A stretch of 64,000 bases of DNA, from the NCBI GenBank assembly GCA_026397315.1, contig JAPLVC010000007.1, positions 45,450 to 109,449 of the forward strand. The letters are read 5' to 3'. A model generated the notes under the pieces. The model was not told where the DNA came from and ran no database searches. It saw only the letters and a list, made by a program, of their open reading frames with translations. The translations under genes and the position numbers were made by a program. This stretch comes from Candidatus Aenigmatarchaeota archaeon. Lineage in GTDB: Archaea; Aenigmatarchaeota; Aenigmatarchaeia; QMZP01; QMZT01. Below, piece after piece: positions 1 through 64,000 of the stretch; position 1 is the stretch's first letter, and every line of letters starts with the position of its first letter.

Positions 1-528
1 ATAAAGGATTACATCCAGACATACTCGCCGGACAAGGAAGAACAGAAATGGATAAAGGCGATAATAATGACTGAAAGCGGTTATGTCCATTGCAGCGGTT
101 CGACCGTGGGGGCGTTCGGCTTCATGCAGCTCATGGAAATCGCCGCGAGGGACGTGGGCATAAGCGACAGGTTCGACCCTGAGCAGAACATCGATGGCGG
201 CGTGAGATACTACAGGAAGCTCGTGCAAAAATACGAATCCTACGACGACAAATACGTGCTGGCTGTCGCCAGTTACAACTGCGGCAAGATAGGCACTCTC
301 GTGTCGCAGAACTGCGACGCGCAGAACATATACATCGGCTGCTGGGAAAAGGCCGTCAGGGAGTTCACGCGTGAGAAGGAGTGCCAGGGCAGCGGCGGCA
401 AGGAAACTTACAACTACGTGGACAGGGTAAAGACATGCGTGAAATATTACGAGCAAAACCCGGAATGCTACAACAGTCCGGGCACGGGCAGCTCGTGCCC
501 TAAAAGCAGTGACTGCGGAAACTGGTGA
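1..528 (+). CDS. Lytic transglycosylase (SLT domain) protein, 5'-truncated by window edge
   Basis: SLT catalytic motif region (TESGY...S...GA.G.MQLM) in ORF 67..528; the reading frame is open back to nt 1, so the gene starts upstream of the window. Confidence 0.6.
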   Translation: MKDYIQTYSPDKEEQKWIKAIIMTESGYVHCSGSTVGAFGFMQLMEIAARDVGISDRFDPEQNIDGGVRYYRKLVQKYESYDDKYVLAVASYNCGKIGTLVSQNCDAQNIYIGCWEKAVREFTREKECQGSGGKETYNYVDRVKTCVKYYEQNPECYNSPGTGSSCPKSSDCGNW

Positions 529-531
529 AAT

Positions 532-1314
532 ATGCTTAAAAAAATGAAAGGCGGCATAAGTGAATCGCCATGGACAATCTGGGCAGTCATAATATTCGCG
601 GCCGTCATCGTCGCTGGTTCATTTTTCCTCAATTCGTATTATATCGATTACGCGGCATTTCTGAAAACTCCGCCGGAAAGGCTCAAAGCGCTTGAAGCAA
701 CCAACGCCGTGCGCGGGTGCCTGCTTAACGGGAAGCCTTACGTGACGAAGGACTTTCTCGACGAGAACAGCGGCGAGGACATAGACGACCTGTGCGGCTT
801 CGAGGACCCGGGTACAGAAGCCGACGTCCTTGACACGCAAACCGGCCAGAAGTGGGGTCTGAGCTCGAGTCTGAGCAAAGCGGACCACTCGGTCTGGATT
901 CCGATTGCTTACACAGGTTTTCAGGAAATAACCGATGTCAATTACGCTTTAAGCGGAGAATATGTCATACATGCGAAGTGGCTAGGCGTCGGGGTGCTTA
1001 ACATAAAAGCCAACGACGTCATTTTGGAATTATATCCTTCGGCGCTTTACCCGGGCGGATCAAGCAAGCTTGAAAGCGTCACCTCTTCCAAAGTCAGGGA
1101 ATGGATAGAAAAGCTGGTTGATGCTGACAACCCCGAAGGCACGCAGAAGGCGGACCTGACAGGCATGAACATAATGGCGATAATCCCGTCAGAATACAGT
1201 CTCAAAGAATGCAGTTCGGTTGGCGACCTGCTTTCCCACGAGGCCTGCGTGAAAATGTTTACGGGGGTAAAAGAAATTCATTTAGGGAGACTGAACGTCG
1301 ATGTTACGCTCTAA
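532..1314 (+). CDS. Hypothetical membrane-anchored protein (one N-terminal TM helix)
   Basis: 260-aa ORF tightly packed between the SLT and M23 genes; hydrophobic N-terminus (WTIWAVIIFAAVIVAGSFFL); no recognisable domain. Confidence 0.45.
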   Translation: MLKKMKGGISESPWTIWAVIIFAAVIVAGSFFLNSYYIDYAAFLKTPPERLKALEATNAVRGCLLNGKPYVTKDFLDENSGEDIDDLCGFEDPGTEADVLDTQTGQKWGLSSSLSKADHSVWIPIAYTGFQEITDVNYALSGEYVIHAKWLGVGVLNIKANDVILELYPSALYPGGSSKLESVTSSKVREWIEKLVDADNPEGTQKADLTGMNIMAIIPSEYSLKECSSVGDLLSHEACVKMFTGVKEIHLGRLNVDVTL

Positions 1315-2332
1315 AAATAAAAAGGGGATAGCGGACTTTGCGTTGTTCGTCGTGATAGCGATAGCGGTCGTATCGCTCATACTCGTTGCCAGCTGGCTGG
1401 GAAAGGTGCTTGGCCAGGGTAGGCAGCTAGTCAAAGTCAAGGGAGTGGTGGACGTTTACGTCAACCTTGACGACAAAGGCAGCGAGTTCAGCTTTCTGGA
1501 AGCCAAAAATGGCGATTATGATTTCATGGAAATTCTCGGCGTCGTGGGATCCGGAGCCAAGATAGGAGGCGACCTTAAAGCCCAGATGGAAAATGTGGAA
1601 AAAAGCATCGAAAGGATAAAGAATTCCGACAAGAAAAATTTCTACATATCCGTCATAAGCCCGGAGGGTAAAGTGGTGTATGAGAAGAAAAGCGGCAATC
1701 CGCCGCTCGTCGTGGGAACGGGCGGAGAGGACATACTGCTAAAATGGCCGCTGGACGCCAGCAACTATGAGATAATATCGGGTTTCGGGTGGAGAAAAGA
1801 CCCATTCTCAGGCAAGGACTCGTTCCACGGCGGTATAGACATACCGGGAAATCTGGGAGACCCCGTTTACAGCGCAACGGACGGAACCGTATACAGGACG
1901 GTAAACAATGATGCGGATTTGGGCAATTTTGTCGTTATAAAATACACATCACAAAGGACGAACACGCCGTATTACGTTTATTACGGACACATGCAGGGCT
2001 TTTCCGTAAGAACTGGTGACAGTGTGAAGATCGGAGAGGAGATAGGGAAAGTTGGCTCCACCGGCAAATCACAGGGCCCGCACCTGCATTTCGAGATAAG
2101 AAAAGACAAAAACGGCGACGGCAATTTAGCGCCAGACGCAGAGTCGGTAAACCTCTGCCCGTATCTCACAGGCGCGTCAGGCGGCATTGTCGACTCAAAA
2201 ACTTGCATGAAAAAATGCCCGGTATACGAGAATCCGGACTCATGCGATTCTGATATGACGGTCGTCACGAACAGGTTTGACATACCTGTTCCGGGCGGAA
2301 AGAAAGGCTACGTGGAGCTGATGCTATGGTAA
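1301..2332 (+). CDS. M23 family metallopeptidase (LytM-like), N-terminal TM anchor
   Basis: M23 motifs HGGIDI...D, YYGHM and GSTG...GPHLHFEI; overlaps the upstream gene by 14 nt and the downstream gene by 7 nt (operon). Confidence 0.75.
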   Translation: MLRSKNKKGIADFALFVVIAIAVVSLILVASWLGKVLGQGRQLVKVKGVVDVYVNLDDKGSEFSFLEAKNGDYDFMEILGVVGSGAKIGGDLKAQMENVEKSIERIKNSDKKNFYISVISPEGKVVYEKKSGNPPLVVGTGGEDILLKWPLDASNYEIISGFGWRKDPFSGKDSFHGGIDIPGNLGDPVYSATDGTVYRTVNNDADLGNFVVIKYTSQRTNTPYYVYYGHMQGFSVRTGDSVKIGEEIGKVGSTGKSQGPHLHFEIRKDKNGDGNLAPDAESVNLCPYLTGASGGIVDSKTCMKKCPVYENPDSCDSDMTVVTNRFDIPVPGGKKGYVELMLW

Positions 2333-3492
2333 AATTCAAGGGCATGACGATAAACATCCTCAGCGTAGGCCTGATAATACTCGTTTCCGTGATTCTTTAT
2401 GCGTTCCTCAACCCGCTATCGCAGCCGCATTCGTCTGAATACGCGAAAACGGATATCTATGTCATGAAAAACGCCCTAGATTCGTCCAAAGTCTATTTGA
2501 GGGCGTCTTTCGATTATGCTGTTTACCAGGCGCTTTACGACGTTTCGAGAAAGGGAGGGTTTAGCGACGCCCAAAGCCAGTCCGCATACGCTAACGCTCT
2601 GGCGCCTGTCATATCATGCCAGAAAACCGACAAAAGAATCGGTGAGCCGGAAAAGATAATCGGCTGCGTTCCCGGCGAATACGGATGCCCAGACAGCGAC
2701 GGCAAAGATGCTTACATAAACGAAGGTTACCAGGTAGGCCTCTTGCAATTCCTGCTAAAAGACCTTAAATACGAACTTACCGTTGACTGCAAGTTTGGCA
2801 AGGGCAGCCTGGAAAAACTCAAGGAATTCCAGAAAGACAAAGGCCTTACTGAAAGCGGTTTCCTTGACGACGCCACGACGGAGAAGCTGAAAGAATCCTT
2901 TGCTTACGATAACTGCGGGGATTATTTTTACGGATGCACGAACAGTTTTTCTGCCGTATGGAGCACGGAACTCGCAGAAGACCAGTTCAAAAGTAACATC
3001 AAGAATGAGATCGTAAAAAACATGAACTCATACACGTCAAAAGGATACGTCTTCCTCGACCTTCCAATAACAGGTCTTCCGCAATACAAAACCGACAAGA
3101 TTACGATTTCCGAATCCGGGACTGGATTGAAAGTCTCGCTCAGCGGGGATAACATAAAAATATCAAAGAAAGATGAATATGAAGTCATTGACATAGCGTC
3201 ATCGTCCGACATGGAAAAAATATACGATATAGATGCCTTCGGCATTTACAGGAAAGCAAAAAGCGTATACAACGACATTAAAAGCAAAGGATGCGATGCC
3301 GCAAAAGACGAAACGAAAACTGAAGGCGGATTTAAAACTGAAGTGAAGATCGTGAGCAAGACGACGAACCCTGAATGCTCCGCTAAAGTCAGGGTCTCGG
3401 TGGTGGAAGAAAATCCTAAAAAAGTTCCTGTCTTCAACGGACGTTCCGTATCTTTCGAGCCGGTTAACATGATTTTAATGTTGAATTTGTAA
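2326..3492 (+). CDS. Membrane-anchored protein with peptidoglycan-binding (PG_binding_1-like) domain
   Basis: N-terminal TM helix; the segment DCKFGKGSLEKLKEFQKDKGLTESGFLDDATTEKLKE fits the PGBD consensus (FG..T...v..FQ...GL..dG..g..T...L). Confidence 0.5.
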   Translation: MVKFKGMTINILSVGLIILVSVILYAFLNPLSQPHSSEYAKTDIYVMKNALDSSKVYLRASFDYAVYQALYDVSRKGGFSDAQSQSAYANALAPVISCQKTDKRIGEPEKIIGCVPGEYGCPDSDGKDAYINEGYQVGLLQFLLKDLKYELTVDCKFGKGSLEKLKEFQKDKGLTESGFLDDATTEKLKESFAYDNCGDYFYGCTNSFSAVWSTELAEDQFKSNIKNEIVKNMNSYTSKGYVFLDLPITGLPQYKTDKITISESGTGLKVSLSGDNIKISKKDEYEVIDIASSSDMEKIYDIDAFGIYRKAKSVYNDIKSKGCDAAKDETKTEGGFKTEVKIVSKTTNPECSAKVRVSVVEENPKKVPVFNGRSVSFEPVNMILMLNL

Positions 3493-3655
3493 TGCAGCCA
3501 GCGCTGGGAACGTCCCGCGCATAGATTTGTTTTTCAACCACGTTTCAAACCTTTTAAAAGCGCCGAATTAATGATAAAATAGCCAGGCCAACTGGCGGAA
3601 ACAGGCAACGCATCATGGCAAAAAAGCGACGCGCATGACTTGGGAGGTGCTTAGC

Positions 3656-3982
3656 ATGGCAGAGGAAAACGCTGAGACAAGAAGCGAAGCGAAAGAGAGC
3701 AAATACAGGTTCAGAGAGAACGACAACGTGATATTCGTCGGGAGTAAGCCGACAATGTCATACGTGCTTGCAGTGATGACCCAGTTCTCCGGTGGGACGA
3801 ATGAAGTGCACATCAAGGCAAGGGGGCGTTCTATCTCGAGAGCGGTGGACGTCGTCGAAGTTGTGAAGAACAGGTTCGTCAACACGGCGAAGCACACGAT
3901 AGAGATAGGCACCGAGAAGATGCACGCGGAGAACAACATGGATATCAACGTGTCGACCATCGACATAAAGCTCGTGAAGTAA
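3656..3982 (+). CDS. albA: Chromatin protein Alba
   Basis: Strong similarity to Alba/Sso10b (NVIFVGSKPTMSYVLAVMTQF...HIKARGRSISRAVDVVEVVKNRF); GGAGGTG Shine-Dalgarno-like sequence precedes the internal ATG at 3656 in ORF 3635..3982. Confidence 0.8.
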   Translation: MAEENAETRSEAKESKYRFRENDNVIFVGSKPTMSYVLAVMTQFSGGTNEVHIKARGRSISRAVDVVEVVKNRFVNTAKHTIEIGTEKMHAENNMDINVSTIDIKLVK

Positions 3983-3993
3983 ACCAGCGACTG

Positions 3994-4010
3994 CTTTTTC
4001 TTTTATTTTA
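3994..4010. terminator. T-rich tract between convergent alba and tRNA genes (archaeal oligo-T terminator candidate for both)
   Basis: ctgctttttcttttatttt lies directly after the alba stop; its reverse complement is T-rich directly after the tRNA 3' end. Confidence 0.4.
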
Positions 4011-4052
4011 TCGCCTTGAGCGAAAGCTTTGTCGATGCGAAAATAAAGAAAG

Positions 4053-4241
4053 TGCGGGGGCGGAGAGTCGAACTCCGGAAGGCACTAAGCCACAGGATGG
4101 CTTATGAGGCTTTTTGTTCACAGACACCAGGTCTCGCAACTTAAAGTCCTACCTTAAGTTTGGCAAAGACAGTTCGACAATGATTTTGTTCATTATCTTT
4201 CGCTGTCTTTCCTGCCCCTTTGACCACTCGGGAACCCCCGC
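4053..4241 (-). tRNA. Intron-containing class II tRNA (tRNA-Leu-like, A73 discriminator), about 189 nt with about 105 nt of intronic sequence
   Basis: Minus-strand read: acceptor GCGGGGG/CCCCCGC, D-arm CCC-GAGTGGTCAAAG-GGG (class II Leu-like), T-arm CGGAG-TTCGACT-CTCCG, 15-nt variable arm TGGCTTAGTGCCTTC, A73, no encoded CCA. The putative anticodon stem CAGGA/TCCTG encloses 112 nt; a CTTAAGG loop (anticodon UAA) sits in the middle of that insert. Confidence 0.6.
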
Positions 4242-4289
4242 AATTAGAATTAATTAATCCGGATTAATAAAAAGCAGTTTCGCCAGCGC

Positions 4290-5414
4290 TCACTTTAAGA
4301 ACTTGTCTACCTGTTTCCTCGCGTGCTCCCTCTTCCTTGCGTGCTCGCGCAGAAACGCTTCCATCTTTTCCACGAGAATCTGCTTCAGTTCGCCTGAAAG
4401 CAGCTTGCCGGACTTGTAGTCGTCGTAAATCTGCTGCATCTTCTTGTCGTCGGGCTCGAATTGCGAGTAGAGATACTGGTAGGCGACGTCGATTTCCGGC
4501 ACGCCTCCTTTCTTGCGATGCTCCTCCAGCGTGTCTCGCCCTCCGGAGAAGGCGTATTTCATTATCTTGCTTTTTGCAGTGGCCGGGTCGTCCGTGAGGG
4601 CGATGTAGGAATACGGGTCCGAAGAGCTCATCTTCCCACCCTTGAGGCCCTTGATGAAAACATGATACGTCGACGATGGAAGCACGAAATTGTGCTCCTT
4701 CTCGAAGCGCGCCGCGATGTCCCTGCTTAGGCGTATGTGCGGGTCCTGGTCCGCGCCGACGGGCACGACGACGTGCCTGTAGCCGCCGAATTCAGGCAGC
4801 ATGGGATGGAGGATGTCCGCGACCTGCGTCATGACCGACATTACTTTTCCCGGCGTGATTTCGCCGTAAACGGCCTTCATCTCGTTGAACGTGACCTTCT
4901 TAGCGGCCATGCCGGACAGGCGGTAGAACGCGTTGGCTTTGTCCGGGTCTTTCGAGCGCGCGCTCTGGAAGTAGAAGTCGCAGTTCTTCGGGTCGAGCCC
5001 GAGAGCTATGTAATTGACCAGGTATTCGTTTATCGCGATTTCGCGCAGCTTATCCATGTCGTCTATGCGCATGTTGTATGCCTCGATGTCGGCGACGCAG
5101 ATGAACACCTTCGCTCCGAGCACTTTCTGATGGTAGATTATCTGCTCTGCCAGGATCTTGTGACCGAGATGGAACTTGCCCGAAGGCATAAGCCCCGTGA
5201 GCATGGCGTAACTCTCTTTTCTCGCGAGCGCGTCGAGAATCTTGTCGAAGTCGCGATGGCCGAACACGATGCCTCTTCTCATGAGTAAGTGAGGCTCCTT
5301 CATCCGCTTTAGTAACGGCTCGAACGGCTGGATGCCGAACTCGTCGCGCAGCTTGGCGTAATCCTTCACTTCCATTGATCCCCATGGATTTATTTCAGTT
5401 TTCATTTTCATCAC
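4290..5414 (-). CDS. trpS: Tryptophanyl-tRNA synthetase (archaeal/eukaryotic type)
   Basis: Class I motifs HLGH (GKFHLGHKILAEQ) and KMSSS; archaeal TrpRS-like length (374 aa). Confidence 0.85.
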   Translation of the reverse strand: MMKMKTEINPWGSMEVKDYAKLRDEFGIQPFEPLLKRMKEPHLLMRRGIVFGHRDFDKILDALARKESYAMLTGLMPSGKFHLGHKILAEQIIYHQKVLGAKVFICVADIEAYNMRIDDMDKLREIAINEYLVNYIALGLDPKNCDFYFQSARSKDPDKANAFYRLSGMAAKKVTFNEMKAVYGEITPGKVMSVMTQVADILHPMLPEFGGYRHVVVPVGADQDPHIRLSRDIAARFEKEHNFVLPSSTYHVFIKGLKGGKMSSSDPYSYIALTDDPATAKSKIMKYAFSGGRDTLEEHRKKGGVPEIDVAYQYLYSQFEPDDKKMQQIYDDYKSGKLLSGELKQILVEKMEAFLREHARKREHARKQVDKFLK

Positions 5415-5491
5415 TTGCCGTCATCACAGATAATCTATATTTTGATTCGTTTGTATATATTCTCTCACGGTCCGTTTCAATAACTGCCCGT

Positions 5492-5695
5492 TCAATCCAG
5501 GAATATGCCATAGCCGCCAAAGCTGGAGATGTCAATTCCTCTTCTGCCAAGTTCGCCTTCGATAACTTTCAACTCCGCAAGGTAATTTTCCAGTTTCCGT
5601 CCGGTCGGCCCTTCCACTATAAACCTTCCCTGGATATAACCGCGCCTTTCAAGCATCTGCAAAGTTTCGTTATTGCTGTTATTATCACCTAACAT
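5492..5695 (-). CDS. Hypothetical small protein (67 aa) between trpB2 and trpS
   Basis: Fills the co-directional 314-bp gap; no recognisable motif. Confidence 0.3.
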   Translation of the reverse strand: MLGDNNSNNETLQMLERRGYIQGRFIVEGPTGRKLENYLAELKVIEGELGRRGIDISSFGGYGIFLD

Positions 5696-5728
5696 GTTTA
5701 CACCTCCTTAAGTTTTCTTTGACGCAAC

Positions 5729-7033
5729 TCATAGGCCGAGCATCTCATGGTATCCCGGAAGGTCGAGCAGACCGTGGCCGCTCAGGTTGAATAATATCGT
5801 TTTCCCCTCTTTCGTCTGCTTCGCCGCGAGCGCCTGGTCAATCGCCGCTTTCACCGCGAAGTTCGACTCTGGCGCCGGTATTATGCCTTCGCTCCTCGCG
5901 AATAAGCGGCCGGCTTCGAACGTCTCCTTCTGGTCGTATGCCATTGCCCTGACTATTTTCTTGTTCACCAGCAAGCTAAGCGTCGGGGCGCATCCGTGGT
6001 AGCGCAGCCCTCCGGCATGTATCGCAGGCGGGATAAACTCGCATCCCAGCGTGCACATCTTCAGCAACGGCGTGAGCTTGCCCGTGTCGCCGAAGTCGTA
6101 TTTGTAATCGCCCCTGGTCATGCTCGGCACGACGTCCGGCTCGACTGCGATGAATTCGCAATCACTTTTCCCCGCCAGTTTCTTAGCAATGAACGGGTAG
6201 GCGAGGCCGGCGAAATTCGACCCGCCTCCCACGCAGCCGATTATCACGTCGGGTTTCTCATCGATTTTGTGCAGCTGTTTTTGCGTCTCGAGCCCTATCA
6301 TCGTCTGATGCATGAGCACGTGGTTCAGCACGCTACCCAGCGAATAGTTCGTCTTCGCGTCCTTCGCCGCGACCTCTACCGCTTCCGAAATCGCGATTCC
6401 CAGCGAGCCTGGGGTGTCAGGGAAACGCTCGCGGATTTTCTTCCCGATTTCTGTCGTGTCGCTTGGCGACGCGACCACGTCTGCACCGAACATGCGCATG
6501 AGCATCCTGCGGTATGGCTTCTGTTCATAGCTCACGCGCACCATGTATACTTTGCATTTCATGCCGGTGAAAGCGCAGGCCATCGCTAGCGCCGAGCCCC
6601 ACTGGCCTGCGCCAGTTTCCGTCGTGAGCGTTTCCACCCCCGCCTTCGTCGCATAATACGCCTGAGCAAGAGCGGTGTTCGGCTTGTGCGAGCCAACAGG
6701 CGACAAATCCTCGCGCTTGTAGAATATGCGCACGTCCTCAGGCAGCTTCAATGCGCGCTCAAGCCTCGTCGCCCTGCACAGCGGTCGCGGCCTTCCTATC
6801 TTAAGAAACAGCTCCCTGAGCTCACGGGGAATTTTGACAAAGCGCTCTTCAGCGAATTCCTGCCTTATCAGCTCCTTGCAGAACAAAGGCTCCAGCATTT
6901 CCGGCTTGATTGGCTCGCCGTTGGCCGGGTTCAGCGGCATCGGCAGCGGCTCGGGCAGATCGGGCAGGATGTTATAGAAGTATCTGGGCAATTCTTCCTC
7001 ACACAGGTCGACCCTGTAGCCAGAGTCGGCCAC
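5729..7033 (-). CDS. trpB2: Tryptophan synthase beta-like PLP enzyme, TrpB2 family
   Basis: 434 aa; PLP lysine motif [15 protein letters not shown]; long-form TrpB2-like N-terminus. Confidence 0.85.
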
Positions 7034-7084
7034 CCTTCATATTTTTTTCGTTGATAGCGTTTTCTCTCATACTCACACCTCCTC

Positions 7085-7294
7085 TTAAATGTCTCTACTA
7101 TTGCTCATGAAGTGAAAGAACAGTTTCCCGTTTTCCTTCACGGTTTTGCCGCTATACCTGCCGTTGTCGAAGTCTATACCCTGTATGTAGGTCCTGCCAT
7201 CTGCTCCGGTAAACATGAACCTTGTGTCCGACCCGTACATGCCGAAATCGATATGCTTCGACGTGGCTATCTCGACTTTCCTGCTATCCAGCAT
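7085..7294 (-). CDS. Hypothetical small protein (69 aa)
   Basis: Co-directional ORF upstream of trpB2; no motif. Confidence 0.3.
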   Translation of the reverse strand: MLDSRKVEIATSKHIDFGMYGSDTRFMFTGADGRTYIQGIDFDNGRYSGKTVKENGKLFFHFMSNSRDI

Positions 7295-7306
7295 ACGCTG
7301 ACCTCC

Positions 7307-7501
7307 CTAGTTTTCCTTCATCTTCGCCGACAGCAGCTTGTATGTAAGCGAACCAGCGAAAACTGCGGCCGAAGAGAGCAATATCACGTTCGGTTCGAGC
7401 CCCACAACCACCCCGGCTGCAGATAGCTCTATCGCTTTCATTACCCCGTCTTCCAGGGCTTTCAACAGAAGCCCCTTCTCCCGAATGTTTTTTTGCACCA
7501 T
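7307..7501 (-). CDS. Hypothetical small protein (64 aa)
   Basis: Co-directional small ORF, hydrophobic/Ala-rich; weak call. Confidence 0.25.
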   Translation of the reverse strand: MVQKNIREKGLLLKALEDGVMKAIELSAAGVVVGLEPNVILLSSAAVFAGSLTYKLLSAKMKEN

Positions 7502-7531
7502 ACTTCCCGAAACCCATGTGTTTTTTGCGTC

Positions 7532-7873
7532 TCATGCTTTCTCCTTCGCTATCGTGGTAAGCACAATCCTGCCGACGGCCGTGACCTTCGCAGGTTTGCC
7601 GTAGCCGTTGGTTATCATGCCCACTTCCTTGAGCGAGTTGATGTTCATCCATACAGTCGATTTGGGACAACACAGCTGCTGCGATATTGCATCTACTGCG
7701 GAAGTAATCGTTCTGGAGCCGTGCTGTGCGTCCAGCGCCTTCAGTATCTCGACTTTCTTCGAGTTGAGTATTTTGCTCGAAAGCTTGACCACAGCGTCGA
7801 GAACCTCGTTCACGCTTATGTCGCCACAATCCTCTTTCAGCCCGGAAGTGTAATTAAAAATCATCCCAAACAC
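7532..7873 (-). CDS. Winged helix-turn-helix transcriptional regulator
   Basis: HTH segment ISQQLCCPKSTVWMNINSLKEVGMI typical of archaeal wHTH (MarR/TrmB-like) regulators. Confidence 0.55.
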   Translation of the reverse strand: MFGMIFNYTSGLKEDCGDISVNEVLDAVVKLSSKILNSKKVEILKALDAQHGSRTITSAVDAISQQLCCPKSTVWMNINSLKEVGMITNGYGKPAKVTAVGRIVLTTIAKEKA

Positions 7874-7906
7874 CTTCTTTTTGAAGGAATTCGATTTAGA
7901 AATGGG

Positions 7907-7939
7907 ATGAAGTTTTAGCGCTTAATCCAAAACTTCATC
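7907..7939. promoter_or_regulatory. Perfect 11-bp inverted repeat (GATGAAGTTTT-N12-AAAACTTCATC) upstream of the wHTH regulator gene; operator candidate
   Basis: Read directly from the sequence; lies 34-66 nt upstream of the regulator start codon in the divergent intergenic region. Confidence 0.45.
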
Positions 7940-8130
7940 AAATGCGAATACCTGAAATCGGCCATACTCTGGGCTGAAAGAATCAAAAATTCATTTCCGA
8001 GTACGGTCGATGTTTGCATAATATTTTATTGCGGGCCATGTTTTATAAACGCAGCGTGCAGCATTTTCTGGAGTAAACCATTCGCTAGGCTCCGCGCAAC
8101 ATATTTAACGGAAACCTCGAAATATTAAGC

Positions 8131-8844
8131 ATGAAAAAACCCGCCGGGAAAAAACGGCCTAAGCGAACGAAACAAAACGAACTTGTAAAACCGGACAAGC
8201 GGCCGGAGTTCAGGGACGTGTTCATCGAGAGCCGCGCTTTCAAGACGCTCATCACTTCTGCGATAGAGGTCTACAACCGCGAGACCAATGGCGTCATACT
8301 AGGCAGTAACACCGTCAAGGCGATAAAGGACGAGCGAAAGAAAGTGATCACGATAAAGGAAGTATATCCGTTCCAGACGGAAGAGCGCAAACCATCCGAG
8401 GTTGTGCATGGCAATGTCGCCGCCTTCAAGCGCGTGCTGAGAACGATTGACTCGTTCGACGCTGAAATCATAGGCGGCTATCACTCTCACCCGTTCCCGT
8501 ATTTCAAGGTCAGGCTATCGAAGGGCGATTTTGCGTCGATAAAAGAGGACATAGAGGCCATGATGAAAGTCGGCCACAAGCGCGTCGCCAACGAATGGCT
8601 GGAAATCCTTCTCTCGATAAAAAGGAAAGAATACGCCAAGCCCAGCGGCAGAGAATGGTATATCTGCGACTACATCAAGAAGCTGCGCTGCTACGTGAGG
8701 ACGCAGAAGAAAGTCGGCTGGGACATACTGGTATCGGCTTACTGGATATATCCCAAAAAGCAGGATCCTCAGAAGGCGAAACCGCTCAAGTGGGAGATGG
8801 GCGCGAAAGAAGCCGCGGTCTTCGTGCCGTGGAACCTCGATTAG
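8131..8844 (+). CDS. JAB/MPN (JAMM) domain metalloprotease-like protein
   Basis: JAMM signature E...GGYHSHP...SKGD (HSHP-x8-S-x2-D) plus a basic N-terminus. Confidence 0.55.
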   Translation: MKKPAGKKRPKRTKQNELVKPDKRPEFRDVFIESRAFKTLITSAIEVYNRETNGVILGSNTVKAIKDERKKVITIKEVYPFQTEERKPSEVVHGNVAAFKRVLRTIDSFDAEIIGGYHSHPFPYFKVRLSKGDFASIKEDIEAMMKVGHKRVANEWLEILLSIKRKEYAKPSGREWYICDYIKKLRCYVRTQKKVGWDILVSAYWIYPKKQDPQKAKPLKWEMGAKEAAVFVPWNLD

Positions 8845-8856
8845 TATGGTGGTGTT

Positions 8857-9573
8857 ATGGAATATGTTATTGAAGCATCTGGTTTGACGAAGAAATTTGG
8901 CGCGCTGAAGGCCGTCGATGGTTTGTCACTTTCAATCAAAAAAGGCGAACTGTTCGGCCTACTCGGACCAAATGGCTCAGGCAAAACGACAACTATAAAG
9001 CTGCTGACCGGCCAGCTGAAACCACTGGATGGCCGTGCAAGAGTGATGAATGTAGACGTCCTGAAAAACCCCATAAGGGTAAAGGAGCTTGTAGGTATAA
9101 TCCCGGAGCAGGAGACGCCACCCAGTTTTCTGACTGCGGAAGAGTATCTTAATTTCGTGTGCAAAATAAGGAAAATCGAAAACGCGGAAAATAGATGCAA
9201 AAAATGGCTGAAATTCCTGGAATTCGAGGACCAGAAAGACGTCCTGTGCAAAGACCTGTCCAGGGGAACGAGGCAGAAGCTCATGTTCGCCCAAGCTTTC
9301 ATCCACGAGCCGAAGCTCGCCTTCATCGACGAGCCGCTCATAAACCTTGACCCGGTAATACAGAGAAAAGTGAAGGATTTCCTGCAGGGTTTCGTGAAAA
9401 GGGGCGGGACGATATTCTTCTCCACGCACGTGCTTGAGATAGCCGAGGAGATATGCACCAGGATAGCCATAATAGACAAGGGCAGGATCATTTACGAAGG
9501 CCGGATAAAAGACCTGAAAAGGAAAAAACAGCATCTCGAAGGATTGTTTTTGAAAATGGTGAAAGAGGCCTGA
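8857..9573 (+). CDS. ABC transporter ATP-binding protein
   Basis: Walker A GPNGSGKTT, ABC signature LSRGTRQKL, Walker B FIDEP. Confidence 0.85.
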   Translation: MEYVIEASGLTKKFGALKAVDGLSLSIKKGELFGLLGPNGSGKTTTIKLLTGQLKPLDGRARVMNVDVLKNPIRVKELVGIIPEQETPPSFLTAEEYLNFVCKIRKIENAENRCKKWLKFLEFEDQKDVLCKDLSRGTRQKLMFAQAFIHEPKLAFIDEPLINLDPVIQRKVKDFLQGFVKRGGTIFFSTHVLEIAEEICTRIAIIDKGRIIYEGRIKDLKRKKQHLEGLFLKMVKEA

Positions 9574-10977
9574 ATGTTCGAACTATTAAAGAGCATGATG
9601 AAGGAGGAGTGGCGCTCGCATTCGACGATGTTCGGGAGCATGATGTTTGCCCTTTTCCCCGTAATGATTGCCATTTTCTCATTTGCCGGCTCTTTATTCC
9701 TGCCGCTTTTCACGACTATACTGGCGGCTGACAAAATCGCCCTGCTGGCTCATTATACTTTTGTCATCTTCGGTCTGAGCGTCGGAGCTTTCGGCTTGTC
9801 CGGAAGGGAAATCATCAACAGGCGTTTCGGCCAGGCCAGCCTGATAGCGTACTCTTCAAAAAGCCTGCCTGTATCCGAAAGAAAAATATTCATGAACTTC
9901 TGCGTAAAAGATGTCATCTATTATTTCACATTCTGGATATTGCCATTCATGGCCGGCCTCGCTTTCGCGCTGCCTTTCATGACCGTCAGCCTAGATTACC
10001 TGCTCGTTTTTTCTACTCTTTCGCTCTCGTTTTTCATCGGTCTCTCCGCCATGTTTCTGCTCTCAACGCTTTATGCGCACTCAAGCCGGATTCTATTCGG
10101 CTTGCTGGCCATAATCGGGGTTCCGTTAATTTTTCTGGGTTTATATTTCGGTGTTGACCTGCCAAGCTCGCTGCCTTCATTCTCATTTTTCGTATCGCGC
10201 TCATGGGAAGATCTTGCCTTTGCATTGTTTCTGATAGTCGTCCCTTCAGCCGTATCCCTGGCTTTCCCGAAAATGGACTACCCGGAAAAGAAGAGAATGT
10301 ACAGAAACTCGCTAGCAGGACTTTCAAAAAAACTTGACTTGTTGGGGAACTCTCACTTCATCTCCAAAGACATCATTGACATGCAGAGAAGCGAGGGTGG
10401 CCTTGGAAAAATATTATTTGCTTTCATATTTCCAGTAGCATTTATCTGGGTGCTTCTGTTTGTTTTCCTGAAGTTCGTGCCTATCGCCGATTTCCTGCTG
10501 GTGTTCTCCATTCTATTGGGTGTGCTGGCCTCTTCCATTTACGAATGGCTCACGGAATTTGACATTTTCACCTCATATGTTTTCCTTCCGGTGAAAGTTT
10601 CGACTCTAATGAAAAGTAAAATAAAGGGCTACGCCATCATCAACATCGTCCCGCTTTCAATCCTGTTTTTAACGGCGATATGGCTTAATCAGCTTCAGGA
10701 CCTGGTCATCGCCATGGCGGCATTCCTGTCTGTTTCCTCGTTCACGCTGTCCATCAAAATATACCTGACAGGCCTATATCCTAATATTCTCCTGTACAGC
10801 GCGAAGATATTCGTCATGTTTTTGTTCGCCGCCTCACCGGTGCTGCTGCCCATGATAATTCTTTCCATAATCAATCCCCTATACCTGCTCGCCAGCCCTG
10901 TTTTGATGCTGCTGTCGTTCTACATCATAAAGAAAGGTTTTGCAAAATGGGACAAGACCGAGAGCGTTTACTTCTAG
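9574..10977 (+). CDS. ABC-2 type transporter permease (polytopic membrane protein)
   Basis: 467 aa, many hydrophobic helices; ATGA start/stop overlap with the ATPase gene. Confidence 0.6.
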   Translation: MFELLKSMMKEEWRSHSTMFGSMMFALFPVMIAIFSFAGSLFLPLFTTILAADKIALLAHYTFVIFGLSVGAFGLSGREIINRRFGQASLIAYSSKSLPVSERKIFMNFCVKDVIYYFTFWILPFMAGLAFALPFMTVSLDYLLVFSTLSLSFFIGLSAMFLLSTLYAHSSRILFGLLAIIGVPLIFLGLYFGVDLPSSLPSFSFFVSRSWEDLAFALFLIVVPSAVSLAFPKMDYPEKKRMYRNSLAGLSKKLDLLGNSHFISKDIIDMQRSEGGLGKILFAFIFPVAFIWVLLFVFLKFVPIADFLLVFSILLGVLASSIYEWLTEFDIFTSYVFLPVKVSTLMKSKIKGYAIINIVPLSILFLTAIWLNQLQDLVIAMAAFLSVSSFTLSIKIYLTGLYPNILLYSAKIFVMFLFAASPVLLPMIILSIINPLYLLASPVLMLLSFYIIKKGFAKWDKTESVYF

Positions 10978-11041
10978 GAATTATCCTTGTTCATGCAAAA
11001 TTAAAAACAGAATAAGTTTTTTAACATAAATATGTTGTGAG

Positions 11042-12331
11042 CTAGCGCGTCACTTCTAGCTTGTTGACCGCTTCCAAAAGATCTTTGGCCTTCGCGTTCT
11101 TCTCGAAGTGCTGCCTGACCGGTTCTAGCAACTCGTTCAGGCGCAACGCCACTCCCGATTTCAGATCCATGGGGTGAATTTTGCCCTCGGCATATGCTTT
11201 CTCCAGTCCCGCGTAGCTTTCGAAAGACACGTCGCCTCCGAACTTCTCATGCCTTTTGATGTCAAAAGTCTTGAACTTCTCGAAGATTATGAACTTGCAG
11301 TATTCGAGGATCGGGTTTTCTGCAATCTGTTTCTCCGGGCAGTAAGCCTTGGAAATCTTGCGCTTCACTTCCTCCGGCGAATCGGTCATGAATATCGCGG
11401 AATCGGGCTTCGATTTGCTCATCTTCATGTCGATAGCACGTTCAGTCGCACTAATCACATGCTCAATTTTTATAGATCCGGGGAATAATTTATCATATAA
11501 TATTTTGATTTTTGAGCCATCTGGATAATTATACTCACTAATATTTTTTTTAATGAAGAATTTTTGTTTATCTACAACATCTTCCAAAAAGAACTCATCT
11601 GCTTCTCTATAATATTTAAACCTAGATGCTTTGTTGTAAATATCTAAATCTAGACTATATCTTAAACTAACTACAGGTTCTACTAATCCCATCATCATAT
11701 GGTGAGAGACGATGACCGGCTTCCAGTAGCCGAGCTTCGGGCCGATTTCGCGCGCGAGCACGTTGACCTTGCGCTGGTCCAGGCCGAGCTGGCATATGTC
11801 CGCCTTCAGATGAAAAATGTCCGCGGCCTGCATGCACGGGTAGAGAATCTGCGACGCCTGCTGCACGTCCGCGTCTTTCCGTCCCATTATCTGGCCGCAG
11901 CGGACGATTCTGTTGACAGTCGTGTTGCGCGCCACCTGCATGACCTTCTTCCAGTAGTCGTCGTCTTTCACGTGCCCTGAGGCCCAAACGAATTCTACGT
12001 TATCGGCGTCGAGGCCACACGACTTCCAGACCTCTATGAGGTATTTGCCTACCGTCTGTATGTTCTCGAGATTACCGCCCATCTTGTTGTTCGCCCAGCC
12101 GTGCCAGTCGGCAACCAGCATCTTGAACTTGCAGCCGGCGGAAGTCATTTTGTTTATGTTTATCGCCCGCAGTAGGCCCTGCGCTATGTGGACGTGCCCG
12201 CTCGGCTCGAAGCCATCATACGCTATCGGATGCTTTTTCTCCGCGAGCAGCGCCTTCAGCTCCTCAGGAGTGACTATCTCCCCGCCTTCGCCTACCTGCG
12301 AAACCAGCTCGAAGCGCTTTTCGACATCCAT
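11042..12331 (-). CDS. tyrS: Tyrosyl-tRNA synthetase (archaeal type) carrying an ~80-aa in-frame AT-rich insertion
   Basis: Close match to archaeal TyrRS (FEPSG...ADWH...QLGLDQRKVNVLARE...KMSKS...KFGGD...HPMDLK); 429 aa versus about 306-330 aa typical. Confidence 0.85.
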   Translation of the reverse strand: MDVEKRFELVSQVGEGGEIVTPEELKALLAEKKHPIAYDGFEPSGHVHIAQGLLRAININKMTSAGCKFKMLVADWHGWANNKMGGNLENIQTVGKYLIEVWKSCGLDADNVEFVWASGHVKDDDYWKKVMQVARNTTVNRIVRCGQIMGRKDADVQQASQILYPCMQAADIFHLKADICQLGLDQRKVNVLAREIGPKLGYWKPVIVSHHMMMGLVEPVVSLRYSLDLDIYNKASRFKYYREADEFFLEDVVDKQKFFIKKNISEYNYPDGSKIKILYDKLFPGSIKIEHVISATERAIDMKMSKSKPDSAIFMTDSPEEVKRKISKAYCPEKQIAENPILEYCKFIIFEKFKTFDIKRHEKFGGDVSFESYAGLEKAYAEGKIHPMDLKSGVALRLNELLEPVRQHFEKNAKAKDLLEAVNKLEVTR

Positions 12332-12596
12332 ATGCAGTCACTTAATAGTTTGTTTGATTAGTTAATATTTTTGGACTGAACTTGAAATTGTATATGAGTG
12401 TTTTGCCGGCCAATAATCAGGCCTAAATAAAATACGAATAGAAGTCTTCGCTGCTATCGCTGACAGGGAATGCTATTTTTTTAGCCAGCGAATTTTTGCT
12501 CATGAAACAACCATGCATCGCAGCTATTTAAGCGCGCCGCGCAGGGAAAGCCGGAGCAAAACCGGTTTATTAAAATCGCCCGTGCAATAATTTATC

Positions 12597-12941
12597 ATGG
12601 GCCCATGGGAGACTGCAATAGACTTTTTGTATAAGGCCGGGTTTTTCGCACTACTGACCGCGCTGCTGGTTTTCACGCTGCTTTATTTCCTGCTGTTCAA
12701 CTGGCTGAGGAAAGCGAAGAAGCGCGAGCCCAAGAAATACGAGAAGGCGCTGTTCGTGATTGTCTCGATATTGGCGGCGTCGCTGATATTCATATTCTCC
12801 GTGGGCGAAGCCGCGGCTATCGTGACGACGTATGTCATGGCTGCGATATTCCTTGTCGTGATGTTCTTCTTCATCATGATACTGGCGCTCTCGTTCTTCG
12901 GCAAACCGACATGGAAATTCTGGAAAGTCGCTCCGGGATGA
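12597..12941 (+). CDS. Hypothetical small membrane protein
   Basis: Three predicted TM helices; KK-rich loop. Confidence 0.35.
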   Translation: MGPWETAIDFLYKAGFFALLTALLVFTLLYFLLFNWLRKAKKREPKKYEKALFVIVSILAASLIFIFSVGEAAAIVTTYVMAAIFLVVMFFFIMILALSFFGKPTWKFWKVAPG

Positions 12942-12965
12942 AGATTTTATAAACCGCATGGGTAA

Positions 12966-13886
12966 TTGTGTTGTATGGACAGCGTAAAGGATTATAATAT
13001 CGAAGGCGCGGATTTCGGCAAGCTCGTGAAGCAGATGCGTTTCGCTGGTTTCCAGGCGACGCATCTCGCCGAAGGAGTCGAAATAATCAGGCTCATGCGC
13101 AAGGATAAGGCGACGATATTCCTGACGTTTACGGCAAACATGGTCGCCAGCGGGCTTCGCAGTCTGTTCGCGCGACTCTGCGAGAAGAAAATGGTCGACG
13201 TCATAATAACGACGGGCGGCGCGATAGAGCACGATTTCATCCGTTCGTTCAGGCCTTACCTGCTCGGCGACTTCAACATGGACGACGTGCAGCTGCATAA
13301 AAAGGGAATGAACAGGATAGGCAACATCATCGTCCCGACGGAGCGCTACGTCTTCCTCGAGAAGAAGCTCCAGCCGCTTTTCGCGAAAATGTACAAGCAC
13401 AAGAAATCAACCAGCCCGAGCGAGATAGCAAGGCGTTTGGGAACAATGACCAAAGACAAGAACTCGTTCCTTTACTGGGCTGCTAAAAACAGCATCCCGA
13501 TTTTCTCGCCAGGCATCACGGATTCTGCAATCGGACTCCAGACGTTCTTCTTCAAGCAGGACCATCCGGACTTCGCCATCGACGTCACGGGCGACATGAA
13601 AGCGCTAGCGGACATAACGCTCAACGCGAAGAAGACGGGCGGCATAATCCTTGGCGGAGGCATATCGAAGCACCACGCTCTCGGCGCGAACCTGATGCGC
13701 GGCGGCCTCGACTACGCCGTTTACGTAACGACTTCATCGCCCTGGGACGGCTCGCTTTCCGGCGCGCGGACTAACGAAGCTGTCTCATGGGGCAAGATAA
13801 AGAGCGGCAAAGCCGCCAGGAATCACGTGACCATCGATGGCGACGCGACGATAATTTTCCCTCTGCTGATTCACGAGTTGATTTGA
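12966..13886 (+). CDS. dys: Deoxyhypusine synthase
   Basis: DHS-like length and motifs (VDVIITTGGAIEHD, GLR, IIVP). Confidence 0.75.
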   Translation: MCCMDSVKDYNIEGADFGKLVKQMRFAGFQATHLAEGVEIIRLMRKDKATIFLTFTANMVASGLRSLFARLCEKKMVDVIITTGGAIEHDFIRSFRPYLLGDFNMDDVQLHKKGMNRIGNIIVPTERYVFLEKKLQPLFAKMYKHKKSTSPSEIARRLGTMTKDKNSFLYWAAKNSIPIFSPGITDSAIGLQTFFFKQDHPDFAIDVTGDMKALADITLNAKKTGGIILGGGISKHHALGANLMRGGLDYAVYVTTSSPWDGSLSGARTNEAVSWGKIKSGKAARNHVTIDGDATIIFPLLIHELI

Positions 13887-13905
13887 TCGGACTCTGGTTG
13901 TTTGT

Positions 13906-14442
13906 ATGCTGGTTATTCTGCTCGCGGCTCTGGCCGCAGGTTTTCTGACGAAGTTCACCGACCTGATAGTAGACAAGGACATAAAGGCAGACAAGCGCAT
14001 CGCTTACGTCACCGGACCGCTTTACGGCCTGGCCATCGCATACGTGATGACAACCGAACCATCGCTAGCTCCGCTAGGGGTTGCCCTGACACTCGCAGTA
14101 ATTATAACGCGCAAGATAGACAGACTTCCTCATACGCTGGGTATAGCCGCGCTGGCCGCAGGCCTGGTCGCGATGGGCTTCCACGGCGCGGACGTTTTAC
14201 AAGTAGCGGTATTCCTGCTCGCAGGCATCGGCGATGAAATAGGCAACAGCCTTGCGGACAAGGGAAAAATCAAAGGCATACCGGCGAAGCTGCTCAAGTC
14301 GAGACTCATGTTCATCGAGCCCGTCGCTTTCGCCGTCTCGCTTCTGACAGGCCAGTGGATAATATTCTCGGGCATCGTATGCTTCGACGCTGCTTACCAG
14401 ATGACGACAAGGTTCGCCAGAAAGAGCAAGCAGCTTAAATAG
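13906..14442 (+). CDS. Hypothetical membrane protein
   Basis: Multiple hydrophobic helices; no motif. Confidence 0.4.
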   Translation: MLVILLAALAAGFLTKFTDLIVDKDIKADKRIAYVTGPLYGLAIAYVMTTEPSLAPLGVALTLAVIITRKIDRLPHTLGIAALAAGLVAMGFHGADVLQVAVFLLAGIGDEIGNSLADKGKIKGIPAKLLKSRLMFIEPVAFAVSLLTGQWIIFSGIVCFDAAYQMTTRFARKSKQLK

Positions 14443-14499
14443 ACGCGCGCACATTTAACTAAATTCAGCCAATTATTAACTGTTCCGATTCGTAATGAT

Positions 14500-15759
14500 G
14501 TGTTTTGCATGATTGATATACGTTTCCTCGGTGGTTGCAGGGAAGTAGGCAGGATGGGCATGCTCGTCGATACGGGAGCCGAAAAATTCCTGTGGGAATA
14601 CGGCATAAACGTGGAGAACTGGGGCAAGCCCATAAAGCCGGAGATAAACTTCGACGGAGTTTTCGTCTCGCACGCGCATCTAGACCACTCCGGGCTTCTG
14701 CCGCAGATATACAGGGAGGGATACGAGGGCATGCTCTACAGTGACCCTACGACCATCGACCTGCTATCGATACTGCTCCGCGACTCGCTGAAGATACAAA
14801 AGAGCGAATGCAACGACATCGATTTTTTCATGGAAGACATAAAGCACCTCGAGCGCAACGCATCGTTCCTGAAGGCAGGCGAGACGCAGGACTTCACGCT
14901 TTCCAACGTGAGCTTCCACAACGCCGGCCACATTCCCGGGAGCGTCACAACTCTTCTCGAGAGCCGTGGGAAGCGCGTCCTCTTCACGGGCGACATAAAG
15001 TTCCAGGGAACCCAGCTCATGAACGGCGCTGACACCAATTTCCAAAACATAGACGTGCTCATCTCGGAATCGACTTACTCCTACACGAACCATCCCGACA
15101 GGACCGTCATAGAGAACGGTCTTAGAAAAACGGTGCAGAGAACCATATACGGCGGCGGCGTGTGCCTGATACCGGCGTTCGCTGTTGGCAGGACGCAGGA
15201 GATACTGCTCAACCTTAGCGACCTCGGCGTCCCAATATATCTGGACGGCATGGGTGTGCGCGCGACTGAAGCGATACTGCGCCACGCGAAAAGCATCAAG
15301 GATTACAAAAAGCTGAGCAACGCGTTCTCGCGTGCCCACAAGGTGACGAGAGGCAGCGAACGCGACAGGATAATAGAAAAGCCGTGCGCCATCATCACGA
15401 CAGCAGGCATGCTCAACGGCGGCCCGATACTGAGCTACCTTTCGAAACTGCATGGCAGGGAGGACTGCTCGCTCGTCATGACCGGATACCAGGTGCCCGG
15501 CACGGGCGGAAGGAATCTCATGGAAACCGGCAGGTTCGTGAGCGGCGAAATCGACGTGAGGCCGAGGATGCGCATAGAGTTCCTTGACTTCTCGGCTCAC
15601 ACGGACCACGACCATCTCATAGAATTTTACAAAAAGGTGAGGCCGAAGAAAATCGTCCTCGTGCACGGCGAGAAGACCGAGGAGTTCGCGAAAGAGCTGA
15701 ACGGCATGGGCTTCAACGCGGTCGCGCCCAAGAACGGCGACACTCTCAGGATAGACTGA
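14500..15759 (+). CDS. Metallo-beta-lactamase / beta-CASP ribonuclease (aCPSF2-like)
   Basis: HAHLDHSG motif, beta-CASP architecture, 419 aa. Confidence 0.75.
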   Translation: MFCMIDIRFLGGCREVGRMGMLVDTGAEKFLWEYGINVENWGKPIKPEINFDGVFVSHAHLDHSGLLPQIYREGYEGMLYSDPTTIDLLSILLRDSLKIQKSECNDIDFFMEDIKHLERNASFLKAGETQDFTLSNVSFHNAGHIPGSVTTLLESRGKRVLFTGDIKFQGTQLMNGADTNFQNIDVLISESTYSYTNHPDRTVIENGLRKTVQRTIYGGGVCLIPAFAVGRTQEILLNLSDLGVPIYLDGMGVRATEAILRHAKSIKDYKKLSNAFSRAHKVTRGSERDRIIEKPCAIITTAGMLNGGPILSYLSKLHGREDCSLVMTGYQVPGTGGRNLMETGRFVSGEIDVRPRMRIEFLDFSAHTDHDHLIEFYKKVRPKKIVLVHGEKTEEFAKELNGMGFNAVAPKNGDTLRID

Positions 15760-15764
15760 TCACT

Positions 15765-16241
15765 TTACGAAGGATTCGGCACAATAAGTTCTTCAGAGCC
15801 GAATTGTTCTTCCCCAACAAGGAAATCGTGTGGGAAGTCTCCGCGTGAAATTTTTTTCATCAAATATTCTATGGCGCAGGTTGCATGGGCTTCTGCGAAA
15901 GGCGGGGATTGCATGTCCGGATATTTAATGTTTTTTAAAATGTTTTCGGCAATTTCCCTTTCGTGTTTTTTCACGAAGGGAATCAGTTTTTCCGCATTTT
16001 TCTTGTTGAAACCCAAATCATTTCTTACAGAAAATCCTTGAATCACTTTGACCGTGTGCTCCAAGAGTTTTGATATATAAACAGCGTCTGCCTCATTTTT
16101 AATCAATGGCAGTTCATTGCCTAGAACGAAAAAACTGTAAAAATCAGCGCAAGTGGGCGGGCCTGCATATGCCTTGTTCGAACAAAATGCTATCTTATAT
16201 TTTTCGTTCCATCGGCACAGTTTGCAATAATCTGATAGCAT
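15765..16241 (-). CDS. Hypothetical protein (158 aa)
   Basis: Convergent with the beta-CASP gene; no motif recognised. Confidence 0.4.
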   Translation of the reverse strand: MLSDYCKLCRWNEKYKIAFCSNKAYAGPPTCADFYSFFVLGNELPLIKNEADAVYISKLLEHTVKVIQGFSVRNDLGFNKKNAEKLIPFVKKHEREIAENILKNIKYPDMQSPPFAEAHATCAIEYLMKKISRGDFPHDFLVGEEQFGSEELIVPNPS

Positions 16242-16341
16242 AATTCATCACTTAGTTTACTGTGAAATAGATACGAAATTAACTTTAAATTGACATGGTT
16301 TTGCATCGGGCTATTTAATTTCGAGCGGGCCAATATTAAAC

Positions 16342-17385
16342 ATGATTGTAATTCCTGGTGAGTATGGCAGCGGGTCGGGAACGATAGTCAGGCTCGCAAC
16401 CGCATTTTCTGCGCTAACCGGAAAGCCGATAAAAATAACCGACATACGCGCGAAGCGTCCGAACCCGGGCCTGCGCCACCAGCATATCGAAGCGCTGAGG
16501 GCGATAGCGAAACTGAGCGGCGGAAAATTGAAAGGCGATGAAGTCGGCTCAAAGGAAATAGAGTTCACGCCAAAGAAAGTGAAGGGCGGAACTATTGACG
16601 TGGCGATAGAGACTGCCGGCTCCATAGGCCTGCTTGCTTATGCTGTCATGATTCCAGCTCTTTGCGCTTCCGGGAAAACGATTCTCAGGATAAAGGGCGG
16701 GTCCACCGCTAGTTTATGGGCGCCGCCGGTCTACTACATGGAAAACGTGCTGTTTCCGACGCTCGCGAAGATGGGAATCGACGCGAAATTCACCATAAAC
16801 ATGCATGGTTTTTTCCCCAAAGGCGGAGCAGACGTCGTGTTCGAGATAAGCCCCGCGAAGAAAGTCGCTCCCATAGTCATGAAGGAAGCCGGAGACGTCG
16901 AAACGATAACAGGCTTATCTATCGCATCGAATGACCTGAAATCCAGGAACGTAGCCGAACGGCAAATCGCCGGCTACCGCAGGATAATAAGGAAGGAGAA
17001 AGGCGTCGACATAAAACCGTTATACGTTAACGCCGCTTCGACCGGCTCGGCTTTCGTTGTCTGGGCCAAAACGACGACCGGATGCATTCTGTCGGGAGAC
17101 CACGTGGGCGAAGAGAAGAAGCCTGCCGAAGTCGCCGGAGAAGAAGCGGCATTCAAGCTGAAAGAAGAGATGGATTACAAATCGACCGTGGGCTTCCAGC
17201 TCGCGGACCAGCTCATTCCCTTCATGGCGCTCGCGTCCGGCAAATCAGAAATTCTCGTGCCGGAGCTTACGGATCACGTGAAGACGAACATATGGCTTTG
17301 CGAAAAGTTCCTCGGCTCGAAATTCGTCACCAAAGAGAACGGCGAGAATTTCAGGGTTTCCTGTTCCGGCCGCGCGTCAAAATAA
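16342..17385 (+). CDS. rtcA: RNA 3'-terminal phosphate cyclase
   Basis: N-terminus GEYGSGSGTIVRLATAFSALTGKPIKITDIRAKRPNPGLRHQHIEALRA matches the RtcA family. Confidence 0.8.
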   Translation: MIVIPGEYGSGSGTIVRLATAFSALTGKPIKITDIRAKRPNPGLRHQHIEALRAIAKLSGGKLKGDEVGSKEIEFTPKKVKGGTIDVAIETAGSIGLLAYAVMIPALCASGKTILRIKGGSTASLWAPPVYYMENVLFPTLAKMGIDAKFTINMHGFFPKGGADVVFEISPAKKVAPIVMKEAGDVETITGLSIASNDLKSRNVAERQIAGYRRIIRKEKGVDIKPLYVNAASTGSAFVVWAKTTTGCILSGDHVGEEKKPAEVAGEEAAFKLKEEMDYKSTVGFQLADQLIPFMALASGKSEILVPELTDHVKTNIWLCEKFLGSKFVTKENGENFRVSCSGRASK

Positions 17386-17959
17386 AAATAACCGCGGCTA
17401 GAGCTAGCGTCACGGTAAAGCTTTCTACGGCCAGAATGTTTTTGTATGTGTCAGGCACCCTGGTCAACGTGCCTAGGAAATAATCGAAAAAATTGTTCAC
17501 CAGCAATATCGCCATCACAATGAGCGCGTGTTTTATTTTCGGCCTCATTTGGGGGATGAGCGTCACGCCTTCGACGACCATGCCCAGGTGCAGGAAGACG
17601 TTGATTACGCCTATGAACGGGTCGAGCGGGTCCGGCGACGTGACGTAGCTTTTCCAGTAAAGCGCTATCGCCGCCACGGTCCAGAGGCCGTATTCGATGA
17701 GATACGCTCCGGCAAGGCATTTCAGGGATTCCGGCGCTTTACGACGGAAATAGAAAAGCGCGCACACTATCGCGATCATCAGCACCGAAAGCGGCGAATC
17801 TATGATGATTATCCAGAGCGACGGATTCGAATTCATGAGCTGCGGCCAGTAAAACCACAGACCGACGAAAAAGCCGAGGACGTTGGCGAACACGAGAAAT
17901 GCTAGCGCACGCTTGTCACTGAAGACTAACTCTGAAAAACGCGAAAGCTTCTGCATCAT
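17351..17959 (-). CDS. Hypothetical polytopic membrane protein
   Basis: 202 aa with 5-6 hydrophobic helices. Confidence 0.5.
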   Translation of the reverse strand: MMQKLSRFSELVFSDKRALAFLVFANVLGFFVGLWFYWPQLMNSNPSLWIIIIDSPLSVLMIAIVCALFYFRRKAPESLKCLAGAYLIEYGLWTVAAIALYWKSYVTSPDPLDPFIGVINVFLHLGMVVEGVTLIPQMRPKIKHALIVMAILLVNNFFDYFLGTLTRVPDTYKNILAVESFTVTLALAAVIFILTRGRNRKP

Positions 17960-18429
17960 GCCTTACCTATGTCCTTTATAGGGACGCCGCCGACCAGCGC
18001 GCCGGGTGGAACGCTCCTGTTGACCAGCGAGTATGCTGCAATCTTCGCATCGTCGCCTATTTCGACGCCCGCGAGAATCATGGTGAGCGAGCCGACAAGG
18101 ACGTTGCTGCCTATCTTTACCCGGCCTTTCTTGTACTGATTGTGGTGGAACTCGTGAGTGACTATGGTCGTGAAAGAGCCTATGGTGCAGTTGTCGCCTA
18201 TTTCTATCATCTCCGGGAAGAAAATGTCGAAATTCGTGCCGTATATGCGCACGTTCCTGCCTATCTTGATGCCGGCCTTCCTGTAGAGCCTGTTCTTGAG
18301 CCTGATGTCGGGCATGTACTTGCACGCGGTTATTATTATGAAGTTGCGGAGAACACGAACGGGATTGCGTATCTTGCCCCACTCGCTCAGCGACAATCCC
18401 TCTTCAGGGAAGCGGAAGCATGAAATCAT
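17956..18429 (-). CDS. Hexapeptide-repeat (left-handed beta-helix) acetyltransferase
   Basis: Repeats IGxxxxIGxxxxIG (IGRNVRIYG, IGDNCTIGS, IGSNVLVGS, IGDDAKIAA); start moved to the internal Met, giving a 4-nt overlap with the upstream gene. Confidence 0.7.
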   Translation of the reverse strand: MISCFRFPEEGLSLSEWGKIRNPVRVLRNFIIITACKYMPDIRLKNRLYRKAGIKIGRNVRIYGTNFDIFFPEMIEIGDNCTIGSFTTIVTHEFHHNQYKKGRVKIGSNVLVGSLTMILAGVEIGDDAKIAAYSLVNRSVPPGALVGGVPIKDIGKA

Positions 18430-18677
18430 TCTTTTCTTGTATTTGTCCTCTTCTGCCATAGTACTTTACCTTCCATGCGCACTTCAACAATCCTGTGGTT
18501 CGGTATGTGAGTCTCGCGGCCGTTATCTTTATAGTGGAAGTGCGACCTTTTTAATTCCGTCACGTTCGCGCCGGATACCGTCTTCACGTCGCCGGGCGCG
18601 CCCCTATGGACGAACGTTATTTCCGCCTTCGCGAGCGCGCCTGTCCACTTGAGCCTGTTGAGCGTCTCGAAGGCCAT
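18426..18677 (-). CDS. Small conserved archaeal protein (possibly UPF0248/DUF504-like)
   Basis: 83 aa, basic; family assignment is from memory only. Confidence 0.35.
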   Translation of the reverse strand: MAFETLNRLKWTGALAKAEITFVHRGAPGDVKTVSGANVTELKRSHFHYKDNGRETHIPNHRIVEVRMEGKVLWQKRTNTRKE

Positions 18678-18715
18678 GTTTATTTTTGTCCCGGGGAATT
18701 AAATCCTTGGGAGCG

Positions 18716-18841
18716 TCAGAACTCGAAATAAACGCTGAGAGCGTCGCTCTTGCCGCATCTCGGGCATGCGCTGGCGGGCTTGAAAACTATGCCGCACTTG
18801 TTGCACATCCTCTTCTCGACCAACGCTTTTTCCCGGCTCAT
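18716..18841 (-). CDS. Zn-ribbon mini-protein (41 aa, CxxC-x13-CxxC)
   Basis: Manual minus-strand translation MSREKALVEKRMCNKCGIVFKPASACPRCGKSDALSVYFEF; below the ORF-track cutoff; in an operon with flanking minus-strand genes. Confidence 0.45.
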   Translation of the reverse strand: MSREKALVEKRMCNKCGIVFKPASACPRCGKSDALSVYFEF

Positions 18842-18881
18842 GAAAACAATCCTTTATTTCTTTGCGCGCCGGCTTAAAAAA

Positions 18882-19595
18882 TCATTCCTCGTCTTTGATG
18901 ACTTTTATTGCGAGCGTGCCGAGGTCTATGGAAATTATTTTCGCGTTCCCCGGGTTGACGCACAGCGTGCGCCCTATCTTCTGCTTCATGCTTTTCGAAA
19001 CTCCCGGCGACTCGTGGATGTGGCCGTGCAGCGTCAGCATCGGCTGCGCGTCCTCGATGAACCTGCGTATAGCTTCGCTGCCTTTATGCTCGCCGTTGTG
19101 GAGCATGTCCAGCTTCGTCCCCAGCGGCGGCGCGTGGAAGACGAATATCATCTTTTCCATATCGAGCCTGGATGACATCGCCTTCAGCTCCGTGTATATT
19201 TCCTCTTCGGTTTTCTCCCAGTCTTTCAGCAGGAACGGCGTGGGATTTATGTAAGGATATCCTGCGATGGTCCATTCTTTATGTCTGTAAGACTTCCTGT
19301 GAAGCAGCATCGCCGTCCTGAGCTTGCCTGCCTTTTTCAATATTTTGAAATTCGCCTCGAAATCGTCGTTGCCCATCATGATGAAGACGGGCTTCTTGGC
19401 CTGCTTCTTGAATTCTTTCAGGCGCGGGGTCAGGTAGAACTGGAGGAAAAATGCCTGGCCGCTCGGGTTCACGCCGGAAGTGATGTCGCCGCCGAATACG
19501 ATGGCGTCTATATCGCTAGCTCTCGCAAGCTCGAACACGCGCTCGTATACCTTGACGATACCATGGACGTCCGTCACGTAGAGAATTTTCGTCAT
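18882..19595 (-). CDS. Calcineurin-like metallophosphoesterase
   Basis: MPP motifs DVHG, GGDITS, GNDDFE, HAPP, GHIHE. Confidence 0.7.
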   Translation of the reverse strand: MTKILYVTDVHGIVKVYERVFELARASDIDAIVFGGDITSGVNPSGQAFFLQFYLTPRLKEFKKQAKKPVFIMMGNDDFEANFKILKKAGKLRTAMLLHRKSYRHKEWTIAGYPYINPTPFLLKDWEKTEEEIYTELKAMSSRLDMEKMIFVFHAPPLGTKLDMLHNGEHKGSEAIRRFIEDAQPMLTLHGHIHESPGVSKSMKQKIGRTLCVNPGNAKIISIDLGTLAIKVIKDEE

Positions 19596-19617
19596 AGAAT
19601 CACAACTGAGATATTAG

Positions 19618-19728
19618 TGGACTCGTCGGGATTTGAACCCGAGGCCTCTTGGATGCGAACCAAGCGCTCTCTAGCGACTGAAGCAGGCGAACCTGCTTCC
19701 ATCGAAATTACCACTGAGCTACGAGCCC
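19618..19728 (-). tRNA. tRNA-Ala (anticodon CGC) with a 39-nt intron at a non-canonical position in the D-loop
   Basis: Minus-strand read: GGGCTCG-TA-GCTC-AGTGGTA-[intron ATTTCGATGGAAGCAGGTTCGCCTGCTTCAGTCGCTAGA]-GAGC-G-CTTGG-TTCGCAT-CCAAG-AGGCC-TCGGG-TTCAAAT-CCCGA-CGAGTCC-A. The G3:U70 Ala identity pair is present and there is no encoded CCA. The intron forms an 8-bp hairpin with a TTCG tetraloop. Confidence 0.75.
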
Positions 19729-19754
19729 GTGTCAAACATTATCTTATTATTCAG

Positions 19755-19763
19755 TATATATAA
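19755..19763 (-). promoter_or_regulatory. TATA box (TTATATATA on the minus strand) about 27-35 nt upstream of the tRNA-Ala 5' end
   Basis: A/T-rich box at canonical archaeal spacing; lies in the divergent intergenic region shared with the LigD_N-like gene. Confidence 0.5.
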
Positions 19764-19771
19764 CTTAAATT

Positions 19772-20137
19772 ATGCCCGTTTTCGTAGTCCACGAGCATAA
19801 CGCTTCGCGCCTCCACTGGGACCTCCGCCTGGAGATGGACGGCGTGCTGAAATCGTGGGCCGTTCCGAAGGAGCCGCCGTTGGAAGCGAATGTCAAACGC
19901 CTCGCGATACAGGTGGATGACCACGCTCTTTCTTATGGGAAATTCGAAGGTGTCATTAAAGAAGGGTATGGTGCCGGCACCGTGAAAATCTGGGATAATG
20001 GAACGTATGAAATCGTGGACAAGAAACCTGATAAAATCGTTTTCAAGATTAGCGGCAGGAAGATGCGCGGGGAATACGTCCTGCTGAAATTCAAAAAAGC
20101 CGACGAAAAGGAATGGCTGCTTTTCAGGAAAGAATGA
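19772..20137 (+). CDS. LigD N-terminal domain (3'-phosphoesterase-like) stand-alone protein
   Basis: ASRLHWDLRLEMDGVLKSWAVPKEP...DHALSYGKFEG...GYGAGTVKIWDNGTY matches the LigD_N domain consensus. Confidence 0.6.
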   Translation: MPVFVVHEHNASRLHWDLRLEMDGVLKSWAVPKEPPLEANVKRLAIQVDDHALSYGKFEGVIKEGYGAGTVKIWDNGTYEIVDKKPDKIVFKISGRKMRGEYVLLKFKKADEKEWLLFRKE

Positions 20138-20183
20138 CAAAGTTGGTAAATACTTTTTCTAAAAATATCTGTTTTTAAAAAAA

Positions 20184-20648
20184 TTGATTGACTACATGTT
20201 TAAACATAGGTTATTATTACTACAATTCCAGAAATCATTAATGACCAAGATAATTTATCTCGACACCAACATCTATCTAGATTATTATTTTGATAGACAT
20301 GGATCTAAAAGAGCATTTGATATAATATTTTTTCGAGCACCAAATTGTGAATTCAAAATAGTTGTTTCAGATTGGGTTCTGCGAGAACTTGAACTTAATG
20401 GAATTGGTTCAAAAGAAATGAAAACACTTTTCAGTAGAATTTCTGAAAATAAAAAATTGGTTACAATTTTTACAGAAAAACCAAAGGACATAGACGATGC
20501 GAAAAAAATATCATCGGATCATTTTCAAGATCCATTACATGTGATTCTCGCTAAGAAGGGTGGCGCTGAAATATTAATAACAAGAAATGTACAAGATTTC
20601 AACTGTTGTAGGCATCTTTTAGATATCAAGTTTCCTGAAGATATTTGA
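20184..20648 (+). CDS. PIN-domain-like putative nuclease
   Basis: N-terminal IIYLDTNI and C-terminal AEILITRNVQDF resemble PIN signatures; AT-rich. Confidence 0.45.
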   Translation: MIDYMFKHRLLLLQFQKSLMTKIIYLDTNIYLDYYFDRHGSKRAFDIIFFRAPNCEFKIVVSDWVLRELELNGIGSKEMKTLFSRISENKKLVTIFTEKPKDIDDAKKISSDHFQDPLHVILAKKGGAEILITRNVQDFNCCRHLLDIKFPEDI

Positions 20649-21791
20649 TGTATCTTCCTTCGCAAATTCTTCAGCTATTTTTCTTCTTTCATCTTTCGTA
20701 GTCTTCTTCTCTTCAATTATTTTCATCAAAGTCCTGTATTTTTCAAATTCTTTAAACTCAGTTTCTTTCAATTCATCAACTTTGCACAGATCTCTCAAAT
20801 AAGAAACGTATTCAATCGCTAACCTTTCATTTATTATGAAATAAATATCAAGATATGATTTGAGCGTGTTTTTGTCATAACCAATTTTTAAAAGACTTTC
20901 AAAAAGATTATATGTGGTTATCATATCCCACACAATTCGCATAGTGTCTAGTATTTCTGTCCTCAATTCGTTTATTTCATCAGATTTCATAGTTTTTAGC
21001 ATGTAAATTGTAGTTGAAATAAAATCATTCAATATCTTTGCAGCATTTTCAGTTTCCTCATTTAATTTAAAATTAAATCCAATCTCCATTAGAATATCTC
21101 TTATTTTCAATTTGTTTTCATCATTTAATTCAATAATACCAAAATTTTTCTCAAATTCAAACTGTCTGAGATAGAGTAAATTTTTAGATTTTATATATTG
21201 TCCCTTTCTCATATACACCGAATTGTGATCTTTTTCTTTCTCAACTATTCTATTTATGCATTCGTTTATCTCACTCTCATTTTTAACGGACGTGTAACTA
21301 TAATCCTTTGTTGGGTCATATAATTTTAAGCAAAGTTCACCGAACCTGTACCAAACTAATGGTACATCTAGATTACATTCCTGTACTATATCTACAAGTA
21401 ATTTTTGAACTTGTGTTTTGTTAGGATAATAAGTCGTCTTCTCTTTCCAAGTTTCTCTAATTTTCATAAAAAGGAAATTTACTAAATTATCTTGTTCCGA
21501 CTTAATCGGTATTCCGAAAAGCGTTCCTGAATTTTTTTCGGGAGAACTTGTGCAAGATTTCAAAGTGAAAACTCTTTTGTTTCCTTCTGCTCTCTCAACA
21601 GCGATTCCGGATTCTTCTAGCATCTCCAAATATTTGCGCACACTATCCCATGTCGTTCCGGTTTCGCCGGCAACTTCATAAATAGATTTGGGGCCTTTTT
21701 TCAGGGATTCGATGACAGATTGAACAACTTCGCGGCTGGTCTTCTTGGCACTACCCCTGCCAGTTGTCATGTTAATAATATTGGTAACCAT
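20619..21791 (-). CDS. Hypothetical 390-aa protein with N-terminal winged HTH and long helical C-terminal region
   Basis: wHTH segment KSIYEVAGETGTTWDSVRKYLEMLEESGIAVERAEGNKRVFTL; the remainder is K/E/I/N-rich with no known motif; convergent with the PIN-like gene, overlapping it by 30 nt. Confidence 0.45.
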   Translation of the reverse strand: MVTNIINMTTGRGSAKKTSREVVQSVIESLKKGPKSIYEVAGETGTTWDSVRKYLEMLEESGIAVERAEGNKRVFTLKSCTSSPEKNSGTLFGIPIKSEQDNLVNFLFMKIRETWKEKTTYYPNKTQVQKLLVDIVQECNLDVPLVWYRFGELCLKLYDPTKDYSYTSVKNESEINECINRIVEKEKDHNSVYMRKGQYIKSKNLLYLRQFEFEKNFGIIELNDENKLKIRDILMEIGFNFKLNEETENAAKILNDFISTTIYMLKTMKSDEINELRTEILDTMRIVWDMITTYNLFESLLKIGYDKNTLKSYLDIYFIINERLAIEYVSYLRDLCKVDELKETEFKEFEKYRTLMKIIEEKKTTKDERRKIAEEFAKEDTSNIFRKLDI

Positions 21792-21907
21792 ATTTAAATA
21801 TCACCATATCAGCATAGACTAATTTTAAATAAGTAGAATGAATAAAAGCTTTATATACTTAATTGCAAATACTATATAGTTATTTGAGTATAGTAATGGA
21901 GGTAAAA

Positions 21908-22180
21908 ATGAGAAGAATCGTTAAAAGAGTAGTGGATGGCGATACTTTGGAAGTTAATCGTAATATAAATGGGACTAGATTTGTAAGACTCGCCAATGTA
22001 AACGCACCCGAAAGGCATCAATTTGGTGGAAGAACAGCGACAAAAACATTAACCGGCCTTGTAGGCGGTAGATCGATAACACTAACTCCTGTAGCAAGGG
22101 ACGTTTATGGAAGAGTAGTCGCCGAAGTCAGATGTGGAAGACAAAGTATCAATCGTAAAATGAAGAAAAGAGGATATTAA
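21908..22180 (+). CDS. Short thermonuclease (SNase)-like protein
   Basis: VVDGDTLEV...VRLANVNAPE resembles the SNase catalytic core (DGDT...R...D.PE); GGAGGT RBS precedes the internal ATG of ORF 21863..22180. Confidence 0.5.
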   Translation: MRRIVKRVVDGDTLEVNRNINGTRFVRLANVNAPERHQFGGRTATKTLTGLVGGRSITLTPVARDVYGRVVAEVRCGRQSINRKMKKRGY

Positions 22181-22202
22181 AAATATATCAAGGGAGGAAA
22201 TC

Positions 22203-22355
22203 ATGATAAAAATAATCGCTATAGCAACAGGACTCGCAGCTGTACTTGGACTTGGTAGCATTCTTCTTTCAAGTCTAGGCAATAATACTTGGCCTGTATT
22301 TTTGTTTGCAGCAATATTTGTTTTTTTAATCGGTATACTCGTTAAAAAAATATAA
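22203..22355 (+). CDS. 50-aa membrane peptide (MIKIIAIATGLAAVLGLGSILLSSLGNNTWPVFLFAAIFVFLIGILVKKI)
   Basis: Manual translation; GGGAGGA RBS 6 nt upstream; two hydrophobic helices; below the ORF-track cutoff. Confidence 0.35.
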   Translation: MIKIIAIATGLAAVLGLGSILLSSLGNNTWPVFLFAAIFVFLIGILVKKI

Positions 22356-22440
22356 TAAGATAAAAAACACCCATTGAAAAACATTTTGTTAGATTTGATA
22401 ATTAAATCGTATTTTAACCAGAACGACAAAATATTTTCTT

Positions 22441-22977
22441 ATGATTGACATTTACACGCTCGTCGAGGCCGTGTGGATTCTGTGGCCGGCGTACGGGGCG
22501 AACGGCCTGTGCATGCTCGCGCATGGGAAGCGGGTCATCGATGGCGGACGCATGTGGCGCGGCAAACAGATTTTTGGCCCGGGCAAGACATGGGAAGGTC
22601 TGCTGTTCGGCGTGTTCGTTGGCGCGCTCGTCGGGACGATTCAGATGCTCGCTTACCCGTTCCTGCCATGGGAGCTTTCCCCGGTCGCGCTTTCGCTGGT
22701 CCCCATGACGCCGCTCACGGGCGCGCTCATAGGCCTGGGCGCGCTGCTCGGCGACATAGGCGGCTCGTTCATAAAGCGACGCCTGGGCATCGCGCGAGGC
22801 AAACCAGCGCCAATCCTGGACCAGCTCGATTTCATAGCGGGAATGCTGATTGTGCTGGCGTTCGTGTATCCGCTGAAATGGGAATGGGTCGTGATATTGG
22901 CGATAATGACGCCGGTCTTCCACCTGCTGGCGAACAGGATAGCCTACATACTGAAGCTCAAGAACGTGCCTTATTAG
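22441..22977 (+). CDS. carS: CDP-archaeol synthase
   Basis: DUF46/CarS-like signature ANGLCMLAHGKRVIDGG...GPGKTWEGLLFG in a 178-aa membrane protein. Confidence 0.7.
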   Translation: MIDIYTLVEAVWILWPAYGANGLCMLAHGKRVIDGGRMWRGKQIFGPGKTWEGLLFGVFVGALVGTIQMLAYPFLPWELSPVALSLVPMTPLTGALIGLGALLGDIGGSFIKRRLGIARGKPAPILDQLDFIAGMLIVLAFVYPLKWEWVVILAIMTPVFHLLANRIAYILKLKNVPY

Positions 22978-22998
22978 AAAGATAAAAAATTACTCAAT

Positions 22999-23217
22999 TT
23001 ACTTCTTTTTTGCGAGCCTGATTAATTTTTTGACCTTGGAAGCCTTGCTCTTGTTGCTGGGGCCCCTGCCTTTGTTCTTCACGTGCTTTAATTTTTTATG
23101 CGTCTTGTGCACCTTTTTCTTCAGCGGTTTCCTGGAAACTTTTTTTCTTTTGACCATCTGCATCCCTGATAAACAAATAGCTGACAACTGGACTCGGTGA
23201 AAGAGTTCCTCAAACAA
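22999..23217 (-). CDS. Lysine-rich highly basic small protein
   Basis: MVKRKKVSRKPLKKKVHKTHKKLKHVKNKGRGPSNKSKASKVKKLIRLAKKK; looks like a nucleic-acid-binding or ribosomal-like protein; family unknown. Confidence 0.3.
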   Translation of the reverse strand: MFEELFHRVQLSAICLSGMQMVKRKKVSRKPLKKKVHKTHKKLKHVKNKGRGPSNKSKASKVKKLIRLAKKK

Positions 23218-23651
23218 CCATCGATTGCATTCTTAACCTACCGACGTGCTTTAGAGGTGATCTCATTCGCGCCATACAGAAGCTTAACAAGCGCAGGTTT
23301 CGTGCGGTGAGTTATAGTCCAGACACCACATTAATGGCTGAGCGCCTGACAGAGGCCTATATGGACACATCCTTTTCAGGACAACCGAAATGTCCTGTCA
23401 GCAGAGATAATTATATGATGTGATATATATATTTATCTGACTACTTATTGGTCAATAAAACACAACGCATTTAAAGTAAAAAACGATATGCATCGACCAA
23501 TAAATTCCGGCTAATAGCGATTTTTTATTTTTCCAAAATATATAATCCAAAAGTTAAATTCGTTATAAACACATAATAGCGCTTCCTGTTTAAATATTTA
23601 TGCGTTATTCAATTTGTTTTTTAACCACGATTGTAAAATATTATTGTCTTT

Positions 23652-24248
23652 ATGCAGGGGAAGTTCATCGTCTTTGAGGGAATCGATAAGTCGGGCAAGC
23701 ACACGCAATCGCGCATGCTCTTCGAATACCTGCGCAGACGCGGAGAGCGGGTGATGTATACTGAAGAGCCGACTGCGGACAACCCCGCCGGGCGCGCTAT
23801 AAAGGATTGGTTGGCAGGAAAGTTCGAGCTGAAGAGCGGCGAGGCGATAACGCTTTTGTATACTGCTGACAGATACGAACATCTTAAACAAACGATACTG
23901 CCGTCGCTGGAAAAAGGCATGACGGTGATTTCGGACCGATACTTCTATTCGACAATCGCCTACGAGTCGGCGATATTCAACGTCGACCCGAAATGGATAC
24001 GCGAGCTGCACGAGAAGGCACGCAGGCCGGACGTCGTGATATTCATCGACATCGCGCCGGAGATATCGCTCAAGCGGCGACGCGCCCGCCCGGACGACAG
24101 GCTGGAGAAGGTCGAACTTCTTACTAAGGTCAGGGAAGCATACAAGAAGATGATGGATGAAGAGCGTTTCTTCACCGTCGACGGGAACCGGACGAAAGAG
24201 GACGTCTTTGCCGACGTGAAAAAAATCATCGACAGAATTTTGGCCTGA
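23652..24248 (+). CDS. tmk: Thymidylate kinase
   Basis: P-loop FEGIDKSGKHTQ, DRY motif; 198 aa. Confidence 0.8.
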   Translation: MQGKFIVFEGIDKSGKHTQSRMLFEYLRRRGERVMYTEEPTADNPAGRAIKDWLAGKFELKSGEAITLLYTADRYEHLKQTILPSLEKGMTVISDRYFYSTIAYESAIFNVDPKWIRELHEKARRPDVVIFIDIAPEISLKRRRARPDDRLEKVELLTKVREAYKKMMDEERFFTVDGNRTKEDVFADVKKIIDRILA

Positions 24249-24334
24249 AACGTCTCCTGCCCAACAGGCCGGATTGAAAGTGACGTAAAAACCAATAAAT
24301 ACAAAGACTGGTAAAATTAGGTTATCTGAGGCGT

Positions 24335-25087
24335 ATGTTCTCAAAGGTTTTCATCGCATGGAAGAGGGATTACGGCGAGCAGATTGTTCTGAGGGTATGC
24401 TCCATACTGCGCGAAGCGGGCGTACCATACGCGTTTCACGAGCCGGAAGACTGCGATTTCGCGATAACGGTCGGCGGCGACGGCACGGTTCTCATGTTCC
24501 AGTCATCGCTGGAATGTCCCATTCTCGGCATAAACCCGGGCAAGTCTGTAGGCTTTTACACGACAGCGAATGCCAGGGACTTCGAGGCTAAACTGAAAAG
24601 GCTGCTTAACGGGAAAGAGGGCAAGGACTATTTCATCAGGGAGTTCACCAGGATAGAGGCAATGCTGAACAGGAAGCTTCTGCCTTTCAGAGCGCTCAAC
24701 GAAATCCTCGTTTCACCCATATTCGTCAGGAGAATGCTGAACTCCAGCCTGGAAACAGGTGGCAGGAAATCGTTCGAAAGAAACTCGGGCATACTGGTTT
24801 ACACGCCGAGCGGCTCAAACGCCTTCGCCAAATCAACCGGTGCGAAGCCACTGGGCACGAACGGCCATTTCGGCGTGGCTGCAATCGCTCCGTACGCCGG
24901 AAGACTGAAGAAAAACATCGTCCTGGACAAGGGTCATGTCATGATAACATGTCTCAACGACGAAGGCGAAGTCTGCTTCGACGGCCAGGAAGACCAGGTC
25001 TCCCGCATAAAAGAGAATGACGTCATCTTCGCGAGGAAGAGCGACAAGCCTGCCAAAATCGTCTGCTTCTCAAAAAAGAAAGCGTGA
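24335..25087 (+). CDS. nadK: NAD kinase
   Basis: GGDGT motif, NEILV motif, about 250 aa. Confidence 0.8.
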   Translation: MFSKVFIAWKRDYGEQIVLRVCSILREAGVPYAFHEPEDCDFAITVGGDGTVLMFQSSLECPILGINPGKSVGFYTTANARDFEAKLKRLLNGKEGKDYFIREFTRIEAMLNRKLLPFRALNEILVSPIFVRRMLNSSLETGGRKSFERNSGILVYTPSGSNAFAKSTGAKPLGTNGHFGVAAIAPYAGRLKKNIVLDKGHVMITCLNDEGEVCFDGQEDQVSRIKENDVIFARKSDKPAKIVCFSKKKA

Positions 25088-25123
25088 AGCGCCGGAAAAC
25101 AATGGCGCGTTCTGTAAATCAAA

Positions 25124-26413
25124 TCAGTATCTTCTGCCGCGACTTTCGCTTCTGCTGTGGCCTGACGGGCTGCGGTAGCCGCCATGGCTTCCGCCGCGAT
25201 GGCCTTCGTGGCCTCCGCGACCGTATCCGCTGCTGCGTTGGCCGTAGCGCTGGCCCTGGTGACCTTCCCTGCGCTCGCGGCCTGCGTGCGGGTTGAACGG
25301 AATCCTTCTGAAGTCGGGTCGCTCGCCAGCAACTATGTTCATCTCCGGGTTTTCGCGCAATATGCGGCGGAAATTATCGTAGTCGCCGTCGGACAGTATC
25401 GTTATCGCGAGACCTGATTTGCCTGCGCGCGCGGTCCTGCCAACCCTGTGGATGTAGTCATCGCGTTTCTCCGGAACGTCGTAGTTGAACACGTGCGTTA
25501 TGCCCTTTATATCAAGGCCGCGGGAGGCGACATCAGTAGCGATGAGCACTTGCACTTGGCCTGCGTGCGTCTCGCCTATTATGCGCTCTCGCTTGTTCTG
25601 CTCGAGGCCGCCGTGTATCACTTTGGCGTCGATTCCCTGTATCTGCAGGTTCTTCGCCACAGCATCCGCTGTGTGTCGCCTTCCGCAGAATACGAGAGCG
25701 AGCTTCGGCTTCTCATGCTGCAAAAGGTGCACGAATAACGAGAACTTCTCGTTCTCCTGCACATCGTAATATATTTGGTGTAGCAGTTCCGGCTTCACGT
25801 GACGTTCGGTCTCTATGCTGACCGGTTTCTCCATGTAACGCTGGCTTATGCGGAAGACCGGACCGGGCATCGTGGCGCTGAAAAGCATCGTCTGTCGTTG
25901 TCGCGACGTGTGGCGGATTATGCGCTCGACGTCGTCGATGAAACCCATGTCCAGCATGCGATCCGCTTCGTCGAGGACGAGATATTTCACGTGCGACAGG
26001 TTTATAGTCCTGCGTTCGAGGTGGTCCAGTAACCTGCCAGGCGTTCCTACCACAATGCTCGCTGTTTTAAGCGCCTGTATCTGCGACTCGATGGGCACGC
26101 CTCCGTAGACGCTCGCGACCTCGGCCATCCTGTAGTCCGTCAGCTTGACGAACTCCTTCATTATCTGGTTTGCCAGCTCCCTCGTCGGCGTTACTACCAG
26201 CGCCTGGACACCCTTGCCATGCTCCACCTTTTCTATGATGGGTATCGCAAAAGCAAGCGTTTTCCCGGAGCCGGTTTCCGACTGGGCTATGACATCCTTC
26301 CCCTCTTTTATGAGGGGTATGCACTCCTTCTGTATAAGCGTCGGCTTCTCGAAGCCCGCCTTCTTGAGAATATCAAGTATTCTCGGTTCTATTCCTAATT
26401 TTTCAAATGACAT
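25124..26413 (-). CDS. DEAD-box ATP-dependent RNA helicase with Gly/Arg-rich C-terminal tail
   Basis: Q motif, AQSETGSGKT, PTRELA, DEAD, SAT, HRVGRTARAG motifs. Confidence 0.85.
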   Translation of the reverse strand: MSFEKLGIEPRILDILKKAGFEKPTLIQKECIPLIKEGKDVIAQSETGSGKTLAFAIPIIEKVEHGKGVQALVVTPTRELANQIMKEFVKLTDYRMAEVASVYGGVPIESQIQALKTASIVVGTPGRLLDHLERRTINLSHVKYLVLDEADRMLDMGFIDDVERIIRHTSRQRQTMLFSATMPGPVFRISQRYMEKPVSIETERHVKPELLHQIYYDVQENEKFSLFVHLLQHEKPKLALVFCGRRHTADAVAKNLQIQGIDAKVIHGGLEQNKRERIIGETHAGQVQVLIATDVASRGLDIKGITHVFNYDVPEKRDDYIHRVGRTARAGKSGLAITILSDGDYDNFRRILRENPEMNIVAGERPDFRRIPFNPHAGRERREGHQGQRYGQRSSGYGRGGHEGHRGGSHGGYRSPSGHSRSESRGRRY

Positions 26414-26674
26414 CTATATCACTCCTTTTAAGCATGTAAACTTTTTGCAGTAAACGTTGTTTACTTGGGTTTACAGTTGTCAAAGACGAAAACAGAATTA
26501 GTATTCATCGCCAAGAGGCGGATGATCCCAACGCCGTTTTTCGCATTGTGCTTTGTTAATTAATATAGTGCATATTTATAAAGGTTAAAGCCTGCCTATC
26601 CCGCCTGGTCCGGCCATGGCGACGAACGCGACTACTGACGGGCTGGACTCAGTTTTTATATCAGAATAGACTAT

Positions 26675-27523
26675 TTGTATATTATTATGAACAAGGTTCT
26701 GAATTTTCTCATCCACAGCAACATATATCTTGGCCTGAGCGCGAGCGCGGTCGCGTATCTCTGCATGGTCCTGCTCGGCATGCCCATATACTGGCAGCCC
26801 ATGGTCATCGCGTTCTGTGTCACGTTCTTCCTCTACAGCCTTAACAGATATACCGACATGGAGGAAGACAGGATAAACTACCCCGACAGGGTCAAGTTCA
26901 TCAAGAGCAGCGGCAAACCAGTCTTTTACTTTTCAGCCGCCCTTTACGCGTTCTCGCTCTACCTGGCGTTCACCAACAGCATAGCCAGCTTCATGATAGC
27001 GCTCGCGCCGTTCATACTGGTCTTCTCCTACAGCGTCATCCGCCTGAAGAAGCTGCTGATATTCAAGAACCTTATAGTCGCCTTCGGCTGGGCCATGGTC
27101 GCTTTTCTCGCGCTTTCCTACACGCACCCTGTGAGCTATTTCGAGCCGCTGAGCATGTCGGTGTTCATGTTCTTCTTCATACGCGTGCTCATAGACACCG
27201 TCGCTTTCGACGCCCAGGACGTGGAGGGCGACAAGGTCAGTCGAGTAAGAACGATAGCCAACACCTTCGGCATCACCAAGGTCAAGACCATATGCCACGC
27301 GCTCAACATCTTCATGATAGTGTTCTTCCTGCTCGCGTGGAATTTTGACATCAGCAACATGCCCATCACGGCGAACCTGATAATCATCTGGTCGTTCCTT
27401 TACATGTTCATGATAAACCGCTTCGGCGTCAAAGGGGTAACGGACGTGATATCGGAAGGCGAGCTCATTCTCCTGGGGATTGTCGTCTTCGCCATCCAGA
27501 ACGCCCAAGCGCTTCTGCTGTAA
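26675..27523 (+). CDS. UbiA-superfamily prenyltransferase-like membrane protein
   Basis: About 8 TM helices; Asp/Glu-rich motifs NRYTDMEEDRIN and DAQDVEGDK resemble the two UbiA Asp-rich motifs; assignment tentative. Confidence 0.45.
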   Translation: MYIIMNKVLNFLIHSNIYLGLSASAVAYLCMVLLGMPIYWQPMVIAFCVTFFLYSLNRYTDMEEDRINYPDRVKFIKSSGKPVFYFSAALYAFSLYLAFTNSIASFMIALAPFILVFSYSVIRLKKLLIFKNLIVAFGWAMVAFLALSYTHPVSYFEPLSMSVFMFFFIRVLIDTVAFDAQDVEGDKVSRVRTIANTFGITKVKTICHALNIFMIVFFLLAWNFDISNMPITANLIIIWSFLYMFMINRFGVKGVTDVISEGELILLGIVVFAIQNAQALLL

Positions 27524-27542
27524 AAACGGTTAAAAAAACTGT

Positions 27543-28520
27543 TCAACATAACGTGCTCAGCGGACATGCCAGACATTTGTCCTTTGCCGTTTCCATTCTA
27601 GTCAAAAGCTCTTTCATACTCGTGCGCGGGTCGCCGATTTTTACAATGCCTTCACAACAGCTGAAAACGCCGTAAGGGTTCAGTGAGATGTAAGTCTTTA
27701 TGTCGCCGGGGCCGAATGGCACCAGCTTCTTCTCGTCTCTGAACCTTTTGCCGTATTTTGCCGCGACTATCCTCTTCATTTCTTCGCTGGGCAGCATCAG
27801 CGAGTCGTCTATCGTCCTGCGCGATATGGTCTTTGAAAGCGTCATGGCGCCTTTCATCTCCCTGTTTGAATACGGGAAGGTCAGATTTAGCCTTATCCTG
27901 CGGTCCACGTCTCTTTTCAGCTCGTCCTCGAAGTCAGCCAGCCTGTTCGCATTGCCTTTGGTCACTATCGTTCTGACCTTCACCCCTTCGCATCCGAGCT
28001 CGTATGCCCGCCTGCAGAACCCGACTGCTTTCTCATACGTACCTTTGCCCCTGTTCCATTCGTGGTGGTCTTTGGGGCCGTCTATGGAAACGTGGAACGT
28101 CACGTTGTTCAGCCTTTCGAACTCGTCCAGCCTGTCTATGGTCCCGTTGGTGACGATGAAGTGCTTCACTCCCCGGCCAACGACTCCCTTCATGAACCAA
28201 GCGCTCAGGCTGTTGATGACTTCCGGGAATTTGGCGTGCAGGAAGATCTCCCCGGTCCCGCACCAGAAAACGCCGAAACCGAGCCTTCTTTCCCTGCCGA
28301 ATCTCCCGACAAAATCGACAAGCGCATCTTTCGATATTTCCTTCCGCCCCTTGCCGTTAATGACGTTGGAATAGCACATCCTGCATTTCAGATTGCAGGC
28401 GGATATGGGCTCTACGTAGAGGCCGCGTCTCTCAATGACGACCCTTTTCTCCATGACATTAGTTGCCGTTCTGATTTTATAAAAATCCCCTTCCAGAAAG
28501 ATATATATAGGCCCGGGCAA
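27543..28520 (-). CDS. Radical SAM protein with C-terminal SPASM/twitch-like Cys cluster
   Basis: CNLKCRMCY (CxxxCxxC) near the N-terminus; C-terminal SCCEG...CLACPLSTLC; the true start is probably the internal MEKRVV. Confidence 0.7.
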   Translation of the reverse strand: MPGPIYIFLEGDFYKIRTATNVMEKRVVIERRGLYVEPISACNLKCRMCYSNVINGKGRKEISKDALVDFVGRFGRERRLGFGVFWCGTGEIFLHAKFPEVINSLSAWFMKGVVGRGVKHFIVTNGTIDRLDEFERLNNVTFHVSIDGPKDHHEWNRGKGTYEKAVGFCRRAYELGCEGVKVRTIVTKGNANRLADFEDELKRDVDRRIRLNLTFPYSNREMKGAMTLSKTISRRTIDDSLMLPSEEMKRIVAAKYGKRFRDEKKLVPFGPGDIKTYISLNPYGVFSCCEGIVKIGDPRTSMKELLTRMETAKDKCLACPLSTLC

Positions 28521-28538
28521 TTATATAACAGGATTTCT

Positions 28539-28865
28539 ATGAACAAGGAAACAATCGGTAGATATGCATTTATCATTGGATTAGTGATATCAGTGATAGC
28601 CGGTTTCGTAAGCCTTGGGACAACGGGCCTTGCAGCTCTTGTCGTTCTGGGACTCATAGTCGGGTTCCTTAACGTGACGGGCGAAGAGGTTCAGAAGTTC
28701 CTTTTAGGCACGGTTGCGCTTATGCTTGTGGGCCAGGGTCTTCATTCCGTGATGGCCACGGTTCCGCTGGTGCCGGATATACTTGCGGCATTCGTCTCAT
28801 TCGTGGCAGGCGCAGCACTGATAGTGGCACTCAAGGAAGTCTACACGATAACCAAATCCAAGTAA
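28539..28865 (+). CDS. Hypothetical small membrane protein (108 aa)
   Basis: Start set to the internal ATG after the convergent rSAM gene; 3 TM helices. Confidence 0.4.
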   Translation: MNKETIGRYAFIIGLVISVIAGFVSLGTTGLAALVVLGLIVGFLNVTGEEVQKFLLGTVALMLVGQGLHSVMATVPLVPDILAAFVSFVAGAALIVALKEVYTITKSK

Positions 28866-28954
28866 ATGCACAAGGGGAAAAACAAAACAATCAAACCCTT
28901 TCTTTTTTCTTTTATTTTATACCATCCAGGCGTCAGTTTGCCGTTTCTGTCCGT

Positions 28955-30385
28955 TTATCCGAAAAGGAAGAACTCGATTGCTAGCGTAACGCATGCAACG
29001 AGCAGGACTAGCGGCGTGACTATGAGGCCCAGTTTCGCGAAGCTGCGGTAGTTGATGTGCTGGTCCTTGTCCCTCAGTATCTTAATCCACATTATGCCTG
29101 CCAGGGCGCCGATGAGCGTGATGTTCGCGCCCAGATTGCTGCCGATTATGAGAGAGAATATCGAGGCGAGCTTCGTGCTGGCAGGCAGGGCGAACTGCGA
29201 ACTCTCGGTTATCTTGGTGAAAAGCACGGTCATGGGCTGGTTGTTGACAAGGTTCGCGGTGAACGCTGAAAGGAAGCCCATGGAGATGGTCGCGGCGAAT
29301 ACGTTGAAAGAAAGCGCGGTTATGAGCGTTGCGGCCGCGTCGGTCACGCCGGCGACCACGAGCGCCTCGACCATGATAAATGAGCAGAAGAGGAATGGGA
29401 TGATTTTCCACGGTATGTGGTCCGCTATGAAGTGCAGGCGGAACTCGTATATCTTCGTCGCCTGGCGGTGGACGTAATGCTTGAACACGCGGAAATACGT
29501 CAGGTGCTCCTTGGAATATTCATCGAAAGCTATGGCCGCGTCATAAGTGAACAGAGCGAGCGCGAAGAACAAAGCGACGACCCACATCTCCAGCCCGAGT
29601 AACGGCGACACGAAAAGCGTTGCTAGCGTAAGACAGAACGTGCCGAAAGTGACGTAGGCGCATCTCCTGTCCTTCAGGAAATGTTTCGGGTCTATGTCCT
29701 TCGGGATGACGAACCTTATGCTGACGCTTTTGCTGAAGACCAGGTACAGGAGAGCCAGGCACGTAAGGCCGGCAGCTATGGTTGGAAACAGCATCCATGC
29801 AGAGTATTCGATGATGCCGATGCCGCTCGCCGAGGCGGCTATGATGTTCGTGGGATTGCCCACGTAAAGGCACATGCTCCATATGTTCGCGGCGAAGAAC
29901 TCCGCCACGAGGTAAGGAAGCACCCGTATCTTCGCATGCTTTCCGAAGTAGAAGATTATCGGCGTGAGCGTGAGGATGACTATGTCATTTGATGTGAAAA
30001 GCGTGATGAAGCCGCTGAGGAAGTAAAAGTAAAAGAACAGCTTACGTCCGTCGCCTCCCGAGCGCAGCACTATCCTGAGCGCCAGGTATTCGAAGAAACC
30101 GGTGCTGTCGAGCGATATCGCTATGTAGGCGACTGCCATGAAGAGGACGATTATCGTGAACGGGCTGAAGCCCGGGCGGCCGACCAGCGACGAGAAAGCC
30201 TGGCCCGGCGTCAATACGCCTGCGATCAGTATTATGAGCACGCCGAGCACGCTGCCAAAAACGTAATCCAGCGTTATTTCTCTTCCGCCGAGAAACGGCA
30301 GGCCGGGAGGCAGACGGAATGATACTGGCCTGGCTATGAAGAAAATCGCGATGGCAAAAGCCAGCAGCACGAAAAGTAGGCTCAT
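28955..30385 (-). CDS. Anion permease of the ArsB/NhaD/citrate-transporter superfamily
   Basis: 476 aa polytopic; TSNDIV and GNPTN motifs. Confidence 0.6.
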   Translation of the reverse strand: MSLLFVLLAFAIAIFFIARPVSFRLPPGLPFLGGREITLDYVFGSVLGVLIILIAGVLTPGQAFSSLVGRPGFSPFTIIVLFMAVAYIAISLDSTGFFEYLALRIVLRSGGDGRKLFFYFYFLSGFITLFTSNDIVILTLTPIIFYFGKHAKIRVLPYLVAEFFAANIWSMCLYVGNPTNIIAASASGIGIIEYSAWMLFPTIAAGLTCLALLYLVFSKSVSIRFVIPKDIDPKHFLKDRRCAYVTFGTFCLTLATLFVSPLLGLEMWVVALFFALALFTYDAAIAFDEYSKEHLTYFRVFKHYVHRQATKIYEFRLHFIADHIPWKIIPFLFCSFIMVEALVVAGVTDAAATLITALSFNVFAATISMGFLSAFTANLVNNQPMTVLFTKITESSQFALPASTKLASIFSLIIGSNLGANITLIGALAGIMWIKILRDKDQHINYRSFAKLGLIVTPLVLLVACVTLAIEFFLFG

Positions 30386-30522
30386 GTATTAATTTTGCCG
30401 CCGGCCGATAAAAAGCCCGCCGCATATGACGCATCGAAAACTTTAAATTGCCCGGCCCGATAATTCTCTCAAGCAAATTAGACTTGAGACGATAGAATAA
30501 GTTTTATGCTTGGGGTAAACGC

Positions 30523-31971
30523 ATGGACAGGCTGAAAAAGAAAGTGGCGCTCACATTCGACGACGTCCTTTTAGTGCCCAGAAGGTCGGCTGTGCTACCT
30601 AAAGACGTGGACACTCGTACGAGACTCACGAAGCGCATAGGCCTGAACATACCCATCATGAGCGCCGCGATGGACACGGTGACGGAATCCCAGATGGCCA
30701 TCATGCTTGCCAAAGAGGGCGGCATGGGCATCATACATAAGAACATGTCTGTTGAGGAGCAGGCGTCCGAGGTCGAGCATGTCAAGAAGTTCGAGTCCGG
30801 CGTCATACGCAACCCCATCACGCTCAGACCCGAAGACACGATGGGCAAGGTCAGAGAGATGATAAACAAGACCGGCATCGGCAGCTTCGTCGTAGTGGAG
30901 AAGAACAAAGTGGTCGGCATCCTCACCAGCAGGGACATGTGGTTCAGGAACGACCCGAACGAGAAGGTGCGCGACGTAATGACGAAGAAGCCGATAACCA
31001 TACAAAAGCCGGATACGGATTACGCCATCATGATAATGAACCAGCACAAGATAGAGAAGCTTCCCATCGTTGATGCTGCCGGGCGGCTGAAAGGCCTGAT
31101 AACCATAGCCGACCTCAAGAAACGCGAGGAGTTTCCGCACTCTGCGAAAGATCGCGAGGGACGATTGATTGTGGGCGGCGCGATAGGACCTTTCGACATG
31201 AAGCGCGCGGAAGCGCTGGTGAACGCAGGCGTAGACTTGATAGCCGTCGATACGGCGCACGGCCACACGGAGAACGTCATAAAGACTGTCAGACAGCTGA
31301 AAAAGGCATATGATATTGACATTATAGCGGGCAACGTCGCCACAAGGGAAGGGACGCTTGACCTGATATCAGCCGGAGCCGACGCCATCAAGGTCGGCAT
31401 GGGACCCGGTTCGATATGCACGACCAGGATAATCGCGGGCATAGGCGTTCCGCAGATAACCGCGGTGCAGGAATGCGCCAAGGCTGCGGAAAGACACAAG
31501 ATTGCAGTCATAGCGGACGGCGGCATAAAGAACTCGGGCGATATTGCGAAAGCGATTGCAGCAGGCGCGCGCGTCATCATGATAGGCTCGCTTTTCGCCG
31601 GCACCGAGGAAGCGCCTGGCGAAGTCGTCTACCGCGGCGGCAGGAAATACAAGAAATACAGGGGCATGGGCTCCATCAATGCGATGAAGCTCGGCTCGAA
31701 AGACCGTTACGCGCAAGCCGACGCTAGCAAATTCGTGCCAGAAGGCGTGGAAGGCATGGTGCCTTACAGGGGGACTGTTTCTGAAATCGTCTTCCAGATG
31801 GTCGGTGGCCTGCGCTCTTCGATGGGCTACTGCGGATGCGCGAACATAGACGAGATGCGCAGGAAAGCGAGGTTCATAAGGATAACCAAAGAGGGCATCA
31901 AGGAGTCGCACCCGCACGACGTCATAATCACGGACGAGGCGCCGAACTACTGGAGCGGCCCCGAGGTCTGA
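30523..31971 (+). CDS. guaB: IMP dehydrogenase (with CBS pair)
   Basis: GPGSICTTR active-site loop, CBS domains, 482 aa. Confidence 0.9.
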   Translation: MDRLKKKVALTFDDVLLVPRRSAVLPKDVDTRTRLTKRIGLNIPIMSAAMDTVTESQMAIMLAKEGGMGIIHKNMSVEEQASEVEHVKKFESGVIRNPITLRPEDTMGKVREMINKTGIGSFVVVEKNKVVGILTSRDMWFRNDPNEKVRDVMTKKPITIQKPDTDYAIMIMNQHKIEKLPIVDAAGRLKGLITIADLKKREEFPHSAKDREGRLIVGGAIGPFDMKRAEALVNAGVDLIAVDTAHGHTENVIKTVRQLKKAYDIDIIAGNVATREGTLDLISAGADAIKVGMGPGSICTTRIIAGIGVPQITAVQECAKAAERHKIAVIADGGIKNSGDIAKAIAAGARVIMIGSLFAGTEEAPGEVVYRGGRKYKKYRGMGSINAMKLGSKDRYAQADASKFVPEGVEGMVPYRGTVSEIVFQMVGGLRSSMGYCGCANIDEMRRKARFIRITKEGIKESHPHDVIITDEAPNYWSGPEV

Positions 31972-32003
31972 TTGCTTTTATTGCCGGAAGGAAATGTATT
32001 AAT

Positions 32004-32816
32004 ATGACATCACCAAAGGAAACCTTTCTCGACGAGAAGATTCTGAAAATGCTCGCAGGCAGCGGCAGGCCAATGAAGGCCGCGCAGCTCATGCTCAAAG
32101 ACGGCGAAATAGACTGCATGCAGGACTACGCGAACACCGTCTCGATAAAGCGGCTTGGATACAACGACCACGGCCCGGTCCACATGAGAAAGGTCGTCAT
32201 AAACGCGCTGGCCATGCTGGACCTGCTCAACAAGGCGGGCATAAAGCTGAACAGCGAGAAGGAAGGCTCTGGCTCGTTCGAAGACAGCAAAATCGCAGTT
32301 ATGCTGGCATCGTTCCTGCACGACATAGGCATGTGCGTCGGGCGAGAAAAGCATGAAAACGTTTCCGCCATGTTCGCCCTTCCTGTCATTGACAAGCTTC
32401 TTTCGCAGGTATACAAGGATGACGTCGAGAAGCGCATCGCCGTCCGTTCGATGGTCATCGAGGGGATTCTCGGCCACATGGGCGGCCAGAGAATAGAGTC
32501 GCTCGAGGCTGGGGTGATTCTTATAGCGGATGGCTGCGACATGGAAAAGGGCCGCGCGCGCATCCCCATGAAAATCGGAGAGTCGAAAGAGGGCAAGATG
32601 GGCGACATCCACAAGTATTCTTCGTCATCGATAGAGAAAGTCACGATAGACAGGGGCGATAAACGCGCGATAAGGATAACGATCGAGATGGACTCGCCCG
32701 TTGGTTTCTTCCAAGTGGAAGAAGTTTTGCTGAAAAAGATAAACTCAAGTCCCGTGAAGCCGTACATCGAACTTTTTGCCGGCGTCACGGGCCAGAAGAT
32801 GAAGTGCTATCTCTAG
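32004..32816 (+). CDS. HD-domain phosphohydrolase
   Basis: H...HD motif (LASFLHDIGM); start set to the ATG after the guaB stop. Confidence 0.55.
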   Translation: MTSPKETFLDEKILKMLAGSGRPMKAAQLMLKDGEIDCMQDYANTVSIKRLGYNDHGPVHMRKVVINALAMLDLLNKAGIKLNSEKEGSGSFEDSKIAVMLASFLHDIGMCVGREKHENVSAMFALPVIDKLLSQVYKDDVEKRIAVRSMVIEGILGHMGGQRIESLEAGVILIADGCDMEKGRARIPMKIGESKEGKMGDIHKYSSSSIEKVTIDRGDKRAIRITIEMDSPVGFFQVEEVLLKKINSSPVKPYIELFAGVTGQKMKCYL

Positions 32817-32870
32817 CGATTGGCAGTTTAAACGGCTCTTTCAAGGTTATTAAACCTGTTTACAAACTAA

Positions 32871-34175
<1,305 letters not shown>

Positions 34176-34288
34176 AAAGTAGTTTTTGTTCTTTTCATTT
34201 CATTAAATCACGATACTATCGCAATATTATCCGGTGTATCCCGAATAAAATCTGAGTGTATTAAATAGGATGCTGACAATATTTAATC

Positions 34289-34594
34289 ATGAAAATGTTC
34301 GTTTCGATATTTTTTGCTATTTTTGTCATTTTGGTGGTGTCATCATCAGGATGCATTAATTCTGCGTATGAAGGTACATTACTGTATCAGAAAGCGGACG
34401 CCAACAAATGTGAAGCGTATTACATAGTAATCAAAGAAAAGCCATATGAGATAAACACAACTTTGGTTGGTGATTTGGATGATTATGTCAACAAGAGTGT
34501 TAGGATCAGGGGTGAATTGATTACTCGCACAGCGCTGAAAAAATGCTTATTTGAAACCACGATTAACGCAGCTGATATTCAGCTTATTGATTAA
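34289..34594 (+). CDS. Hypothetical small secreted/lipoprotein-like protein
   Basis: Signal-peptide-like N-terminus ending SSSGC; AT-rich. Confidence 0.35.
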   Translation: MKMFVSIFFAIFVILVVSSSGCINSAYEGTLLYQKADANKCEAYYIVIKEKPYEINTTLVGDLDDYVNKSVRIRGELITRTALKKCLFETTINAADIQLID

Positions 34595-34669
34595 ACAGAT
34601 TCTGGTTCATACTTATATTTCATCGGATATCAGGACTTCCTGCAAGGCAATGTTAAGTTCTGTTAAAAA

Positions 34670-36595
34670 TCATTTACTTTCTTTATGCTTGTTTATTGCT
34701 ATGCGCAACTCGCTCATTACGACCGTGGTGTCTATCTTGCCGCGGACCTGCTGCATGACCAGGCCGAGAAGAATCTTTTCCCCGCGCTCGTCGCCGATCA
34801 GCTCGCTGTTTTTGTCAAGCGTCTTGATGATAATGAGTTTCAGATCTTCGATAGTCAGTTCGATTATCTTCGTCTTGCGGATCGCCTGCTCTGCCGATAA
34901 TTCCGGCTCTTTCGCAATCGCTTTCAGCACGTCTGGAATCGCTTCCTTCGCCAGTTTGCCATCCTTCAACTTATTTAATATTTCCGAGAAATGGTGCTCT
35001 TCGAGCTTCTCGACAGCGACACCGCTTCTTTTTAGATACGGTAGTGTAGAAATCAAAATTGTAGAAACTATTTTTGGGTCATAACCATCATCTATAAGTT
35101 TCTCGAAAAGTTTATGCTTACCAGATTTTATAATTTGTTTTAATATCTCGTCGCTTATCTTTAGTTTTTTGACTGATGCACCATCTTTAATCTGTAGTTT
35201 TTCTGTTAGATTCAACGTTATCCTTTTGCCTTTATCCTCTAAAAGTTCCGGTAGATTTTTTCTTATCGCGGCCAGCCTGGCGTGCGTTATCCTTATGGGC
35301 GGCACGTCGGTTTCCGGGTAAAGTCTCGCCGCTCCGGGCAGCGGGCGCATGTATTCCGTCTCGCCTGTGTCGAGCGCTTTCCTCACTTCCGTCGGAACGC
35401 CGACAACGAGCTGGTTTATGCGCTCTGCGACAATAGCCATTGTCTTCTCGACTGCTTTTTCCTCACCAACCGCTATTATCAGAGTGTCTCCATGGCCGGC
35501 TTTCATTTCATGCCTCAGCTTCTCGAAATCCTTCGTTAGTTTATACTTCTCCAGCTCTTCGTCGCTGTGGATTATGCCTTTCATTTCCGATTTCGCCCTC
35601 ACGTAATTGGCTACTTCATTGCCCAGCGTGCGTGTAGGCGTAATCTGCCTTTTCAAATAACCAGCGAAATCAGGGACGAGTATCGCGTACGTGGTCTTGT
35701 CTTTCGTTATCTTGGACTCTGAATCCTTGAAAATATGGGATACATGAACGACTTTCGGCTTGACTGGTTTGAAGCCTGCCTTATGCAGATCCTTCTTTAT
35801 CTCAATCAGACTCGCCTGCCTGAGCGCCTCGTTCTCAACGAATTTAGGAATCATGCGCAGCTCCTGCGCGCCCTTTATCTCCACTCGCGCGCCGCCCTCT
35901 ATCGATACGTTTACGTCTTGGCGGATCGTGCCGAGGCCGCGCTTCACCTTTTCAGTCGAGCGGACTATCATGCCCAGCATCTCAGCGACCTCGCGCGCTT
36001 GTTCCGGCGTGCGTATGTCGGGCGACGTCCCAATCTCGACGAGCGGGATGCCAAGCCTGTCGAGGCCGTAGAACACGCGATTTCCATCGCGCCCCATTAT
36101 CTGGCAGCTTTCCTCCTCAAGGCAGATGTTCTCGATGCCCACTTCACCGAAGCTCGTCTTCATCTTGCCGCGGAGTCCGGCGACCGACGTCCGCTGGAAG
36201 CCGGAAGTGTTCGAACCGTCGAGGACCGTTTTTCTCATCACGTGTATTTCCTCAGGCACTTCGCATTTCAGCATCTCGGCCACGGTAAGGACGATATCTA
36301 ACGCTTCCGAATTCATGTTGCCCGGAGGCTCCTCGTCCAGCTCGATAAGGCAGGACTCTTCGGGATAAACCCGGTAGACGAATTCGACCCCTTTCGCGAC
36401 CTCTCCCAGCGCGGCGATGTCTATCTCGCCCGTTTCACCGGCGACGACGCGCAGCTTGCGCGCTACCTCCAGCGACGGCTTCGCTTCGGAGAAGCGCGAC
36501 CTGCACATGCAGAACAGCTTGTGTTGAGTCTCGAGCTGTTGGTGAATCTCGATGCCGCATTTCAGCCCGAGCTTTGAATAATCGAGTTCACTCAT
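34670..36595 (-). CDS. gatE: Glutamyl-tRNA(Gln) amidotransferase subunit E
   Basis: Archaeal GatE N-terminus (GLKCGIEIHQQL), 641 aa; overlaps gatD by 8 nt. Confidence 0.85.
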   Translation of the reverse strand: MSELDYSKLGLKCGIEIHQQLETQHKLFCMCRSRFSEAKPSLEVARKLRVVAGETGEIDIAALGEVAKGVEFVYRVYPEESCLIELDEEPPGNMNSEALDIVLTVAEMLKCEVPEEIHVMRKTVLDGSNTSGFQRTSVAGLRGKMKTSFGEVGIENICLEEESCQIMGRDGNRVFYGLDRLGIPLVEIGTSPDIRTPEQAREVAEMLGMIVRSTEKVKRGLGTIRQDVNVSIEGGARVEIKGAQELRMIPKFVENEALRQASLIEIKKDLHKAGFKPVKPKVVHVSHIFKDSESKITKDKTTYAILVPDFAGYLKRQITPTRTLGNEVANYVRAKSEMKGIIHSDEELEKYKLTKDFEKLRHEMKAGHGDTLIIAVGEEKAVEKTMAIVAERINQLVVGVPTEVRKALDTGETEYMRPLPGAARLYPETDVPPIRITHARLAAIRKNLPELLEDKGKRITLNLTEKLQIKDGASVKKLKISDEILKQIIKSGKHKLFEKLIDDGYDPKIVSTILISTLPYLKRSGVAVEKLEEHHFSEILNKLKDGKLAKEAIPDVLKAIAKEPELSAEQAIRKTKIIELTIEDLKLIIIKTLDKNSELIGDERGEKILLGLVMQQVRGKIDTTVVMSELRIAINKHKESK

Positions 36596-37964
36596 TCAAT
36601 CCCTCTGCAGAAAAAGCATCCGCCTGCGTGCGCGGTGTGATTTCACCCGCGTAGCTGGTAAGCATCATTTCCCTGATTTTCTCCATGCTCTTTGTTTTTC
36701 CCAGAACCCACATAAGCTTGACGTACGCCGTCTCGCTGGTCATGTCTTCACCGGGAATGGCTTTCGCTTCTGTGAACAATTTGCGCAGGTTCGTGTAAAC
36801 ATAAGGATTGACGCGACCGAATATCGTCTGGGACGTGATGACAAAAGGGATAGTCTCGGCATGCTTTCCTATGGCGAGCGTCCACGGCTTCTTAGCCACG
36901 TCCGTCGGCACGTGGCCCATGCCCGTCCCTTCGATCACGAAGCCCTTGACGCCGTTCTTGACGTGGAAATCGATTACTTTCGGGTCCGCGCCTGGATAGA
37001 CTTTCAGCAGCGCTACCTCGGGTTCGATCTTCGCATCCACTTCCACGTGTTTTTTGTCATCCCTCTTCCTGTAATTTTTGTTTAGTATCTCAACCCTGCC
37101 GCTGTGATAAATTTTAGCCAGCGCCGGCTCGTTTATGGGTCGGAAAGCGTCTCGCCTGGTCGTGTGCATCTTGCGCACCTTCGTGCCGCGGATGAAATGG
37201 CAGTAGTCGTCGCTCGTGCTGCCGTGCATGCAAGTCCCGACCTCGGCGATGTCCGACACGGCAACGTGGGCTGCGCAAATGAGATTCATGCCCGCGTCGC
37301 TGGAACCGCGGTCGCTTGACCTCTGCGCCCCGACGAGCACGACTGGTTTGTGCAGGTTCTGCAGGAAGAATGAAAGCGCGGCCGCAGTGTAGTGAAGCGT
37401 GTCGGTGCCGTGCGTGATTATCACGCCTTTTTTGCCCGCGTTCAGCTCTTTCGCCACTTCTCTCGCCAGGTGCTGCCAGTCCTCCGGGTCGAGGTCTTCG
37501 CTCATCTTCTTCATGGGCGAGAACATTTCGAGATTGACAATATGGGAAAGCTCCGGAATGTTGTGCAGCAGCTCCTTCGGGTTCTCGACGGCGTATACGC
37601 CGCCAGTCCTGTAGTCGACGCGCGAGGCAATCGTCCCTCCCGTCGAAATGAGAGCGACGTGCGGCTTGTTTGCATCGAAAGCGATCTCAAGCAGCTCTTT
37701 GCTAGTCCTGCCAAATTCGTACTTCGCTTCATCAGCGACGTCTTTTGGCTCCCTGATATGAGACCTGGATATATTTGCATCCGTTATGTCGATGCCTATG
37801 TTGTAGCCGCTGTCCAGTTTTACCAGAACCGTTTTCTCGTCGCCGTGAGACGTTTTCGGCATGAGCAGGCCCTCGTAGCTCTTGCTTCCCTTTTCCACGA
37901 GAATCCTGTCGCCGACGCTTATTTTGCCGTGGTCCAGAATTTTCTGTATTTCATGGGAATACAT
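36588..37964 (-). CDS. gatD: Glutamyl-tRNA(Gln) amidotransferase subunit D (asparaginase-like)
   Basis: Asparaginase-fold motifs (ISTGGTIAS, ITHGTDT); operon with gatE. Confidence 0.85.
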   Translation of the reverse strand: MYSHEIQKILDHGKISVGDRILVEKGSKSYEGLLMPKTSHGDEKTVLVKLDSGYNIGIDITDANISRSHIREPKDVADEAKYEFGRTSKELLEIAFDANKPHVALISTGGTIASRVDYRTGGVYAVENPKELLHNIPELSHIVNLEMFSPMKKMSEDLDPEDWQHLAREVAKELNAGKKGVIITHGTDTLHYTAAALSFFLQNLHKPVVLVGAQRSSDRGSSDAGMNLICAAHVAVSDIAEVGTCMHGSTSDDYCHFIRGTKVRKMHTTRRDAFRPINEPALAKIYHSGRVEILNKNYRKRDDKKHVEVDAKIEPEVALLKVYPGADPKVIDFHVKNGVKGFVIEGTGMGHVPTDVAKKPWTLAIGKHAETIPFVITSQTIFGRVNPYVYTNLRKLFTEAKAIPGEDMTSETAYVKLMWVLGKTKSMEKIREMMLTSYAGEITPRTQADAFSAEGLNE

Positions 37965-38010
37965 AATTAGATATTGCGCGCGCCGGATTAAAATATTATT
38001 TTATTTAAAA

Positions 38011-38886
38011 TCACAGAGGACGCGCCGCTTTTAGATCTCTATAATGGTTTACATAGCCTTCTCTGCCGCCTAAAGTGGAACGTTCTGCCGCTTGAATTGC
38101 CTCCCTGTATTTTCCCATATCAGATAGACAAAGTGAAAGACGATAAAACGCTGGCATGTTCAAATCATCCAATTCCGTTGCTTTTTTGAAAAACCTGGCG
38201 GCCGTTTTATAATTTTTTTTATTGTCCCAATAAACGCCTACTTTAAAATAGATGTTTGCCAGAAGCTGGTCGTTGCTCAGCGGCAAGTCAAAAATTCCAT
38301 TCGAAAGTTCTTTTTGCGTATATTCATTTACGTCTTTAGTTGGCGCACCAAAAAATCCGCCGTTTGATTGAAAATTAAATTGATTTCCGTCTTTGTCAAT
38401 ATATCTCACGTAAAAATGTGATTCACTTTTACCTCTACATCTGACACCATACAACCACATGCCTTCAATGTCGGCAAGATCGAGATAAAGATACGAAGAT
38501 GTATCGCAATCGAGAGCGTTTTTTTTAAACCCTTCGGAAAGCATAAGGATATCCGCATCATCCGGGTTGAAAACGAAATTGAATGGTTTATCTTTCAGTA
38601 TGTTGTATATGACGGGTAGGTTTTCTGGCCCTATATCCGGCTTGTATTTCTCATGAAAAACTTTTCTGAGCCTGTGCAGCTTTTCAACCGCTCCATGATA
38701 GTCAAAGTCATAATCTGTGCATGTTCGCTCAATGTAAAGCGTTTTCTCGCCAAAACCGTTTAAATTATTCAAGAAGGAGTCATTCATGACCGATGCCCTA
38801 TCGCCGCGTGTGCTGAGCATGTCAAATCCCAAAGCAGCTCCGCCCGCCAGCTTCAATGCGGTCCCTATGAAATTTCTCCTTTTCAT
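38011..38886 (-). CDS. TAT-signal secreted protein with C-terminal TPR-like region, paralog A
   Basis: Twin-arginine motif MKRRNFIGTALKLAGGAALG at the internal Met; shares the SEGF..LDCDTSS.LYLD.ADIE core and TPR-like tail with the adjacent paralog. Confidence 0.5.
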   Translation of the reverse strand: MKRRNFIGTALKLAGGAALGFDMLSTRGDRASVMNDSFLNNLNGFGEKTLYIERTCTDYDFDYHGAVEKLHRLRKVFHEKYKPDIGPENLPVIYNILKDKPFNFVFNPDDADILMLSEGFKKNALDCDTSSYLYLDLADIEGMWLYGVRCRGKSESHFYVRYIDKDGNQFNFQSNGGFFGAPTKDVNEYTQKELSNGIFDLPLSNDQLLANIYFKVGVYWDNKKNYKTAARFFKKATELDDLNMPAFYRLSLCLSDMGKYREAIQAAERSTLGGREGYVNHYRDLKAARPL

Positions 38887-38945
38887 CGAGAATACGATTG
38901 CGGCAAGTCTTTTAACCGGTGATTGTACTGTAAAAATTGCCTTAT
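38850..38945. repeat. Tandem duplication: 5' leader and signal-peptide region of paralog A is about 85% identical to 39815..39910 of paralog B
   Basis: gaaatttctccttttcatcgagaatacgattgcggcaagtcttttaac compared with gaaatttctcctattcatcgaaaatacggttgcggcaagttttttaac. Confidence 0.6.
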
Positions 38946-39850
38946 CTGGGGCCGTAAGCCATATTAGCGATGCGATACAGTCGGATGTAATTTTTGACAA
39001 ATTCTGGTCTGCGTCCAAGCGTGGATTTGGCCGCGGCTTCAAGGGCTTCACCATATTCCTCTGCATTTTCCAAAGACACGGAAAGCATGAAATGCGCGTT
39101 CACGTTTCTTCTATCCAATTCTGCCGCTTTTTTGAAAAACCCGGCGGCCTTCCTGTAGCATTCCGTGTTGCCAAAGCCCGCCCAGTTCAAACCTATGTTA
39201 TAGTAAATCTCAGAAACGCATTCCCGCCTGCTCAGCGTTCTTCGATAAACGCCGCATTTCACTTCTTTTTTCGCGGGCGAATTCATTTCCGCTTTTGTCG
39301 GCGAACCGGGCGGTCCCGCCCATCCAAAATATCCCCGATTGGATTGATAGTCTTCATATCCGCCGCCGTAATTAATCCATCTTATGTGAAAATGCTGCCC
39401 TTTGGTGCCTCTCGTTTTCACGCCAAAAACGGGCATGTGTTCGATATCGGCGACGTCAAGGTACAAAAAGCTGCTGGTATCGCAATCGAGCATCCCTTTT
39501 TCAAAACCTTCGCTCAGAAGAAGCACTCCATCTTCACTACCGTTGAAAACAAAGCTGAAAGGCTTTTCCCGGAGGGTCCTGTAAATCGTGTGGAGGTTTT
39601 TCGAACCGATGTGCGGGTCATACCTCTTGTGTATGACGTCTCTGAATCTTGACAGTTTATCCATTGCAGCATCGAAAACGAACTCACGCGGCGTGTTTCG
39701 TTTTTCAAGGGCAATTGCGTTCTCCGCGAACCCTTTCGCGCCGCTCTCATAAATGCCGGTTTCTGCATCGCGGCCGTAGCTTCCTATGGAAGGGAGCGCT
39801 AAAGACGCGGCGGCTAAAGCCACATCTTTTATGAAATTTCTCCTATTCAT
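38942..39850 (-). CDS. TAT-signal secreted protein with C-terminal TPR-like region, paralog B
   Basis: MNRRNFIKDVALAAASLALP twin-arginine signal; paralog of 38011..38886. Confidence 0.55.
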   Translation of the reverse strand: MNRRNFIKDVALAAASLALPSIGSYGRDAETGIYESGAKGFAENAIALEKRNTPREFVFDAAMDKLSRFRDVIHKRYDPHIGSKNLHTIYRTLREKPFSFVFNGSEDGVLLLSEGFEKGMLDCDTSSFLYLDVADIEHMPVFGVKTRGTKGQHFHIRWINYGGGYEDYQSNRGYFGWAGPPGSPTKAEMNSPAKKEVKCGVYRRTLSRRECVSEIYYNIGLNWAGFGNTECYRKAAGFFKKAAELDRRNVNAHFMLSVSLENAEEYGEALEAAAKSTLGRRPEFVKNYIRLYRIANMAYGPR

Positions 39851-39902
39851 CGAAAATACGGTTGCGGCAAGTTTTTTAACGGATGTTTGTGCTAGAAACC
39901 GG

Positions 39903-41453
39903 CTAGAAGTCCATTATTTTCAGCTGGCCGCGCTTCGGCTTTCTCGCACCAGAAGACTCTTCCTTCATCTCGTGCAGAGTGCGCTTCATTACGCCCTCTT
40001 TCTTCTGCGCGGTCCAGTAATACGCCTCGTCGCGCGTGCGCCTGGCGATGAGTATGACTATCCTGCCGACCTTCGTTCGTCCCACTCGTCCGCGCCGCTG
40101 TATCGAACGTATCTCGGAAGGCACGGGCTCGTAGAAAATAGCCAGTTCCATTTCCGGGATATCGATACCTTCTTCTCCGATCGAGGTCGTGACCAGCACG
40201 TTGTATGTGCCTTCCTTGAAGTCCTGTATGCGCTGCTTCTGCTCGAGCTGGGACATTCCCTCCTTCTGCCCCATGAACTCGCCCGGCACCGCGCCTTCGA
40301 CTGAAGCGAGCGACTTCACGATCTCCCTGACCATTTCCCTGTAATTCGCGAATATGATGATTTTGGAATCGGGCTTGCCGCGCAGCTGGCTGCTGACGAG
40401 CTCGCTGAGCTTGCCGATTTTGGGGTGCTTCCTTCCATCGGCCTCGAGCGCCTGGGCGAGCTCCATCGCTTTCTCGACCTTCTTGTCGCGCAATACGCTT
40501 TTCGACGACCTGGCCTTGTCCGACGACAGCTTCCTGAAGTAATTCCATAGCGACGTTATGCCCTGCGTTTCCAGAAGGCCCAGCGCGTGCTCGATTTTTA
40601 TGGCCTGCGCTACCAGCGAGACGCCCCAGAACTTCGTGTAGTCATGCGTCGGGCTCTGCATCAATTTTTGTTGTAACATTAGCAGGTCGCGCTTGCTTAT
40701 GATGCCGACGGGCTTCCTGAAGCCGACCTTGTGCAGTTTTTCGAGCCTTTCCATGTACGCGCGCTTGAGCGAATCGCGCAATCCCAAAAAATCGTCGGGC
40801 AGATCGACGTATACCCATTCCATCTTTTTCTCCTGAACCCACGACTCGACGTCATCGTCGCTCTCGGTGCGTATCTCCACGTCGCGTATGCCGAGGTTGT
40901 CCATTATCTCCTTTATCTTTGCTTTCGTCCCGCCAGGCGATGCCGTCAGTCCGAGTATCCTCTTGTTCTTAGCCTGTTCCGCATACGCCTTGGCTATGAA
41001 CGGATAAGCGTAGTCGCCAATCGAATGGTGCGCTTCATCGAAGACGAGGAGCGAAAAATCGGCGAGGTTTATGCGCCCCTCGGTCAGGTCGTTCTCTATC
41101 GTCTGAGGCGTGGCGAATATGATGCTTGCGCTTTTGTAAACCTCCTGCCTGCTCTCGGGCTTCATCTTGCCCGTGACCAGCACGAACGCTTCATCGGGCA
41201 GATCTATCACGCGCCTGAAAGAATGCAGATGCTGCTCGGTCAGCGGCCTTGTCGGAGCCATGACCAGAACTTTCGAGCCGGGGAACTTCTGCAGCCGGAA
41301 TACCGCCAGCACTATCGCTATGGGAGTCTTGCCCAATCCCGTTGGCAATACGCAGAGCAGGTCGCTAGCGACTGCGCGGCCGAGTATCGCTTCCTGATAC
41401 AGGCGCGACTCAAGCGTGTCCTTCTTTATCATCACATGCTCGATGAAAGCCAT
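39903..41453 (-). CDS. Hef/ERCC4-like superfamily 2 helicase (helicase domains only)
   Basis: RLYQ, PTGLGKT, DEAHH, GLTASPG, QRRGRVGR motifs; 516 aa with no nuclease domain. Confidence 0.7.
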   Translation of the reverse strand: MAFIEHVMIKKDTLESRLYQEAILGRAVASDLLCVLPTGLGKTPIAIVLAVFRLQKFPGSKVLVMAPTRPLTEQHLHSFRRVIDLPDEAFVLVTGKMKPESRQEVYKSASIIFATPQTIENDLTEGRINLADFSLLVFDEAHHSIGDYAYPFIAKAYAEQAKNKRILGLTASPGGTKAKIKEIMDNLGIRDVEIRTESDDDVESWVQEKKMEWVYVDLPDDFLGLRDSLKRAYMERLEKLHKVGFRKPVGIISKRDLLMLQQKLMQSPTHDYTKFWGVSLVAQAIKIEHALGLLETQGITSLWNYFRKLSSDKARSSKSVLRDKKVEKAMELAQALEADGRKHPKIGKLSELVSSQLRGKPDSKIIIFANYREMVREIVKSLASVEGAVPGEFMGQKEGMSQLEQKQRIQDFKEGTYNVLVTTSIGEEGIDIPEMELAIFYEPVPSEIRSIQRRGRVGRTKVGRIVILIARRTRDEAYYWTAQKKEGVMKRTLHEMKEESSGARKPKRGQLKIMDF

Positions 41454-41498
41454 AGTAATAGATTCACCAGAGGCTTATTATTTTAACGAGAATAAAAA

Positions 41499-42446
41499 TC
41501 AGCGGCTGAGCCACGGATACGCCTTCTTCACTCTGCGTATGAATTCGCCATGCTTGTGCGCGCCGAGTTCCGATATGACGCCGCTAATCATGTCAGGCCG
41601 TATGAGCTCGAAACACGGATTCGCTACTTTAACGCCGCGCGGCGCGGCGGGCCATACTTCCTTCGGACTGCGGCACTCGACTCCTTCCCCTTTTCCGCGC
41701 AGGTTGTCTGCATCGTATTTCCACGCGTCGCCGCAAACGTAAAGAGGCAGTTTGTGTTCGCTAGCGACGGACGCGAACATGCCGGAGCCGATCTTGTTGT
41801 ATACGCCGTCGCTGGTGAGCGCGTCGAAACCGATGAAAGCAACGTCACATTTTGCCAGCGCGACGCTCGCAGCAGAATCGACGAAATGCGTGACCTTTAT
41901 GCCGGCTTTGGACAGCTCTTGTGCCATCTTCCTGCCCTGAAACAACGGCCGCGCTTCCGTGTTGTAAACCTCGAAGCGCTTGCCCTGCTGCTTCGCTTTT
42001 TTGAGTATGCGCATGACCGTCGACGAATGGCAATGGGTGAAAATGATCATGCCGCTTTTGATTTTTTTAGCGGCTTCTTCAGCTATCGCCTCCTGCGCTT
42101 TTTCCATATGGGCCAGCGCCTCTGCGCGGGCACGGCTGAAATCTTTCCTGAGTTTTACGACGTCTTTGCTGCCAGCCACCAGAGAACTGGTGATGTAATT
42201 GAGGGCGTTCCTCATGAGCGGTTCTGTCGGACGGGTGGCGAAAAGCTCGCGCTTCGAGTTGTCGAGTTCGCACAAAAGTATTCTGCACGATTTGGCTTTC
42301 GAATTCGAAAATCTGCATGCCAGCGCCCTGACAGACGCTATAGCAACGCTCTCCGCGCCCTGGATATTTATGGCCTTTATGTCGCGGACTATCCTCTCGA
42401 AATCGTCCATATTAAGAAATTGCCGAGCCGGCTTATTACCTTTCAA
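41499..42446 (-). CDS. eIF-2B alpha/beta/delta family protein (translation initiation factor 2B-like / R15P isomerase family)
   Basis: 315 aa; Rossmann-like core GMIIFTHCHSSTV...VDSAASVALAKCDVAFIGFDALTSDG typical of the IF-2B family. Confidence 0.65.
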   Translation of the reverse strand: MKGNKPARQFLNMDDFERIVRDIKAINIQGAESVAIASVRALACRFSNSKAKSCRILLCELDNSKRELFATRPTEPLMRNALNYITSSLVAGSKDVVKLRKDFSRARAEALAHMEKAQEAIAEEAAKKIKSGMIIFTHCHSSTVMRILKKAKQQGKRFEVYNTEARPLFQGRKMAQELSKAGIKVTHFVDSAASVALAKCDVAFIGFDALTSDGVYNKIGSGMFASVASEHKLPLYVCGDAWKYDADNLRGKGEGVECRSPKEVWPAAPRGVKVANPCFELIRPDMISGVISELGAHKHGEFIRRVKKAYPWLSR

Positions 42447-43033
42447 TCTTTGATCTTTGGTTTATCATCTTTCGCCGGCTTGACCTTGAGCCCGATGCTT
42501 TGGAGCCGTTTCCTGAAGTTGTTAAGCGCAGTGTTGATGTCCTCGAGGCTGCGGCCGCCCGTGCAGATTATCTTGCCGGAACCGAACAGCAGGAACGCCG
42601 TTCTCGGACTCTTCATCCTGTAAACGAGGCCGGGGAACTGCTCTGGCTCGTACTCCACTTCCTCGAGAGACATGGCTATTTCCTCGAGCATGAGCCTCGG
42701 CTTGACATCGATTTTCGTCGACGCGACGATGTTCTCGATGGTTATGTTGAACTTGGTCGGCATGGCCGTTCCCGTCTTCTTTATGTCCAGAACGATTTTC
42801 CTCATGGCTTCTTTCGACATGGCTATGCTTTTCGCTCCGGTGCACACGATTTTACCGGAAGAGAATATCAGCGCCGCTGCGCGCGGGTCCTTTATCCTGT
42901 ACACAAGGCCCGGGAACTGCTCTGGCTCGTACTCGGTATTCTCCATCTTTTCGACGAGCTTGTTGAGCACTATTCTTTTGCCCAAAACGGCAAACGCCAC
43001 GACGTTTTCGACTTTAATATGAAATTCTACCAT
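42443..43033 (-). CDS. tbp: TATA-box binding protein
   Basis: Two direct TBP repeats (ENVVAFAVLGKRIVLNKL... and ENIVASTKIDVKPRLMLEEI...); 196 aa. Confidence 0.85.
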   Translation of the reverse strand: MVEFHIKVENVVAFAVLGKRIVLNKLVEKMENTEYEPEQFPGLVYRIKDPRAAALIFSSGKIVCTGAKSIAMSKEAMRKIVLDIKKTGTAMPTKFNITIENIVASTKIDVKPRLMLEEIAMSLEEVEYEPEQFPGLVYRMKSPRTAFLLFGSGKIICTGGRSLEDINTALNNFRKRLQSIGLKVKPAKDDKPKIKD

Positions 43034-43096
43034 AGAAATGCACCTTTAATTAATTATAGAGCATAAGTCACATAAATACTCTTTATAAACCCCTTC

Positions 43097-44374
43097 TCAT
43101 TTGCCGTGCCTGAAAAGAAGCTGCTGTTTAGCGTTTTTCTGGGCGCCGCTCTCCTTCTCCCGGAGCCTGGAAACAAGTTCAATAGCTCTATCGGTTTTCC
43201 CTTCAACGAGCAACTCGAACACGCCATCGAACGTCTTCGGGTCGAGGCCTGCCTTGACTAGGTTCTCGGCAAGTATTTTCCTGCCCATCTCCTCGACCGA
43301 GAGCTTATGCTCCTCGAGAGTTTTAGTCGGAAGCGACTCGCTATCGACAGTCGCCTTTCTTATGGAAAGAATCGCCTTGCCTCCGAACTTCATTTCCATG
43401 TCAGGCGCTAGCGTATCCCTGACTTTCCCTTTCAAGTCGATTCTTATGAGCGGCTTCTTGTCGTGCTTTTCCGCGAGTATTCGCTCCAGTTCCTTCTCGA
43501 CTGCTTCATGCGTCGGATTCTCGAACGTCCGGACATACGTTTTCCTCTGGTTTTCCAGCTCGACCCAGTATATGCTCATGCCGTTCGCCTCGAACGTTTT
43601 TTTCGCTTTCGGCGCGTCGCTGGTTATGTCGCGCACTGAAGTCTCGGCTATCCAGAATCCCTTCGGCTTTTCCGATTCTTCCTTCAGCTGCGTGGGGAAA
43701 AGCGAGCCTGAAAGGAGGAACGGCTTTCCCGCATAATCGGCCTGCTTCGCCTCGTGTATGTGGCCGTTGACATACAAATCGAAGCCCTTCGGCAGTTTAT
43801 GCATGTCCAGCGTGTGCTGCGCGTAAAGGAACTGCGCGATCGACTGGTGGAGGACGAATATGTTGAAGCAGCCGTGCTCGGGCGCGGCGCTCCAGTTGGA
43901 CAATACGCTTTCCGCATACTGGTCAGGCACGCCAGAAAGCCCGTGTATCGCGATGCGTTCGCCGTCCTTCTCGAATATGACGCCGTTGCAGTGGAGGTAA
44001 ACCACGAAGCCCGCCTTCTCAAGCGCTTCTACGGGATTCAGCAGTCCTTTGGTCCGCCGCTCGTGCGTGCCGTGTATCGCGACGATAGGGATGCCCATCA
44101 GCGCGGTCTCGGGAACCTTGGAAATGTCCTTGCCGATGCCTTGGATGAGCTTTATGTCGTTCTGGCGCAGAAGAAGGGGTATCATCAGCTCCATCGCTTT
44201 TGTGAGCGTCTCGGCATCCGGGTCGCGCGTGTCGAAGAGGTCGCCCGCGAATATCGCCAGGTCGCAGTCCTTCGCTTTATCGACCGCCTCGTGGAAGGCG
44301 TCGTACGGGTCATTCGCCCGTTCTCCGCCCGCTCCGTAGCCGAAATGGAAATCCGACATTATCGCGATTCTCAT
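43097..44374 (-). CDS. mre11: Mre11-like DNA repair metallophosphoesterase
   Basis: Motifs SDFH, GDLFD, HGTHE, HGL, GHIHE; 425 aa; no rad50 adjacent. Confidence 0.7.
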   Translation of the reverse strand: MRIAIMSDFHFGYGAGGERANDPYDAFHEAVDKAKDCDLAIFAGDLFDTRDPDAETLTKAMELMIPLLLRQNDIKLIQGIGKDISKVPETALMGIPIVAIHGTHERRTKGLLNPVEALEKAGFVVYLHCNGVIFEKDGERIAIHGLSGVPDQYAESVLSNWSAAPEHGCFNIFVLHQSIAQFLYAQHTLDMHKLPKGFDLYVNGHIHEAKQADYAGKPFLLSGSLFPTQLKEESEKPKGFWIAETSVRDITSDAPKAKKTFEANGMSIYWVELENQRKTYVRTFENPTHEAVEKELERILAEKHDKKPLIRIDLKGKVRDTLAPDMEMKFGGKAILSIRKATVDSESLPTKTLEEHKLSVEEMGRKILAENLVKAGLDPKTFDGVFELLVEGKTDRAIELVSRLREKESGAQKNAKQQLLFRHGK

Positions 44375-44491
44375 GGAATGTATTTGACTCTGTTAATTAA
44401 ATTTCTGATTTGATAATTGCGGGAAGAAATGCTGGGAAAAGCTGCTTATTTAAAATTTAACCACAAGAATGAAGAAAGCGGAGGTGTGCTG

Positions 44492-44839
44492 ATGCCTGTA
44501 AAATTAGTTACGGATGACAATACCAACGGAGTCGTACCGATTCTTATAGAATTGTATAAAGGCGCTGGTAAAAACCCTCAATATATTTACACTGGCGTGG
44601 ACGGAATCGTCCCTAAAAATTACGATGAAGGGCAAATAATGGACTGGAAGACGGGAGAAACGCTCGCGACAATAGGCCTTCCCGGAAATTTACCGCCCGA
44701 GCTCAAAAGGAATTATCTGCCATCCAATTCAAGAATTGTAGAAATTAACCCGGAAATCGACAAGGAAGGCGACGTTTTTCAGGGATTGGTAAAAAGGCTG
44801 TTGGGCAGGAATGTATTCGTGGATGCCGCGATGTGCTAA
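44492..44839 (+). CDS. Hypothetical small protein (115 aa)
   Basis: GGAGGTG RBS 6 nt upstream of the internal ATG; no TM or signal peptide; AT-richer block. Confidence 0.35.
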   Translation: MPVKLVTDDNTNGVVPILIELYKGAGKNPQYIYTGVDGIVPKNYDEGQIMDWKTGETLATIGLPGNLPPELKRNYLPSNSRIVEINPEIDKEGDVFQGLVKRLLGRNVFVDAAMC

Positions 44840-44908
44840 TTTCACGGATAGTTAACAATATAAATCTTTCACTATTAGTAAATAATAACACAATCGAGGA
44901 GGATGCTT

Positions 44909-45109
44909 ATGCCAGTAAAAAAATATCAGGGTCAGGATGTTGCAAAACCCGTGGAAATGAATCCTTACCTTTCGCCTGCACCTGGTTGCATGACACAAAT
45001 ATCCAATTACTTAGCGGAAAATATTTCTGGCGGATGGCCGCCAAAGACGAAAATACAAACAAATATGCAAGAAATTCAGACAGAAACAGTAGAAACAATT
45101 GCGCCGTGA
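44909..45109 (+). CDS. Hypothetical small protein (66 aa)
   Basis: GAGGAGGA RBS; N-terminus MPVK like the preceding ORF. Confidence 0.3.
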   Translation: MPVKKYQGQDVAKPVEMNPYLSPAPGCMTQISNYLAENISGGWPPKTKIQTNMQEIQTETVETIAP

Positions 45110-45143
45110 CGTAATTAGGATCTAAAAAAGAGGTGGATGTAAT

Positions 45144-45389
45144 ATGAGTAATGAGAAAGTCACTGTTCAAAAAATATTAAATTATCTTAAAATGAAAGGT
45201 TATAACCCAGAAAAGTGTTACATGGGAGTTCATCCCCAAATTGGTGGAGTTGTTTGTGAGGCAGACGCTACAATAATAGCAACTCTAAGTGAAATAGAAG
45301 CATCGCCTGAAAAAACATTTAAATCCAAAGGCCTCTCCGCATCAGGACAACTGGAAGGCGGACAACCACACGATGTCATAGGCTGTTAA
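45144..45389 (+). CDS. Hypothetical small protein (81 aa)
   Basis: AGAGGTGGA RBS; 4-nt convergent overlap with the kae1 stop. Confidence 0.35.
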   Translation: MSNEKVTVQKILNYLKMKGYNPEKCYMGVHPQIGGVVCEADATIIATLSEIEASPEKTFKSKGLSASGQLEGGQPHDVIGC

Positions 45390-46381
45390 TTTTTAAGCCA
45401 AGATATCTCCACGTCGTCCGTGCGCCAGCGCGGGTCTATGCCGGCATCTTCCGGCTTTATTTTTTGTCCCGGTTTATTAGCGAGTATCCCAGTCCAGCTA
45501 ATCATGGCGCCGTTGTCGCCAGCGAACTCGCGGGGCACGACCTTAAATCGCGCGTTACGCTCCTCGCACATTTTATTTAGCATTTCCTGAAGGCGCATGT
45601 TCGCCGCGACGCCGCCCGTCAGAAGGACCTGGTCCTTGCCGAGATGCGCCAGTGCGCGCTCGGTGACTTCCGTCAGCATGGAAAAGAAGACTTCCTGCAT
45701 CGAATAACATATGTCTTCCAGTGGCTCGCCTTTCTGGTGTTTTCTTATGCATTCGGTAACGATGCCGGAGAAGGAAAGGTCCATTCCCTTGACGACGTAC
45801 GGGAGCTCCGTCCATTTGCCGTTCTTGGCGAGTTGCTCTATCTTCGGCGCCTGCGGGAAGTCGAGGCCGACCTCGCGGCCGAACTTGTCCAGCGCGTTTC
45901 CGACGCCGATGTCCATGCATTCGCCAAAGACTCTGTACTTGCCTTCCGCGAAAGAGATTATCTGAGTGTTGCCACCGGAAACGTAAACGACGACCGGGTT
46001 CTCGAAGCCGCACGTGAGCCTTCCGATTTCAATATGCGCTATGCAATGGTTGACAGGCACTAGCGGCACCGAATGCTTTTCTGCCAATTCCTTTGCTAGT
46101 TCGGCTCCCTTGTGCAGGCACGGCGGCAGGCCGGGCCCGCGCGAATACGCGATCAGCCCGATGTCTTCGATTTTCAGGTTCGCTTTCTCCAGCGCCGCGC
46201 TGAGGACGGAATGCTTCGCTTCTTCGTGATGCTTGCCCGCGTCCATGGGTATTATGCCCCAGCCAGCTTTTGGTTTGTAAATCGAGCGCTCGTTAGCTAG
46301 CACTTTCCCTTTATCATCGCATATGCCGATGCCGAACGTGTGCGCGGTCGCCTCGATGCCCAAGCAAATCATGAATCTCAA
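45386..46381 (-). CDS. kae1: tRNA N6-adenosine threonylcarbamoyltransferase Kae1
   Basis: Kae1/TsaD family N-terminus MICLGIEATAHTFGIGI, His metal-site motifs; 331 aa. Confidence 0.85.
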   Translation of the reverse strand: MRFMICLGIEATAHTFGIGICDDKGKVLANERSIYKPKAGWGIIPMDAGKHHEEAKHSVLSAALEKANLKIEDIGLIAYSRGPGLPPCLHKGAELAKELAEKHSVPLVPVNHCIAHIEIGRLTCGFENPVVVYVSGGNTQIISFAEGKYRVFGECMDIGVGNALDKFGREVGLDFPQAPKIEQLAKNGKWTELPYVVKGMDLSFSGIVTECIRKHQKGEPLEDICYSMQEVFFSMLTEVTERALAHLGKDQVLLTGGVAANMRLQEMLNKMCEERNARFKVVPREFAGDNGAMISWTGILANKPGQKIKPEDAGIDPRWRTDDVEISWLKN

Positions 46382-46425
46382 TTGTCTTCCGTGCTTATAA
46401 AAAAGGGCGCGGCCAAAAGGATAAT

Positions 46426-46689
46426 ATGACGCCGCTTGAAATCGAAATCCTGGGCTACATCGCGGGCGGTATAATAGCCGTCGCTCTGATTCCCCAGGTC
46501 ATAAAATCGTGGCGCACCAAATGCACCAAAGACATCTCTGTCGCGTGGACTTTGTTCTATCTGGCGGGGCTCGTGTTTTTCGAGATATACGCTATAGGCA
46601 TAACCAGCATACCGTTGATGATAACCAATGTAATAGAAATAGCGCTCACCGGTTCACTGCTTTACATGGAGTTCAGGTACGGCAGGTGA
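46426..46689 (+). CDS. Hypothetical small membrane protein (87 aa)
   Basis: Three hydrophobic helices. Confidence 0.3.
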   Translation: MTPLEIEILGYIAGGIIAVALIPQVIKSWRTKCTKDISVAWTLFYLAGLVFFEIYAIGITSIPLMITNVIEIALTGSLLYMEFRYGR

Positions 46690-46741
46690 ACTGGAAACAA
46701 GTTATAAACAGTATAGTACATACATTAAAGAGCGATAGCTT

Positions 46742-48451
46742 ATGATTTCAAATGAACCATTACCTGAAGGGCAGCAATACGACGTCATAATCGTGACCGG
46801 CGATGCGTACGCAGACCACCCGCTATGCGGCGCGGCCGTGATTGCGCGCGTCCTTGAAGACAAAGGTTATACCGTCGGCATAATAGAGACGCCCGACTGG
46901 CTCAGGGACAGCGAGTTCACCAAGCTCGGCGAGCCGCGCCTTTTCTTCGGCATAACAGCCGGCGCGATGGACAGCATGATTGACAACTACACGCCGCTGA
47001 TAAAGGAGCGCGAGGACGACGAGCACAGGCGCTACATCCCGCGCAAGCCCGACCGCGCGATAATAGTCTACGCGAACATGATACGGCGCAACTACAAGAA
47101 AACGCCGCTCGTTCTCGGAGGCGTCGAGTCGTCGCTTCGCCGCTTCGCGCATTTCGATTACTGGAGCAACAAACTCAGGCGTTCGCTTCTGCCCGAGTCG
47201 CGCGCGGACATACTGGCTTACGGGAACGCCGAGCATGCAGTCGTCGAGATAGCGAGACGCATCGAAAGCGGTAAGCCGCTCGACGGCATCGAAGGGACGT
47301 GCGTCGCCAGAAACGTCGCGCCTCACGGTTTCAAGACCATGCCCAGTTTCGACGAAGTCTCAGCAGACAAGAAAAAATTCTGCAGGATGCAAATCATGAT
47401 AAACAATGACGACTATCTTGCGCAGAAAACCGGGGACAAGTTCATCCTGCAATACAAGAGCCATCGTTATACGACGGAGGAACTGGACCATGTTTACGAA
47501 CTGCCATATTCGCGCGACATTCCCGAAAATGCAGATTATCTGAGGGGCATGCAGTTCAGCGTCGTGACGCACAGGGGTTGCATAGGCAACTGCAGCTTCT
47601 GTTCGATAGCGCTGCATCAGGGCACGCGCATCGTCTCGCGCTCGGAGGCTTCGATACTGCGCGAGATTGCTTTGCTGACACAACACAAGGATTTCAAGGG
47701 ATATATCGACGACCTCGGCGGACCGTCGGCGAACATGTACGGCATGGACTGCCGCGCATGCAGACGCAATTGCATGGTATGCGACCACCTTGACCGCAGC
47801 CATGCGAAGCTTATCATGCTCATGGAGAAAGCGAGACAGATACCCGGCGTGAAAAAGATATTCGTGCGCTCGGGCATACGCTACGACCTTGCCCTCGAAT
47901 CGAGGCAATACATAAAAGAGATATCGAAGTATCACGTATCAGGCTATCTTAAAATCGCTCCGGAGCACTGCAGCCCGCACGTTTTGAAGCTCATGAACAA
48001 GCATCTTCCTGGAGCGCTCGACAAATTCGTCTCCATTTTCAAAGAGATAAACAATTCCACAGGTCAGACGCTGAAATACTACGTCATAGCCGCCCATCCG
48101 GGCAGCACGCAGAAGGAAAACGAGGAGCTCAGGAAATTCATAGAGAAGGTCGGCAGAGACGCTATAGTACAGACTTTCACTCCCACGCCGATGAGCCTGA
48201 GCACCTGCATGTATTATACTGGCATGGACCCGAAGACGTTGCAGCCGGTATACGTGCCGCGCGGCTTCAGGGACAAGAAGGAACAAAAGACGGAACTGCT
48301 GGACGCGATGCGCGGCTTCACGAAACGCAGGCAGGACCACAAGTCTGGGCACGGCTTTCGCCAAGGCCCGCAGAGAGGCGGCGGCCAGAAGTTTCAGGTG
48401 CGCCGCAAAGGACGCGGCCGCCATGGCGGCAGGACCAATAAAATGTTTTAA
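46742..48451 (+). CDS. YgiQ-family (UPF0313) radical SAM protein
   Basis: N-terminal YgiQ domain (DVIIVTGDAYADHP) and CIGNCSFCS radical SAM cluster; 569 aa with a basic tail. Confidence 0.75.
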   Translation: MISNEPLPEGQQYDVIIVTGDAYADHPLCGAAVIARVLEDKGYTVGIIETPDWLRDSEFTKLGEPRLFFGITAGAMDSMIDNYTPLIKEREDDEHRRYIPRKPDRAIIVYANMIRRNYKKTPLVLGGVESSLRRFAHFDYWSNKLRRSLLPESRADILAYGNAEHAVVEIARRIESGKPLDGIEGTCVARNVAPHGFKTMPSFDEVSADKKKFCRMQIMINNDDYLAQKTGDKFILQYKSHRYTTEELDHVYELPYSRDIPENADYLRGMQFSVVTHRGCIGNCSFCSIALHQGTRIVSRSEASILREIALLTQHKDFKGYIDDLGGPSANMYGMDCRACRRNCMVCDHLDRSHAKLIMLMEKARQIPGVKKIFVRSGIRYDLALESRQYIKEISKYHVSGYLKIAPEHCSPHVLKLMNKHLPGALDKFVSIFKEINNSTGQTLKYYVIAAHPGSTQKENEELRKFIEKVGRDAIVQTFTPTPMSLSTCMYYTGMDPKTLQPVYVPRGFRDKKEQKTELLDAMRGFTKRRQDHKSGHGFRQGPQRGGGQKFQVRRKGRGRHGGRTNKMF

Positions 48452-48499
48452 AACCGCGAACCGAATTAGGAATATCAAAACCCTTTTGTATGGTGTTTT

Positions 48500-49813
48500 A
48501 TGATAAAGGTCCTGCTTATCGGCAACGGTGCGAGGGAACACGCGATTGCGGAGGCTATACGCCGTTCTCCGCAGCCGCATAAACTTTATTCTTTCATGAA
48601 ATCCAACAACCCAGGGATTCGCACGCTCTCTGAGAAATGCGAGCTGGGCGATTACAATGATATGGAAAAGCTTTCCTCGTTCGCGAAAAACGTCGGAGCG
48701 GACGTCTGCGTTGTCGGCCCCGAGGCGCCGCTGGATTACGGGGCGGTAGACGCGCTCGCGAAGATTGGCGTGCCGTCCGTGGGACCTGTCAAAGAGCTGG
48801 CGAAACTCGAGACGTCGAAAGCGTTCACCCGCAATCTGGCCAGAAAATACAGAATACCCGGTTCGCCTGCATTCGAAATTTTCAGGGACATGGACGGTGT
48901 AAAGGAATTTCTGCAATCGCTGGATTCTTTCGTCGTCAAGCCTGACGGCCTGACTGGCGGCAAGGGCGTCATGGTCCACGGAGAGCATCTGAAAGACGTT
49001 AGCGACGCGCTGCGCTACTGCGAAAGCGTCCTACGTTCTCACGCGTCTGTCATAATTGAAGAGAAACTCGAAGGCGAAGAATTCTCGTTGCAGAGCTTCA
49101 CCGACGGGCGTTTTGTTCTCGATTGCCCGCCCGCGCAGGATCACAAAAGAGCATATGCGAACGACGAAGGCCCTAACACGGGCGGCATGGGCTCATATTC
49201 ATGCGCCGACCATCTGCTGCCGTTCATCAGGAAAAGCGACCTTGAGGAGGCGCATCGCATAACCGAGCTTTTCGCGAGGGCCATCGAAAAGGAGCACGGC
49301 AAGCTTTACGTGGGTGTGATGTATGGCGGCTTCATGGTAACGCGCGACGGCGTAAAGCTGTTGGAATACAACGCGCGCCTCGGAGACCCGGAGACGATGA
49401 ACGTGCTGCCGATACTCAGCAGTGATTTCATAGATTTATGTTTCGGTATCACGAACGGTGCACTAGCGAAAACGAAGGCCGAGTTCGATAAGAAGGCGAC
49501 CGTATGCAAATACGTGGTGCCTCAGGGTTATCCTGACAATCCGGTGAAAGGGGAGAAAATCGAGCTCGGCGCAGCAGCGGGAGCGAAAGTGTATTACGCA
49601 TCGGTGGACCAGAAGCCGGACGGCCTTTACATGAGCGGTTCGAGAGCGGTTGCATTCGTAGGCATATCGCACGACTTCGCGGAAGCCGAGAGGCTCGCTG
49701 AAGAAGCGGTGAAGTCAGTGAAAGGGAAAGTGTTCCACAGGCCGGACATAGGCACCCAGGCGCTTCTGGACAAGCGCGTGCGCCACATGGAAATGATAAG
49801 AGGTAAAAAATGA
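48500..49813 (+). CDS. purD: Phosphoribosylamine--glycine ligase
   Basis: ATP-grasp PurD family; N-terminus MIKVLLIGNGAREHAIAEAI. Confidence 0.9.
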   Translation: MIKVLLIGNGAREHAIAEAIRRSPQPHKLYSFMKSNNPGIRTLSEKCELGDYNDMEKLSSFAKNVGADVCVVGPEAPLDYGAVDALAKIGVPSVGPVKELAKLETSKAFTRNLARKYRIPGSPAFEIFRDMDGVKEFLQSLDSFVVKPDGLTGGKGVMVHGEHLKDVSDALRYCESVLRSHASVIIEEKLEGEEFSLQSFTDGRFVLDCPPAQDHKRAYANDEGPNTGGMGSYSCADHLLPFIRKSDLEEAHRITELFARAIEKEHGKLYVGVMYGGFMVTRDGVKLLEYNARLGDPETMNVLPILSSDFIDLCFGITNGALAKTKAEFDKKATVCKYVVPQGYPDNPVKGEKIELGAAAGAKVYYASVDQKPDGLYMSGSRAVAFVGISHDFAEAERLAEEAVKSVKGKVFHRPDIGTQALLDKRVRHMEMIRGKK

Positions 49814-50655
49814 CAGCCAGGATAATGGACGGCAGGAGGCTTTCGACCAGGATAATTTCAGATCTCAAGAAGAAGGTCGGGATTTTGTCGAAGAAAGGCA
49901 TCGTCCCGAGGCTGGATATCATTCTTGTCGGAGAGGACAACGCCTCGAAAATCTACGTGAGTAACAAGATACGCACATCAGAGCAAATCGGGATAAAAGG
50001 CGAACTGCACAAGTTCCCAGAGAAAACCAGCAAGGAGAAAATAATCAGGGAGATAAAGAAGCTCAATGCGAACGAGAAAGTCCACGGCATACTGGTCCAG
50101 CTGCCGCTGCCGCAGCATCTTGACGAGCAGGAAATAGTGGATAAGATAGAGCCTTCCAAAGACGTCGACGGCCTCACGACATACAGCATAGGCAGGCTCA
50201 CAACTGGAAACGCCAACTTCGAGTCGTGCACGCCGAAAGGCATAATCAGGCTCATTGAAAACGAAAAGATAAAGATCGAGGGAAGAAACGCTGTCGTGAT
50301 CGGCAGGAGCAATATAGTGGGCAAGCCCATTTCGCTCATGCTGCTCAGGCGAAACGCGACAGTCACGATATGCCACTCGAAAACAAAGCAGCTTCAGGAG
50401 CACACGAAAAACGCCGACATAATAATCGCGGCCGTGGGCAGGGCCAATTTCCTGAAGGAAGCGATGGTCAAGAAAGGAGCTATCGTGATTGACGTGGGTA
50501 TGAACCGCGACGGAGGCAAAATAGCAGGCGACGTGGATTTCGATAAAGTAAAATTCAAAGCCTCTTACATCACACCAGTTCCTGGCGGCGTCGGTCCCAT
50601 GACGGTCGCGATGCTCATGGAGAACACGCTGAAGGCGGCTAGGGCAAAACTCTGA
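49810..50655 (+). CDS. folD: Methylenetetrahydrofolate dehydrogenase/cyclohydrolase
   Basis: FolD motifs (ILVGEDNASKIYV, PLPQHL, GRSNIVGKP, PVPGGVGPMT); overlaps purD by 4 nt. Confidence 0.9.
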   Translation: MTARIMDGRRLSTRIISDLKKKVGILSKKGIVPRLDIILVGEDNASKIYVSNKIRTSEQIGIKGELHKFPEKTSKEKIIREIKKLNANEKVHGILVQLPLPQHLDEQEIVDKIEPSKDVDGLTTYSIGRLTTGNANFESCTPKGIIRLIENEKIKIEGRNAVVIGRSNIVGKPISLMLLRRNATVTICHSKTKQLQEHTKNADIIIAAVGRANFLKEAMVKKGAIVIDVGMNRDGGKIAGDVDFDKVKFKASYITPVPGGVGPMTVAMLMENTLKAARAKL

Positions 50656-51054
50656 TTTTAGCTGTAGATATCTTTTAAATTATTTTACTCGTTAAAAGTG
50701 AAGATGGGAAGAAATAACAACAGGATGTTTGTAAACAACGTTCCTAAACCAGAGGAACCACGTGCTACTGAATCCCCAGATTCGCATACATAGCGGGTTA
50801 GAGTGGCCCATAAAGGAATAGGCAGAGCATTGGCGGAACAGACTAATGGTGAGTATAATCCCGGAGATAACACGGTTACAACCGGTTATATAACCAAAGA
50901 AAAGATGCAACTTCTCAATAAGTATTACGGACCTGAAATAAGAAAATACAAGTTACAGATGTGATTGTTTTCAAATTATCGGAAAATTAATTTTTAAAAG
51001 ACAAAAACAATTTGGAATTATGTATAATAATTATTTGTGAGCGGGAGGGTTAAC

Positions 51055-51669
51055 ATGACTGTCAAGATTGGTGTGATTGGGTCGACGAAGGGAACGGACA
51101 TGCAGGCGGTAATAGACGCTATCGCCCGCAAGCAGCTGGACGCGAAAATCGTCTGCGTCCTTTCGAACAAGGAGGACGCATATATTCTCGAGCGGGCGAA
51201 GGACAACGGCATAGACTCGATATTCCTCGACTACGAGGGCGACAAGCGCGTCCTGTTCGATAAGGCGGCGGCGCATGAGTTTGACCAGCGCGGCGTCGAA
51301 CTCATCCTGCTCATCGGTTACATGAAAATACTTTCGCCGTGGTTCTGCACCCACTACGAGAACAGGATAATGAACATCCATCCGTCGCTTCTCCCGCTGT
51401 TCTCGGGGGGCAAGGATGTCAATATTCATGAGGAAGTGCTCAAGCTCGGCCTCAAGGTCACCGGGTGCACGCTGCACTTCGTTACGCCGGAAGTCGACCA
51501 CGGGCCGATAATAATGCAGTTGCCCGTGCCAGTCGAGGATATCGACACGCCCGAGTCGCTCAAGGGGAAAGTGCAGGCGGCCGAGCAGGCAGTCATACTC
51601 GAGGCGATAAGGCTTTACGGCGAAGGCAAGATCAAGGTCGAGGGGAATAAAGTGAGGCTTTTAAAATGA
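51055..51669 (+). CDS. purN: Phosphoribosylglycinamide formyltransferase
   Basis: PurN fold; GGGAGGG RBS before the ATG at 51055. Confidence 0.85.
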   Translation: MTVKIGVIGSTKGTDMQAVIDAIARKQLDAKIVCVLSNKEDAYILERAKDNGIDSIFLDYEGDKRVLFDKAAAHEFDQRGVELILLIGYMKILSPWFCTHYENRIMNIHPSLLPLFSGGKDVNIHEEVLKLGLKVTGCTLHFVTPEVDHGPIIMQLPVPVEDIDTPESLKGKVQAAEQAVILEAIRLYGEGKIKVEGNKVRLLK

Positions 51670-53240
51670 AGATAAAGCGCGCCCTGATTTCCGTAACGGA
51701 AAAGAAAGGCATAGTCGAATTTGCCAGGGCGCTGGAAAATCTGGGCGTCGAGATTATTTCTACGGGCGGCACAACCAAGGTTCTCAAAGAGAACGGCGTC
51801 AGGATTATTCCCATTGAAGATTTCACAGGCCTGCCGGAAATGATGGACGGGCGCGTCAAAACGCTCCACCCGAAGATCCACGGCGGCATACTGGCTGTCA
51901 GGGAAAACAAGGCCCACATGGACCAAGCTTCCGGGCACGGCATACGCATGATAGACCTCGTCGTCGTCAATCTCTACCAGTTCAGCAAGACAGTCGAGGA
52001 TGAGAACGTGGCCAGCGAAAAGGCGATTGAGAACATCGATATCGGCGGCCCGGCGCTCGTACGCTCGTCTGCCAAGAACTACAAGGACGTCGTCATAGTC
52101 ACCGATCCGCAAGATTACGCCAAAGTGCTGGAACAGATAAAAAGGAGCGGAGACGTCGACATGAATACGCGGCAGTCGCTCGCTCTCAAGGCGTTCAGGA
52201 TGACGAGCGATTACGACGGTGAAATCGACCGCTTCTTCAGCAAGCGCTTCCACGGCGAAGACGTCGTGAGGATGCGCTTCTCCGGCGGCAGACCGCTCCG
52301 CTACGGCGAGAACTGGCACCAGAAGGCGAAGATTTATGCTCAAGACGGCTCATTCTCACTGGCGAGCGCGAAACAGCTCCACGGCAAAGAGATGTCATAC
52401 AACAACTATCTAGATGCCGAGAGCGCGCTCGAAGCCTCGTCGGACATGATGCCCACGAAAAGCGCGGGCGCGGTAATAGTGAAACACACGAACCCTTGTG
52501 GCTACGCGACCGGCGCGTCCCTGCGCGAGGCGCTGGAGCACGCATGGAGCGGCGATCCAGTATCCGCTTTCGGCGGCGTGATAGCTCTGAATAGAACCAT
52601 GGACAGGGAAACCGCGGAATTCCTGAAGGACAAGTTCATCGAGATAATAATCGCACCGGCTTTCGATGAGAAAGCCATGGAAATTCTGAAAGAAAAGAAG
52701 AACCTGCGCTTGCTCGAGACAGGAGAGCTGACGCCAGAGACGAAGCATCACAGGTTCATAACAGGCGGCCTGCTGGTGCAGGACAGGGACTCTGGTTATG
52801 CAAACAAGAGCGAGTTCAAGACCGTGACCAAAATAGAGTTCCCGGAAAATAAAAAAGACACAGCGCTCTTCGCGTGCCTGGCGTGCAAGCACACAAAATC
52901 GAATGCGATAGTAATCGCGCGCGAATACAAACCGGGCCTGTATCATGTGATAGGCATGGGCGCGGGCCAGCCCAACCGCGTCACGTCGCTGAAGATTGCA
53001 TTAAAAAAAGCCAAGGAAAATCTCGGAGCGATGAAACTTGCCGAGCATGAGATTGCTAACTGCGTTCTCGCTAGCGATTCCTTCTTCCCGTTCCCCGACT
53101 CTATAGAGGAAGCGTGCAAACACGGCATCCGCTTCATCGTCCAGCCCGGAGGCTCGGTCAAGGACGGCGAAATCATAGAAACGTGCAACCTCCACGGCAT
53201 AGCGATGGTTTTCACGGGACGGCGCATGTTCAGGCACTGA
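51666..53240 (+). CDS. purH: Bifunctional AICAR transformylase / IMP cyclohydrolase
   Basis: MGS-like N-terminus (ALISVTEKKGIVEFAR) and AICARFT domain; 524 aa; 4-nt overlap with purN. Confidence 0.9.
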   Translation: MKIKRALISVTEKKGIVEFARALENLGVEIISTGGTTKVLKENGVRIIPIEDFTGLPEMMDGRVKTLHPKIHGGILAVRENKAHMDQASGHGIRMIDLVVVNLYQFSKTVEDENVASEKAIENIDIGGPALVRSSAKNYKDVVIVTDPQDYAKVLEQIKRSGDVDMNTRQSLALKAFRMTSDYDGEIDRFFSKRFHGEDVVRMRFSGGRPLRYGENWHQKAKIYAQDGSFSLASAKQLHGKEMSYNNYLDAESALEASSDMMPTKSAGAVIVKHTNPCGYATGASLREALEHAWSGDPVSAFGGVIALNRTMDRETAEFLKDKFIEIIIAPAFDEKAMEILKEKKNLRLLETGELTPETKHHRFITGGLLVQDRDSGYANKSEFKTVTKIEFPENKKDTALFACLACKHTKSNAIVIAREYKPGLYHVIGMGAGQPNRVTSLKIALKKAKENLGAMKLAEHEIANCVLASDSFFPFPDSIEEACKHGIRFIVQPGGSVKDGEIIETCNLHGIAMVFTGRRMFRH

Positions 53241-53247
53241 AAGATTA

Positions 53248-54576
53248 TTAAAAAAGTTCTTCACAGAAAGCGTTTACTGCTTCTTTCATGTCTGGCTGTT
53301 TCACGTAAAGGTTTATGGCAGGTCCCGCCACGTCGACCTGGGAGGATATGACTATGTTTATGCCTCTTTTGCCGAGTATTCCGGTGAGAAAAGACGTCGT
53401 CCCGGGAATGTCTTTCATCGCATCTCCCGTAAGGCCGATGCCTCCTAATGTTCTGGAACTCACTTCTGGCTCGTGGCCCAGTTTTTCCAGGTGGTTCTTC
53501 AACAGTGCGGCATAATCATCTTCATGGCCTCCGTGGTTTTGCATCACGACGCAAAGCTCGTTGGCAGGCATGACAGTCTCGAATGTGCTGTTGTCGCCCT
53601 CGTCAAGTTCATCTATTATCTTGCGGTAATAGCTCCTTATGTTGCTGTCCCGCACGTCTATGAGCAAAAAGTTGCCTGCTGAAATGACAGCGACAGGATG
53701 CTCTCGGGTGGTCCCGGATTCACTGGAAATGACAGTCGATCCGTCGTTTTCCATGCTTTTGACAACTATCATGAGGCCGGCATTCTTCGATATCTCCACT
53801 GCTTTCGGATGGATGACTTTCGCTCCTCTCCATGTTATCTGGCCCGCCTCGCCGTAGCTCAGCTTGGGAACAATATCGGTCTTGCAGAATTCCGGCTCGA
53901 CCCTGTATATGCCGGGAACCTCTTTTATTATTTCGTACCTTTGCGCGCCAAGCGCGCGGGAAACCAGCGCGCCCGTGATGTCAGTGCTGTTGCGTCCCAT
54001 GAGCTTGTATTTGCCGTTGTCGACGTGGCTTCCCACGTAGCCTCCGACTATCCTGACTGACTTGGATTTACGCGCGAGGTTTTTATTTATCCGCTGGATA
54101 GAAGCATTCACGAGTGGAAGGCCGTTGAAATTGACGCACACGCCCGCTTCGCAGCCGTCCGTGTAGGAGGCACAAATCCCTCTCAAACCAAGCGCATGGC
54201 GGAGCAGGATGCCGGAATGGTTTTCCCCAAGCGCAAGGAACCTGTCGTAATCGCGCTCTGCTAGAATGCCTTCCATGAGCGAAAGCTCCTTCTCAATTTC
54301 TTTAACTGCCAGTTTTCTTTCCATCCCATCGGCAACATTCTCTAATATTTGATTGTAATTTGCATGAAGTTCTCCCTTTAGGTCGCCGATTTTCCTCCTG
54401 CCGTCCATTGAATCGATGAGAAGGTTGCTGACACCAGACGGAGCAGAAACGACCGCCACGGGCGAATAGCCGTCGTTTATCTGGCGGGATAAGTATTCAG
54501 CGGCGCTGGTGAAGCCATGGTAATCTTTGAAAGCGGAACCGCCGAACTTGTCGCAAACGACATTTGGCCTTGGCAT
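53248..54576 (-). CDS. Aspartate kinase-like amino-acid kinase with C-terminal ACT domains
   Basis: KFGGS N-terminal motif, amino-acid-kinase fold, tandem ACT-like C-terminus. Confidence 0.6.
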   Translation of the reverse strand: MPRPNVVCDKFGGSAFKDYHGFTSAAEYLSRQINDGYSPVAVVSAPSGVSNLLIDSMDGRRKIGDLKGELHANYNQILENVADGMERKLAVKEIEKELSLMEGILAERDYDRFLALGENHSGILLRHALGLRGICASYTDGCEAGVCVNFNGLPLVNASIQRINKNLARKSKSVRIVGGYVGSHVDNGKYKLMGRNSTDITGALVSRALGAQRYEIIKEVPGIYRVEPEFCKTDIVPKLSYGEAGQITWRGAKVIHPKAVEISKNAGLMIVVKSMENDGSTVISSESGTTREHPVAVISAGNFLLIDVRDSNIRSYYRKIIDELDEGDNSTFETVMPANELCVVMQNHGGHEDDYAALLKNHLEKLGHEPEVSSRTLGGIGLTGDAMKDIPGTTSFLTGILGKRGINIVISSQVDVAGPAINLYVKQPDMKEAVNAFCEELF

Positions 54577-54729
54577 TTTATATGCTTATAGAGAATATTA
54601 TTTAAGTATTTTTATAACTGATGGTTATACTTATTTCTTATCATAAATATGTCAAGAAGGAGTAACCGCTTCGACTTCACCGGCACGTGTATGTTCAAGC
54701 ATTAAAAACGCGGCGCGATTATTTCTCTT

Positions 54730-56049
54730 ATGAATTATGCCGAGGCGACGGGTTACATACAGCGACTGAACAAGTTTGGCATGAAGCTCGGCCTTGAAAG
54801 GGTGGAAAGGCTTCTGGAACTTTTGGGAAATCCGCAGAAGAGCTTTCGCTCCATTCTTGTGGGCGGCACGAGCGGCAAGGGCTCGACGACAGTCATGATT
54901 GGCTCCGTGCTGCGCGAGGCGGGTTACAGGACAGGCGTCTTCGTCAAGCCGCATCTCTCGGATTTCAGGGAAAGAATCTCCGTCGACGGCAAAATGATTC
55001 CGGAAAGCGATTTTGTCAGGCTGGTTGGAAAAATAAAGCCGCTCGCCGAGAGGATGAGCGTCGAAAGCGAGGGACCGACTTTTTTCGAATTCATCACGGC
55101 GGTCGCTTTCGAGTATTTCTGCGAGCAGCGCGTGCAGTTCGCTGCGGTCGAAGTGGGGCTCGGAGGCAGACTGGACGCGACCAACACGCTCATCCCGGAC
55201 GTGTGCATCATAACGCATGTCTCGCTGGAGCACACGAACATACTCGGCGATACTGTTGAAAAAATCGCCCGCGAGAAGGCGGGCATAATAAAGCGAGGCT
55301 GCGTCCTGGTCACGGCGGACAAAAACAAGGACGTCTTACGCCTGCTGGAAAAAACCTGCGCCGAAAGGGGGGCGAAATTCCTCAGGGCGCCGGAAATAAG
55401 GAACGCGATTTCCACTTCAGCAGGGAATGAATTCATATTCGAAGGCGAGAGTATTTTCGTGGCGCTGGCCGGAAGGTTTCAGCTCGAAAACATTGCGTGC
55501 GCGCTGGCGGCGATTCGCTCGCTCGGCGAAATTCCCGTAAAAGCGATAAAGAAAGGCCTCGCGAATACGAAATGGCCCGGGCGTTTCGAGCTTGTAAGCA
55601 AACGGCCTTTCGTGCTTCTGGACGGGGCGAAAGACGTTGCTTCGACGAGGAGCCTGACCGGTTCGCTGAACCTGATAAAATACAACAAGCTCTACACGGT
55701 CTTCGGCGTTTCGGACGACAAGCTCTTTCCGGAGATGTTGCGCGAGCTAGCTGGCGCGACGGACTTTTTCATTTTCACGAAGCACAAGATGCTTAACAGG
55801 GGCGTCGAGCCTTCGGAACTCGCGCGCTACGCCGGGAAACAAAATAAAAACTTCATAATTGTAAACGACGTCAAGGACGCTGTGAGAAAGGCGATGAAGC
55901 TCGCCGGCAAAAATGACCTCGTGCTTGTGACAGGCTCGCTTTTCACGGTCGGGGAAGCGAGAGAGATATGGTTCAGAAAAAAATCCAGGATGGGGCGCGA
56001 GTTCAACGAAAACGTTAAGGTCGCTACCGAAAGAAATCGGCAGTTTTAA
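54730..56049 (+). CDS. folC: Folylpolyglutamate synthase / dihydrofolate synthase (Mur ligase family)
   Basis: VGGTSGKGST P-loop, Mur-ligase middle and C-terminal domains. Confidence 0.75.
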   Translation: MNYAEATGYIQRLNKFGMKLGLERVERLLELLGNPQKSFRSILVGGTSGKGSTTVMIGSVLREAGYRTGVFVKPHLSDFRERISVDGKMIPESDFVRLVGKIKPLAERMSVESEGPTFFEFITAVAFEYFCEQRVQFAAVEVGLGGRLDATNTLIPDVCIITHVSLEHTNILGDTVEKIAREKAGIIKRGCVLVTADKNKDVLRLLEKTCAERGAKFLRAPEIRNAISTSAGNEFIFEGESIFVALAGRFQLENIACALAAIRSLGEIPVKAIKKGLANTKWPGRFELVSKRPFVLLDGAKDVASTRSLTGSLNLIKYNKLYTVFGVSDDKLFPEMLRELAGATDFFIFTKHKMLNRGVEPSELARYAGKQNKNFIIVNDVKDAVRKAMKLAGKNDLVLVTGSLFTVGEAREIWFRKKSRMGREFNENVKVATERNRQF

Positions 56050-56073
56050 TATGGCTCAGAATAAATATAAAAC

Positions 56074-56568
56074 ATGAAAAAGGTTCACGCTGTTGCAATA
56101 CCTCTGGTCATTATCGCTATATTTGCTGTTGTGATATTTTTCACGCCGCTTTTCATTTTCCACGCAGTAAGCACGGATAAAAGTGTATATTCACCCGGAG
56201 AAAAGGTTTTGATTGCATCCTCTGATTTCGGATTCGGAATGTATTGCACATGTCAAAACCCGCAGCTGGAAATCTACCGTTTTGCTGATGAAAAATGGGA
56301 GAAGATTCCACACAATCCGCCTTTGGGGATCTATCAATGCGTGAATGAGACATTGTATCATTCGAGTGCAATGATGTGTGACACTATATTCTGTCAGACA
56401 AAGGTGGTTGAAGAGCGTTTTGAATACGGATGGTACGCGCAAATCTTCAGAGGCGAGGAAAGGACCTGCGGCAACAAAACATACACTTATTATGATAAAG
56501 TTGACGCTCAGAAAGGGACTTACAAAGCAAAATATGGTATGGCAGAAGCTGTTTTTGAAATTATCTGA
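56074..56568 (+). CDS. Hypothetical membrane-anchored Cys-rich extracellular protein
   Basis: N-terminal TM helix; 8 Cys; AT-rich. Confidence 0.35.
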   Translation: MKKVHAVAIPLVIIAIFAVVIFFTPLFIFHAVSTDKSVYSPGEKVLIASSDFGFGMYCTCQNPQLEIYRFADEKWEKIPHNPPLGIYQCVNETLYHSSAMMCDTIFCQTKVVEERFEYGWYAQIFRGEERTCGNKTYTYYDKVDAQKGTYKAKYGMAEAVFEII

Positions 56569-57168
56569 TTACTTCTTCTTGGCCTTCAGAAACTTGAAGC
56601 AGTTGACCACGCCTTTCTCGGTTACTATCTTGTGCACTTTGACGTCCATCTTGTTGGATGGTATCTCGTGCACAAGCTGGAAATCGTATCCCAGCGCTAT
56701 GACCGGCACCCCCTTGCTTATCTTCTTGAGGAACCTGTCGTAGAATCCCGTTCCGTAACCGACTCTGTTGCCGTATTTATCGAACGCTATGCCAGGCACT
56801 ATAACCAGATCGACGCTTTTTATGTCCATCTGGTGCAGGTGCTTGGGCTCAGGTATGCCGAATGAACCCGGTGAAAGGTCGTTCAGGTTGTCGAGCTCGG
56901 ACAGAAGCAGCTTTTTGTTTTTCACGTCAGCCAAAGGCACAAGTATCTTTTTCCCCTTGGTAAGGGATTCTGAAATCATGTCGTATGTCCTCACTTCGCC
57001 CCTGACTGAAACGTAGAAGAGGATTGTTTTTGCGCTCTTGTATTCAGGAAGCTCCATGAGTCTTTTCTTTATGGCCTCGTCTTTCGGTTGTTTGATGTCG
57101 CCTTTCTGCGTGGACCTCCTGGTGAGTATGTCCCTTCTTATTATATCTTTAGGATAAAGCCATGCCAT
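56569..57168 (-). CDS. 5-formyltetrahydrofolate cyclo-ligase
   Basis: MTHFS family motifs (ILFYVSVRGEV, VPGIAFDKYGNRVGYGTGFYDRFL). Confidence 0.75.
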   Translation of the reverse strand: MAWLYPKDIIRRDILTRRSTQKGDIKQPKDEAIKKRLMELPEYKSAKTILFYVSVRGEVRTYDMISESLTKGKKILVPLADVKNKKLLLSELDNLNDLSPGSFGIPEPKHLHQMDIKSVDLVIVPGIAFDKYGNRVGYGTGFYDRFLKKISKGVPVIALGYDFQLVHEIPSNKMDVKVHKIVTEKGVVNCFKFLKAKKK

Positions 57169-57263
57169 ATTACTTACATATTATGTCAATCAGTTAAAAA
57201 GCATGATGTTCTGAAAGAAAACTTTTATTGTCTGGCCTTATATATAATTTATTCGGTGAACGC

Positions 57264-57746
57264 ATGTGGGTTGTGGGAGTCGGTTACAAGCATGAGCATA
57301 GGGACCCTGCAGGTGAGAACGCGAAGGCTGACATACTTGGCCTGGGGTCTTATGACGTGAAAAACGTCAAGACGCTGCAGACATACGTTATCGACGGCGA
57401 TCTGGAAAGCGGCGACGCCGAACGTATAGGCAGGGAGCTGCTAGCCGATGGAGTAATACAATATTTCAAATTCAGTCATTTCTCGGATGACGGCAGTCAC
57501 GCGGCCTTCGCTAGTGCGTCAAACGCATGGATAGTCGAAGTGTTCTTCAGGCCGGGCGTCATGGACCCTGTCGGCCTCTCCGTCGCTAGCGCTATAAGCG
57601 TTCTCGGCGTGAAGAGTGTAAGGTCTGTGAGAACCGGCACCACTTACGTGATAGAGGGCGACCTGAGCGAAAGCGAGGTAAAGGCGATTTGCGAAAAATG
57701 CCTGGCCAACGACCTGATACAGACGTATGCTTACAGGAGAATCTGA
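57264..57746 (+). CDS. purS: PurS, tandem-duplicated (two fused PurS domains)
   Basis: Both halves match PurS (VIDGDLESGDAERIGRELLADGVIQ and VIEGDLSESEVKAICEKCLANDLIQ). Confidence 0.7.
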   Translation: MWVVGVGYKHEHRDPAGENAKADILGLGSYDVKNVKTLQTYVIDGDLESGDAERIGRELLADGVIQYFKFSHFSDDGSHAAFASASNAWIVEVFFRPGVMDPVGLSVASAISVLGVKSVRSVRTGTTYVIEGDLSESEVKAICEKCLANDLIQTYAYRRI

Positions 57747-57747
57747 A

Positions 57748-60102
57748 ATGGATGCGAGACACATAGAATTGCTCGGCAAAAGCGACACTGAATTGCTGGA
57801 AATATCCCGCATGTTCATGCTGGCGCTCAATCTGGAAGAGATGCAGAAGGTGCAGGATTATTTCAAGCGACACGGCCGCAACCCGACGGACATAGAGCTG
57901 GAGACGTTCGCCCAAACATGGTCGGAACACTGCGTGCACAAGACGTTCCGCGGCAACATAGAATACAACGGGCAGAAGATAAACAACCTCCTGAAATCCT
58001 ACATAATCAAGGCGACCAATGACCTGCGAATGCCCTGGTGCGTGCACGTTTTCGAGGACAACGCGGGCATCGTCGAGTTCAACGACAAGCACAACATCGC
58101 GGTGAAAGTCGAGACTCACAACCATCCGAGCGCGCTGGATCCTTACGGAGGAGCGGGCACCGGCTCAGGCGGCGTTTTCCGCGACGTCATGGGCGTCGGG
58201 GCGAAGCCGATCATGTCAACGGACATATTGTTTTTCGCGCCGCCGGATTACCCGCACGACAAGCTTCCGAAAGGCGTTCTTCATCCGAAGCGCCTGATGA
58301 AAGGCGTCGTGGCCGGCATCCGCGACTATGGCAACAGGATGGGCATCCCGACGGCGAATGGCGGATTCGGATTTCACGAAGGTTATGTGGGCAACCCGCT
58401 CGTTTATGCCGGTTGCCTGGGCATAATGCCGAAGGAAAAATACGTGCGCGACGCGAAACCGGGAGATAAGATAGTGCTCGCAGGCGGGCGCACAGGACGT
58501 GACGGAATACACGGCGTAACGTTCGCCTCGCTGGAGCTTTCGACTGACTCGAAGAAAACGTCGAGCGGAGCGGTGCAGATAGGCAACGCCATCGAGGAGA
58601 AGCGCGTGCTCGACGGACAGCTGAAGGCGAGGGACGTCCGAGACGTCCCGCTCTATTCGGCCATCACCGATTGCGGAGGCGGAGGATTGTCATCGGCGAT
58701 TGGCGAGATGGGCAAAAAAACCGGTGCCAGGGTATGGCTGGACAAGGTCCCGCTCAAATACGATGGTCTCGAGCCGTGGGAGATTTGGATTTCAGAGGCG
58801 CAGGAAAGGATGCTTCTCGCCGTACCTGAAGAAAACGTCGCAGAAGTGCTGGAGATTTTCAGGGAGGAGAACACGGAAGCGAATGTAATAGGCGAATTCA
58901 CCAGTGACAAAAAGCTCACGCTCATGTTCAACGACAAAACTATCGGAGAGCTCGACATGGGATTCCTGCACGACGGCTTTCCGAAAGCCGAGAAGAAAGC
59001 CGTGCTTAAAATAAGCGAAAAGAAGGATCCTGACCTGCAGGACCAGAAGGATTTCGGTATGGACGTGAAAGCGCTTCTTTCTTCACCGACCATTGCGAGC
59101 AAGGAATGGGTCATACGCCAATACGACCATGAAGTGCAGGCGAAGACTGTGATAAAGCCGATACAGGGCCTCGGCGGACCCGGAGACGCATGCGTGCTCA
59201 GGCCGATATACGACGAATGGAAAGGGGTAGTCGTCTCGAACGGTTATAATCCCAGGTTTTCCGGCAATCCCTACAACATGGCGCTGTCCGCGATAGACGA
59301 AGCGATGCGCAACAACGTCTGCTGCGGAGGGCGCCGCATAGCGCTGCTAGACAACTTCTCATGGGGCAACCCCGAAAAGCCCGACCGGCTTGGAGCGCTC
59401 GTTGAGGCTGTGAAAGCCTGCCACGACGGTTCGTTAGCGTTTTGCGCGCCTTTCATTTCCGGCAAGGATTCCCTTTACAACGAATACAGCCTAGGCGGGG
59501 CGAAAGACACGATTTCCATCCCGTATACGCTCGTTATTACTGCGGTCGGCATAATACCCGACGTGCGCAAGGCCGTGACCATGGACCTTAAGATGGCAGG
59601 CAATCCCGTTTACATGGTCGGCGAGACGAAAGACGAGATGGACGGCTCACATTATTACATGATAAAGCACGTTGATGGCGGAACGGTTCCTGGCGTTGAC
59701 CTAGCGAAGGCGAAGGAAAGCATGGATTCGCTAGTCGAAGCGATGGACGCTGGTTTGGTCCGCGCGTGCCACGACTGCTCGGAAGGAGGACTAGCCGTCG
59801 CAGCCGCGGAGATGTGCTTCGCCGGCGGCCTCGGCATGAGAATCGACCTAGACAATGTTCAGCAGAAATGCATCGTTAAAAATCACAAGCTGCTGTTCTC
59901 GGAGAGCAACTCCCGCTTCCTGGTCGAAGTTGCCAAAGGCAAGGAGGACGAGTTCGAGAATCTAATGGGCTCTCATGTTTCGAGAATAGGAGAAGTGACG
60001 CAGCGCAATAATCTGCTTGTCGCCGGCCTGAACGGCAGGGCTATAATAGACGAGGATATCGACGATCTCAGGAAAGCGTGGAGGAAGACTTTCGACTGGT
60101 GA
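57748..60102 (+). CDS. purL: Phosphoribosylformylglycinamidine synthase subunit II
   Basis: PurL/AIR-synthase-related domains; about 780 aa. Confidence 0.9.
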   Translation: MDARHIELLGKSDTELLEISRMFMLALNLEEMQKVQDYFKRHGRNPTDIELETFAQTWSEHCVHKTFRGNIEYNGQKINNLLKSYIIKATNDLRMPWCVHVFEDNAGIVEFNDKHNIAVKVETHNHPSALDPYGGAGTGSGGVFRDVMGVGAKPIMSTDILFFAPPDYPHDKLPKGVLHPKRLMKGVVAGIRDYGNRMGIPTANGGFGFHEGYVGNPLVYAGCLGIMPKEKYVRDAKPGDKIVLAGGRTGRDGIHGVTFASLELSTDSKKTSSGAVQIGNAIEEKRVLDGQLKARDVRDVPLYSAITDCGGGGLSSAIGEMGKKTGARVWLDKVPLKYDGLEPWEIWISEAQERMLLAVPEENVAEVLEIFREENTEANVIGEFTSDKKLTLMFNDKTIGELDMGFLHDGFPKAEKKAVLKISEKKDPDLQDQKDFGMDVKALLSSPTIASKEWVIRQYDHEVQAKTVIKPIQGLGGPGDACVLRPIYDEWKGVVVSNGYNPRFSGNPYNMALSAIDEAMRNNVCCGGRRIALLDNFSWGNPEKPDRLGALVEAVKACHDGSLAFCAPFISGKDSLYNEYSLGGAKDTISIPYTLVITAVGIIPDVRKAVTMDLKMAGNPVYMVGETKDEMDGSHYYMIKHVDGGTVPGVDLAKAKESMDSLVEAMDAGLVRACHDCSEGGLAVAAAEMCFAGGLGMRIDLDNVQQKCIVKNHKLLFSESNSRFLVEVAKGKEDEFENLMGSHVSRIGEVTQRNNLLVAGLNGRAIIDEDIDDLRKAWRKTFDW

Positions 60103-60118
60103 AGCGAAAAAAGGTGTC

Positions 60119-60874
60119 ATGATGGTAAAGACTTTGGTGCTAAGGGCTGACGGGACAAATTGCGATGAAGAGACTGCGTACGCGTTCCATCTTGCTGGTT
60201 CGCACGCGGACAGGGTCCACATAAACGAGCTCATAAAAGGAAAGAAGTCGCTGGACGATTACCAGATACTGGCCATCCCCGGCGGCTTCGCTCACGGCGA
60301 CGACGTCGCATCCGGAAAAATACTTGCAAATCTCATAAGGTTCAAGCTCAACAAGGATTTTGTAAAATTCATAGAAAGCGGCAAGCTGGTCATAGGCATA
60401 TGCAACGGCTTCCAGGCGATAGTCAAAGCAGGACTGCTTCCTGCGTTCGGAGGTTTTGGCAACCAGGAGGCGACTCTGGCGGCGAATGACTCCGGCTACT
60501 TCATTGACAAATGGGTCACGCTTAATCACGTCAACAAGGGCAAATGCGTCTTCACGAAGGGTATGAAAAGCGAAATTTTCGTGCCCATAAACCACGCCGA
60601 AGGCAAGTTCATAGCGTCTTCGGAGATACTGCATTCGCTAGAGACGAATGACCAGGTTGTTTTCACATATAAGGACAACCCCAACGGCTCGATGAACTCG
60701 ATTGCCGGCATATGCAACACGCAGGGCAATGTGTTCGGGCTTATGCCGCACCCGGAAAAATTCGTATCGAAATACACGCACCCGTTCTGGACGCGCGATA
60801 AATGGCTCCCAGAGGAAGGCGACGGCCTGGCGATATTCAGGAACGCGGTGAATTATGCCAAGAAGAAATTCTGA
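60119..60874 (+). CDS. purQ: Phosphoribosylformylglycinamidine synthase subunit I (glutaminase)
   Basis: Class I glutamine amidotransferase; GICNGFQ catalytic Cys; 251 aa. Confidence 0.9.
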   Translation: MMVKTLVLRADGTNCDEETAYAFHLAGSHADRVHINELIKGKKSLDDYQILAIPGGFAHGDDVASGKILANLIRFKLNKDFVKFIESGKLVIGICNGFQAIVKAGLLPAFGGFGNQEATLAANDSGYFIDKWVTLNHVNKGKCVFTKGMKSEIFVPINHAEGKFIASSEILHSLETNDQVVFTYKDNPNGSMNSIAGICNTQGNVFGLMPHPEKFVSKYTHPFWTRDKWLPEEGDGLAIFRNAVNYAKKKF

Positions 60875-61005
60875 CCCACGACCGGCTCATTTCTTAACCT
60901 TTGAAGCGACTTCTCCGGCGAAGCCCCGTGAGGAAAGCAGGACAGAAAAATATTTAAACCACGTCAACAGAATAATGAATTAAATATAAGACAGGAGAAG
61001 ATAAA

Positions 61006-61182
61006 ATGGCATTTAGAGAAAGACGTTTCGACGAAAGATCGGAAAGAAGAGACTTCAGACCACGCGAGATGCACAAGGCTGTTTGTTCTGAGTGCGGAAA
61101 AGAGTGCGAAGTCCCGTTCAAGCCCACGGATGGCAGACCGGTTTTCTGCAGAGACTGCTTCGCAAAAAAGAGAAGGTTCTAA
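61006..61182 (+). CDS. Zn-ribbon mini-protein (58 aa; CSECGKEC...CRDC)
   Basis: Manual translation MAFRERRFDERSERRDFRPREMHKAVCSECGKECEVPFKPTDGRPVFCRDCFAKKRRF; AGGAGA RBS; below the ORF-track cutoff. Confidence 0.5.
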   Translation: MAFRERRFDERSERRDFRPREMHKAVCSECGKECEVPFKPTDGRPVFCRDCFAKKRRF

Positions 61183-61299
61183 GTTGGTTAAACACGGGAC
61201 CATTGCAGAAATTTAATTTGGTTAGTTTTTACTTTATTTTTCCAAAATTTTCCAAAAATCAGATTTCAGAGGCGATTTCAAGCCGTGCGCTCACTGTTC

Positions 61300-62649
61300 T
61301 CAAATAGCTATCGCTATGAAAGAGCAGATGAATATGGCTGCTATGGAAACGAGCAGGCCAGCCTTCAGCAGATCCCTCAGCTTGACGTAGTTCGTAGAAT
61401 ACGCTATGGTTGTAGGCGGCGTCCCGCTGGGCATTATGAAGTCGAGCGAGACTCCGACGCCCGCGAGCATCGCTAGCATCCGCGGGTTTATGCCAGTCGC
61501 TACTGCGAGCGGTATCATCATCGGCACGATTACCGAAGCGGCTGCCGTGTTGCTGGCGAACGCTGTGAGAGCGACGCCGAAGGTTATTATGACTAACGCT
61601 ATTAGTAACGCTCCCTGCCCGGATATTATGTTGCCTATCGCATTCGCCATAGTCACGTCGAGGGCGGAAGCGTGCATGGCAAACCCTAGCGAAATGCCGC
61701 CTCCTATCAGGATGAGCGAAGGCCAGTCTATCTTCTTGAAATCGTCGCCTTTCAGCAGCCCCAGGCCGAACAAAAGGAAAACCGGCACGAGGGAAATGGT
61801 GCCTATGTCCATTTTATGTATCTCCGTCGTGACCCAGAGCATGATGGTAATCGCGAATATTGCCAGGACTTTCTTTTGGTCCATGTTAAGCTTCCTCTTG
61901 TTCTCCTGCATGTTTATCTTCTTCACTTCCGGCTTGAACAGGAAAGTGAGGATTATGAAAGTCGAGCAGATTAGCGCCACCATCATGGGAAAGCCGTAAT
62001 ACGTCCAGTCCATGAAGCCGAAAGAATAGCCTGCCTGGTTCAGGAATTTCGCCACGAGCACGTTGGGCGTGCTGCCAACCATTGTACCCAGGCCGCCGAT
62101 GGTCGCAGCGAAGCCAATGCCGAGGACGAGCGACTTGCCGAAGCTGGATTTGCCGGGCAGCATCTTGTTGCTCTTGAGTATGATGAGGCCGATGGGCATC
62201 ATCATGGCGGCGGCGGCCGAATTAGCCATCCACATCGATATGAAAGCCGTCACTCCTATCATGCTGAAAAGGACGATGCGCGGGCTTGAGCCGCGGTGCA
62301 CGAGCTTGTGGCCTATGTATTCGTCGACCTTGTATTTGCTCAGGGCGAGTGCTATGACGAAACCGCCGAGCACGAGCACGACGACGGAATCGAAGAACGG
62401 AGAGAACGCCTCCGCCGGTTTAAAGCCGCCGAATATGACTAGCAGGAAAGGTATGAACAGCGCGGTTATGTGAAGGGGAACTATTTCCGAAAGCCACATG
62501 AAGAGGGCGGTGAACGTTATGGTGAAGACGATTTGCTGAGGCGAACCGAAGCCGAGAAAATAAGACGACAGAGCAGTTGAGAACAAAATGCCTGCAATCA
62601 CAAACAGTATCTTCTTGGCAATGCTCCACGTGGGAATCTCGTGACGCAT
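61300..62649 (-). CDS. DASS/SLC13-type anion:sodium symporter family permease
   Basis: 449 aa polytopic; SGTPPT motifs typical of the DASS family. Confidence 0.6.
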   Translation of the reverse strand: MRHEIPTWSIAKKILFVIAGILFSTALSSYFLGFGSPQQIVFTITFTALFMWLSEIVPLHITALFIPFLLVIFGGFKPAEAFSPFFDSVVVLVLGGFVIALALSKYKVDEYIGHKLVHRGSSPRIVLFSMIGVTAFISMWMANSAAAAMMMPIGLIILKSNKMLPGKSSFGKSLVLGIGFAATIGGLGTMVGSTPNVLVAKFLNQAGYSFGFMDWTYYGFPMMVALICSTFIILTFLFKPEVKKINMQENKRKLNMDQKKVLAIFAITIMLWVTTEIHKMDIGTISLVPVFLLFGLGLLKGDDFKKIDWPSLILIGGGISLGFAMHASALDVTMANAIGNIISGQGALLIALVIITFGVALTAFASNTAAASVIVPMMIPLAVATGINPRMLAMLAGVGVSLDFIMPSGTPPTTIAYSTNYVKLRDLLKAGLLVSIAAIFICSFIAIAI

Positions 62650-62713
62650 ATTATTATTTTGGGAGCCACAGATAATAAGATATTTTCTTAAGCAGGGCGG
62701 TCAAAGGTATATC

Positions 62714-63160
62714 ATGACTAAGAAATCCGGGAAGCCATCTAAAGCTGCCAGTTCTGAAACCATCTCAGACATCTTCGAGAACTACGCCAGGGAAAAAATA
62801 CAGGTGCCGTGGGAGCTTAGGATTGACACGAAAATCGCCGCGGCAGTCTCGGCTGTCGCCGCCCTGTTATTATTTGGAACGTTCGTTTACCACTTCATGG
62901 AGAACTGGAGCTGGATTCAGGCGTTCTATTTTTCAGTCACGACGCTGACCACCGTCGGTTATGGCGACATACACCCGACCACCGACCTGTCGCGGCTTTT
63001 CACAGCAGGATACATCCTGACGGGCGTCGCGATAGTGCTTGCGTCGCTGGAAATAATAGGCTCGACCTACATCACCAGACGAGAGACTCAGATACTGCTG
63101 AAAAAACAGAAATACGAAAGTGAAAGGACGAAAAGGAAAAAGCAGCGGCAAAACTTATAA
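62714..63160 (+). CDS. Two-TM potassium channel (KcsA-like)
   Basis: Selectivity filter TTVGYGD between two TM helices. Confidence 0.75.
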   Translation: MTKKSGKPSKAASSETISDIFENYAREKIQVPWELRIDTKIAAAVSAVAALLLFGTFVYHFMENWSWIQAFYFSVTTLTTVGYGDIHPTTDLSRLFTAGYILTGVAIVLASLEIIGSTYITRRETQILLKKQKYESERTKRKKQRQNL

Positions 63161-63226
63161 AACACGCGCCGAAAAGATTAGTATAATTGTTTTGCGCCGT
63201 TGGATGGCGGCGCCTGGGGTGATGGG

Positions 63227-63655
63227 ATGAAAGTTCTTATAATTTGCGGCAGCGAATCCGACCTTGAAATCGCCAGGAAGGCGGAGGACATACTCAAGAA
63301 GAACAAGATTGCCTTCGATATCCGCGTCTCGTCCGCCCACCGCGATCCGGAGGGAACCAGAAAGATCGTTAAGTCGACCGACGCGGACGTCATAATCGCC
63401 GTAGCCGGCCTTGCGGCCGCGTTACCAGGGTTTGTCGCGTCGATGACACATAAGCCCGTGATAGGCGTGCCTGTCGGAGTCAAGCTCGGTGGTCTCGACG
63501 CACTGCTTTCCATGATGCAGATGCCGTCGGGCGTGCCAGTCGCGACGGTTTCCATAGACGGTGGTAAAAATGCTGCAATATTAGCTATGGAAATATTGGC
63601 TCTAAAGGATGAAAATATCAGAAAGAAACTTATAAAATATAGAAGATTGAAATGA
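63227..63655 (+). CDS. purE: N5-carboxyaminoimidazole ribonucleotide mutase
   Basis: PurE fold (MKVLIICGSESD...SAHR...VIIAVAG...PVIGVP); the ORF track starts at a TTG at 63200, but the ATG at 63227 is more likely. Confidence 0.8.
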   Translation: MKVLIICGSESDLEIARKAEDILKKNKIAFDIRVSSAHRDPEGTRKIVKSTDADVIIAVAGLAAALPGFVASMTHKPVIGVPVGVKLGGLDALLSMMQMPSGVPVATVSIDGGKNAAILAMEILALKDENIRKKLIKYRRLK

Positions 63656-64000
63656 TAGATGAAAAAACTTTACAAGAATGGACCGAATTATATAATATCG
63701 GTTGGGGTTCATACAAAATTGCTAAGAAATATGGCATTTCTATTCCTACCGTGCAAAAATATTTAAGAAAAGTTGGTATATTTAATGGGATTAGGACGCG
63801 AGACGCACGTATCAAAAATTTTGATAGTATGGCCAAAGAGAAGAATTGTATTGTGATAAAAGGTGATATATCTGACAATGAAAAAAGATGTGATCTGAGA
63901 TTTTCTCTCGGAAATCTTGACGGGGTGAAAATTGTTCCCAGATTTGATAAAGGATTTAAAAAAGTCCTTTTAATACCCAACAAAAATGGCCGCAAACTAT
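63652..64000 (+). CDS. Hypothetical HTH-containing protein, AT-rich, 3'-truncated by window edge
   Basis: Manual translation MIDEKTLQEWTELYNIGWGSYKIAKKYGISIPTVQKYLRKVG...; ATGA overlap with the purE stop; not in the ORF track on this strand. Confidence 0.4.
   Translation, partial: MIDEKTLQEWTELYNIGWGSYKIAKKYGISIPTVQKYLRKVGIFNGIRTRDARIKNFDSMAKEKNCIVIKGDISDNEKRCDLRFSLGNLDGVKIVPRFDKGFKKVLLIPNKNGRKL

Follow-up and report, generated by a model that had tools for sequence, protein, structure and literature searches.

A conserved operon of Aenigmarchaeota encodes prepilin-like proteins with bacterial-type murein-hydrolase and murein-binding domains

Introduction

Archaeal peptidoglycan hydrolases able to kill bacteria have been described (PMC12352652). 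In the Halogranum salarium proteins Woldo and Danwoldo (Strock et al. 2025, PMC12352652), catalytic and tandem binding domains of the bacterial-type Peptidase_M23 and PG_binding_1 families share a single polypeptide that carries a Tat signal and is released to the supernatant, and these proteins are patchily distributed after recent transfer. For inclusion in the survey of Strock et al. 2025 a protein had to combine the two domain types, and only Sec/Tat signals were covered (PMC12352652). In other DPANN phyla, the Woesearchaeota and Pacearchaeota, murein lytic transglycosylase domains (SLT/GH23) occur in the fam00969 giants, single extracellular proteins of up to ~3000 aa (Castelle et al. 2015, 2021, PMC8204110; Vigneron et al. 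2022, PMC9723730), which have been read as serving attachment to, or attack on, bacterial walls (PMC8204110, PMC9723730). Aenigmarchaeota appear in these comparisons with unannotated lineage-specific families only, and the main comparative paper on the lineage (PMC8407114) makes no mention of murein-related genes.

Modular type IV pilins and minor pseudopilins, such as PilB and PilC of S. sanguinis (Raynaud et al. 2021, PMC8179133) and GspK/GspI/GspJ of the T2SS (PDB 3ci0), share a class III signal and an N-terminal helix and have a module grafted onto or into a small pilin fold; these examples come from bacteria, and the grafted modules are for the most part adhesins or lectins. Archaea possess class III signal proteins other than pilins, namely the substrate-binding proteins of the bindosome, which have a prepilin-type signal and N-terminal helix, are found beside ABC transporters and are proposed to sit on a base resembling a type IV filament, the genes for which lie in another part of the genome (bioRxiv 10.64898/2026.04.22.720090). 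The bindosome preprint mentions neither peptidoglycan nor hydrolases, and a pilin carrying a murein hydrolase is not mentioned in the archaeal-pilin or modular-pilin literature that we examined (including PMC8179133). FlgJ, VirB1 and the LT genes of pilus operons place SLT and M23 enzymes within surface-appendage operons, where they open the producer's own sacculus for machine assembly.

The operon described here occupies one end of a 64-kb stretch of DNA from a very small, uncultured archaeon of the Candidatus Aenigmarchaeota (DPANN), which was analysed as a whole and is referred to as the window. Like Woldo and Danwoldo, it uses bacterial-type Peptidase_M23 and PG_binding_1 domains, presumably outside a murein-less cell and against a bacterial target, but its SLT, M23 and PG_binding_1 domains lie on three separate proteins with prepilin-like rather than Tat N-termini, and its distribution in Aenigmarchaeota is lineage-wide. 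None of these three proteins unites a catalytic with a wall-binding domain, although some relatives of the fourth protein of the block do (PG_binding_1 with Amidase_3, VanY or GDSL), so that the survey of Strock et al., limited as it also was to Sec/Tat signals, would miss most of the present system. The SLT protein, much as it shares a lytic transglycosylase domain with the fam00969 giants, did not fall within that family: it measures 335 aa and is encoded in a pilin-like operon with M23 and PG-binding partners. Where bindosome cargo consists of solute-binding proteins, the cargo here consists of murein-degrading and murein-binding modules encoded with small pilin-like genes, and in an archaeon without a sacculus of its own the substrate must, in contrast to that of FlgJ/VirB1-type enzymes, be foreign.

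Results

Layout of the operon

Positions 1-3492 of the window contain four closely packed genes in the order SLT, ORF B, M23 and PG_binding_1 protein, the SLT gene being cut at its 5' end by the window edge (Table 1). ORF calling placed all four (ORFs A-D) on the + strand, in agreement with the four overlapping co-directional genes of the preliminary description; ORFs B and C overlap by 14 nt and ORFs C and D by 7 nt. The true start of ORF B is likely the ATG at 544 ('MKG...'). A continuation of the operon upstream had been predicted and was found in locus L001, which supplies the missing 160 N-terminal SLT residues and five to six more small membrane/pilin-like genes. In its entirety the operon comprises up to eleven genes in ~6 kb, with window 1-3492 as the distal half, and runs from small subunits of 35, 58, ~100, ~140 and ~180 aa to SLT, ORF B, M23 and ORF D, the genes overlapping or standing close together throughout. 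A TTTAAATA box is located 23 nt upstream of the first pilin-like gene. A T-run (TTGTTTTTC) follows the ORF D stop codon after 36 nt; given oligo-T termination in archaea, we take it to be the likely terminator and 3' end of the operon.

Table 1. Positions of genes, motifs and domains, counted from the first nucleotide of the window
Feature	Position	Strand	Basis
ORF A, 3' part (175 codons) of SLT lytic transglycosylase gene	1..528	+	Pfam SLT; starts beyond window edge
Full SLT gene, 335 aa	L001 8221-9228 = window -479..528	+	locus L001
SLT catalytic Glu-Ser codons	73..78	+	E25-S26 of window fragment = E185-S186 of full protein; translation and alignment columns without variation
ORF B, 260 aa, unknown fold	532..1314	+	no Pfam/NCBIfam family; conserved between SLT and M23 genes in all relatives
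ORF B Lys-Gly of class III (prepilin-type) signal-like motif	547..552	+	directly precedes hydrophobic helix
ORF C, M23 (LytM-type) zinc metallopeptidase, 343 aa	1301..2332	+	Pfam Peptidase_M23
M23 Lys-Gly of class III signal-like motif	1322..1327	+	[KR][GA] boundary in family alignment
M23 HxxxD zinc-binding motif (H176...D180)	1826..1840	+	invariant columns
M23 H230	1988-1990	+	invariant column
M23 HxH motif (H261-L-H263)	2081..2089	+	invariant columns
ORF D, 388 aa, putative pilin-fold scaffold with PG_binding_1 inserted after long N-terminal helix	2326..3492	+	fold from predicted model
ORF D Lys-Gly of class III signal-like motif	2338..2343	+	motif in 125/144 family representatives
ORF D PG_binding_1 domain (aa 134-188)	2725..2889	+	Pfam PF01471
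T-run (TTGTTTTTC)	3528..3536	+	sequence reading
Alba gene, downstream of T-run	3635-3982		

Domains and active sites

The SLT, M23 and PG_binding_1 assignments withstood profile searches, each scoring above the curated Pfam cut-off (21.3, 28.7 and 23 bits, respectively). ORF A matched SLT PF01464 at 59.2 bits (E 3.7e-16) as the window fragment and at 57.4 bits as the full protein, ORF C matched Peptidase_M23 PF01551 at 94.2 bits (E 5.5e-27), and ORF D matched PG_binding_1 PF01471 at 32.8 bits (E 7.9e-8) and has the three-helix fold expected of that domain. Against NCBIfam, the SLT protein matched an MltF-type domain, while the M23 protein matched MepM, ShyA and ShyC at the domain level, in each case under the equivalog cut-off, and is thus not an orthologue of any named enzyme.

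Catalytic residues are invariant in relatives of both enzymes. The SLT translation contains the motifs TES, GFMQ and SYNCG (E-S, G..Q and YNxG), and residues E185, S186, G197, A198, G200, Q203, Y252, N253 and G255 do not vary among six orthologues down to 29% identity. The M23 zinc ligands H176, D180, H230, H261 and H263 are present in 28/28 aligned sequences, which distinguishes the protein from a degenerate LytM activator. Both catalytic sites are intact in the translations, and cleavage of murein is predicted, by the SLT enzyme at the MurNAc-GlcNAc bond with 1,6-anhydroMurNAc as the expected product. The M23 protein starts with a prepilin-like segment, to which a conserved N-domain, the M23 domain (aa 175-270) and finally a tail are joined; the tail contains Cys and closes with a conserved C-terminal strand. 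It has ~27 full-length homologues, three of which bear organism names, all Aenigmarchaeota. Beyond this archaeal family the next-best M23 matches are bacterial with domain-only coverage, the closest being FlgJ-like proteins with a rod-binding domain (PF10135).

ORF B matched no Pfam or NCBIfam family, and fold searches, which relied on a poor AF2 model, found nothing. It has 10 close homologues. In the family alignment G7 is invariant and K6 nearly so, and in distant loci an ORF B HMM detects an orthologue that occupies the corresponding place in the operon. Profile comparisons among the operon families detected no paralogy.

Archaeal context and inheritance

The archaeal surroundings noted previously were corroborated. 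The rest of the window encodes Alba, GatD/GatE, deoxyhypusine synthase and a beta-CASP RNase, together with CDP-archaeol synthase, a UbiA prenyltransferase, TBP, aIF-2B and Kae1, and a 100%-identical protein at NCBI is named 'Candidatus Aenigmarchaeota archaeon'. All homologues bearing an organism name are from Aenigmarchaeota. The order SLT-B-M23-D-Alba, complete or truncated by a contig end, was found in loci L001, L002, L004-L014, L018 and L019, which derive from independent NCBI, JGI, ENA and Logan assemblies, and the upstream small genes are also present where the contig reaches far enough. In every fetched contig extending past the D gene the operon adjoins Alba, and in five loci ScpB lies at its far end. 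The block (0.47-0.51) matches the window in GC content. In a phylogeny of M23 domains, the archaeal sequences grouped without bacterial intruders in 200/200 bootstrap replicates, with full monophyly of all 24 in 17/200.

As judged from these sequences, the block has been inherited vertically as a unit of synteny across the phylum; its GC is native and its domains are of bacterial type. The earlier suggestion of a horizontally acquired module holds only in a deep sense, that is, for the bacterial type of the domains; a recent transfer is rejected because the same gene order, of up to eleven genes, recurs down to ~30% protein identity in every fetched contig that is long enough.

Prepilin-type N-termini and a probable pilin fold

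Membrane anchoring, as proposed earlier, is borne out by the N-termini of the block: in every complete protein a hydrophobic helix comes after an initial basic stretch. As a class III signal we counted a short basic leader ending in [KR][GA] with a hydrophobic helix of ~20 residues directly after it. The [KR][GA] pair precedes the helix in 26/27 aligned full-length M23-family proteins, in 12/13 ORF B proteins (the remaining one has N-G), in all orthologues of p35 (4/4), p58 (7/7) and ORF D (7/7), and, within the wider family of the ORF D scaffold, in 125 of 144 diverged representatives; conservation is partial in two families, SLT (3/7) and p180 (4/7). A basic residue ahead of a membrane helix is also predicted by the positive-inside rule; the [KR][GA] motif occurs in just 2/70 other window ORFs. 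Searched at E up to 10, neither the full proteins nor the isolated N-termini matched any of the Pfam and NCBIfam models for pilins or class III signals (Pilin_N, Class_IIIsignal, archaeal flagellin N-terminal-like); the matches obtained were to generic membrane helices only. This pilin-like, prepilin-signal character, the main feature of the proteins, is absent from the preliminary description.

A single AF2 model of ORF D, of moderate confidence (pLDDT 73.8), suggests a pilin fold, the arrangement of a long N-terminal helix packed on a beta-sheet. In this model the PG-binding domain is inserted within the pilin fold in the manner of the domain of GspK, and relatives of ORF D carry C-terminal enzyme modules much as PilB carries a vWA module. 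The likeness to known modular pilins is structural and concerns ORF D only; sequence-level similarity between these and the operon proteins was not found.

The upstream DNA, proposed earlier as a place to seek secretion genes, yielded the small membrane/pilin-like genes, but among the ~45 larger ORFs scanned in the window, and within 10 kb on either side of the fetched loci, there was no gene for a prepilin peptidase, a filament ATPase or a platform protein. FlaI and FlaJ are encoded in most Aenigmarchaeota MAGs (PMC8407114). We consider the best reading to be that the operon proteins are of the prepilin-signal, pilin-fold type and that the hydrolases are displayed on a type-IV-filament-like or membrane-tethered scaffold and not simply secreted.

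Modules in relatives

In relatives, the ORF D scaffold bears PG_binding_1 alone or PG_binding_1 together with Amidase_3, VanY or GDSL. The recognisable modules added in 99 longer scaffold representatives are mostly murein-directed: SLT in 13, PG_binding_1 in 6, Amidase_3 in 3, GDSL in 2, and M23, YkuD, Peptidase_M15_4 and SLT_2 in one each. The set formed by SLT, M23, Amidase_3, VanY/M15, YkuD and PG_binding_1 is specific for MurNAc/D-Ala murein chemistry. FolC (TIGR01499, 345 bits; cut-off 162.65) is the one gene of the window that belongs to the Mur-ligase family, and mur, mraY and murG are absent from every fetched flank.

Discussion

We propose, with a probability of roughly 0.6, that the products of the operon are type-IV-pilin-like proteins of the cell surface that bind and breach bacterial peptidoglycan on contact, tethered to a pilus or to the membrane. 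Export would proceed via the class III signal, whose motif is conserved and which a prepilin peptidase presumably cleaves. The N-terminal helix may then hold the proteins in the membrane, or type IV filament machinery encoded elsewhere may build them into a short pilus or pseudopilus, in which the large modular subunits would be exposed as in the GspI/J/K tip complexes; the pilin fold of ORF D is a modelled one. Upon contact with a bacterium, PG_binding_1 would dock on murein, the SLT enzyme would cut the MurNAc-GlcNAc glycan strands and the M23 enzyme the peptide cross-links, as their intact sites would allow, and relatives add to this set a YkuD module, an SGNH esterase, an amidase or a D-Ala-D-Ala carboxypeptidase. 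The resulting local breach of the sacculus could serve attachment, penetration and feeding on a bacterial partner or prey.

The same proteins could act as membrane-anchored ectoenzymes, either signal-anchored or processed, that form no filament, attack no living cells and digest free peptidoglycan debris, from which an archaeon of limited metabolism would obtain amino acids and amino sugars. This explanation is equally compatible with the domains and their intact active sites, filament machinery is missing nearby among the window ORFs scanned, alanine and peptides are liberated by modules of the VanY and amidase types, and dead-bacterial peptidoglycan has been proposed as a nutrient for other DPANN (PMC11537232). 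We regard such scavenging as rather unlikely, since none of the loci has a gene for muropeptide transport or catabolism linked to the operon, simple ectoenzymes need neither strictly conserved tiny pilin-like subunits nor the modelled pilin fold of ORF D, and cell-tethered enzymes are inefficient on insoluble debris unless in contact with it. Release of the hydrolases as diffusible weapons that kill competing bacteria at a distance has a precedent in Woldo and Danwoldo, secreted archaeal M23 + PG_binding_1 proteins that kill bacteria (PMC12352652) and draw on the same domain families. This is distinctly improbable for an operon whose N-termini are long uncharged hydrophobic helices after [KR][GA], in the class III signal pattern, and whose catalytic and binding domains, being on separate polypeptides, would part company if released; it is moreover lineage-wide and syntenic, whereas peptidoglycan hydrolases of the bacteriocin-like kind occur patchily and are often located on small contigs.

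The preliminary description had also raised repurposing for an archaeal wall polymer, in which case the proteins would be autolysins for a murein-like or pseudomurein-like polymer of Aenigmarchaeota, acting in growth, division or the passage of surface structures. Core, vertically inherited status is what bacterial autolysins have too, and the operon begins beside the chromosome segregation gene ScpB in five loci and always ends beside Alba. The murein-specific modules of the relatives nonetheless lend the idea no support, nor does the mur gene inventory of the window and fetched flanks, with FolC as the only Mur-ligase-like gene of the window. Pseudomurein, to our knowledge, contains neither MurNAc nor D-amino acids and would therefore hold no substrate for SLT, Amidase_3 or VanY. 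That polymer is reported to be confined to Methanobacteriales and Methanopyrales (PMC10117817, PMC11915815), and S-layer genes are reported for Aenigmarchaeota (PMC8407114), so that we hold remodelling of an own wall to be very improbable. Domain families that are overwhelmingly bacterial, and the bacterial, domain-only M23 matches outside the archaeal family, might raise the suspicion of an artefact, with bacterial DNA wrongly assembled or binned with an archaeal contig, or of a very recent transfer. Both are ruled out for practical purposes by the recurrence of the operon beside Alba, and in five loci also ScpB, across independent assemblies, and a bacterial or chimeric contig is equally contradicted by GC matching the surroundings, by genes that overlap archaeal-context neighbours on one contig and by the absence of bacterial intruders from the archaeal M23 group.

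Contact-dependent breaching of bacterial peptidoglycan by tethered, pilin-like proteins therefore remains our preferred reading, and the conservation of the operon suggests that the whole Aenigmarchaeota lineage may physically attack or feed on bacteria. Against a bacterial target stands the observation that cultivated DPANN have so far had archaeal hosts in every case (PMC11291902). More tentatively, and with the odds somewhat against it, the operon may specify a phylum-wide type-IV-filament 'drill', whose minor subunits are murein hydrolases and binders on an interchangeable pilin-fold carrier and which docks onto and opens the walls of bacterial hosts. If true, this would be the first archaeal pilus to bear enzymes and the first molecular signature of a whole DPANN lineage living on bacteria rather than on archaea.

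Domain assignments and catalytic residues

The SLT, Peptidase_M23 and PG_binding_1 assignments that the preliminary description had made for ORF A, ORF C and ORF D were upheld by Pfam profile scores, all of which exceed the curated cut-offs. NCBIfam matches were confined to the domain level (MltF; MepM, ShyA, ShyC) and fell far under the equivalog cut-offs, so we treat ORF A and ORF C as members of domain families and not as orthologues of any named bacterial enzyme. The translations show the SLT motifs TES, GFMQ and SYNCG and the M23 zinc motifs HGGID and HLH. H176, D180, H230, H261 and H263 are invariant among 28 aligned M23-family sequences, as are E185, S186, G197, A198, G200, Q203, Y252, N253 and G255 among six SLT orthologues with identities down to 29%. 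Judged from this residue pattern, which is that expected of catalytically competent enzymes under purifying selection and not of degenerate LytM-type regulators, both enzymes look active.

A resemblance between ORF B residues 101-150 and the M23 catalytic region could not be substantiated (hhalign probability 10% only), and hhalign comparisons for paralogy among the operon families (B vs D, B vs M23, SLT vs D, M23 vs D scaffold, ~180-aa protein vs D scaffold, the scaffold being ORF D without its PG_binding_1 insert) were all negative. A poor AF2 model of ORF B matched nothing in fold searches. Three consecutive proteins end in conserved strand-like motifs (ORF B ...IHLGRL.VDV, M23 ...KG.VELVLW, ORF D ...SFEPVS..F), which suggests that M23 may resemble ORF D in design, its catalytic domain sitting, like the PG-binding domain there, within a scaffold that the final strand completes.

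Features of the window and its surroundings; coordinates refer to the window unless a fetched locus (L) is named
Feature	Position	Strand	Length	Assignment
Divergent protein	L001 3530-6451	-	973 aa	no Pfam or NCBIfam family
Same protein in L007	L007 1243-4290		~1000 aa
Same protein in L011	L011 2133-5195		~1000 aa
First Cys-rich protein	L001 6485-6760		~90-140 aa	no Pfam match
Second Cys-rich protein	L001 6811-7242		~90-140 aa	no Pfam match
ORF A	ends 528, no start in window	+		SLT, Pfam E 3.7e-16
ORF B	532-1314	+	260 aa	no Pfam family
ORF C	1301-2332 (14-nt overlap with ORF B)	+	343 aa	Peptidase_M23, Pfam E 5.5e-27
ORF D	2326-3492 (7-nt overlap with ORF C)	+	388 aa	PG_binding_1, Pfam E 7.9e-8
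First synthetase	4290-5414	-		class I W/Y-type aminoacyl-tRNA synthetase
Second synthetase	11042-12331	-		class I W/Y-type aminoacyl-tRNA synthetase, Pfam tRNA-synt_1b
tRNA-Ala(CGC)	19619-19693	-
Low-GC island	20000-22450			GC 25-40% vs ~50% elsewhere
Island ORF	20184-20648	+		PIN_3 domain
Island ORF	20619-21791	-	390 aa	N-terminal DUF7342
Purine genes	30500-34200 and 46700-60900			GuaB, PurA, PurD, FolD, PurH, PurL, PurQ
Mur_ligase_M/Mur_ligase_C gene	54730-56049	+		FolC, TIGR01499 345 bits (cut-off 162.65)
Purine genes	L022 1-9500 (just past window end)			PurS, PurM, PurB, PurC, PurE

Operon extent and conservation across the lineage

The preliminary description had held that the operon continues upstream of the window, and this was confirmed by an exact-match look-up: locus L001 reaches 8.7 kb upstream (window position = L001 position - 8700) and supplies the N-terminus of the SLT protein, 335 aa at full length, preceded by same-strand genes of 193, 61, 36-39, 143 and 91 aa. 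Still further upstream comes a 57-aa gene, separated from this group by the divergent 973-aa gene. Nine consecutive + strand genes are separated by intergenic gaps of -14 to 50 nt, a TTTAAATA box stands 23 nt upstream of the first, and a T-run lies 3' of ORF D. Such a box and T-run are features of archaeal promoters and terminators, and the arrangement is consistent with one archaeal transcription unit.

The full order (ScpB on the opposite strand, genes for ~50, ~100, (~140), ~35, ~58 and ~180 aa, SLT, ORF B, M23, ORF D, Alba) is kept even where the M23 protein shares as little as 31-35% identity with that of the window. It is complete in L002, L004, L005 and L009, runs from the first small gene onward in L008, is truncated at the 5' end in L006, and recurs in L007, L011 and L010, the last on the 1.1-Mb contig CAVSBQ010000002.1. 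When JGI metagenomes were scanned with a still more distant ORF D branch, L012, L013 and L014 showed the order SLT-B-M23-D-Alba and L018 and L019 parts of it, and a profile scan of genome contigs returned no loci with ORF B and three with ORF D. All organism-named homologues are from Aenigmarchaeota. Because the order recurs across the lineage at low identity, we conclude that the operon has been passed on vertically as a mark of this DPANN lineage and is not a recent import. The horizontal acquisition entertained in the preliminary description therefore survives in part: a bacterial origin of the domains is likely, but a recent insertion is contradicted by the lineage-wide synteny.

The ultimately bacterial origin is considered likely because the best M23 matches outside the archaeal family are bacterial and cover the domain only. 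In the phylogeny that had been proposed, built here for M23 by neighbour joining, the point estimate places all 24 archaeal domains in a single clade, and the best archaeal clade is without bacterial sequences in 200/200 bootstraps, but all 24 group together in only 17/200. The tree is weakly informative; a single ancient acquisition of the M23 domain appears likely.

In this sub-lineage alone, the gene for the ~1000-aa divergent protein, which has hydrophobic segments at both ends, separates the cluster's first small gene from the pilin-like genes. The protein may act together with the operon, as an adhesin or an S-layer-like component. Beyond ScpB we observed a 781-aa NosD/beta-helix protein in L004 and L005 and a 722-aa protein without a Pfam match in L002.

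Archaeal setting of the contig

The archaeal surroundings noted previously were borne out by housekeeping genes, including Alba (Pfam), TBP, CDP-archaeol synthase and Kae1, and by the NCBI organism name, the proteins 100% identical to M23, ORF B and ORF D being entered as 'MAG: ... [Candidatus Aenigmarchaeota archaeon]' on a 166-kb contig; the sample of origin is SRR20698647. The window also encodes GatD/GatE, a class I W/Y aminoacyl-tRNA synthetase, PurL, PurH, deoxyhypusine synthase, a beta-CASP RNase, a UbiA-type prenyltransferase, IMPDH, PurA and aIF-2B. The GC content of the block, 0.47-0.51, equals that of the window. Given this native GC, the archaeal neighbours and the conserved synteny, the contig does not prove bacterial, and nothing suggests a chimera.

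Three further features of the window deserve mention. The low-GC island, about 300 bp from tRNA-Ala(CGC), probably represents a small islet of acquired toxin or defence genes; flanking direct repeats were looked for around it and none were found. The two synthetase genes, less than 7 kb apart, presumably encode TrpRS and TyrRS: the orthologue of the first in L007 and L011 is annotated like the second, and a TrpB-like PALP gene follows the first. Such richness in de novo purine synthesis genes is unusual for a DPANN archaeon, and the source Aenigmarchaeote therefore does not look nucleotide-auxotrophic.

Prepilin-type N-termini

The complete operon proteins open with a short, basic leader whose last two residues are Lys/Arg-Gly/Ala, with ~20 uncharged hydrophobic residues directly behind it: MLKKMKG then GISESPWTIWAVIIF in ORF B, MLRSKNKKG then IADFALFVVIAIAVV in M23, and MVKFKG then MTINILSVGLIIL in ORF D. 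We take this leader and helix to be the form of an archaeal class III (prepilin or pre-archaellin) signal. The [KR][GA] start is present in 26/27 full-length M23-family proteins, in all orthologues of the 35-aa protein (4/4), the 58-aa protein (7/7) and ORF D (7/7), and, together with the helix, in 125/144 D-scaffold representatives among the matches listed; in the ORF B family (13 sequences) G7 is invariant and K6 nearly so. It is weaker in the SLT proteins (only 3/7) and the 180-aa proteins (only 4/7). The motif is conserved where the remainder of the sequence diverges. Applied within the window, the same rule picks out 3/3 complete operon ORFs vs 2/70 other ORFs, an enrichment with a chance of ~1.6e-4 (hypergeometric), or 0.018 when the count is restricted to ORFs with an N-terminal hydrophobic segment. 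A Pfam scan of the isolated N-termini was negative for pilin families, and profile searches matched no known pilin family. This class III-like, pilin-like presentation of the hydrolases is an addition that the preliminary reading needs.

The two Cys-rich proteins upstream of the window have no K/R-G site and share an N-terminal segment, MRxS(L/I)(E/L)(I/L)VV...LTIFGTG, much better conserved than the remaining sequence, together with a conserved LPxxW and at least six Cys. A PDB sequence search with them gave only chance matches. One candidate role is that of the major filament subunit; alternatively, they may be unrelated components of the membrane.

A pilin-like carrier with exchangeable modules

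Modelled by AF2 from 24 aligned sequences, ORF D looks like a minor pseudopilin in which a functional domain is inserted after the long N-terminal helix. The mean pLDDT is 73.8, and the majority of 10-residue blocks across residues 210-388 reach 76-92; the predicted pilin fold comes from this one model, which is of moderate confidence. GspK and the bacterial 'modular pilins' (PMC8179133) share the design, a likeness that is structural only, and a sequence search of the D scaffold against the PDB returned chance matches only.

A profile search with ORF D orthologues recovered three size classes on one scaffold: proteins of ~285 aa have no insert, those of ~380-406 aa carry PG_binding_1, and those of ~600-623 aa add to PG_binding_1 an enzyme at the C-terminus, which Pfam identified as Amidase_3 (4e-45), VanY (2e-36) or GDSL/SGNH (3.6e-8). 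In L011 it is the Amidase_3 version that takes the D position of the operon. The insert-free scaffold, used for an exhaustive profile search, yielded 267 clusters (50% identity, E <=1e-3), 177 with E <=1e-10, spanning 146-1203 aa. Pfam modules in the 99 representatives of at least 320 aa were SLT (13), PG_binding_1 (6), Amidase_3 (3), GDSL (2), and M23, YkuD, Peptidase_M15_4 and SLT_2 (1 each), with PKD, fn3 and M64 as single cases; L012 and L013 encode a stand-alone SLT protein plus a D::SLT fusion. By these domain assignments, nearly all recognisable cargo of the D carrier appears to be directed at murein.

Proposed function and alternatives

Considering the domain identities, the intact active sites, the conserved prepilin-like start, the pilin-like ORF D model, the modular cargo and the lineage-conserved operon, we favor, at a probability of roughly 0.6, a pilin-like extracellular apparatus, tethered to the cell or to a filament, that breaches murein and is directed against bacteria. 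[quoted passage not shown] Most Aenigmarchaeota MAGs are reported to encode such machinery (PMC8407114); neither filament machinery nor a peptidase was found among the window ORFs scanned, the locus flanks or the 10 kb past the far end of the window. The 35-aa and 58-aa proteins, with little beyond the helix once cleaved, may form a Tad/Epd-like shaft with the large modular proteins at its tip; Epd pilins without a globular domain have been remarked on (bioRxiv 10.64898/2026.04.22.720090). On contact with a bacterium the PG-binding domain would dock, SLT would cut glycan strands and M23 cross-links, and the opened sacculus could serve attachment, exchange or feeding. The complete scheme, an enzymatic pilus used on bacterial hosts, is put forward tentatively, the odds being somewhat against it.

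At least five enzyme classes, each specific for a different MurNAc/D-Ala peptidoglycan bond, share one pilin-like carrier, which would be hard to explain were bacterial murein not the substrate. Pseudomurein is without MurNAc and D-amino acids. Two sources describe it as restricted to Methanobacteriales and Methanopyrales (PMC10117817, PMC11915815). Repurposing for an archaeal wall polymer, the other option of the preliminary description, thus did not hold up: the recognisable cargo is almost wholly murein-specific, and the sole Mur-ligase-like gene in the window, a candidate for wall synthesis, proved to be FolC and sits among folate and purine genes. Autolysins acting on the organism's own wall polymer are accordingly very improbable, the enzyme chemistry being wrong and no synthesis gene lying within the window or the flanks in view.

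Scavenging of necromass by membrane-anchored ectoenzymes is the strongest competitor, since the enzymes fit it; we nevertheless consider it unlikely, given that the retinue of tiny pilin-like subunits does not fit and that no uptake genes are linked. Less probable still are diffusible bacteriocin-like hydrolases, as in Halogranum, against which stand the hydrophobic anchor on the proteins, the location of the catalytic and the binding domains on different proteins and the synteny across the lineage; that synteny also refutes an assembly artefact or recent transfer, to which we assign a negligible probability. We retain the tethered, pilin-like murein-breaching apparatus as the preferred reading.

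Relation to known systems and implications

Murein hydrolase genes in archaea have precedents: a few DPANN genomes were seen to carry SLT genes, which in Woesearchaeota and Pacearchaeota were later described as encoding giant extracellular proteins (PMC8204110, PMC9723730), and secreted M23/PG_binding_1 proteins of a haloarchaeon kill bacteria (PMC12352652). Our literature search, whose coverage is incomplete so that an earlier description is possible, found no description of the Aenigmarchaeota operon itself, of prepilin-type signals on these hydrolases or of a pilin-fold carrier with exchangeable murein modules. The main comparative-genomics paper on Aenigmarchaeota leaves peptidoglycan, murein, M23 and lytic enzymes unmentioned (PMC8407114), a 2025 survey took in only Sec/Tat signals and single-polypeptide hydrolases (PMC12352652), and a 2026 survey of archaeal type IV filaments and class III signal cargo mentions neither peptidoglycan nor hydrolases (bioRxiv 10.64898/2026.04.22.720090). 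Surveys limited to Sec/Tat signals and single polypeptides miss such systems. What is new is the combination in one conserved operon, archaeal anti-murein enzymes, modular pilins and the bindosome being known already; it extends to enzymes on a pilin carrier two recent ideas, that of archaeal peptidoglycan hydrolases as anti-bacterial tools and that of functionalised type IV filaments (bindosomes, modular pilins). What specialists would not expect is that murein hydrolases take the form of pilin subunits and are fixed throughout a DPANN phylum.

Cultivated DPANN so far all depend on archaeal hosts (PMC11291902), and the only grounds for suspecting bacterial hosts have been isolated SLT genes in other DPANN phyla. 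No Aenigmarchaeote is in culture, and the operon makes the question of the phylum's hosts experimentally approachable, with soluble SLT and M23 domains, the PG-binding domain as target bait, and antibodies or probes for imaging as handles. A lineage-conserved operon of prepilin-like surface proteins only, with swappable modules almost all specific for murein, thus offers a concrete and testable marker of a cross-domain, contact-dependent interaction.

Follow-up and report, generated by a model that had tools for sequence, protein, structure and literature searches.

Multi-intron tRNA genes with non-canonical bulge-helix-bulge (BHB) introns have reportedly been described in Crenarchaeota and Thermoproteales, by Marck and Grosjean in 2003 and by Sugahara in 2007 and 2008. 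Such genes are well known in Crenarchaeota (PMC4090602), and variants of the splicing endonuclease EndA that have broad specificity in DPANN archaea have been tied to increased disruption of tRNA genes (Kaneta 2018, PMC5829648). Among introns that direct the modification of the tRNA in which they lie, the standard example is the pre-tRNA-Trp intron with its box C/D sRNA (PMC4090602, PMC11408192). In Nanoarchaeum equitans, the intron within elongator tRNA-Met encodes a stable C/D-like RNA, and permuted or inverted circular sRNAs, in which box D precedes box C, are present (Randau 2012, PMC3491384). In Pyrococcus, trans-acting C/D sRNAs target nt 34 of tRNA-Leu(UAA), tRNA-Leu(CAA), tRNA-Met, and tRNA-Trp (Breuer 2021, PMC7994747).

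The two-intron gene described here belongs to an already known kind, that of multi-intron tRNA genes with non-canonical BHB introns. It is located in a 64-kb stretch of DNA (hereafter the window, meaning the whole of the stretch that was analysed) and is very probably a real, functional tRNA-Leu(UAA) gene from which two BHB introns, at positions 30/31 and 37/38, would be spliced by EndA. The two-intron architecture is assigned with high confidence. The gene, its parts, and its flanking elements are as follows.

4053-4241, minus strand: tRNA-Leu(UAA) gene, class II, 189 nt, arranged as exon 1, intron 1, exon 2, intron 2, exon 3, with 105 nt of intron in total
4211-4241, minus strand: exon 1, 31 nt, comprising the acceptor 5' strand, D arm, G26, and anticodon-stem nt 27-30 (CAGG)
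4160-4210, minus strand: intron 1, 51 nt, inserted at 30/31 and bounded by a strict hBHBh' motif
4153-4159, minus strand: exon 2, the 7-nt micro-exon ACUUAAG, nt 31-37, with anticodon UAA and G37
4099-4152, minus strand: intron 2, 54 nt, inserted at canonical position 37/38 and bounded by a relaxed BHB
4053-4098, minus strand: exon 3, 46 nt, comprising A38, UCCUG, the variable arm, T arm, acceptor 3' strand, and A73
4264-4273, minus strand: TATA-like element TTTTTATTAA, centred ~27 nt upstream of G1 and 17 nt past the trpS stop codon
4037-4052, minus strand: T-rich tract CTTTCTTTATTTTCGC, immediately after A73

On the minus strand, the gene extends from G1 (4241) to the discriminator A73 (4053), and CCA is not encoded at its 3' end. 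From 4241 onward the frame reads GCGGGGG-UU-CCC-GAGUGGUCAAA-GGG-G-CAGGA; it is then interrupted by a 112-nt insert and continues as UCCUG-UGGCUUAGUGCCUUC-CGGAG-UUCGACU-CUCCG-CCCCCGC-A. The original prediction had placed a 189-nt class II, Leu-like tRNA gene at exactly these coordinates, with acceptor, D, long variable, and T arms and A73, all of which are present, and had counted 112 nt between CAGGA and TCCTG, about 105 nt of them intronic, which agrees with the present count. When both introns were removed in silico, the resulting 84-nt sequence was called tRNA-Leu(taa) by ARAGORN with default settings. The cloverleaf drawn by the program has a long variable arm (a 15-nt variable region with a 3-bp stem), a 3-bp D stem, A73, U33, and G37, and a mature anticodon loop of C-U-UAA-G-A, as a class II tRNA-Leu should.

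The unspliced locus was matched neither by ARAGORN (default, -i) nor by the Rfam tRNA model (gathering and E-value modes), so that the ARAGORN run proposed earlier as a check gave no call on the gene as it stands and Leu(taa) once the introns had been taken out. Standard tRNA finders miss the gene because its two introns are only seven bases apart. With a lowered threshold, ARAGORN returned an 'Ala(agc)' with a single 105-nt intron, which was rejected since it has no U33. A single intron, wherever it is placed in the loop, fails to give U33, in keeping with the earlier claim that no single 37/38 intron would produce a valid anticodon loop.

The tRNA gene lies directly downstream of trpS, as the original prediction had noted: the TrpRS ORF (4290-5414, minus strand, PF00579 homologues) is upstream of it on the same strand, and Alba (3635-3982) is on the other side. 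The TATA-like element is kept in the syntenic locus L001 and is likely, judging from its sequence and position, to be the promoter of the tRNA gene; the T-rich tract, which has similar counterparts in L001 and L002, is likely to be an archaeal terminator. The only other tRNA with an intact T arm in the window was tRNA-Ala(CGC), as determined with a T-arm pattern and low-threshold ARAGORN. An exact-protein look-up with the TrpRS of the window returned no record; its close homologues are labelled Aenigmarchaeota, and the host is therefore taken to be a DPANN archaeon.

Syntenic contigs were found by exact-protein look-ups of TrpRS homologues, and in all of those found the tRNA follows trpS. Locus L001, in which TrpRS is 94% identical, contains both introns, which differ by substitutions in their stems and loops, and a homologous intron 1 is kept in L004-6 (TrpRS 86%). 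Intron 1 is absent from L002/L003 (TrpRS 88%) and from L007 (82%), in which the canonical intron is kept; L007 has three more introns, located in the D loop, variable arm, and T loop. The canonical intron is present in all syntenic orthologues. The orthologues without intron 1 supply the junction directly: exon 1 runs straight into ACTTAAG in L002, L002 and L007 read CAGGACTTAAG at the predicted exon 1-exon 2 junction, and GGGGCAGGACTTAAG spans this junction uninterrupted in L002/L003 and L007. The suggestion that two introns flank the anticodon loop is thus borne out by the BHB motifs, by splicing in silico, and by the lack of intron 1 in L002/L007. The locus is not a chance resemblance to a tRNA gene, because the spliced sequence is called Leu(taa) by default and the synteny is kept in relatives.

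A search for BHB motifs, which had been proposed together with the original prediction, yielded a strict motif for intron 1 and a relaxed one for intron 2. All position pairs were scanned for a motif consisting of 4 paired bases, 2 bulge bases, the cut, and 1 bulge base, with flanking helices, and intron 1 was among three pairs tied for the top score (11, with 4/4 pairs in the central helix H, 3 in the outer helix, and 5 or more in the inner helix). Its motif, BHB1, is composed of the central helix GGCA (4213-4216) / UGCC (4162-4165), in which 4/4 bases are paired, two bulges of 3 nt each (GG|A and AA|A), a 7-bp inner helix, AAGACAG (4203-4209) / CUGUCUU (4166-4172), and a 3-bp outer helix, AGG/CUU. 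Excision of intron 1 joins CAGG to ACUUAAG and completes the anticodon stem CAGGA/UCCUG. The other two top-scoring pairs were rejected: the pair with 5' site 4146 and 3' site 4084 would remove the 3' strand of the anticodon stem, and the pair with 5' site 4229 and 3' site 4171 would remove the D arm together with the 5' strand of the anticodon stem.

The strong intron hairpin that had been singled out as a possible host of a small RNA, AAAGACAG...CTGTCTTT, does exist, but it is the plain inner helix of BHB1, and no small-RNA signature was found in it. The segment GCGA...AUGAACA of intron 1 was likewise considered as a K-turn or K-loop and rejected: its 'box' is part of the apical stem-loop, has no counterpart in L084, and reads ACGAACA in L004. 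The 9-mer TGAACAAAA, which is common to introns 1 and 2, lies within this GCGA...AUGAACA segment of intron 1, and the internal loop CGAAA/GAA of intron 1 is unfit for K-turn geometry.

Intron 2 is bounded by BHB2, in which CUUA (nt 32-35, 4155-4158) and UAAG (4101-4104) form a 4/4 central helix. Its splice sites are the 3' side of G37 and the 5' side of A38, and its 3' bulge, CC|A, borders on the 5-bp anticodon stem. Pairing in the inner helix is not perfect (U-A, A.C, G.U, G-C), so that the 5' splice site of intron 2 is in a loosely defined bulge. With intron 1 alone removed, ARAGORN with default settings called Leu(taa) with a 54-nt intron after G37.

Two other readings of the locus were weighed against these junctions. 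The original prediction had recognised the loop CTTAAGG, with anticodon UAA and G37, between two introns; the anticodon, G37, and the number of introns hold, and its register (introns at 31/32 and 38/39, a 7-nt exon CUUAAGG, and a mature loop with G37 and G38) is very unlikely. CTTAAGG is present in the sequence and CAGGA is contiguous, so that the 5' junction may slide by one base, but several observations place the introns at 30/31 and 37/38 instead. The base after CTTAAG differs among the orthologues (G, G, T, A, T) and an A precedes TCCTG in all syntenic loci; the mature loop is therefore CUUAAGA, with A38 contributed by exon 3, and not CUUAAGG. Orthologues such as L053, L105, and L081 have a T after the CAGG that ends exon 1, and A31 must therefore come from downstream of intron 1, which forces the 30/31 junction. 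No BHB forms in the 31/32 and 38/39 register (H pairs 1/4), and ARAGORN puts the remaining intron after G37. It is extremely unlikely that the locus is a disrupted, non-functional tRNA pseudogene, or that it carries one 105-nt insertion that is never correctly removed. The failure of the standard detectors and the implausibility of Ala(agc) as the sole single-intron solution would suit such a reading; against it, exons are conserved and introns diverged across many genomes, a BHB is found at both junctions, the promoter-like and terminator-like elements are conserved, and synteny is kept with TrpRS genes whose products are 82-94% identical, with an intron content that varies around identical exons.

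With the 30/31 and 37/38 junctions, the two motifs compete. In BHB1, the intron pairs with G25-A28, and the D stem's 3' strand with nt 32-34. BHB2 depends on an anticodon stem that includes C27-A31 and on a central helix that includes nt 32-35; because both need C27, A28, and nt 32-34, BHB1 and BHB2 are mutually exclusive. In the full precursor, the fold in which BHB1 was forced had an energy of -65.6 kcal/mol, which is 5.5 kcal/mol above the MFE of -71.1 kcal/mol. For the sequence from which intron 1 had been removed, the unconstrained MFE structure (-52.0 kcal/mol) was exactly the cloverleaf with BHB2. From these modelled folds we infer that intron 1 would be spliced before intron 2, BHB2 being favoured only after removal of intron 1 and ligation because BHB1 occupies the shared nucleotides. 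EndA would cut BHB1 and so remove intron 1, and tRNA ligase would join exons 1 and 2; BHB2 would then form, EndA would cut intron 2, and ligation would give the 84-nt class II tRNA. This order also spares the release of a free 7-nt exon. A stepwise creation of the next BHB in multi-intron crenarchaeal pre-tRNAs was reportedly described by Tocchini-Valentini in 2009. A Pfam scan of the about 60 ORFs of the 64-kb window revealed no EndA, RtcB, L7Ae, Nop5, or fibrillarin, and the enzymes of splicing and of guided modification are therefore assumed; in place of RtcB, the cyclase RtcA alone is present, at 16342-17385.

A pattern scan of DPANN genomes, one genome per species, identified at least 119 loci with a tRNA-Leu(UAA) and the canonical intron; the pattern required both this intron and A38, and the frequency of intron-free versions is therefore not shown by these numbers. 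Among 118 distinct genes, alignment gave approximate counts of one intron in 71, two in 25, three in 13, four in 7, and five in 2, which means that 47/118 carry 2-5 introns. The commonest extra site was 30/31 (15 genes, an approximate figure that is likewise alignment-based). All of the sixteen distinct 30/31 introns that were compared keep the GGCA/UGCC(U) central helix, and their inner helices are mostly unrelated.

The small-RNA-like element anticipated by the original prediction was found in intron 2 and takes the form of a single K-turn with C/D-like boxes, not of a full box C/D sRNA. Its parts are listed below.

4139-4146, minus strand: guide segment CUUUAAGU, in intron 2, complementary to anticodon-loop nt 31-37
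4134-4137, minus strand: D-like box GCGA, on the non-bulged strand of the K-turn (family consensus NUGA)
4123-4133, minus strand: C-stem hairpin GAC-CUGGU-GUC of the K-turn
4115-4122, minus strand: 3-nt bulge UGU and C-like box GUGAACA, on the bulged strand of the K-turn (family consensus R-U-G-A-N-N-N)

The complete module in the window (4115-4146) reads CUUUAAGU-U-[GCGA]-GAC-CUGGU-GUC-UGU-GA-ACA. Its guide has one extra U, seen only in the window and L001, relative to the family consensus CUUAAGU, which is the exact reverse complement of A31-G37. Among the 121 unique canonical introns, 48 contain the pattern CTTAAG-T-N-[N(U/C)GA]; the expectation from shuffles was 1.8. A U, the complement of A31, follows CUUAAG in 47/48 of these introns, which shows that the segment is a complement and not a duplicate of the palindrome. 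CTTAAG and the box are 2 nt apart in 44/48 introns and 3-4 nt apart in the other four, and the segments flanking the module vary from 3 to 14 nt and from 14 to 40 nt. In 33/48, NNN-GA is preceded by a hairpin with 3 bp or more (500 shuffles gave a mean of 3.2 and a maximum of 11), with 27 distinct hairpin stems among homologous introns; ahead of that GA stand R (33/33) and U (30/33), giving RUGA, of which the GA itself was fixed by the search pattern. Position 1 of the D box and position 6 of the C box co-vary (U.A 17, A.U 8, G.C 2, C.G 1), the pair being G.C in the window as opposed to A.U in L084 ([AUGA]...UAU-GA-GUA) and in L002. Some introns have no stem, and a K-loop then takes the place of the K-turn. 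Upstream of the D-like box, the third nucleotide pairs with C32 and the fifth with U34, the nucleotide designated by the N+5 rule.

The same arrangement was found with other guides when further tRNAs of these organisms were inspected. Introns of tRNA-Lys(UUU) carry GUUAAAAG-NN-[box]-hairpin-AAU-GA in L122 and L127, with variants in L061, L128, and L129, and the tRNA-Met intron of L033 carries GUUAUGAG-CU-[AUGA]-loop-GAUGAUU; these guides match the anticodon loop of their own host with the same spacing, again with nt 34 at N+5. There are also departures from the consensus: in the window, GUGAACA agrees with RUGAUGA at 5/7 positions and GCGA with CUGA at 3/4, with C.A at 3n.3b, so that the boxes are degenerate, and L004-6 and L081 have UUAG where NUGA would be expected. 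The guide duplex is short, at only 7-8 bp, and since CUUAAG is palindromic, part of the complementarity costs nothing. A second C'/D' motif is absent, each intron having one K-turn or K-loop. Canonical box C/D sRNAs were sought in both introns and rejected, there being no CUGA in the whole insert and no second box pair; with no C'/D' and degenerate boxes, the intron 2 module is not classed as one. Its order, guide-D-hairpin-C, is that of a terminal C/D motif with its ends joined, which is a circularly permuted topology. By sequence, the K-turn geometry of intron 2 fits, and the module may act like a box C/D guide in the form of a half-mer. As such it would recruit L7Ae, Nop5, and fibrillarin for the 2'-O-methylation of the wobble U34, which would take place either in the precursor or in trans by the excised (circular) intron, as with the Haloferax pre-tRNA-Trp intron. 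The guide-paired conformer of the precursor is 1.5 kcal/mol above the BHB2 conformer, a gap small enough that the guide fold and the BHB2 fold could alternate.

The balance of this evidence is about even as to whether intron 2 guides 2'-O-methylation of U34 in its own tRNA (Um34). Equally balanced is the wider proposition of a DPANN-wide family, mainly in Aenigmarchaeota, of minimal single-K-turn intron guides directed at nt 34 of their own hosts (Leu-UAA, Lys-UUU, Met-CAU). A possible but rather unlikely alternative is that the K-turn is real and is not a methylation guide: it would bind L7Ae or simply fold, organising the precursor or stabilising the excised intron, and the CUUAAGU segment would represent ordinary pairing between anticodon and intron. 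The single K-turn with no C'/D' partner, the short duplex, the degenerate boxes in the window, and the self-complementarity of CUUAAG are all compatible with this, as is the overlap, in short introns, of the non-canonical K-turn stem with the BHB strand UAAG, an arrangement that would fit a folding switch. However, the BHB has its own complement, UAAG, at the 3' end of the intron, and the extra 7-nt complement is surplus to splicing; 44/48 introns hold the spacing that sets N+5 although indels are numerous in other parts; tRNA-Lys and tRNA-Met introns combine this spacing with guides of other sequence; and position 34 of tRNA-Leu(UAA) and of tRNA-Met is a known C/D target in Pyrococcus (PMC7994747). 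The same segment could also be read as part of a second tRNA, produced by alternative splicing via the internal UAGGA-CUUUAAG, with anticodon UUA, as a suppressor of UAA stops. Intron 2 does contain UAGGACUUUAAG, which resembles an anticodon-stem half and loop and could pair with UCCUG; yet no BHB joins G26 to this copy or UCCUG to its loop, the best candidate leaving a loop of 5 nt; the extra U is confined to the window and L001, CUUAAG being the form in L084 and in 44 other introns; and CUUAAG is the reverse complement of the real loop, hence its reading as a guide. The chance of such a suppressor is close to nil.

With the gene read as a two-intron tRNA-Leu(UAA), apparent gaps in the tRNA sets of metagenome-assembled DPANN genomes can be detection artefacts and not gene loss or dependence on a host, since ARAGORN and Rfam miss this gene and 47/118 genes carry 2-5 introns. 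As modelled, two BHBs competing for the same nucleotides around a 7-nt micro-exon would make a compact natural case of a structurally enforced splice order. If the module does guide Um34, there would be a selective reason to keep intron 2, and the introns would offer a minimal natural substrate for studies of half-mer C/D RNP assembly. If the wider family is real, the tRNA-Trp intron, the single textbook case, would be extended to several tRNAs, and a half-mer C/D module, possibly as a circular excised intron, would be enough in vivo.

In comparison with the multi-intron genes of Crenarchaeota/Thermoproteales and DPANN archaea, the gene is alike in having BHB introns at canonical and non-canonical sites, up to several per gene among its relatives, in combining strict and relaxed motifs, in being missed by standard finders, and in the link to a broad-specificity EndA. 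It is unlike them in its Aenigmarchaeota host and in its 30/31 and 37/38 pair of introns, which frames a micro-exon of 7 nt and has BHBs that exclude each other. The intron 2 module resembles the pre-tRNA-Trp intron in its canonical position, its K-turn boxes, a segment antisense to its own anticodon loop with nt 34 at N+5, and the alternation of guide pairing and BHB as folds. The Trp intron, however, is a full double guide (C, D', C', D; ~105 nt), whereas the present module, ~35-55 nt long, has a single K-turn, the order guide-D-hairpin-C, one target, and degenerate boxes, and the hosts are tRNA-Leu(UAA) and, in relatives, tRNA-Lys(UUU) and tRNA-Met. The tRNA-Met intron of N. equitans is also from a DPANN archaeon and also has one box D and one imperfect box C, and the circular sRNAs of that organism provide a precedent for D before C, circular forms restoring the usual topology; the host there is tRNA-Met, with no tRNA-Leu target or N+5 analysis reported, whereas the module described here was followed through 48 distinct introns with co-variation. 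The predicted target, the wobble nt 34 of tRNA-Leu(UAA), is shared with the Pyrococcus sRNAs. The Leu and Met guides of Pyrococcus are free-standing and complete, in contrast to the present case, in which the putative guide is inside the intron of its own target.

The guide, D-like box, hairpin and C-like box module of intron 2 in tRNA-Leu(UAA) was also found in canonical introns of tRNA-Lys(UUU) and tRNA-Met(CAU) from related DPANN contigs, which are listed below.

L122, 5474-5597: tRNA-Lys(UUU) intron with the module
L127, match at 1013-1083, minus strand: tRNA-Lys(UUU) intron with the module
L061, 6324-6443: tRNA-Lys(UUU) intron with the module
L128 and L129: tRNA-Lys(UUU) introns with the module
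L033, 4569-4729, minus strand: tRNA-Met(CAU) intron with the module

In each of these introns, the putative guide is complementary to the anticodon loop of its own host tRNA, and the 2-nt spacing again places nucleotide 34 at N+5.

Within tRNA-Leu(UAA), the 9-mer TGAACAAAA is common to both introns (window 4184-4192 in intron 1 and 4112-4120 in intron 2, minus strand) and is preceded at both sites by GCGA. The shared sequence could hint that intron 1 originated as a duplicate of the module in intron 2, but neither of the relatives L004 and L084 conserves the motif in its intron 1. The orthologous tRNA-Leu(UAA) of L007 (3617-3900) contains four introns, located in the D loop, at 37/38, in the variable arm and in the T loop. 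In L004-L006 (3667-5517), an inserted AAA_14/DUF4143 gene separates trpS from tRNA-Leu(UAA).

Upstream of the gene, a TATA-like element, TTTTTATTAA (window 4264-4273, minus strand), is centred approximately 27 nt from tRNA G1 and is kept in the relative L001. The start of transcription probably coincides with the mature 5' end or lies very close to it, with a short or absent leader.

Genes related to RNA processing and translation were located nearby; the second synthetase is probably TyrRS.

Window 11042-12331, minus strand: second class I W/Y-type synthetase
Window 14500-15759, plus strand: beta-CASP/RMMBL ribonuclease
Window 16342-17385, plus strand: RNA 3'-terminal phosphate cyclase RtcA

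A series of peptidoglycan-related genes (window 67-3492, plus strand) adjoins Alba in this archaeon.

Window 67-528, plus strand: SLT lytic transglycosylase
Window 1301-2332, plus strand: Peptidase_M23
Window 2326-3492, plus strand: PG_binding_1 protein

Comparable genes occupy the same position in relatives (M23 in L001, Amidase_3/GDSL in L002 and PG_binding_1 in L004), and the series may have to do with a DPANN way of life in which the walls of bacterial cells play a part.

The only tRNA detected in the window by standard tools was tRNA-Ala(CGC) (19619-19693, minus strand), which only just passed the Rfam threshold (29.3 bits against 29), covered only model positions 7-64 and may have unusual acceptor and D regions. 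At window 63849-63900, plus strand, Rfam gave a sub-threshold match to sR2, a family of C/D-box sRNAs; it scored 24.8 bits, with E = 0.24 and a gathering score of 42 for the family, and lies within an ORF extending past the window end. Its arrangement, GTGATAA-12 nt-CTGA-CA-ATGAAAA-10 nt-CTGA, has the spacing typical of archaeal C/D RNAs.

Follow-up and report, generated by a model that had tools for sequence, protein, structure and literature searches.

The window, that is, the whole 64,000-nucleotide stretch of DNA analysed here, carries on its reverse strand a tyrS gene whose product is a DPANN/eukaryote-like tyrosyl-tRNA synthetase (TyrRS), as judged from the ORF list, Pfam PF00579, homologues and structure alignment. 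The features of the gene are as follows.

11042..12331, (-) strand: the tyrS open reading frame, 429 aa.
11684..11704, (-) strand: the conserved HHMMMGL strand that ends the Rossmann fold, comprising invariant residues and junction codons, with the putative 5' recombination junction at G215/L216.
11435..11686, (-) strand: the AT-rich replacement tract, L216 to A299, 84 codons as against 15 (LLAPSASEEDKMERI) in the nearest relative, L002, delimited by DNA alignment with L002 and by the step in GC3.
11444..11683, (-) strand: the segment singled out in the preliminary description, V217 to T296, 80 codons, open at 27% GC and used for the shuffle test.
11456..11620, (-) strand: the core of a predicted all-beta module, residues about 238-292, where the prediction for the insert is best.
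11411..11425, (-) strand: the KMSKS catalytic signature, K303 to S307, in which columns K303, M304, S305, K306 and S307 are all invariant, four codons downstream of the 3' junction.

The tyrS product scores 169.5 bits (E = 1.4e-49) on PF00579, for which the curated cut-off is 21.1, and the insert divides the match into two stretches. It is 100% the same as the GenBank entry 'MAG: tyrosine--tRNA ligase [Candidatus Aenigmarchaeota archaeon]' and has thousands of homologues. Solved TyrRS structures align to it at E = 2.6e-108, with residues 3-217 and 302-428 aligning to 8zmi and 7sc6, so that the backbone is covered end to end. Residues H210, H211, M212, G215 and L216 are invariant in both TyrRS alignments inspected. 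The profile match, the intact KMSKS and the structure alignment together place the enzyme among TyrRSs of archaeal/eukaryotic type (PF00579, class Ic). No second tyrS copy lies in the window, where the only paralogue is a TrpRS-like gene at 4290..5414 (27% identical).

The preliminary description drew attention to an AT-rich in-frame segment within a GC-rich tyrS, and the composition of the gene bears this out. In 120-nt windows, local GC drops from 0.58-0.62 to 0.23-0.28 over the stretch from about 11440 to 11690; L216-T296, i.e., the 80-codon segment plus one codon, has a GC content of 0.267 (0.27 vs 0.55) and a GC3 of 0.20, compared with 0.546 and 0.75 for the rest of tyrS. Both edges are sharp. 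Counted per 10 codons, GC3 drops from 9/10 (codons 201-210) to 0/10 (codons 221-230) at the 5' edge and rises from 3/10 (codons 291-300) to 8/10 (codons 301-310) at the 3' edge, host-like values being restored from I300 onward. The open frame is as improbable by chance as had been supposed: only 22 of 100,000 mononucleotide shuffles of the 80-codon segment keep it open, and the other five frames contain 3-15 stops.

Comparison with the nearest relatives shows that the tract is a replacement rather than a simple addition. The nearest relative (P0002/L002) is syntenic, shares 94.8% aa identity over the backbone (87.7% overall at the nucleotide level) and lacks the insert; its loop consists of 15 consensus-like codons with a host-like GC3 of 0.71. 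Up to ...ATGATGATGGGA on one side and from ATCGACATGAA... on the other, the adjoining flanks of the two genes are well conserved; between these points the sequences cannot be aligned. With 84 codons standing in place of 15, the window gene has grown by a net 69 codons, so that the supposed insertion size of about 80 aa holds for the AT-rich segment and not for the gain in length. The next-nearest relatives, P0004 and P0005, are likewise without the insert. Orthologues had been credited with about four residues at this position; the closest ones have about 15, and the solved structures 8zmi, 7sc6 and 3vgj have three where the window protein has 84. Since the insert-less loop is the consensus in all closest relatives, it is the window lineage that gained the tract. 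The finding that would have reduced the segment to an ordinary loop, namely close relatives carrying it at normal composition, was looked for, and no such relative was found.

Because the sequence comes from a metagenome-assembled genome (MAG) and both junctions fall within invariant motifs, the tract could be an assembly chimera, in which tyrS reads from a co-occurring AT-rich relative were joined into a GC-rich contig at the conserved motifs. This is very improbable. An independent Logan assembly matches over 3290 nt with zero mismatches, and a chimera would require two switches within 252 nt. Assembler k-mers exceed about 11-15 nt, which is the full length of the sequence that could be shared at either junction. 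Moreover, a homologous insert occurs in an unrelated MAG from another study, and another type of insert at the same site has been assembled from two different samples.

The homologous insert is found in the TyrRS of P0036/L001, whose backbone is only 64.5% identical to that of the window protein, at exactly the same site. The two inserts share 48% identity over 75 aa without a gap. The L001 contig has a GC content of 60%, and its insert has a GC3 of 0.47 vs 0.90. The occurrence of the module in so distant an enzyme means that the earlier suggestion of a lineage-specific insertion domain holds only in part: a translated module does stand beside the KMSKS loop, and it is not confined to one lineage. 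Identity between the two inserts at codon positions 1, 2 and 3 is 0.63/0.65/0.38, with pN = 0.345 and pS = 0.83. Positions 1 and 2 are thus conserved far above position 3, which indicates that the insert has been selected as protein. On this comparative evidence, the insert is a genuine translated module of about 70 residues beside the KMSKS loop, made together with the enzyme and under purifying selection.

The same pattern of divergence argues against an intron, intein, repeat element or RNA. Inteins and introns often interrupt essential genes at conserved sites, and the segment resembles inteins and archaeal bulge-helix-bulge (BHB) introns in interrupting an essential gene at a highly conserved site with the frame left open. 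Post-transcriptional or post-translational removal of the segment, as a BHB mRNA intron or a degenerate mini-intein, could accordingly be imagined, leaving a mature enzyme without it. A BHB intron is marked at its exon-intron junctions by a 4-bp helix with a 3-nt bulge on either side, and its excision restores the frame; the relaxed scan returned five candidates vs 5.6 ± 2.8 in shuffled sequence, none of them frame-preserving (lengths mod 3 = 1 or 2). An intein would begin with Cys/Ser, end with His-Asn followed by Cys/Ser/Thr, and measure at least about 130 aa, the minimal intein size. The insert contains no Cys and no His-Asn and spans 69-84 aa, with the segment itself at about 70-80 aa, in agreement with the preliminary description, which had held it to be no intein. 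In addition, there is no Rfam match at E<=1 and no significant RNA fold (z = -1.0), which also disposes of a structured RNA. Unlike inteins and BHB introns, therefore, the window insert lacks splicing motifs, is too small and is under protein-level selection, and its removal after transcription or translation is effectively refuted.

AlphaFold predicts that the insert forms a small all-beta module, with low confidence over the insert in the full-length model. Searches against known families (Pfam, PHROGs and PDB folds) gave no significant profile or fold match. The module occupies the surface loop that connects the last strand of the Rossmann fold (HHMMMGL) to the KMSKS loop. In all probability it is a tolerated peripheral accessory, most likely an appendage accepted where the KMSKS loop has a structurally permissive hinge. 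Aminoacyl-tRNA synthetases (aaRSs) are known to carry lineage-specific insertions and appended modules, e.g., those of trypanosomatids and Plasmodium. The window insert resembles such idiosyncratic extras in being a translated surface-loop addition to a canonical class I synthetase with its catalytic motifs intact; it differs from them in lying immediately before KMSKS, in its foreign composition, in being sporadic rather than clade-wide, and in that its site holds at least three unrelated inserts. Giant-virus TyrRSs also bear inserts, at a site different from that in the window. They were considered as donors and rejected, as their pre-KMSKS loop has 3-4 residues.

Inserts in this loop also occur in three further DPANN TyrRSs: P0042, recovered from two independent samples; P0024, a syntenic relative; and P0081, where the insert is short. 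The first two were compared by hhalign and show no relationship to the window insert (probability below 1%), and a common origin with them at this site was accordingly rejected. Their GC3 is 0.18 vs 0.53 for the gene in P0042 and 0.285 vs 0.66 in P0024. All four long inserts examined, which belong to three unrelated families, are AT-shifted, with GC3 values lower by 0.35-0.55 than those of their own genes. The presence of unrelated, equally AT-shifted inserts in the same loop of other DPANN TyrRSs therefore makes the pre-KMSKS loop a recurrent insertion hot spot in these enzymes. From the perspective of design, the hinge before KMSKS would be a permissive site already used repeatedly in nature and could help TyrRS engineering, TyrRS being a workhorse of genetic-code expansion.

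A hot spot of this kind may also be read as the target of a selfish in-frame mobile cassette, either RPE/MITE-like or homing without splicing, that is spread to the pre-KMSKS site by its own or a partner's machinery. Such a reading would account for at least three unrelated inserts at one site, for one insert family in two distant hosts and for the foreign composition; in L001, a gene for an IS200-like Y1 transposase is also found 1.2 kb upstream of the tyrS that bears the insert. Furthermore, in-frame MITE insertions are known in Rickettsia (PMC10969869), and the window tract resembles these palindromic elements in that a housekeeping enzyme has been extended in frame by a short AT-rich stretch, apparently tolerated on the surface. 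It differs from them in lacking a palindrome, terminal repeats, other copies and a presence in unrelated genes. When the window and all fetched loci were searched with the tract by blastn and tblastn, no other DNA or peptide copy was found, and a repeat or mobile element was rejected as its identity. The tract has no terminal inverted repeats or subterminal hairpins, it folds no better than shuffled sequence, and the one direct repeat that flanks it, GATTAGT, has a spacing of 232, which is not divisible by 3, and is as frequent as chance predicts; in the 64 kb of genome searched, the copies, terminal inverted repeats, palindromic fold and target-site duplication of a MITE/RPE-like element were thus all lacking. 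There is no adjacent endonuclease gene, the insert family has only two members in very large databases, and loop codons, including the homologous edge codons, have been replaced, which is not the outcome of a clean insertion. Overall, a selfish cassette seems improbable. The variable region of a diversity-generating retroelement (DGR) should have a template repeat close by, with an identity of about 80-90%; a blastn search of the window with the tract gave nothing above chance and no such repeat, and a DGR variable region was likewise rejected.

A more speculative proposal, to which only a small probability is attached, is that the pre-KMSKS loop of DPANN TyrRSs serves as a site reserved for cassettes. 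In-frame modules that do not splice and are unrelated to one another would be swapped there horizontally from allele to allele by a homing-like or targeted process and kept by diversifying selection, for example because they help to evade a host, virus or toxin antagonist of the active-site region, and their AT-richness would reflect a mobile gene pool of their own.

The evidence is best explained, with a probability of roughly 0.6, by a translated module of about 70 residues in the pre-KMSKS surface loop that was brought in by recombination with an AT-rich tyrS allele and is tolerated peripherally. The phylogenetic signals of the gene are incongruent: P0002, P0004 and P0005, which have no insert, are closest to the backbone, and the insert itself has a relative in P0036 alone. 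As the insert family predates the split between the window and L002 lineages (backbone pN = 0.033), it must have entered the window lineage horizontally. Hence, the module would not have been inherited vertically and would have arrived after the split from the nearest sampled relative. In the proposed scenario, the native 15-codon loop was swapped for the 84-codon tract of a different, AT-rich tyrS allele that already bore the module. Homologous recombination (gene conversion) would have been the mechanism, each crossover falling within one of the invariant motifs on either side of the loop (...ATGATGATGGGA and ATCGACATGAA...). Consistent with gene conversion, the tract is a discrete block of differing composition and ancestry with native sequence on both sides. 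The edge codons within it that are homologous to other TyrRSs (LVEPVVS and ATERA) have a GC3 of 1/12 vs 0.75 expected (P = 2e-6), and the backbone of the donor's tyrS would therefore itself have been AT-rich. Counted against recombination is the shortness of the sequence shared at the junctions. A recombination patch from an AT-rich donor had been offered in the preliminary description as one of two readings; the replacement tract and its AT-ending edge codons speak for it, and the donor itself was not found. The evidence supports a combination of the two, i.e., an insertion module and a recombination patch, with recombination with an AT-rich relative's gene as the most likely source of the module.

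The donor was sought widely. No AT-rich genome with the insert at native composition was found in 5.8 billion clustered proteins, 1.84 billion representatives, GTDB species genomes, JGI metagenomes or IMG/VR, some of these searches being ill-suited to a 75-aa query, and no collection searched yielded an identifiable donor lineage. The insert profile gave no match in the 5.8-billion-protein index, a search that seems to favour candidates of similar length and that missed the query's own protein. With the insert and its flanks as the query, only short TyrRS fragments were returned, none with the window insert. A full HMMER scan of the 1.84 billion representatives produced four weak multi-stretch matches in very large proteins, which were judged compositional. 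GTDB genomes returned only the L001 contig; JGI metagenomes gave 0 matches to automatic patterns and 75 chance matches, with no TyrRS among them, to a custom degenerate pattern; and IMG/VR gave no match to the insert. In the literature, no report was found of the window insert or of insertions before KMSKS in TyrRS. The tract may serve as a marker in the search for an unsampled AT-rich donor lineage.

That the donor did not appear in these collections also bears on an explanation that dispenses with it. Here, the insert would be a resident accessory segment, polymorphic for presence or absence and weakly constrained, that drifts to an AT-biased mutational equilibrium because it escapes the forces keeping GC3 high in the core (codon/accuracy selection or GC-biased gene conversion); its patchy distribution would reflect repeated loss or allele exchange. 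The AT shift of all four long inserts could then be intrinsic rather than a donor signature, and insert GC3 loosely tracks host GC3 (0.18/0.53, 0.285/0.66, 0.20/0.75 and 0.47/0.90). Poorly conserved ORFs in the window are also lower in GC3 (0.38-0.46), and, as a rule, accessory coding DNA has a higher AT content than the core (PMC5303225). An intrinsic origin of the AT-richness is nonetheless unlikely, if far from negligible. The window lineage gained the tract, and the insert family is much older than this gain. The abrupt step in GC3 takes in codons homologous to the ancestral loop, and only an unusually strong local effect would explain a GC3 of 0.20 after a long stay in a host at 0.75. The sample comprises only four inserts.

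The recombination reading has precedents. Classical intragenic mosaics are known from the penicillin-binding-protein genes of Neisseria and Streptococcus. The tyrS gene resembles these in containing a short internal block of other composition and ancestry with native flanks and breakpoints in conserved stretches; unlike them, it acquired a length difference of 69 codons, and its putative donor would differ by about 0.5 in GC3. Homologous recombination has been documented in DPANN populations (PMC5905446), as has lateral transfer of DPANN-type TyrRS (PMC5370408). If the recombination reading is correct, mosaicism in a DPANN archaeon can extend even to a translation enzyme that is universally conserved and single-copy, right beside its catalytic loop, through sub-genic horizontal transfer between lineages differing by about 0.5 in GC3, and the imported tract would have brought with it a foldable module without known relatives. 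Such transfers would also call for caution with phylogenies built from aaRS genes of MAGs. In the source genome, gatE contains a second AT-rich patch, which covers orthologous residues, and there is an AT-rich island as well; both show that AT-rich DNA enters this genome.

The composition of the tyrosyl-tRNA synthetase gene (tyrS) changes sharply shortly before the codons for the KMSKS motif (K303-S307).

11042..12331, minus strand: tyrS ORF, 429 aa, assigned by a PF00579 match and by identity to a GenBank protein

The product matches PF00579, the class Ic synthetase profile, with E=1.4e-49 in two separate stretches and is 100% identical to the GenBank entry 'MAG: tyrosine--tRNA ligase [Candidatus Aenigmarchaeota archaeon]', which is encoded on a contig of 166 kb. 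Whole-window GC is 50%, and genuine window genes have a G+C share at third codon positions (GC3) of ~0.6-0.8. Across ~11440-11690, tyrS GC falls from 0.58-0.62 to 0.23-0.28 (measured over 120 nt). Codons L216-T296 (81 codons, one more than the segment V217-T296, 11444..11683, of the preliminary description) have a GC of 0.267 and GC1/2/3 of 0.37/0.23/0.20, versus 0.546 and 0.56/0.33/0.75 in the rest of the gene. Both edges are abrupt: GC3 drops from 9/10 (codons 201-210) to 0/10 (codons 221-230) and recovers from 3/10 (codons 291-300) to 8/10 (codons 301-310). At the same composition, the frame stayed open over the 80 codons in 22 of 100,000 shuffles, and the remaining five frames contain 3-15 stops each. 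The local G+C, the GC3 steps and the rarity of the open frame thus confirm the earlier observation of an AT-rich, open segment inside a GC-rich tyrS.

Residues 3-217 and 302-428 align to solved TyrRS chains (8zmi, 7sc6, 3vgj); between these blocks lie 3 residues in the solved chains and 84 unmatched residues in the window protein. The closest homologues are DPANN TyrRS of ~358 aa, in which ~15 residues separate KMSKS from the invariant HHM.MGL strand. The nearest, P0002, is encoded on a contig labelled Aenigmatarchaeia (L002), which shares the neighbouring deoxyhypusine-synthase (DS) gene with the window; the two backbones have 94.8% amino acid and 87.7% nucleotide identity (pS 0.46, pN 0.033). 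In the DNA alignment, the displayed flanks are well conserved to ...ATGATGATGGGA and again from ATCGACATGAA..., and between them the window has 252 nt (L216-A299, 11435..11686, minus strand) versus 45 nt in L002 (LLAPSASEEDKMERI). On this alignment, the extra in-frame segment proposed as an insertion of ~80 codons holds, but the event is a replacement, in which 84 codons took the place of 15 and the gene grew by 69. The L002 loop is host-like (GC3 = 0.71) and similar to those of P0004 and P0005, the next insert-less relatives; therefore, the insert-less state is ancestral in the clade and the tract was gained by the window lineage.

A homologous insert occurs at the same position in a distant TyrRS, P0036 (434 aa), from a 60% GC contig (L001/L003) titled 'Candidatus Woesearchaeota archaeon isolate clean1619'. 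The two inserts align ungapped over 75 residues at 48% identity and share the motifs LR[YF]SLDLD, FKYY, LED, EY.YP[DE]GS and FP.S. Outside the insert, the proteins are only 64.5% identical, and dozens of insert-less TyrRS are nearer to the window protein than P0036. This family has two known members, with the limit that several database searches were ill-suited to so short a query. Nucleotide identity between the inserts at codon positions 1/2/3 is 0.63/0.65/0.38, with pN 0.345 and pS 0.83; this pattern marks the insert as having evolved as protein under purifying selection. Divergence between the inserts far exceeds that between the window and L002 backbones, so the family is older than the gain in the window lineage, and the tract must derive from another tyrS allele.

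Several other identities were rejected. For a repeat or MITE, neither a second DNA or peptide copy in the 64-kb window or any fetched locus nor terminal inverted repeats of the tract were found, and a flanking GATTAGT direct repeat, 232 nt apart, occurs at chance-rate frequency. A structured RNA is disfavored by the lack of an Rfam match and a folding z=-1.0, and a DGR target by the lack of a template repeat in the window. Neither Cys nor His-Asn occurs in the insert, which is also too short for an intein, in agreement with the earlier exclusion of one. The search for a bulge-helix-bulge intron gave five relaxed candidates versus 5.6 expected, none of the five restoring the frame, and the protein-level constraint counts against it; removal of the insert by splicing is accordingly extremely improbable. 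An assembly chimera is also highly unlikely: an independent Logan assembly is identical to the window over 3290 nt, any sequence possibly shared at the junctions amounts to only ~11-15 nt, and comparable inserts occur in unrelated assemblies. The feature is real and explained in outline as the sub-genic horizontal acquisition of a module without known relatives.

The edges of the tract bear on the mode of acquisition. Their codons encode homologues of the ancestral loop, namely L-V-E-P-V-V-S (cf. consensus GLxxPxxx) and A-T-E-R-A (cf. xERxIDM), yet 11 of 12 end in A or T where a GC3 of 0.75 is expected (binomial P=2e-6), and host-like codon usage returns exactly at I300. AT-richness thus extends beyond the novel residues, and the donor's own TyrRS-coding sequence was therefore AT-rich, as expected if an AT-rich allele supplied the tract by gene conversion. 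The reading we favour, at a probability of about 0.6, is that an unsampled AT-rich tyrS allele carrying the translated module, which has no known relatives, would have donated the tract by gene conversion at a loop that has taken up inserts repeatedly. PMC5905446 documents homologous recombination in populations of DPANN archaea, and PMC5370408 documents lateral transfer of TyrRS genes of the DPANN type. Of the two earlier suggestions, a lineage-specific domain or a recombination patch from an AT-rich donor, the module and a replacement tract with AT-ending edge codons are retained, but the homologue in the distant P0036 argues against lineage specificity.

The pre-KMSKS loop of these TyrRS is an insertion hot spot. 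Among the listed, aligned homologues, five proteins have extra residues there, and no internal insert of more than ~4 residues was found elsewhere in the same alignment, apart from extensions at the N-terminus that may stem from start-codon calling. One family is common to the window protein and P0036. P0042 (tyrS at L004 1359..2663) has a different insert of ~76 aa, recovered from two different samples (L004, L005), and P0024 (tyrS at L006 3001..4500) a different one of ~140 aa; the insert of P0081 is short (17 aa). Profile comparison revealed no similarity of the P0042 and P0024 inserts to the window/P0036 family, and Pfam and PHROG gave no convincing family match for any insert. L006 and L002 share the gene order beta-CASP, DS, 115-aa ORF, tyrS, which the window matches for at least DS, a 114-aa ORF and tyrS. 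In giant-virus TyrRS, the pre-KMSKS loop has 3-4 residues and inserts are placed elsewhere. On two IMG/VR giant-virus contigs (L095 1501..2643, L096 1501..2829), inserts of 40-100 aa, apparently helical and partly repeated, sit between IMGRK..D and LAASQIFYP, and the loop has 4 residues.

In the main rival reading, accessory segments under weak constraint are AT-rich by nature and did not inherit this composition from a donor. All four long inserts are AT-shifted, with GC3 of 0.18 vs 0.53 in the rest of the gene for P0042, 0.285 vs 0.66 for P0024 and 0.47 vs 0.90 for L001; the P0081 insert matches the composition of its AT-rich host (0.25 vs 0.305). No donor was found, and accessory coding DNA is generally AT-richer than core DNA (PMC5303225). 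Against this, edge residues homologous to the ancestral loop also have AT-ending codons and the boundaries are abrupt, which makes this explanation rather unlikely. That the insert is a selfish cassette or homing element is less probable still; an IS200-like Y1 transposase gene (L001 2258..2551, minus strand, 97 aa) lies ~1.2 kb upstream of the insert-bearing tyrS, and no link between it and the insert was found. It is similarly doubtful that a dedicated system of cassette exchange, or one driven by conflict, lies behind the hot spot. Idiosyncratic insertions in aminoacyl-tRNA synthetases and mosaic genes are known phenomena, of which the tyrS tract is a further variant.

The enzyme is essential, and the module adjoins its catalytic loop. 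For the full-length protein, AlphaFold2 models the synthetase backbone with confidence (mean pLDDT >85 in most 10-residue blocks outside the insert) and resolves the insert poorly (block means 34-71). When the insert was modelled by itself, together with its one homologue, the mean pLDDT was 71.6 and the pTM 0.59, with seven beta-strands and scores of 72-85 for residues 17-71, which suggests that it is a small autonomous module, all-beta in fold. Its basic and acidic residues are equal in number (13 each); it is electrically neutral and therefore unlike a basic tRNA-binding appendage. The KMSKS loop of class I synthetases is a mobile element in amino-acid activation, and the insert emerges at its N-terminal hinge. 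The module could conceivably modulate the enzyme or serve in docking; on the most economical view, it is a tolerated passenger, selected to stay foldable and harmless.

Other AT-rich patches occur in the window.

34670..36595, minus strand: gatE (Glu-tRNA(Gln) amidotransferase subunit E), 641 aa, with a low-GC3 patch at ~35006..35275
20066..22494: AT-rich island (GC 0.21-0.31, GC3 0.23-0.33), ~400 nt from a tRNA gene
19619..19693, minus strand: tRNA-Ala(CGC), adjoining the island
20184..20648, plus strand: PIN-domain ORF, inside the island
20619..21791, minus strand: DUF7342-like ORF, inside the island
22082..22429, minus strand: ORF without assignment, inside the island

In gatE, the ten-codon blocks at codons ~441-530 have 1-4 codons ending in G or C, and most blocks elsewhere in the gene have 6-10. 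The patch spans residues aligned to M. thermautotrophicus GatE (2d6f) and an insertion of 15 aa, LNLTEKLQIKDGASV; like the tyrS tract, it may have come from an AT-rich relative by gene conversion, which would make gatE a second translation gene with such a patch. The island is probably integrated foreign DNA, and both fit an influx of AT-rich DNA into the genome. A class Ic paralogue, probably TrpRS (4290..5414, minus strand; 27% identical to the TyrRS backbone), lacks an insert, and its GC3 is high throughout (0.77); thus, the phenomenon is not general to the class Ic synthetases of this genome. A TPR-repeat ORF (38011..39066, minus strand) has a GC3 of 0.43 overall, with low-GC3 stretches at codons 200-262 and 305-347. 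Eight short, strongly AT-rich stretches (16166-16366, 23355-23703, 34155-34398, 45038-45263, 50840-51096, 54509-54739, 57102-57289 and 63538-63991; minimum GC 0.23-0.31 over 150 nt, versus a coding GC3 of ~0.7) are mostly intergenic and, the genome being compact, presumably represent promoters or terminators; a low-GC3 ORF (63630..63995) overlaps the last of them.
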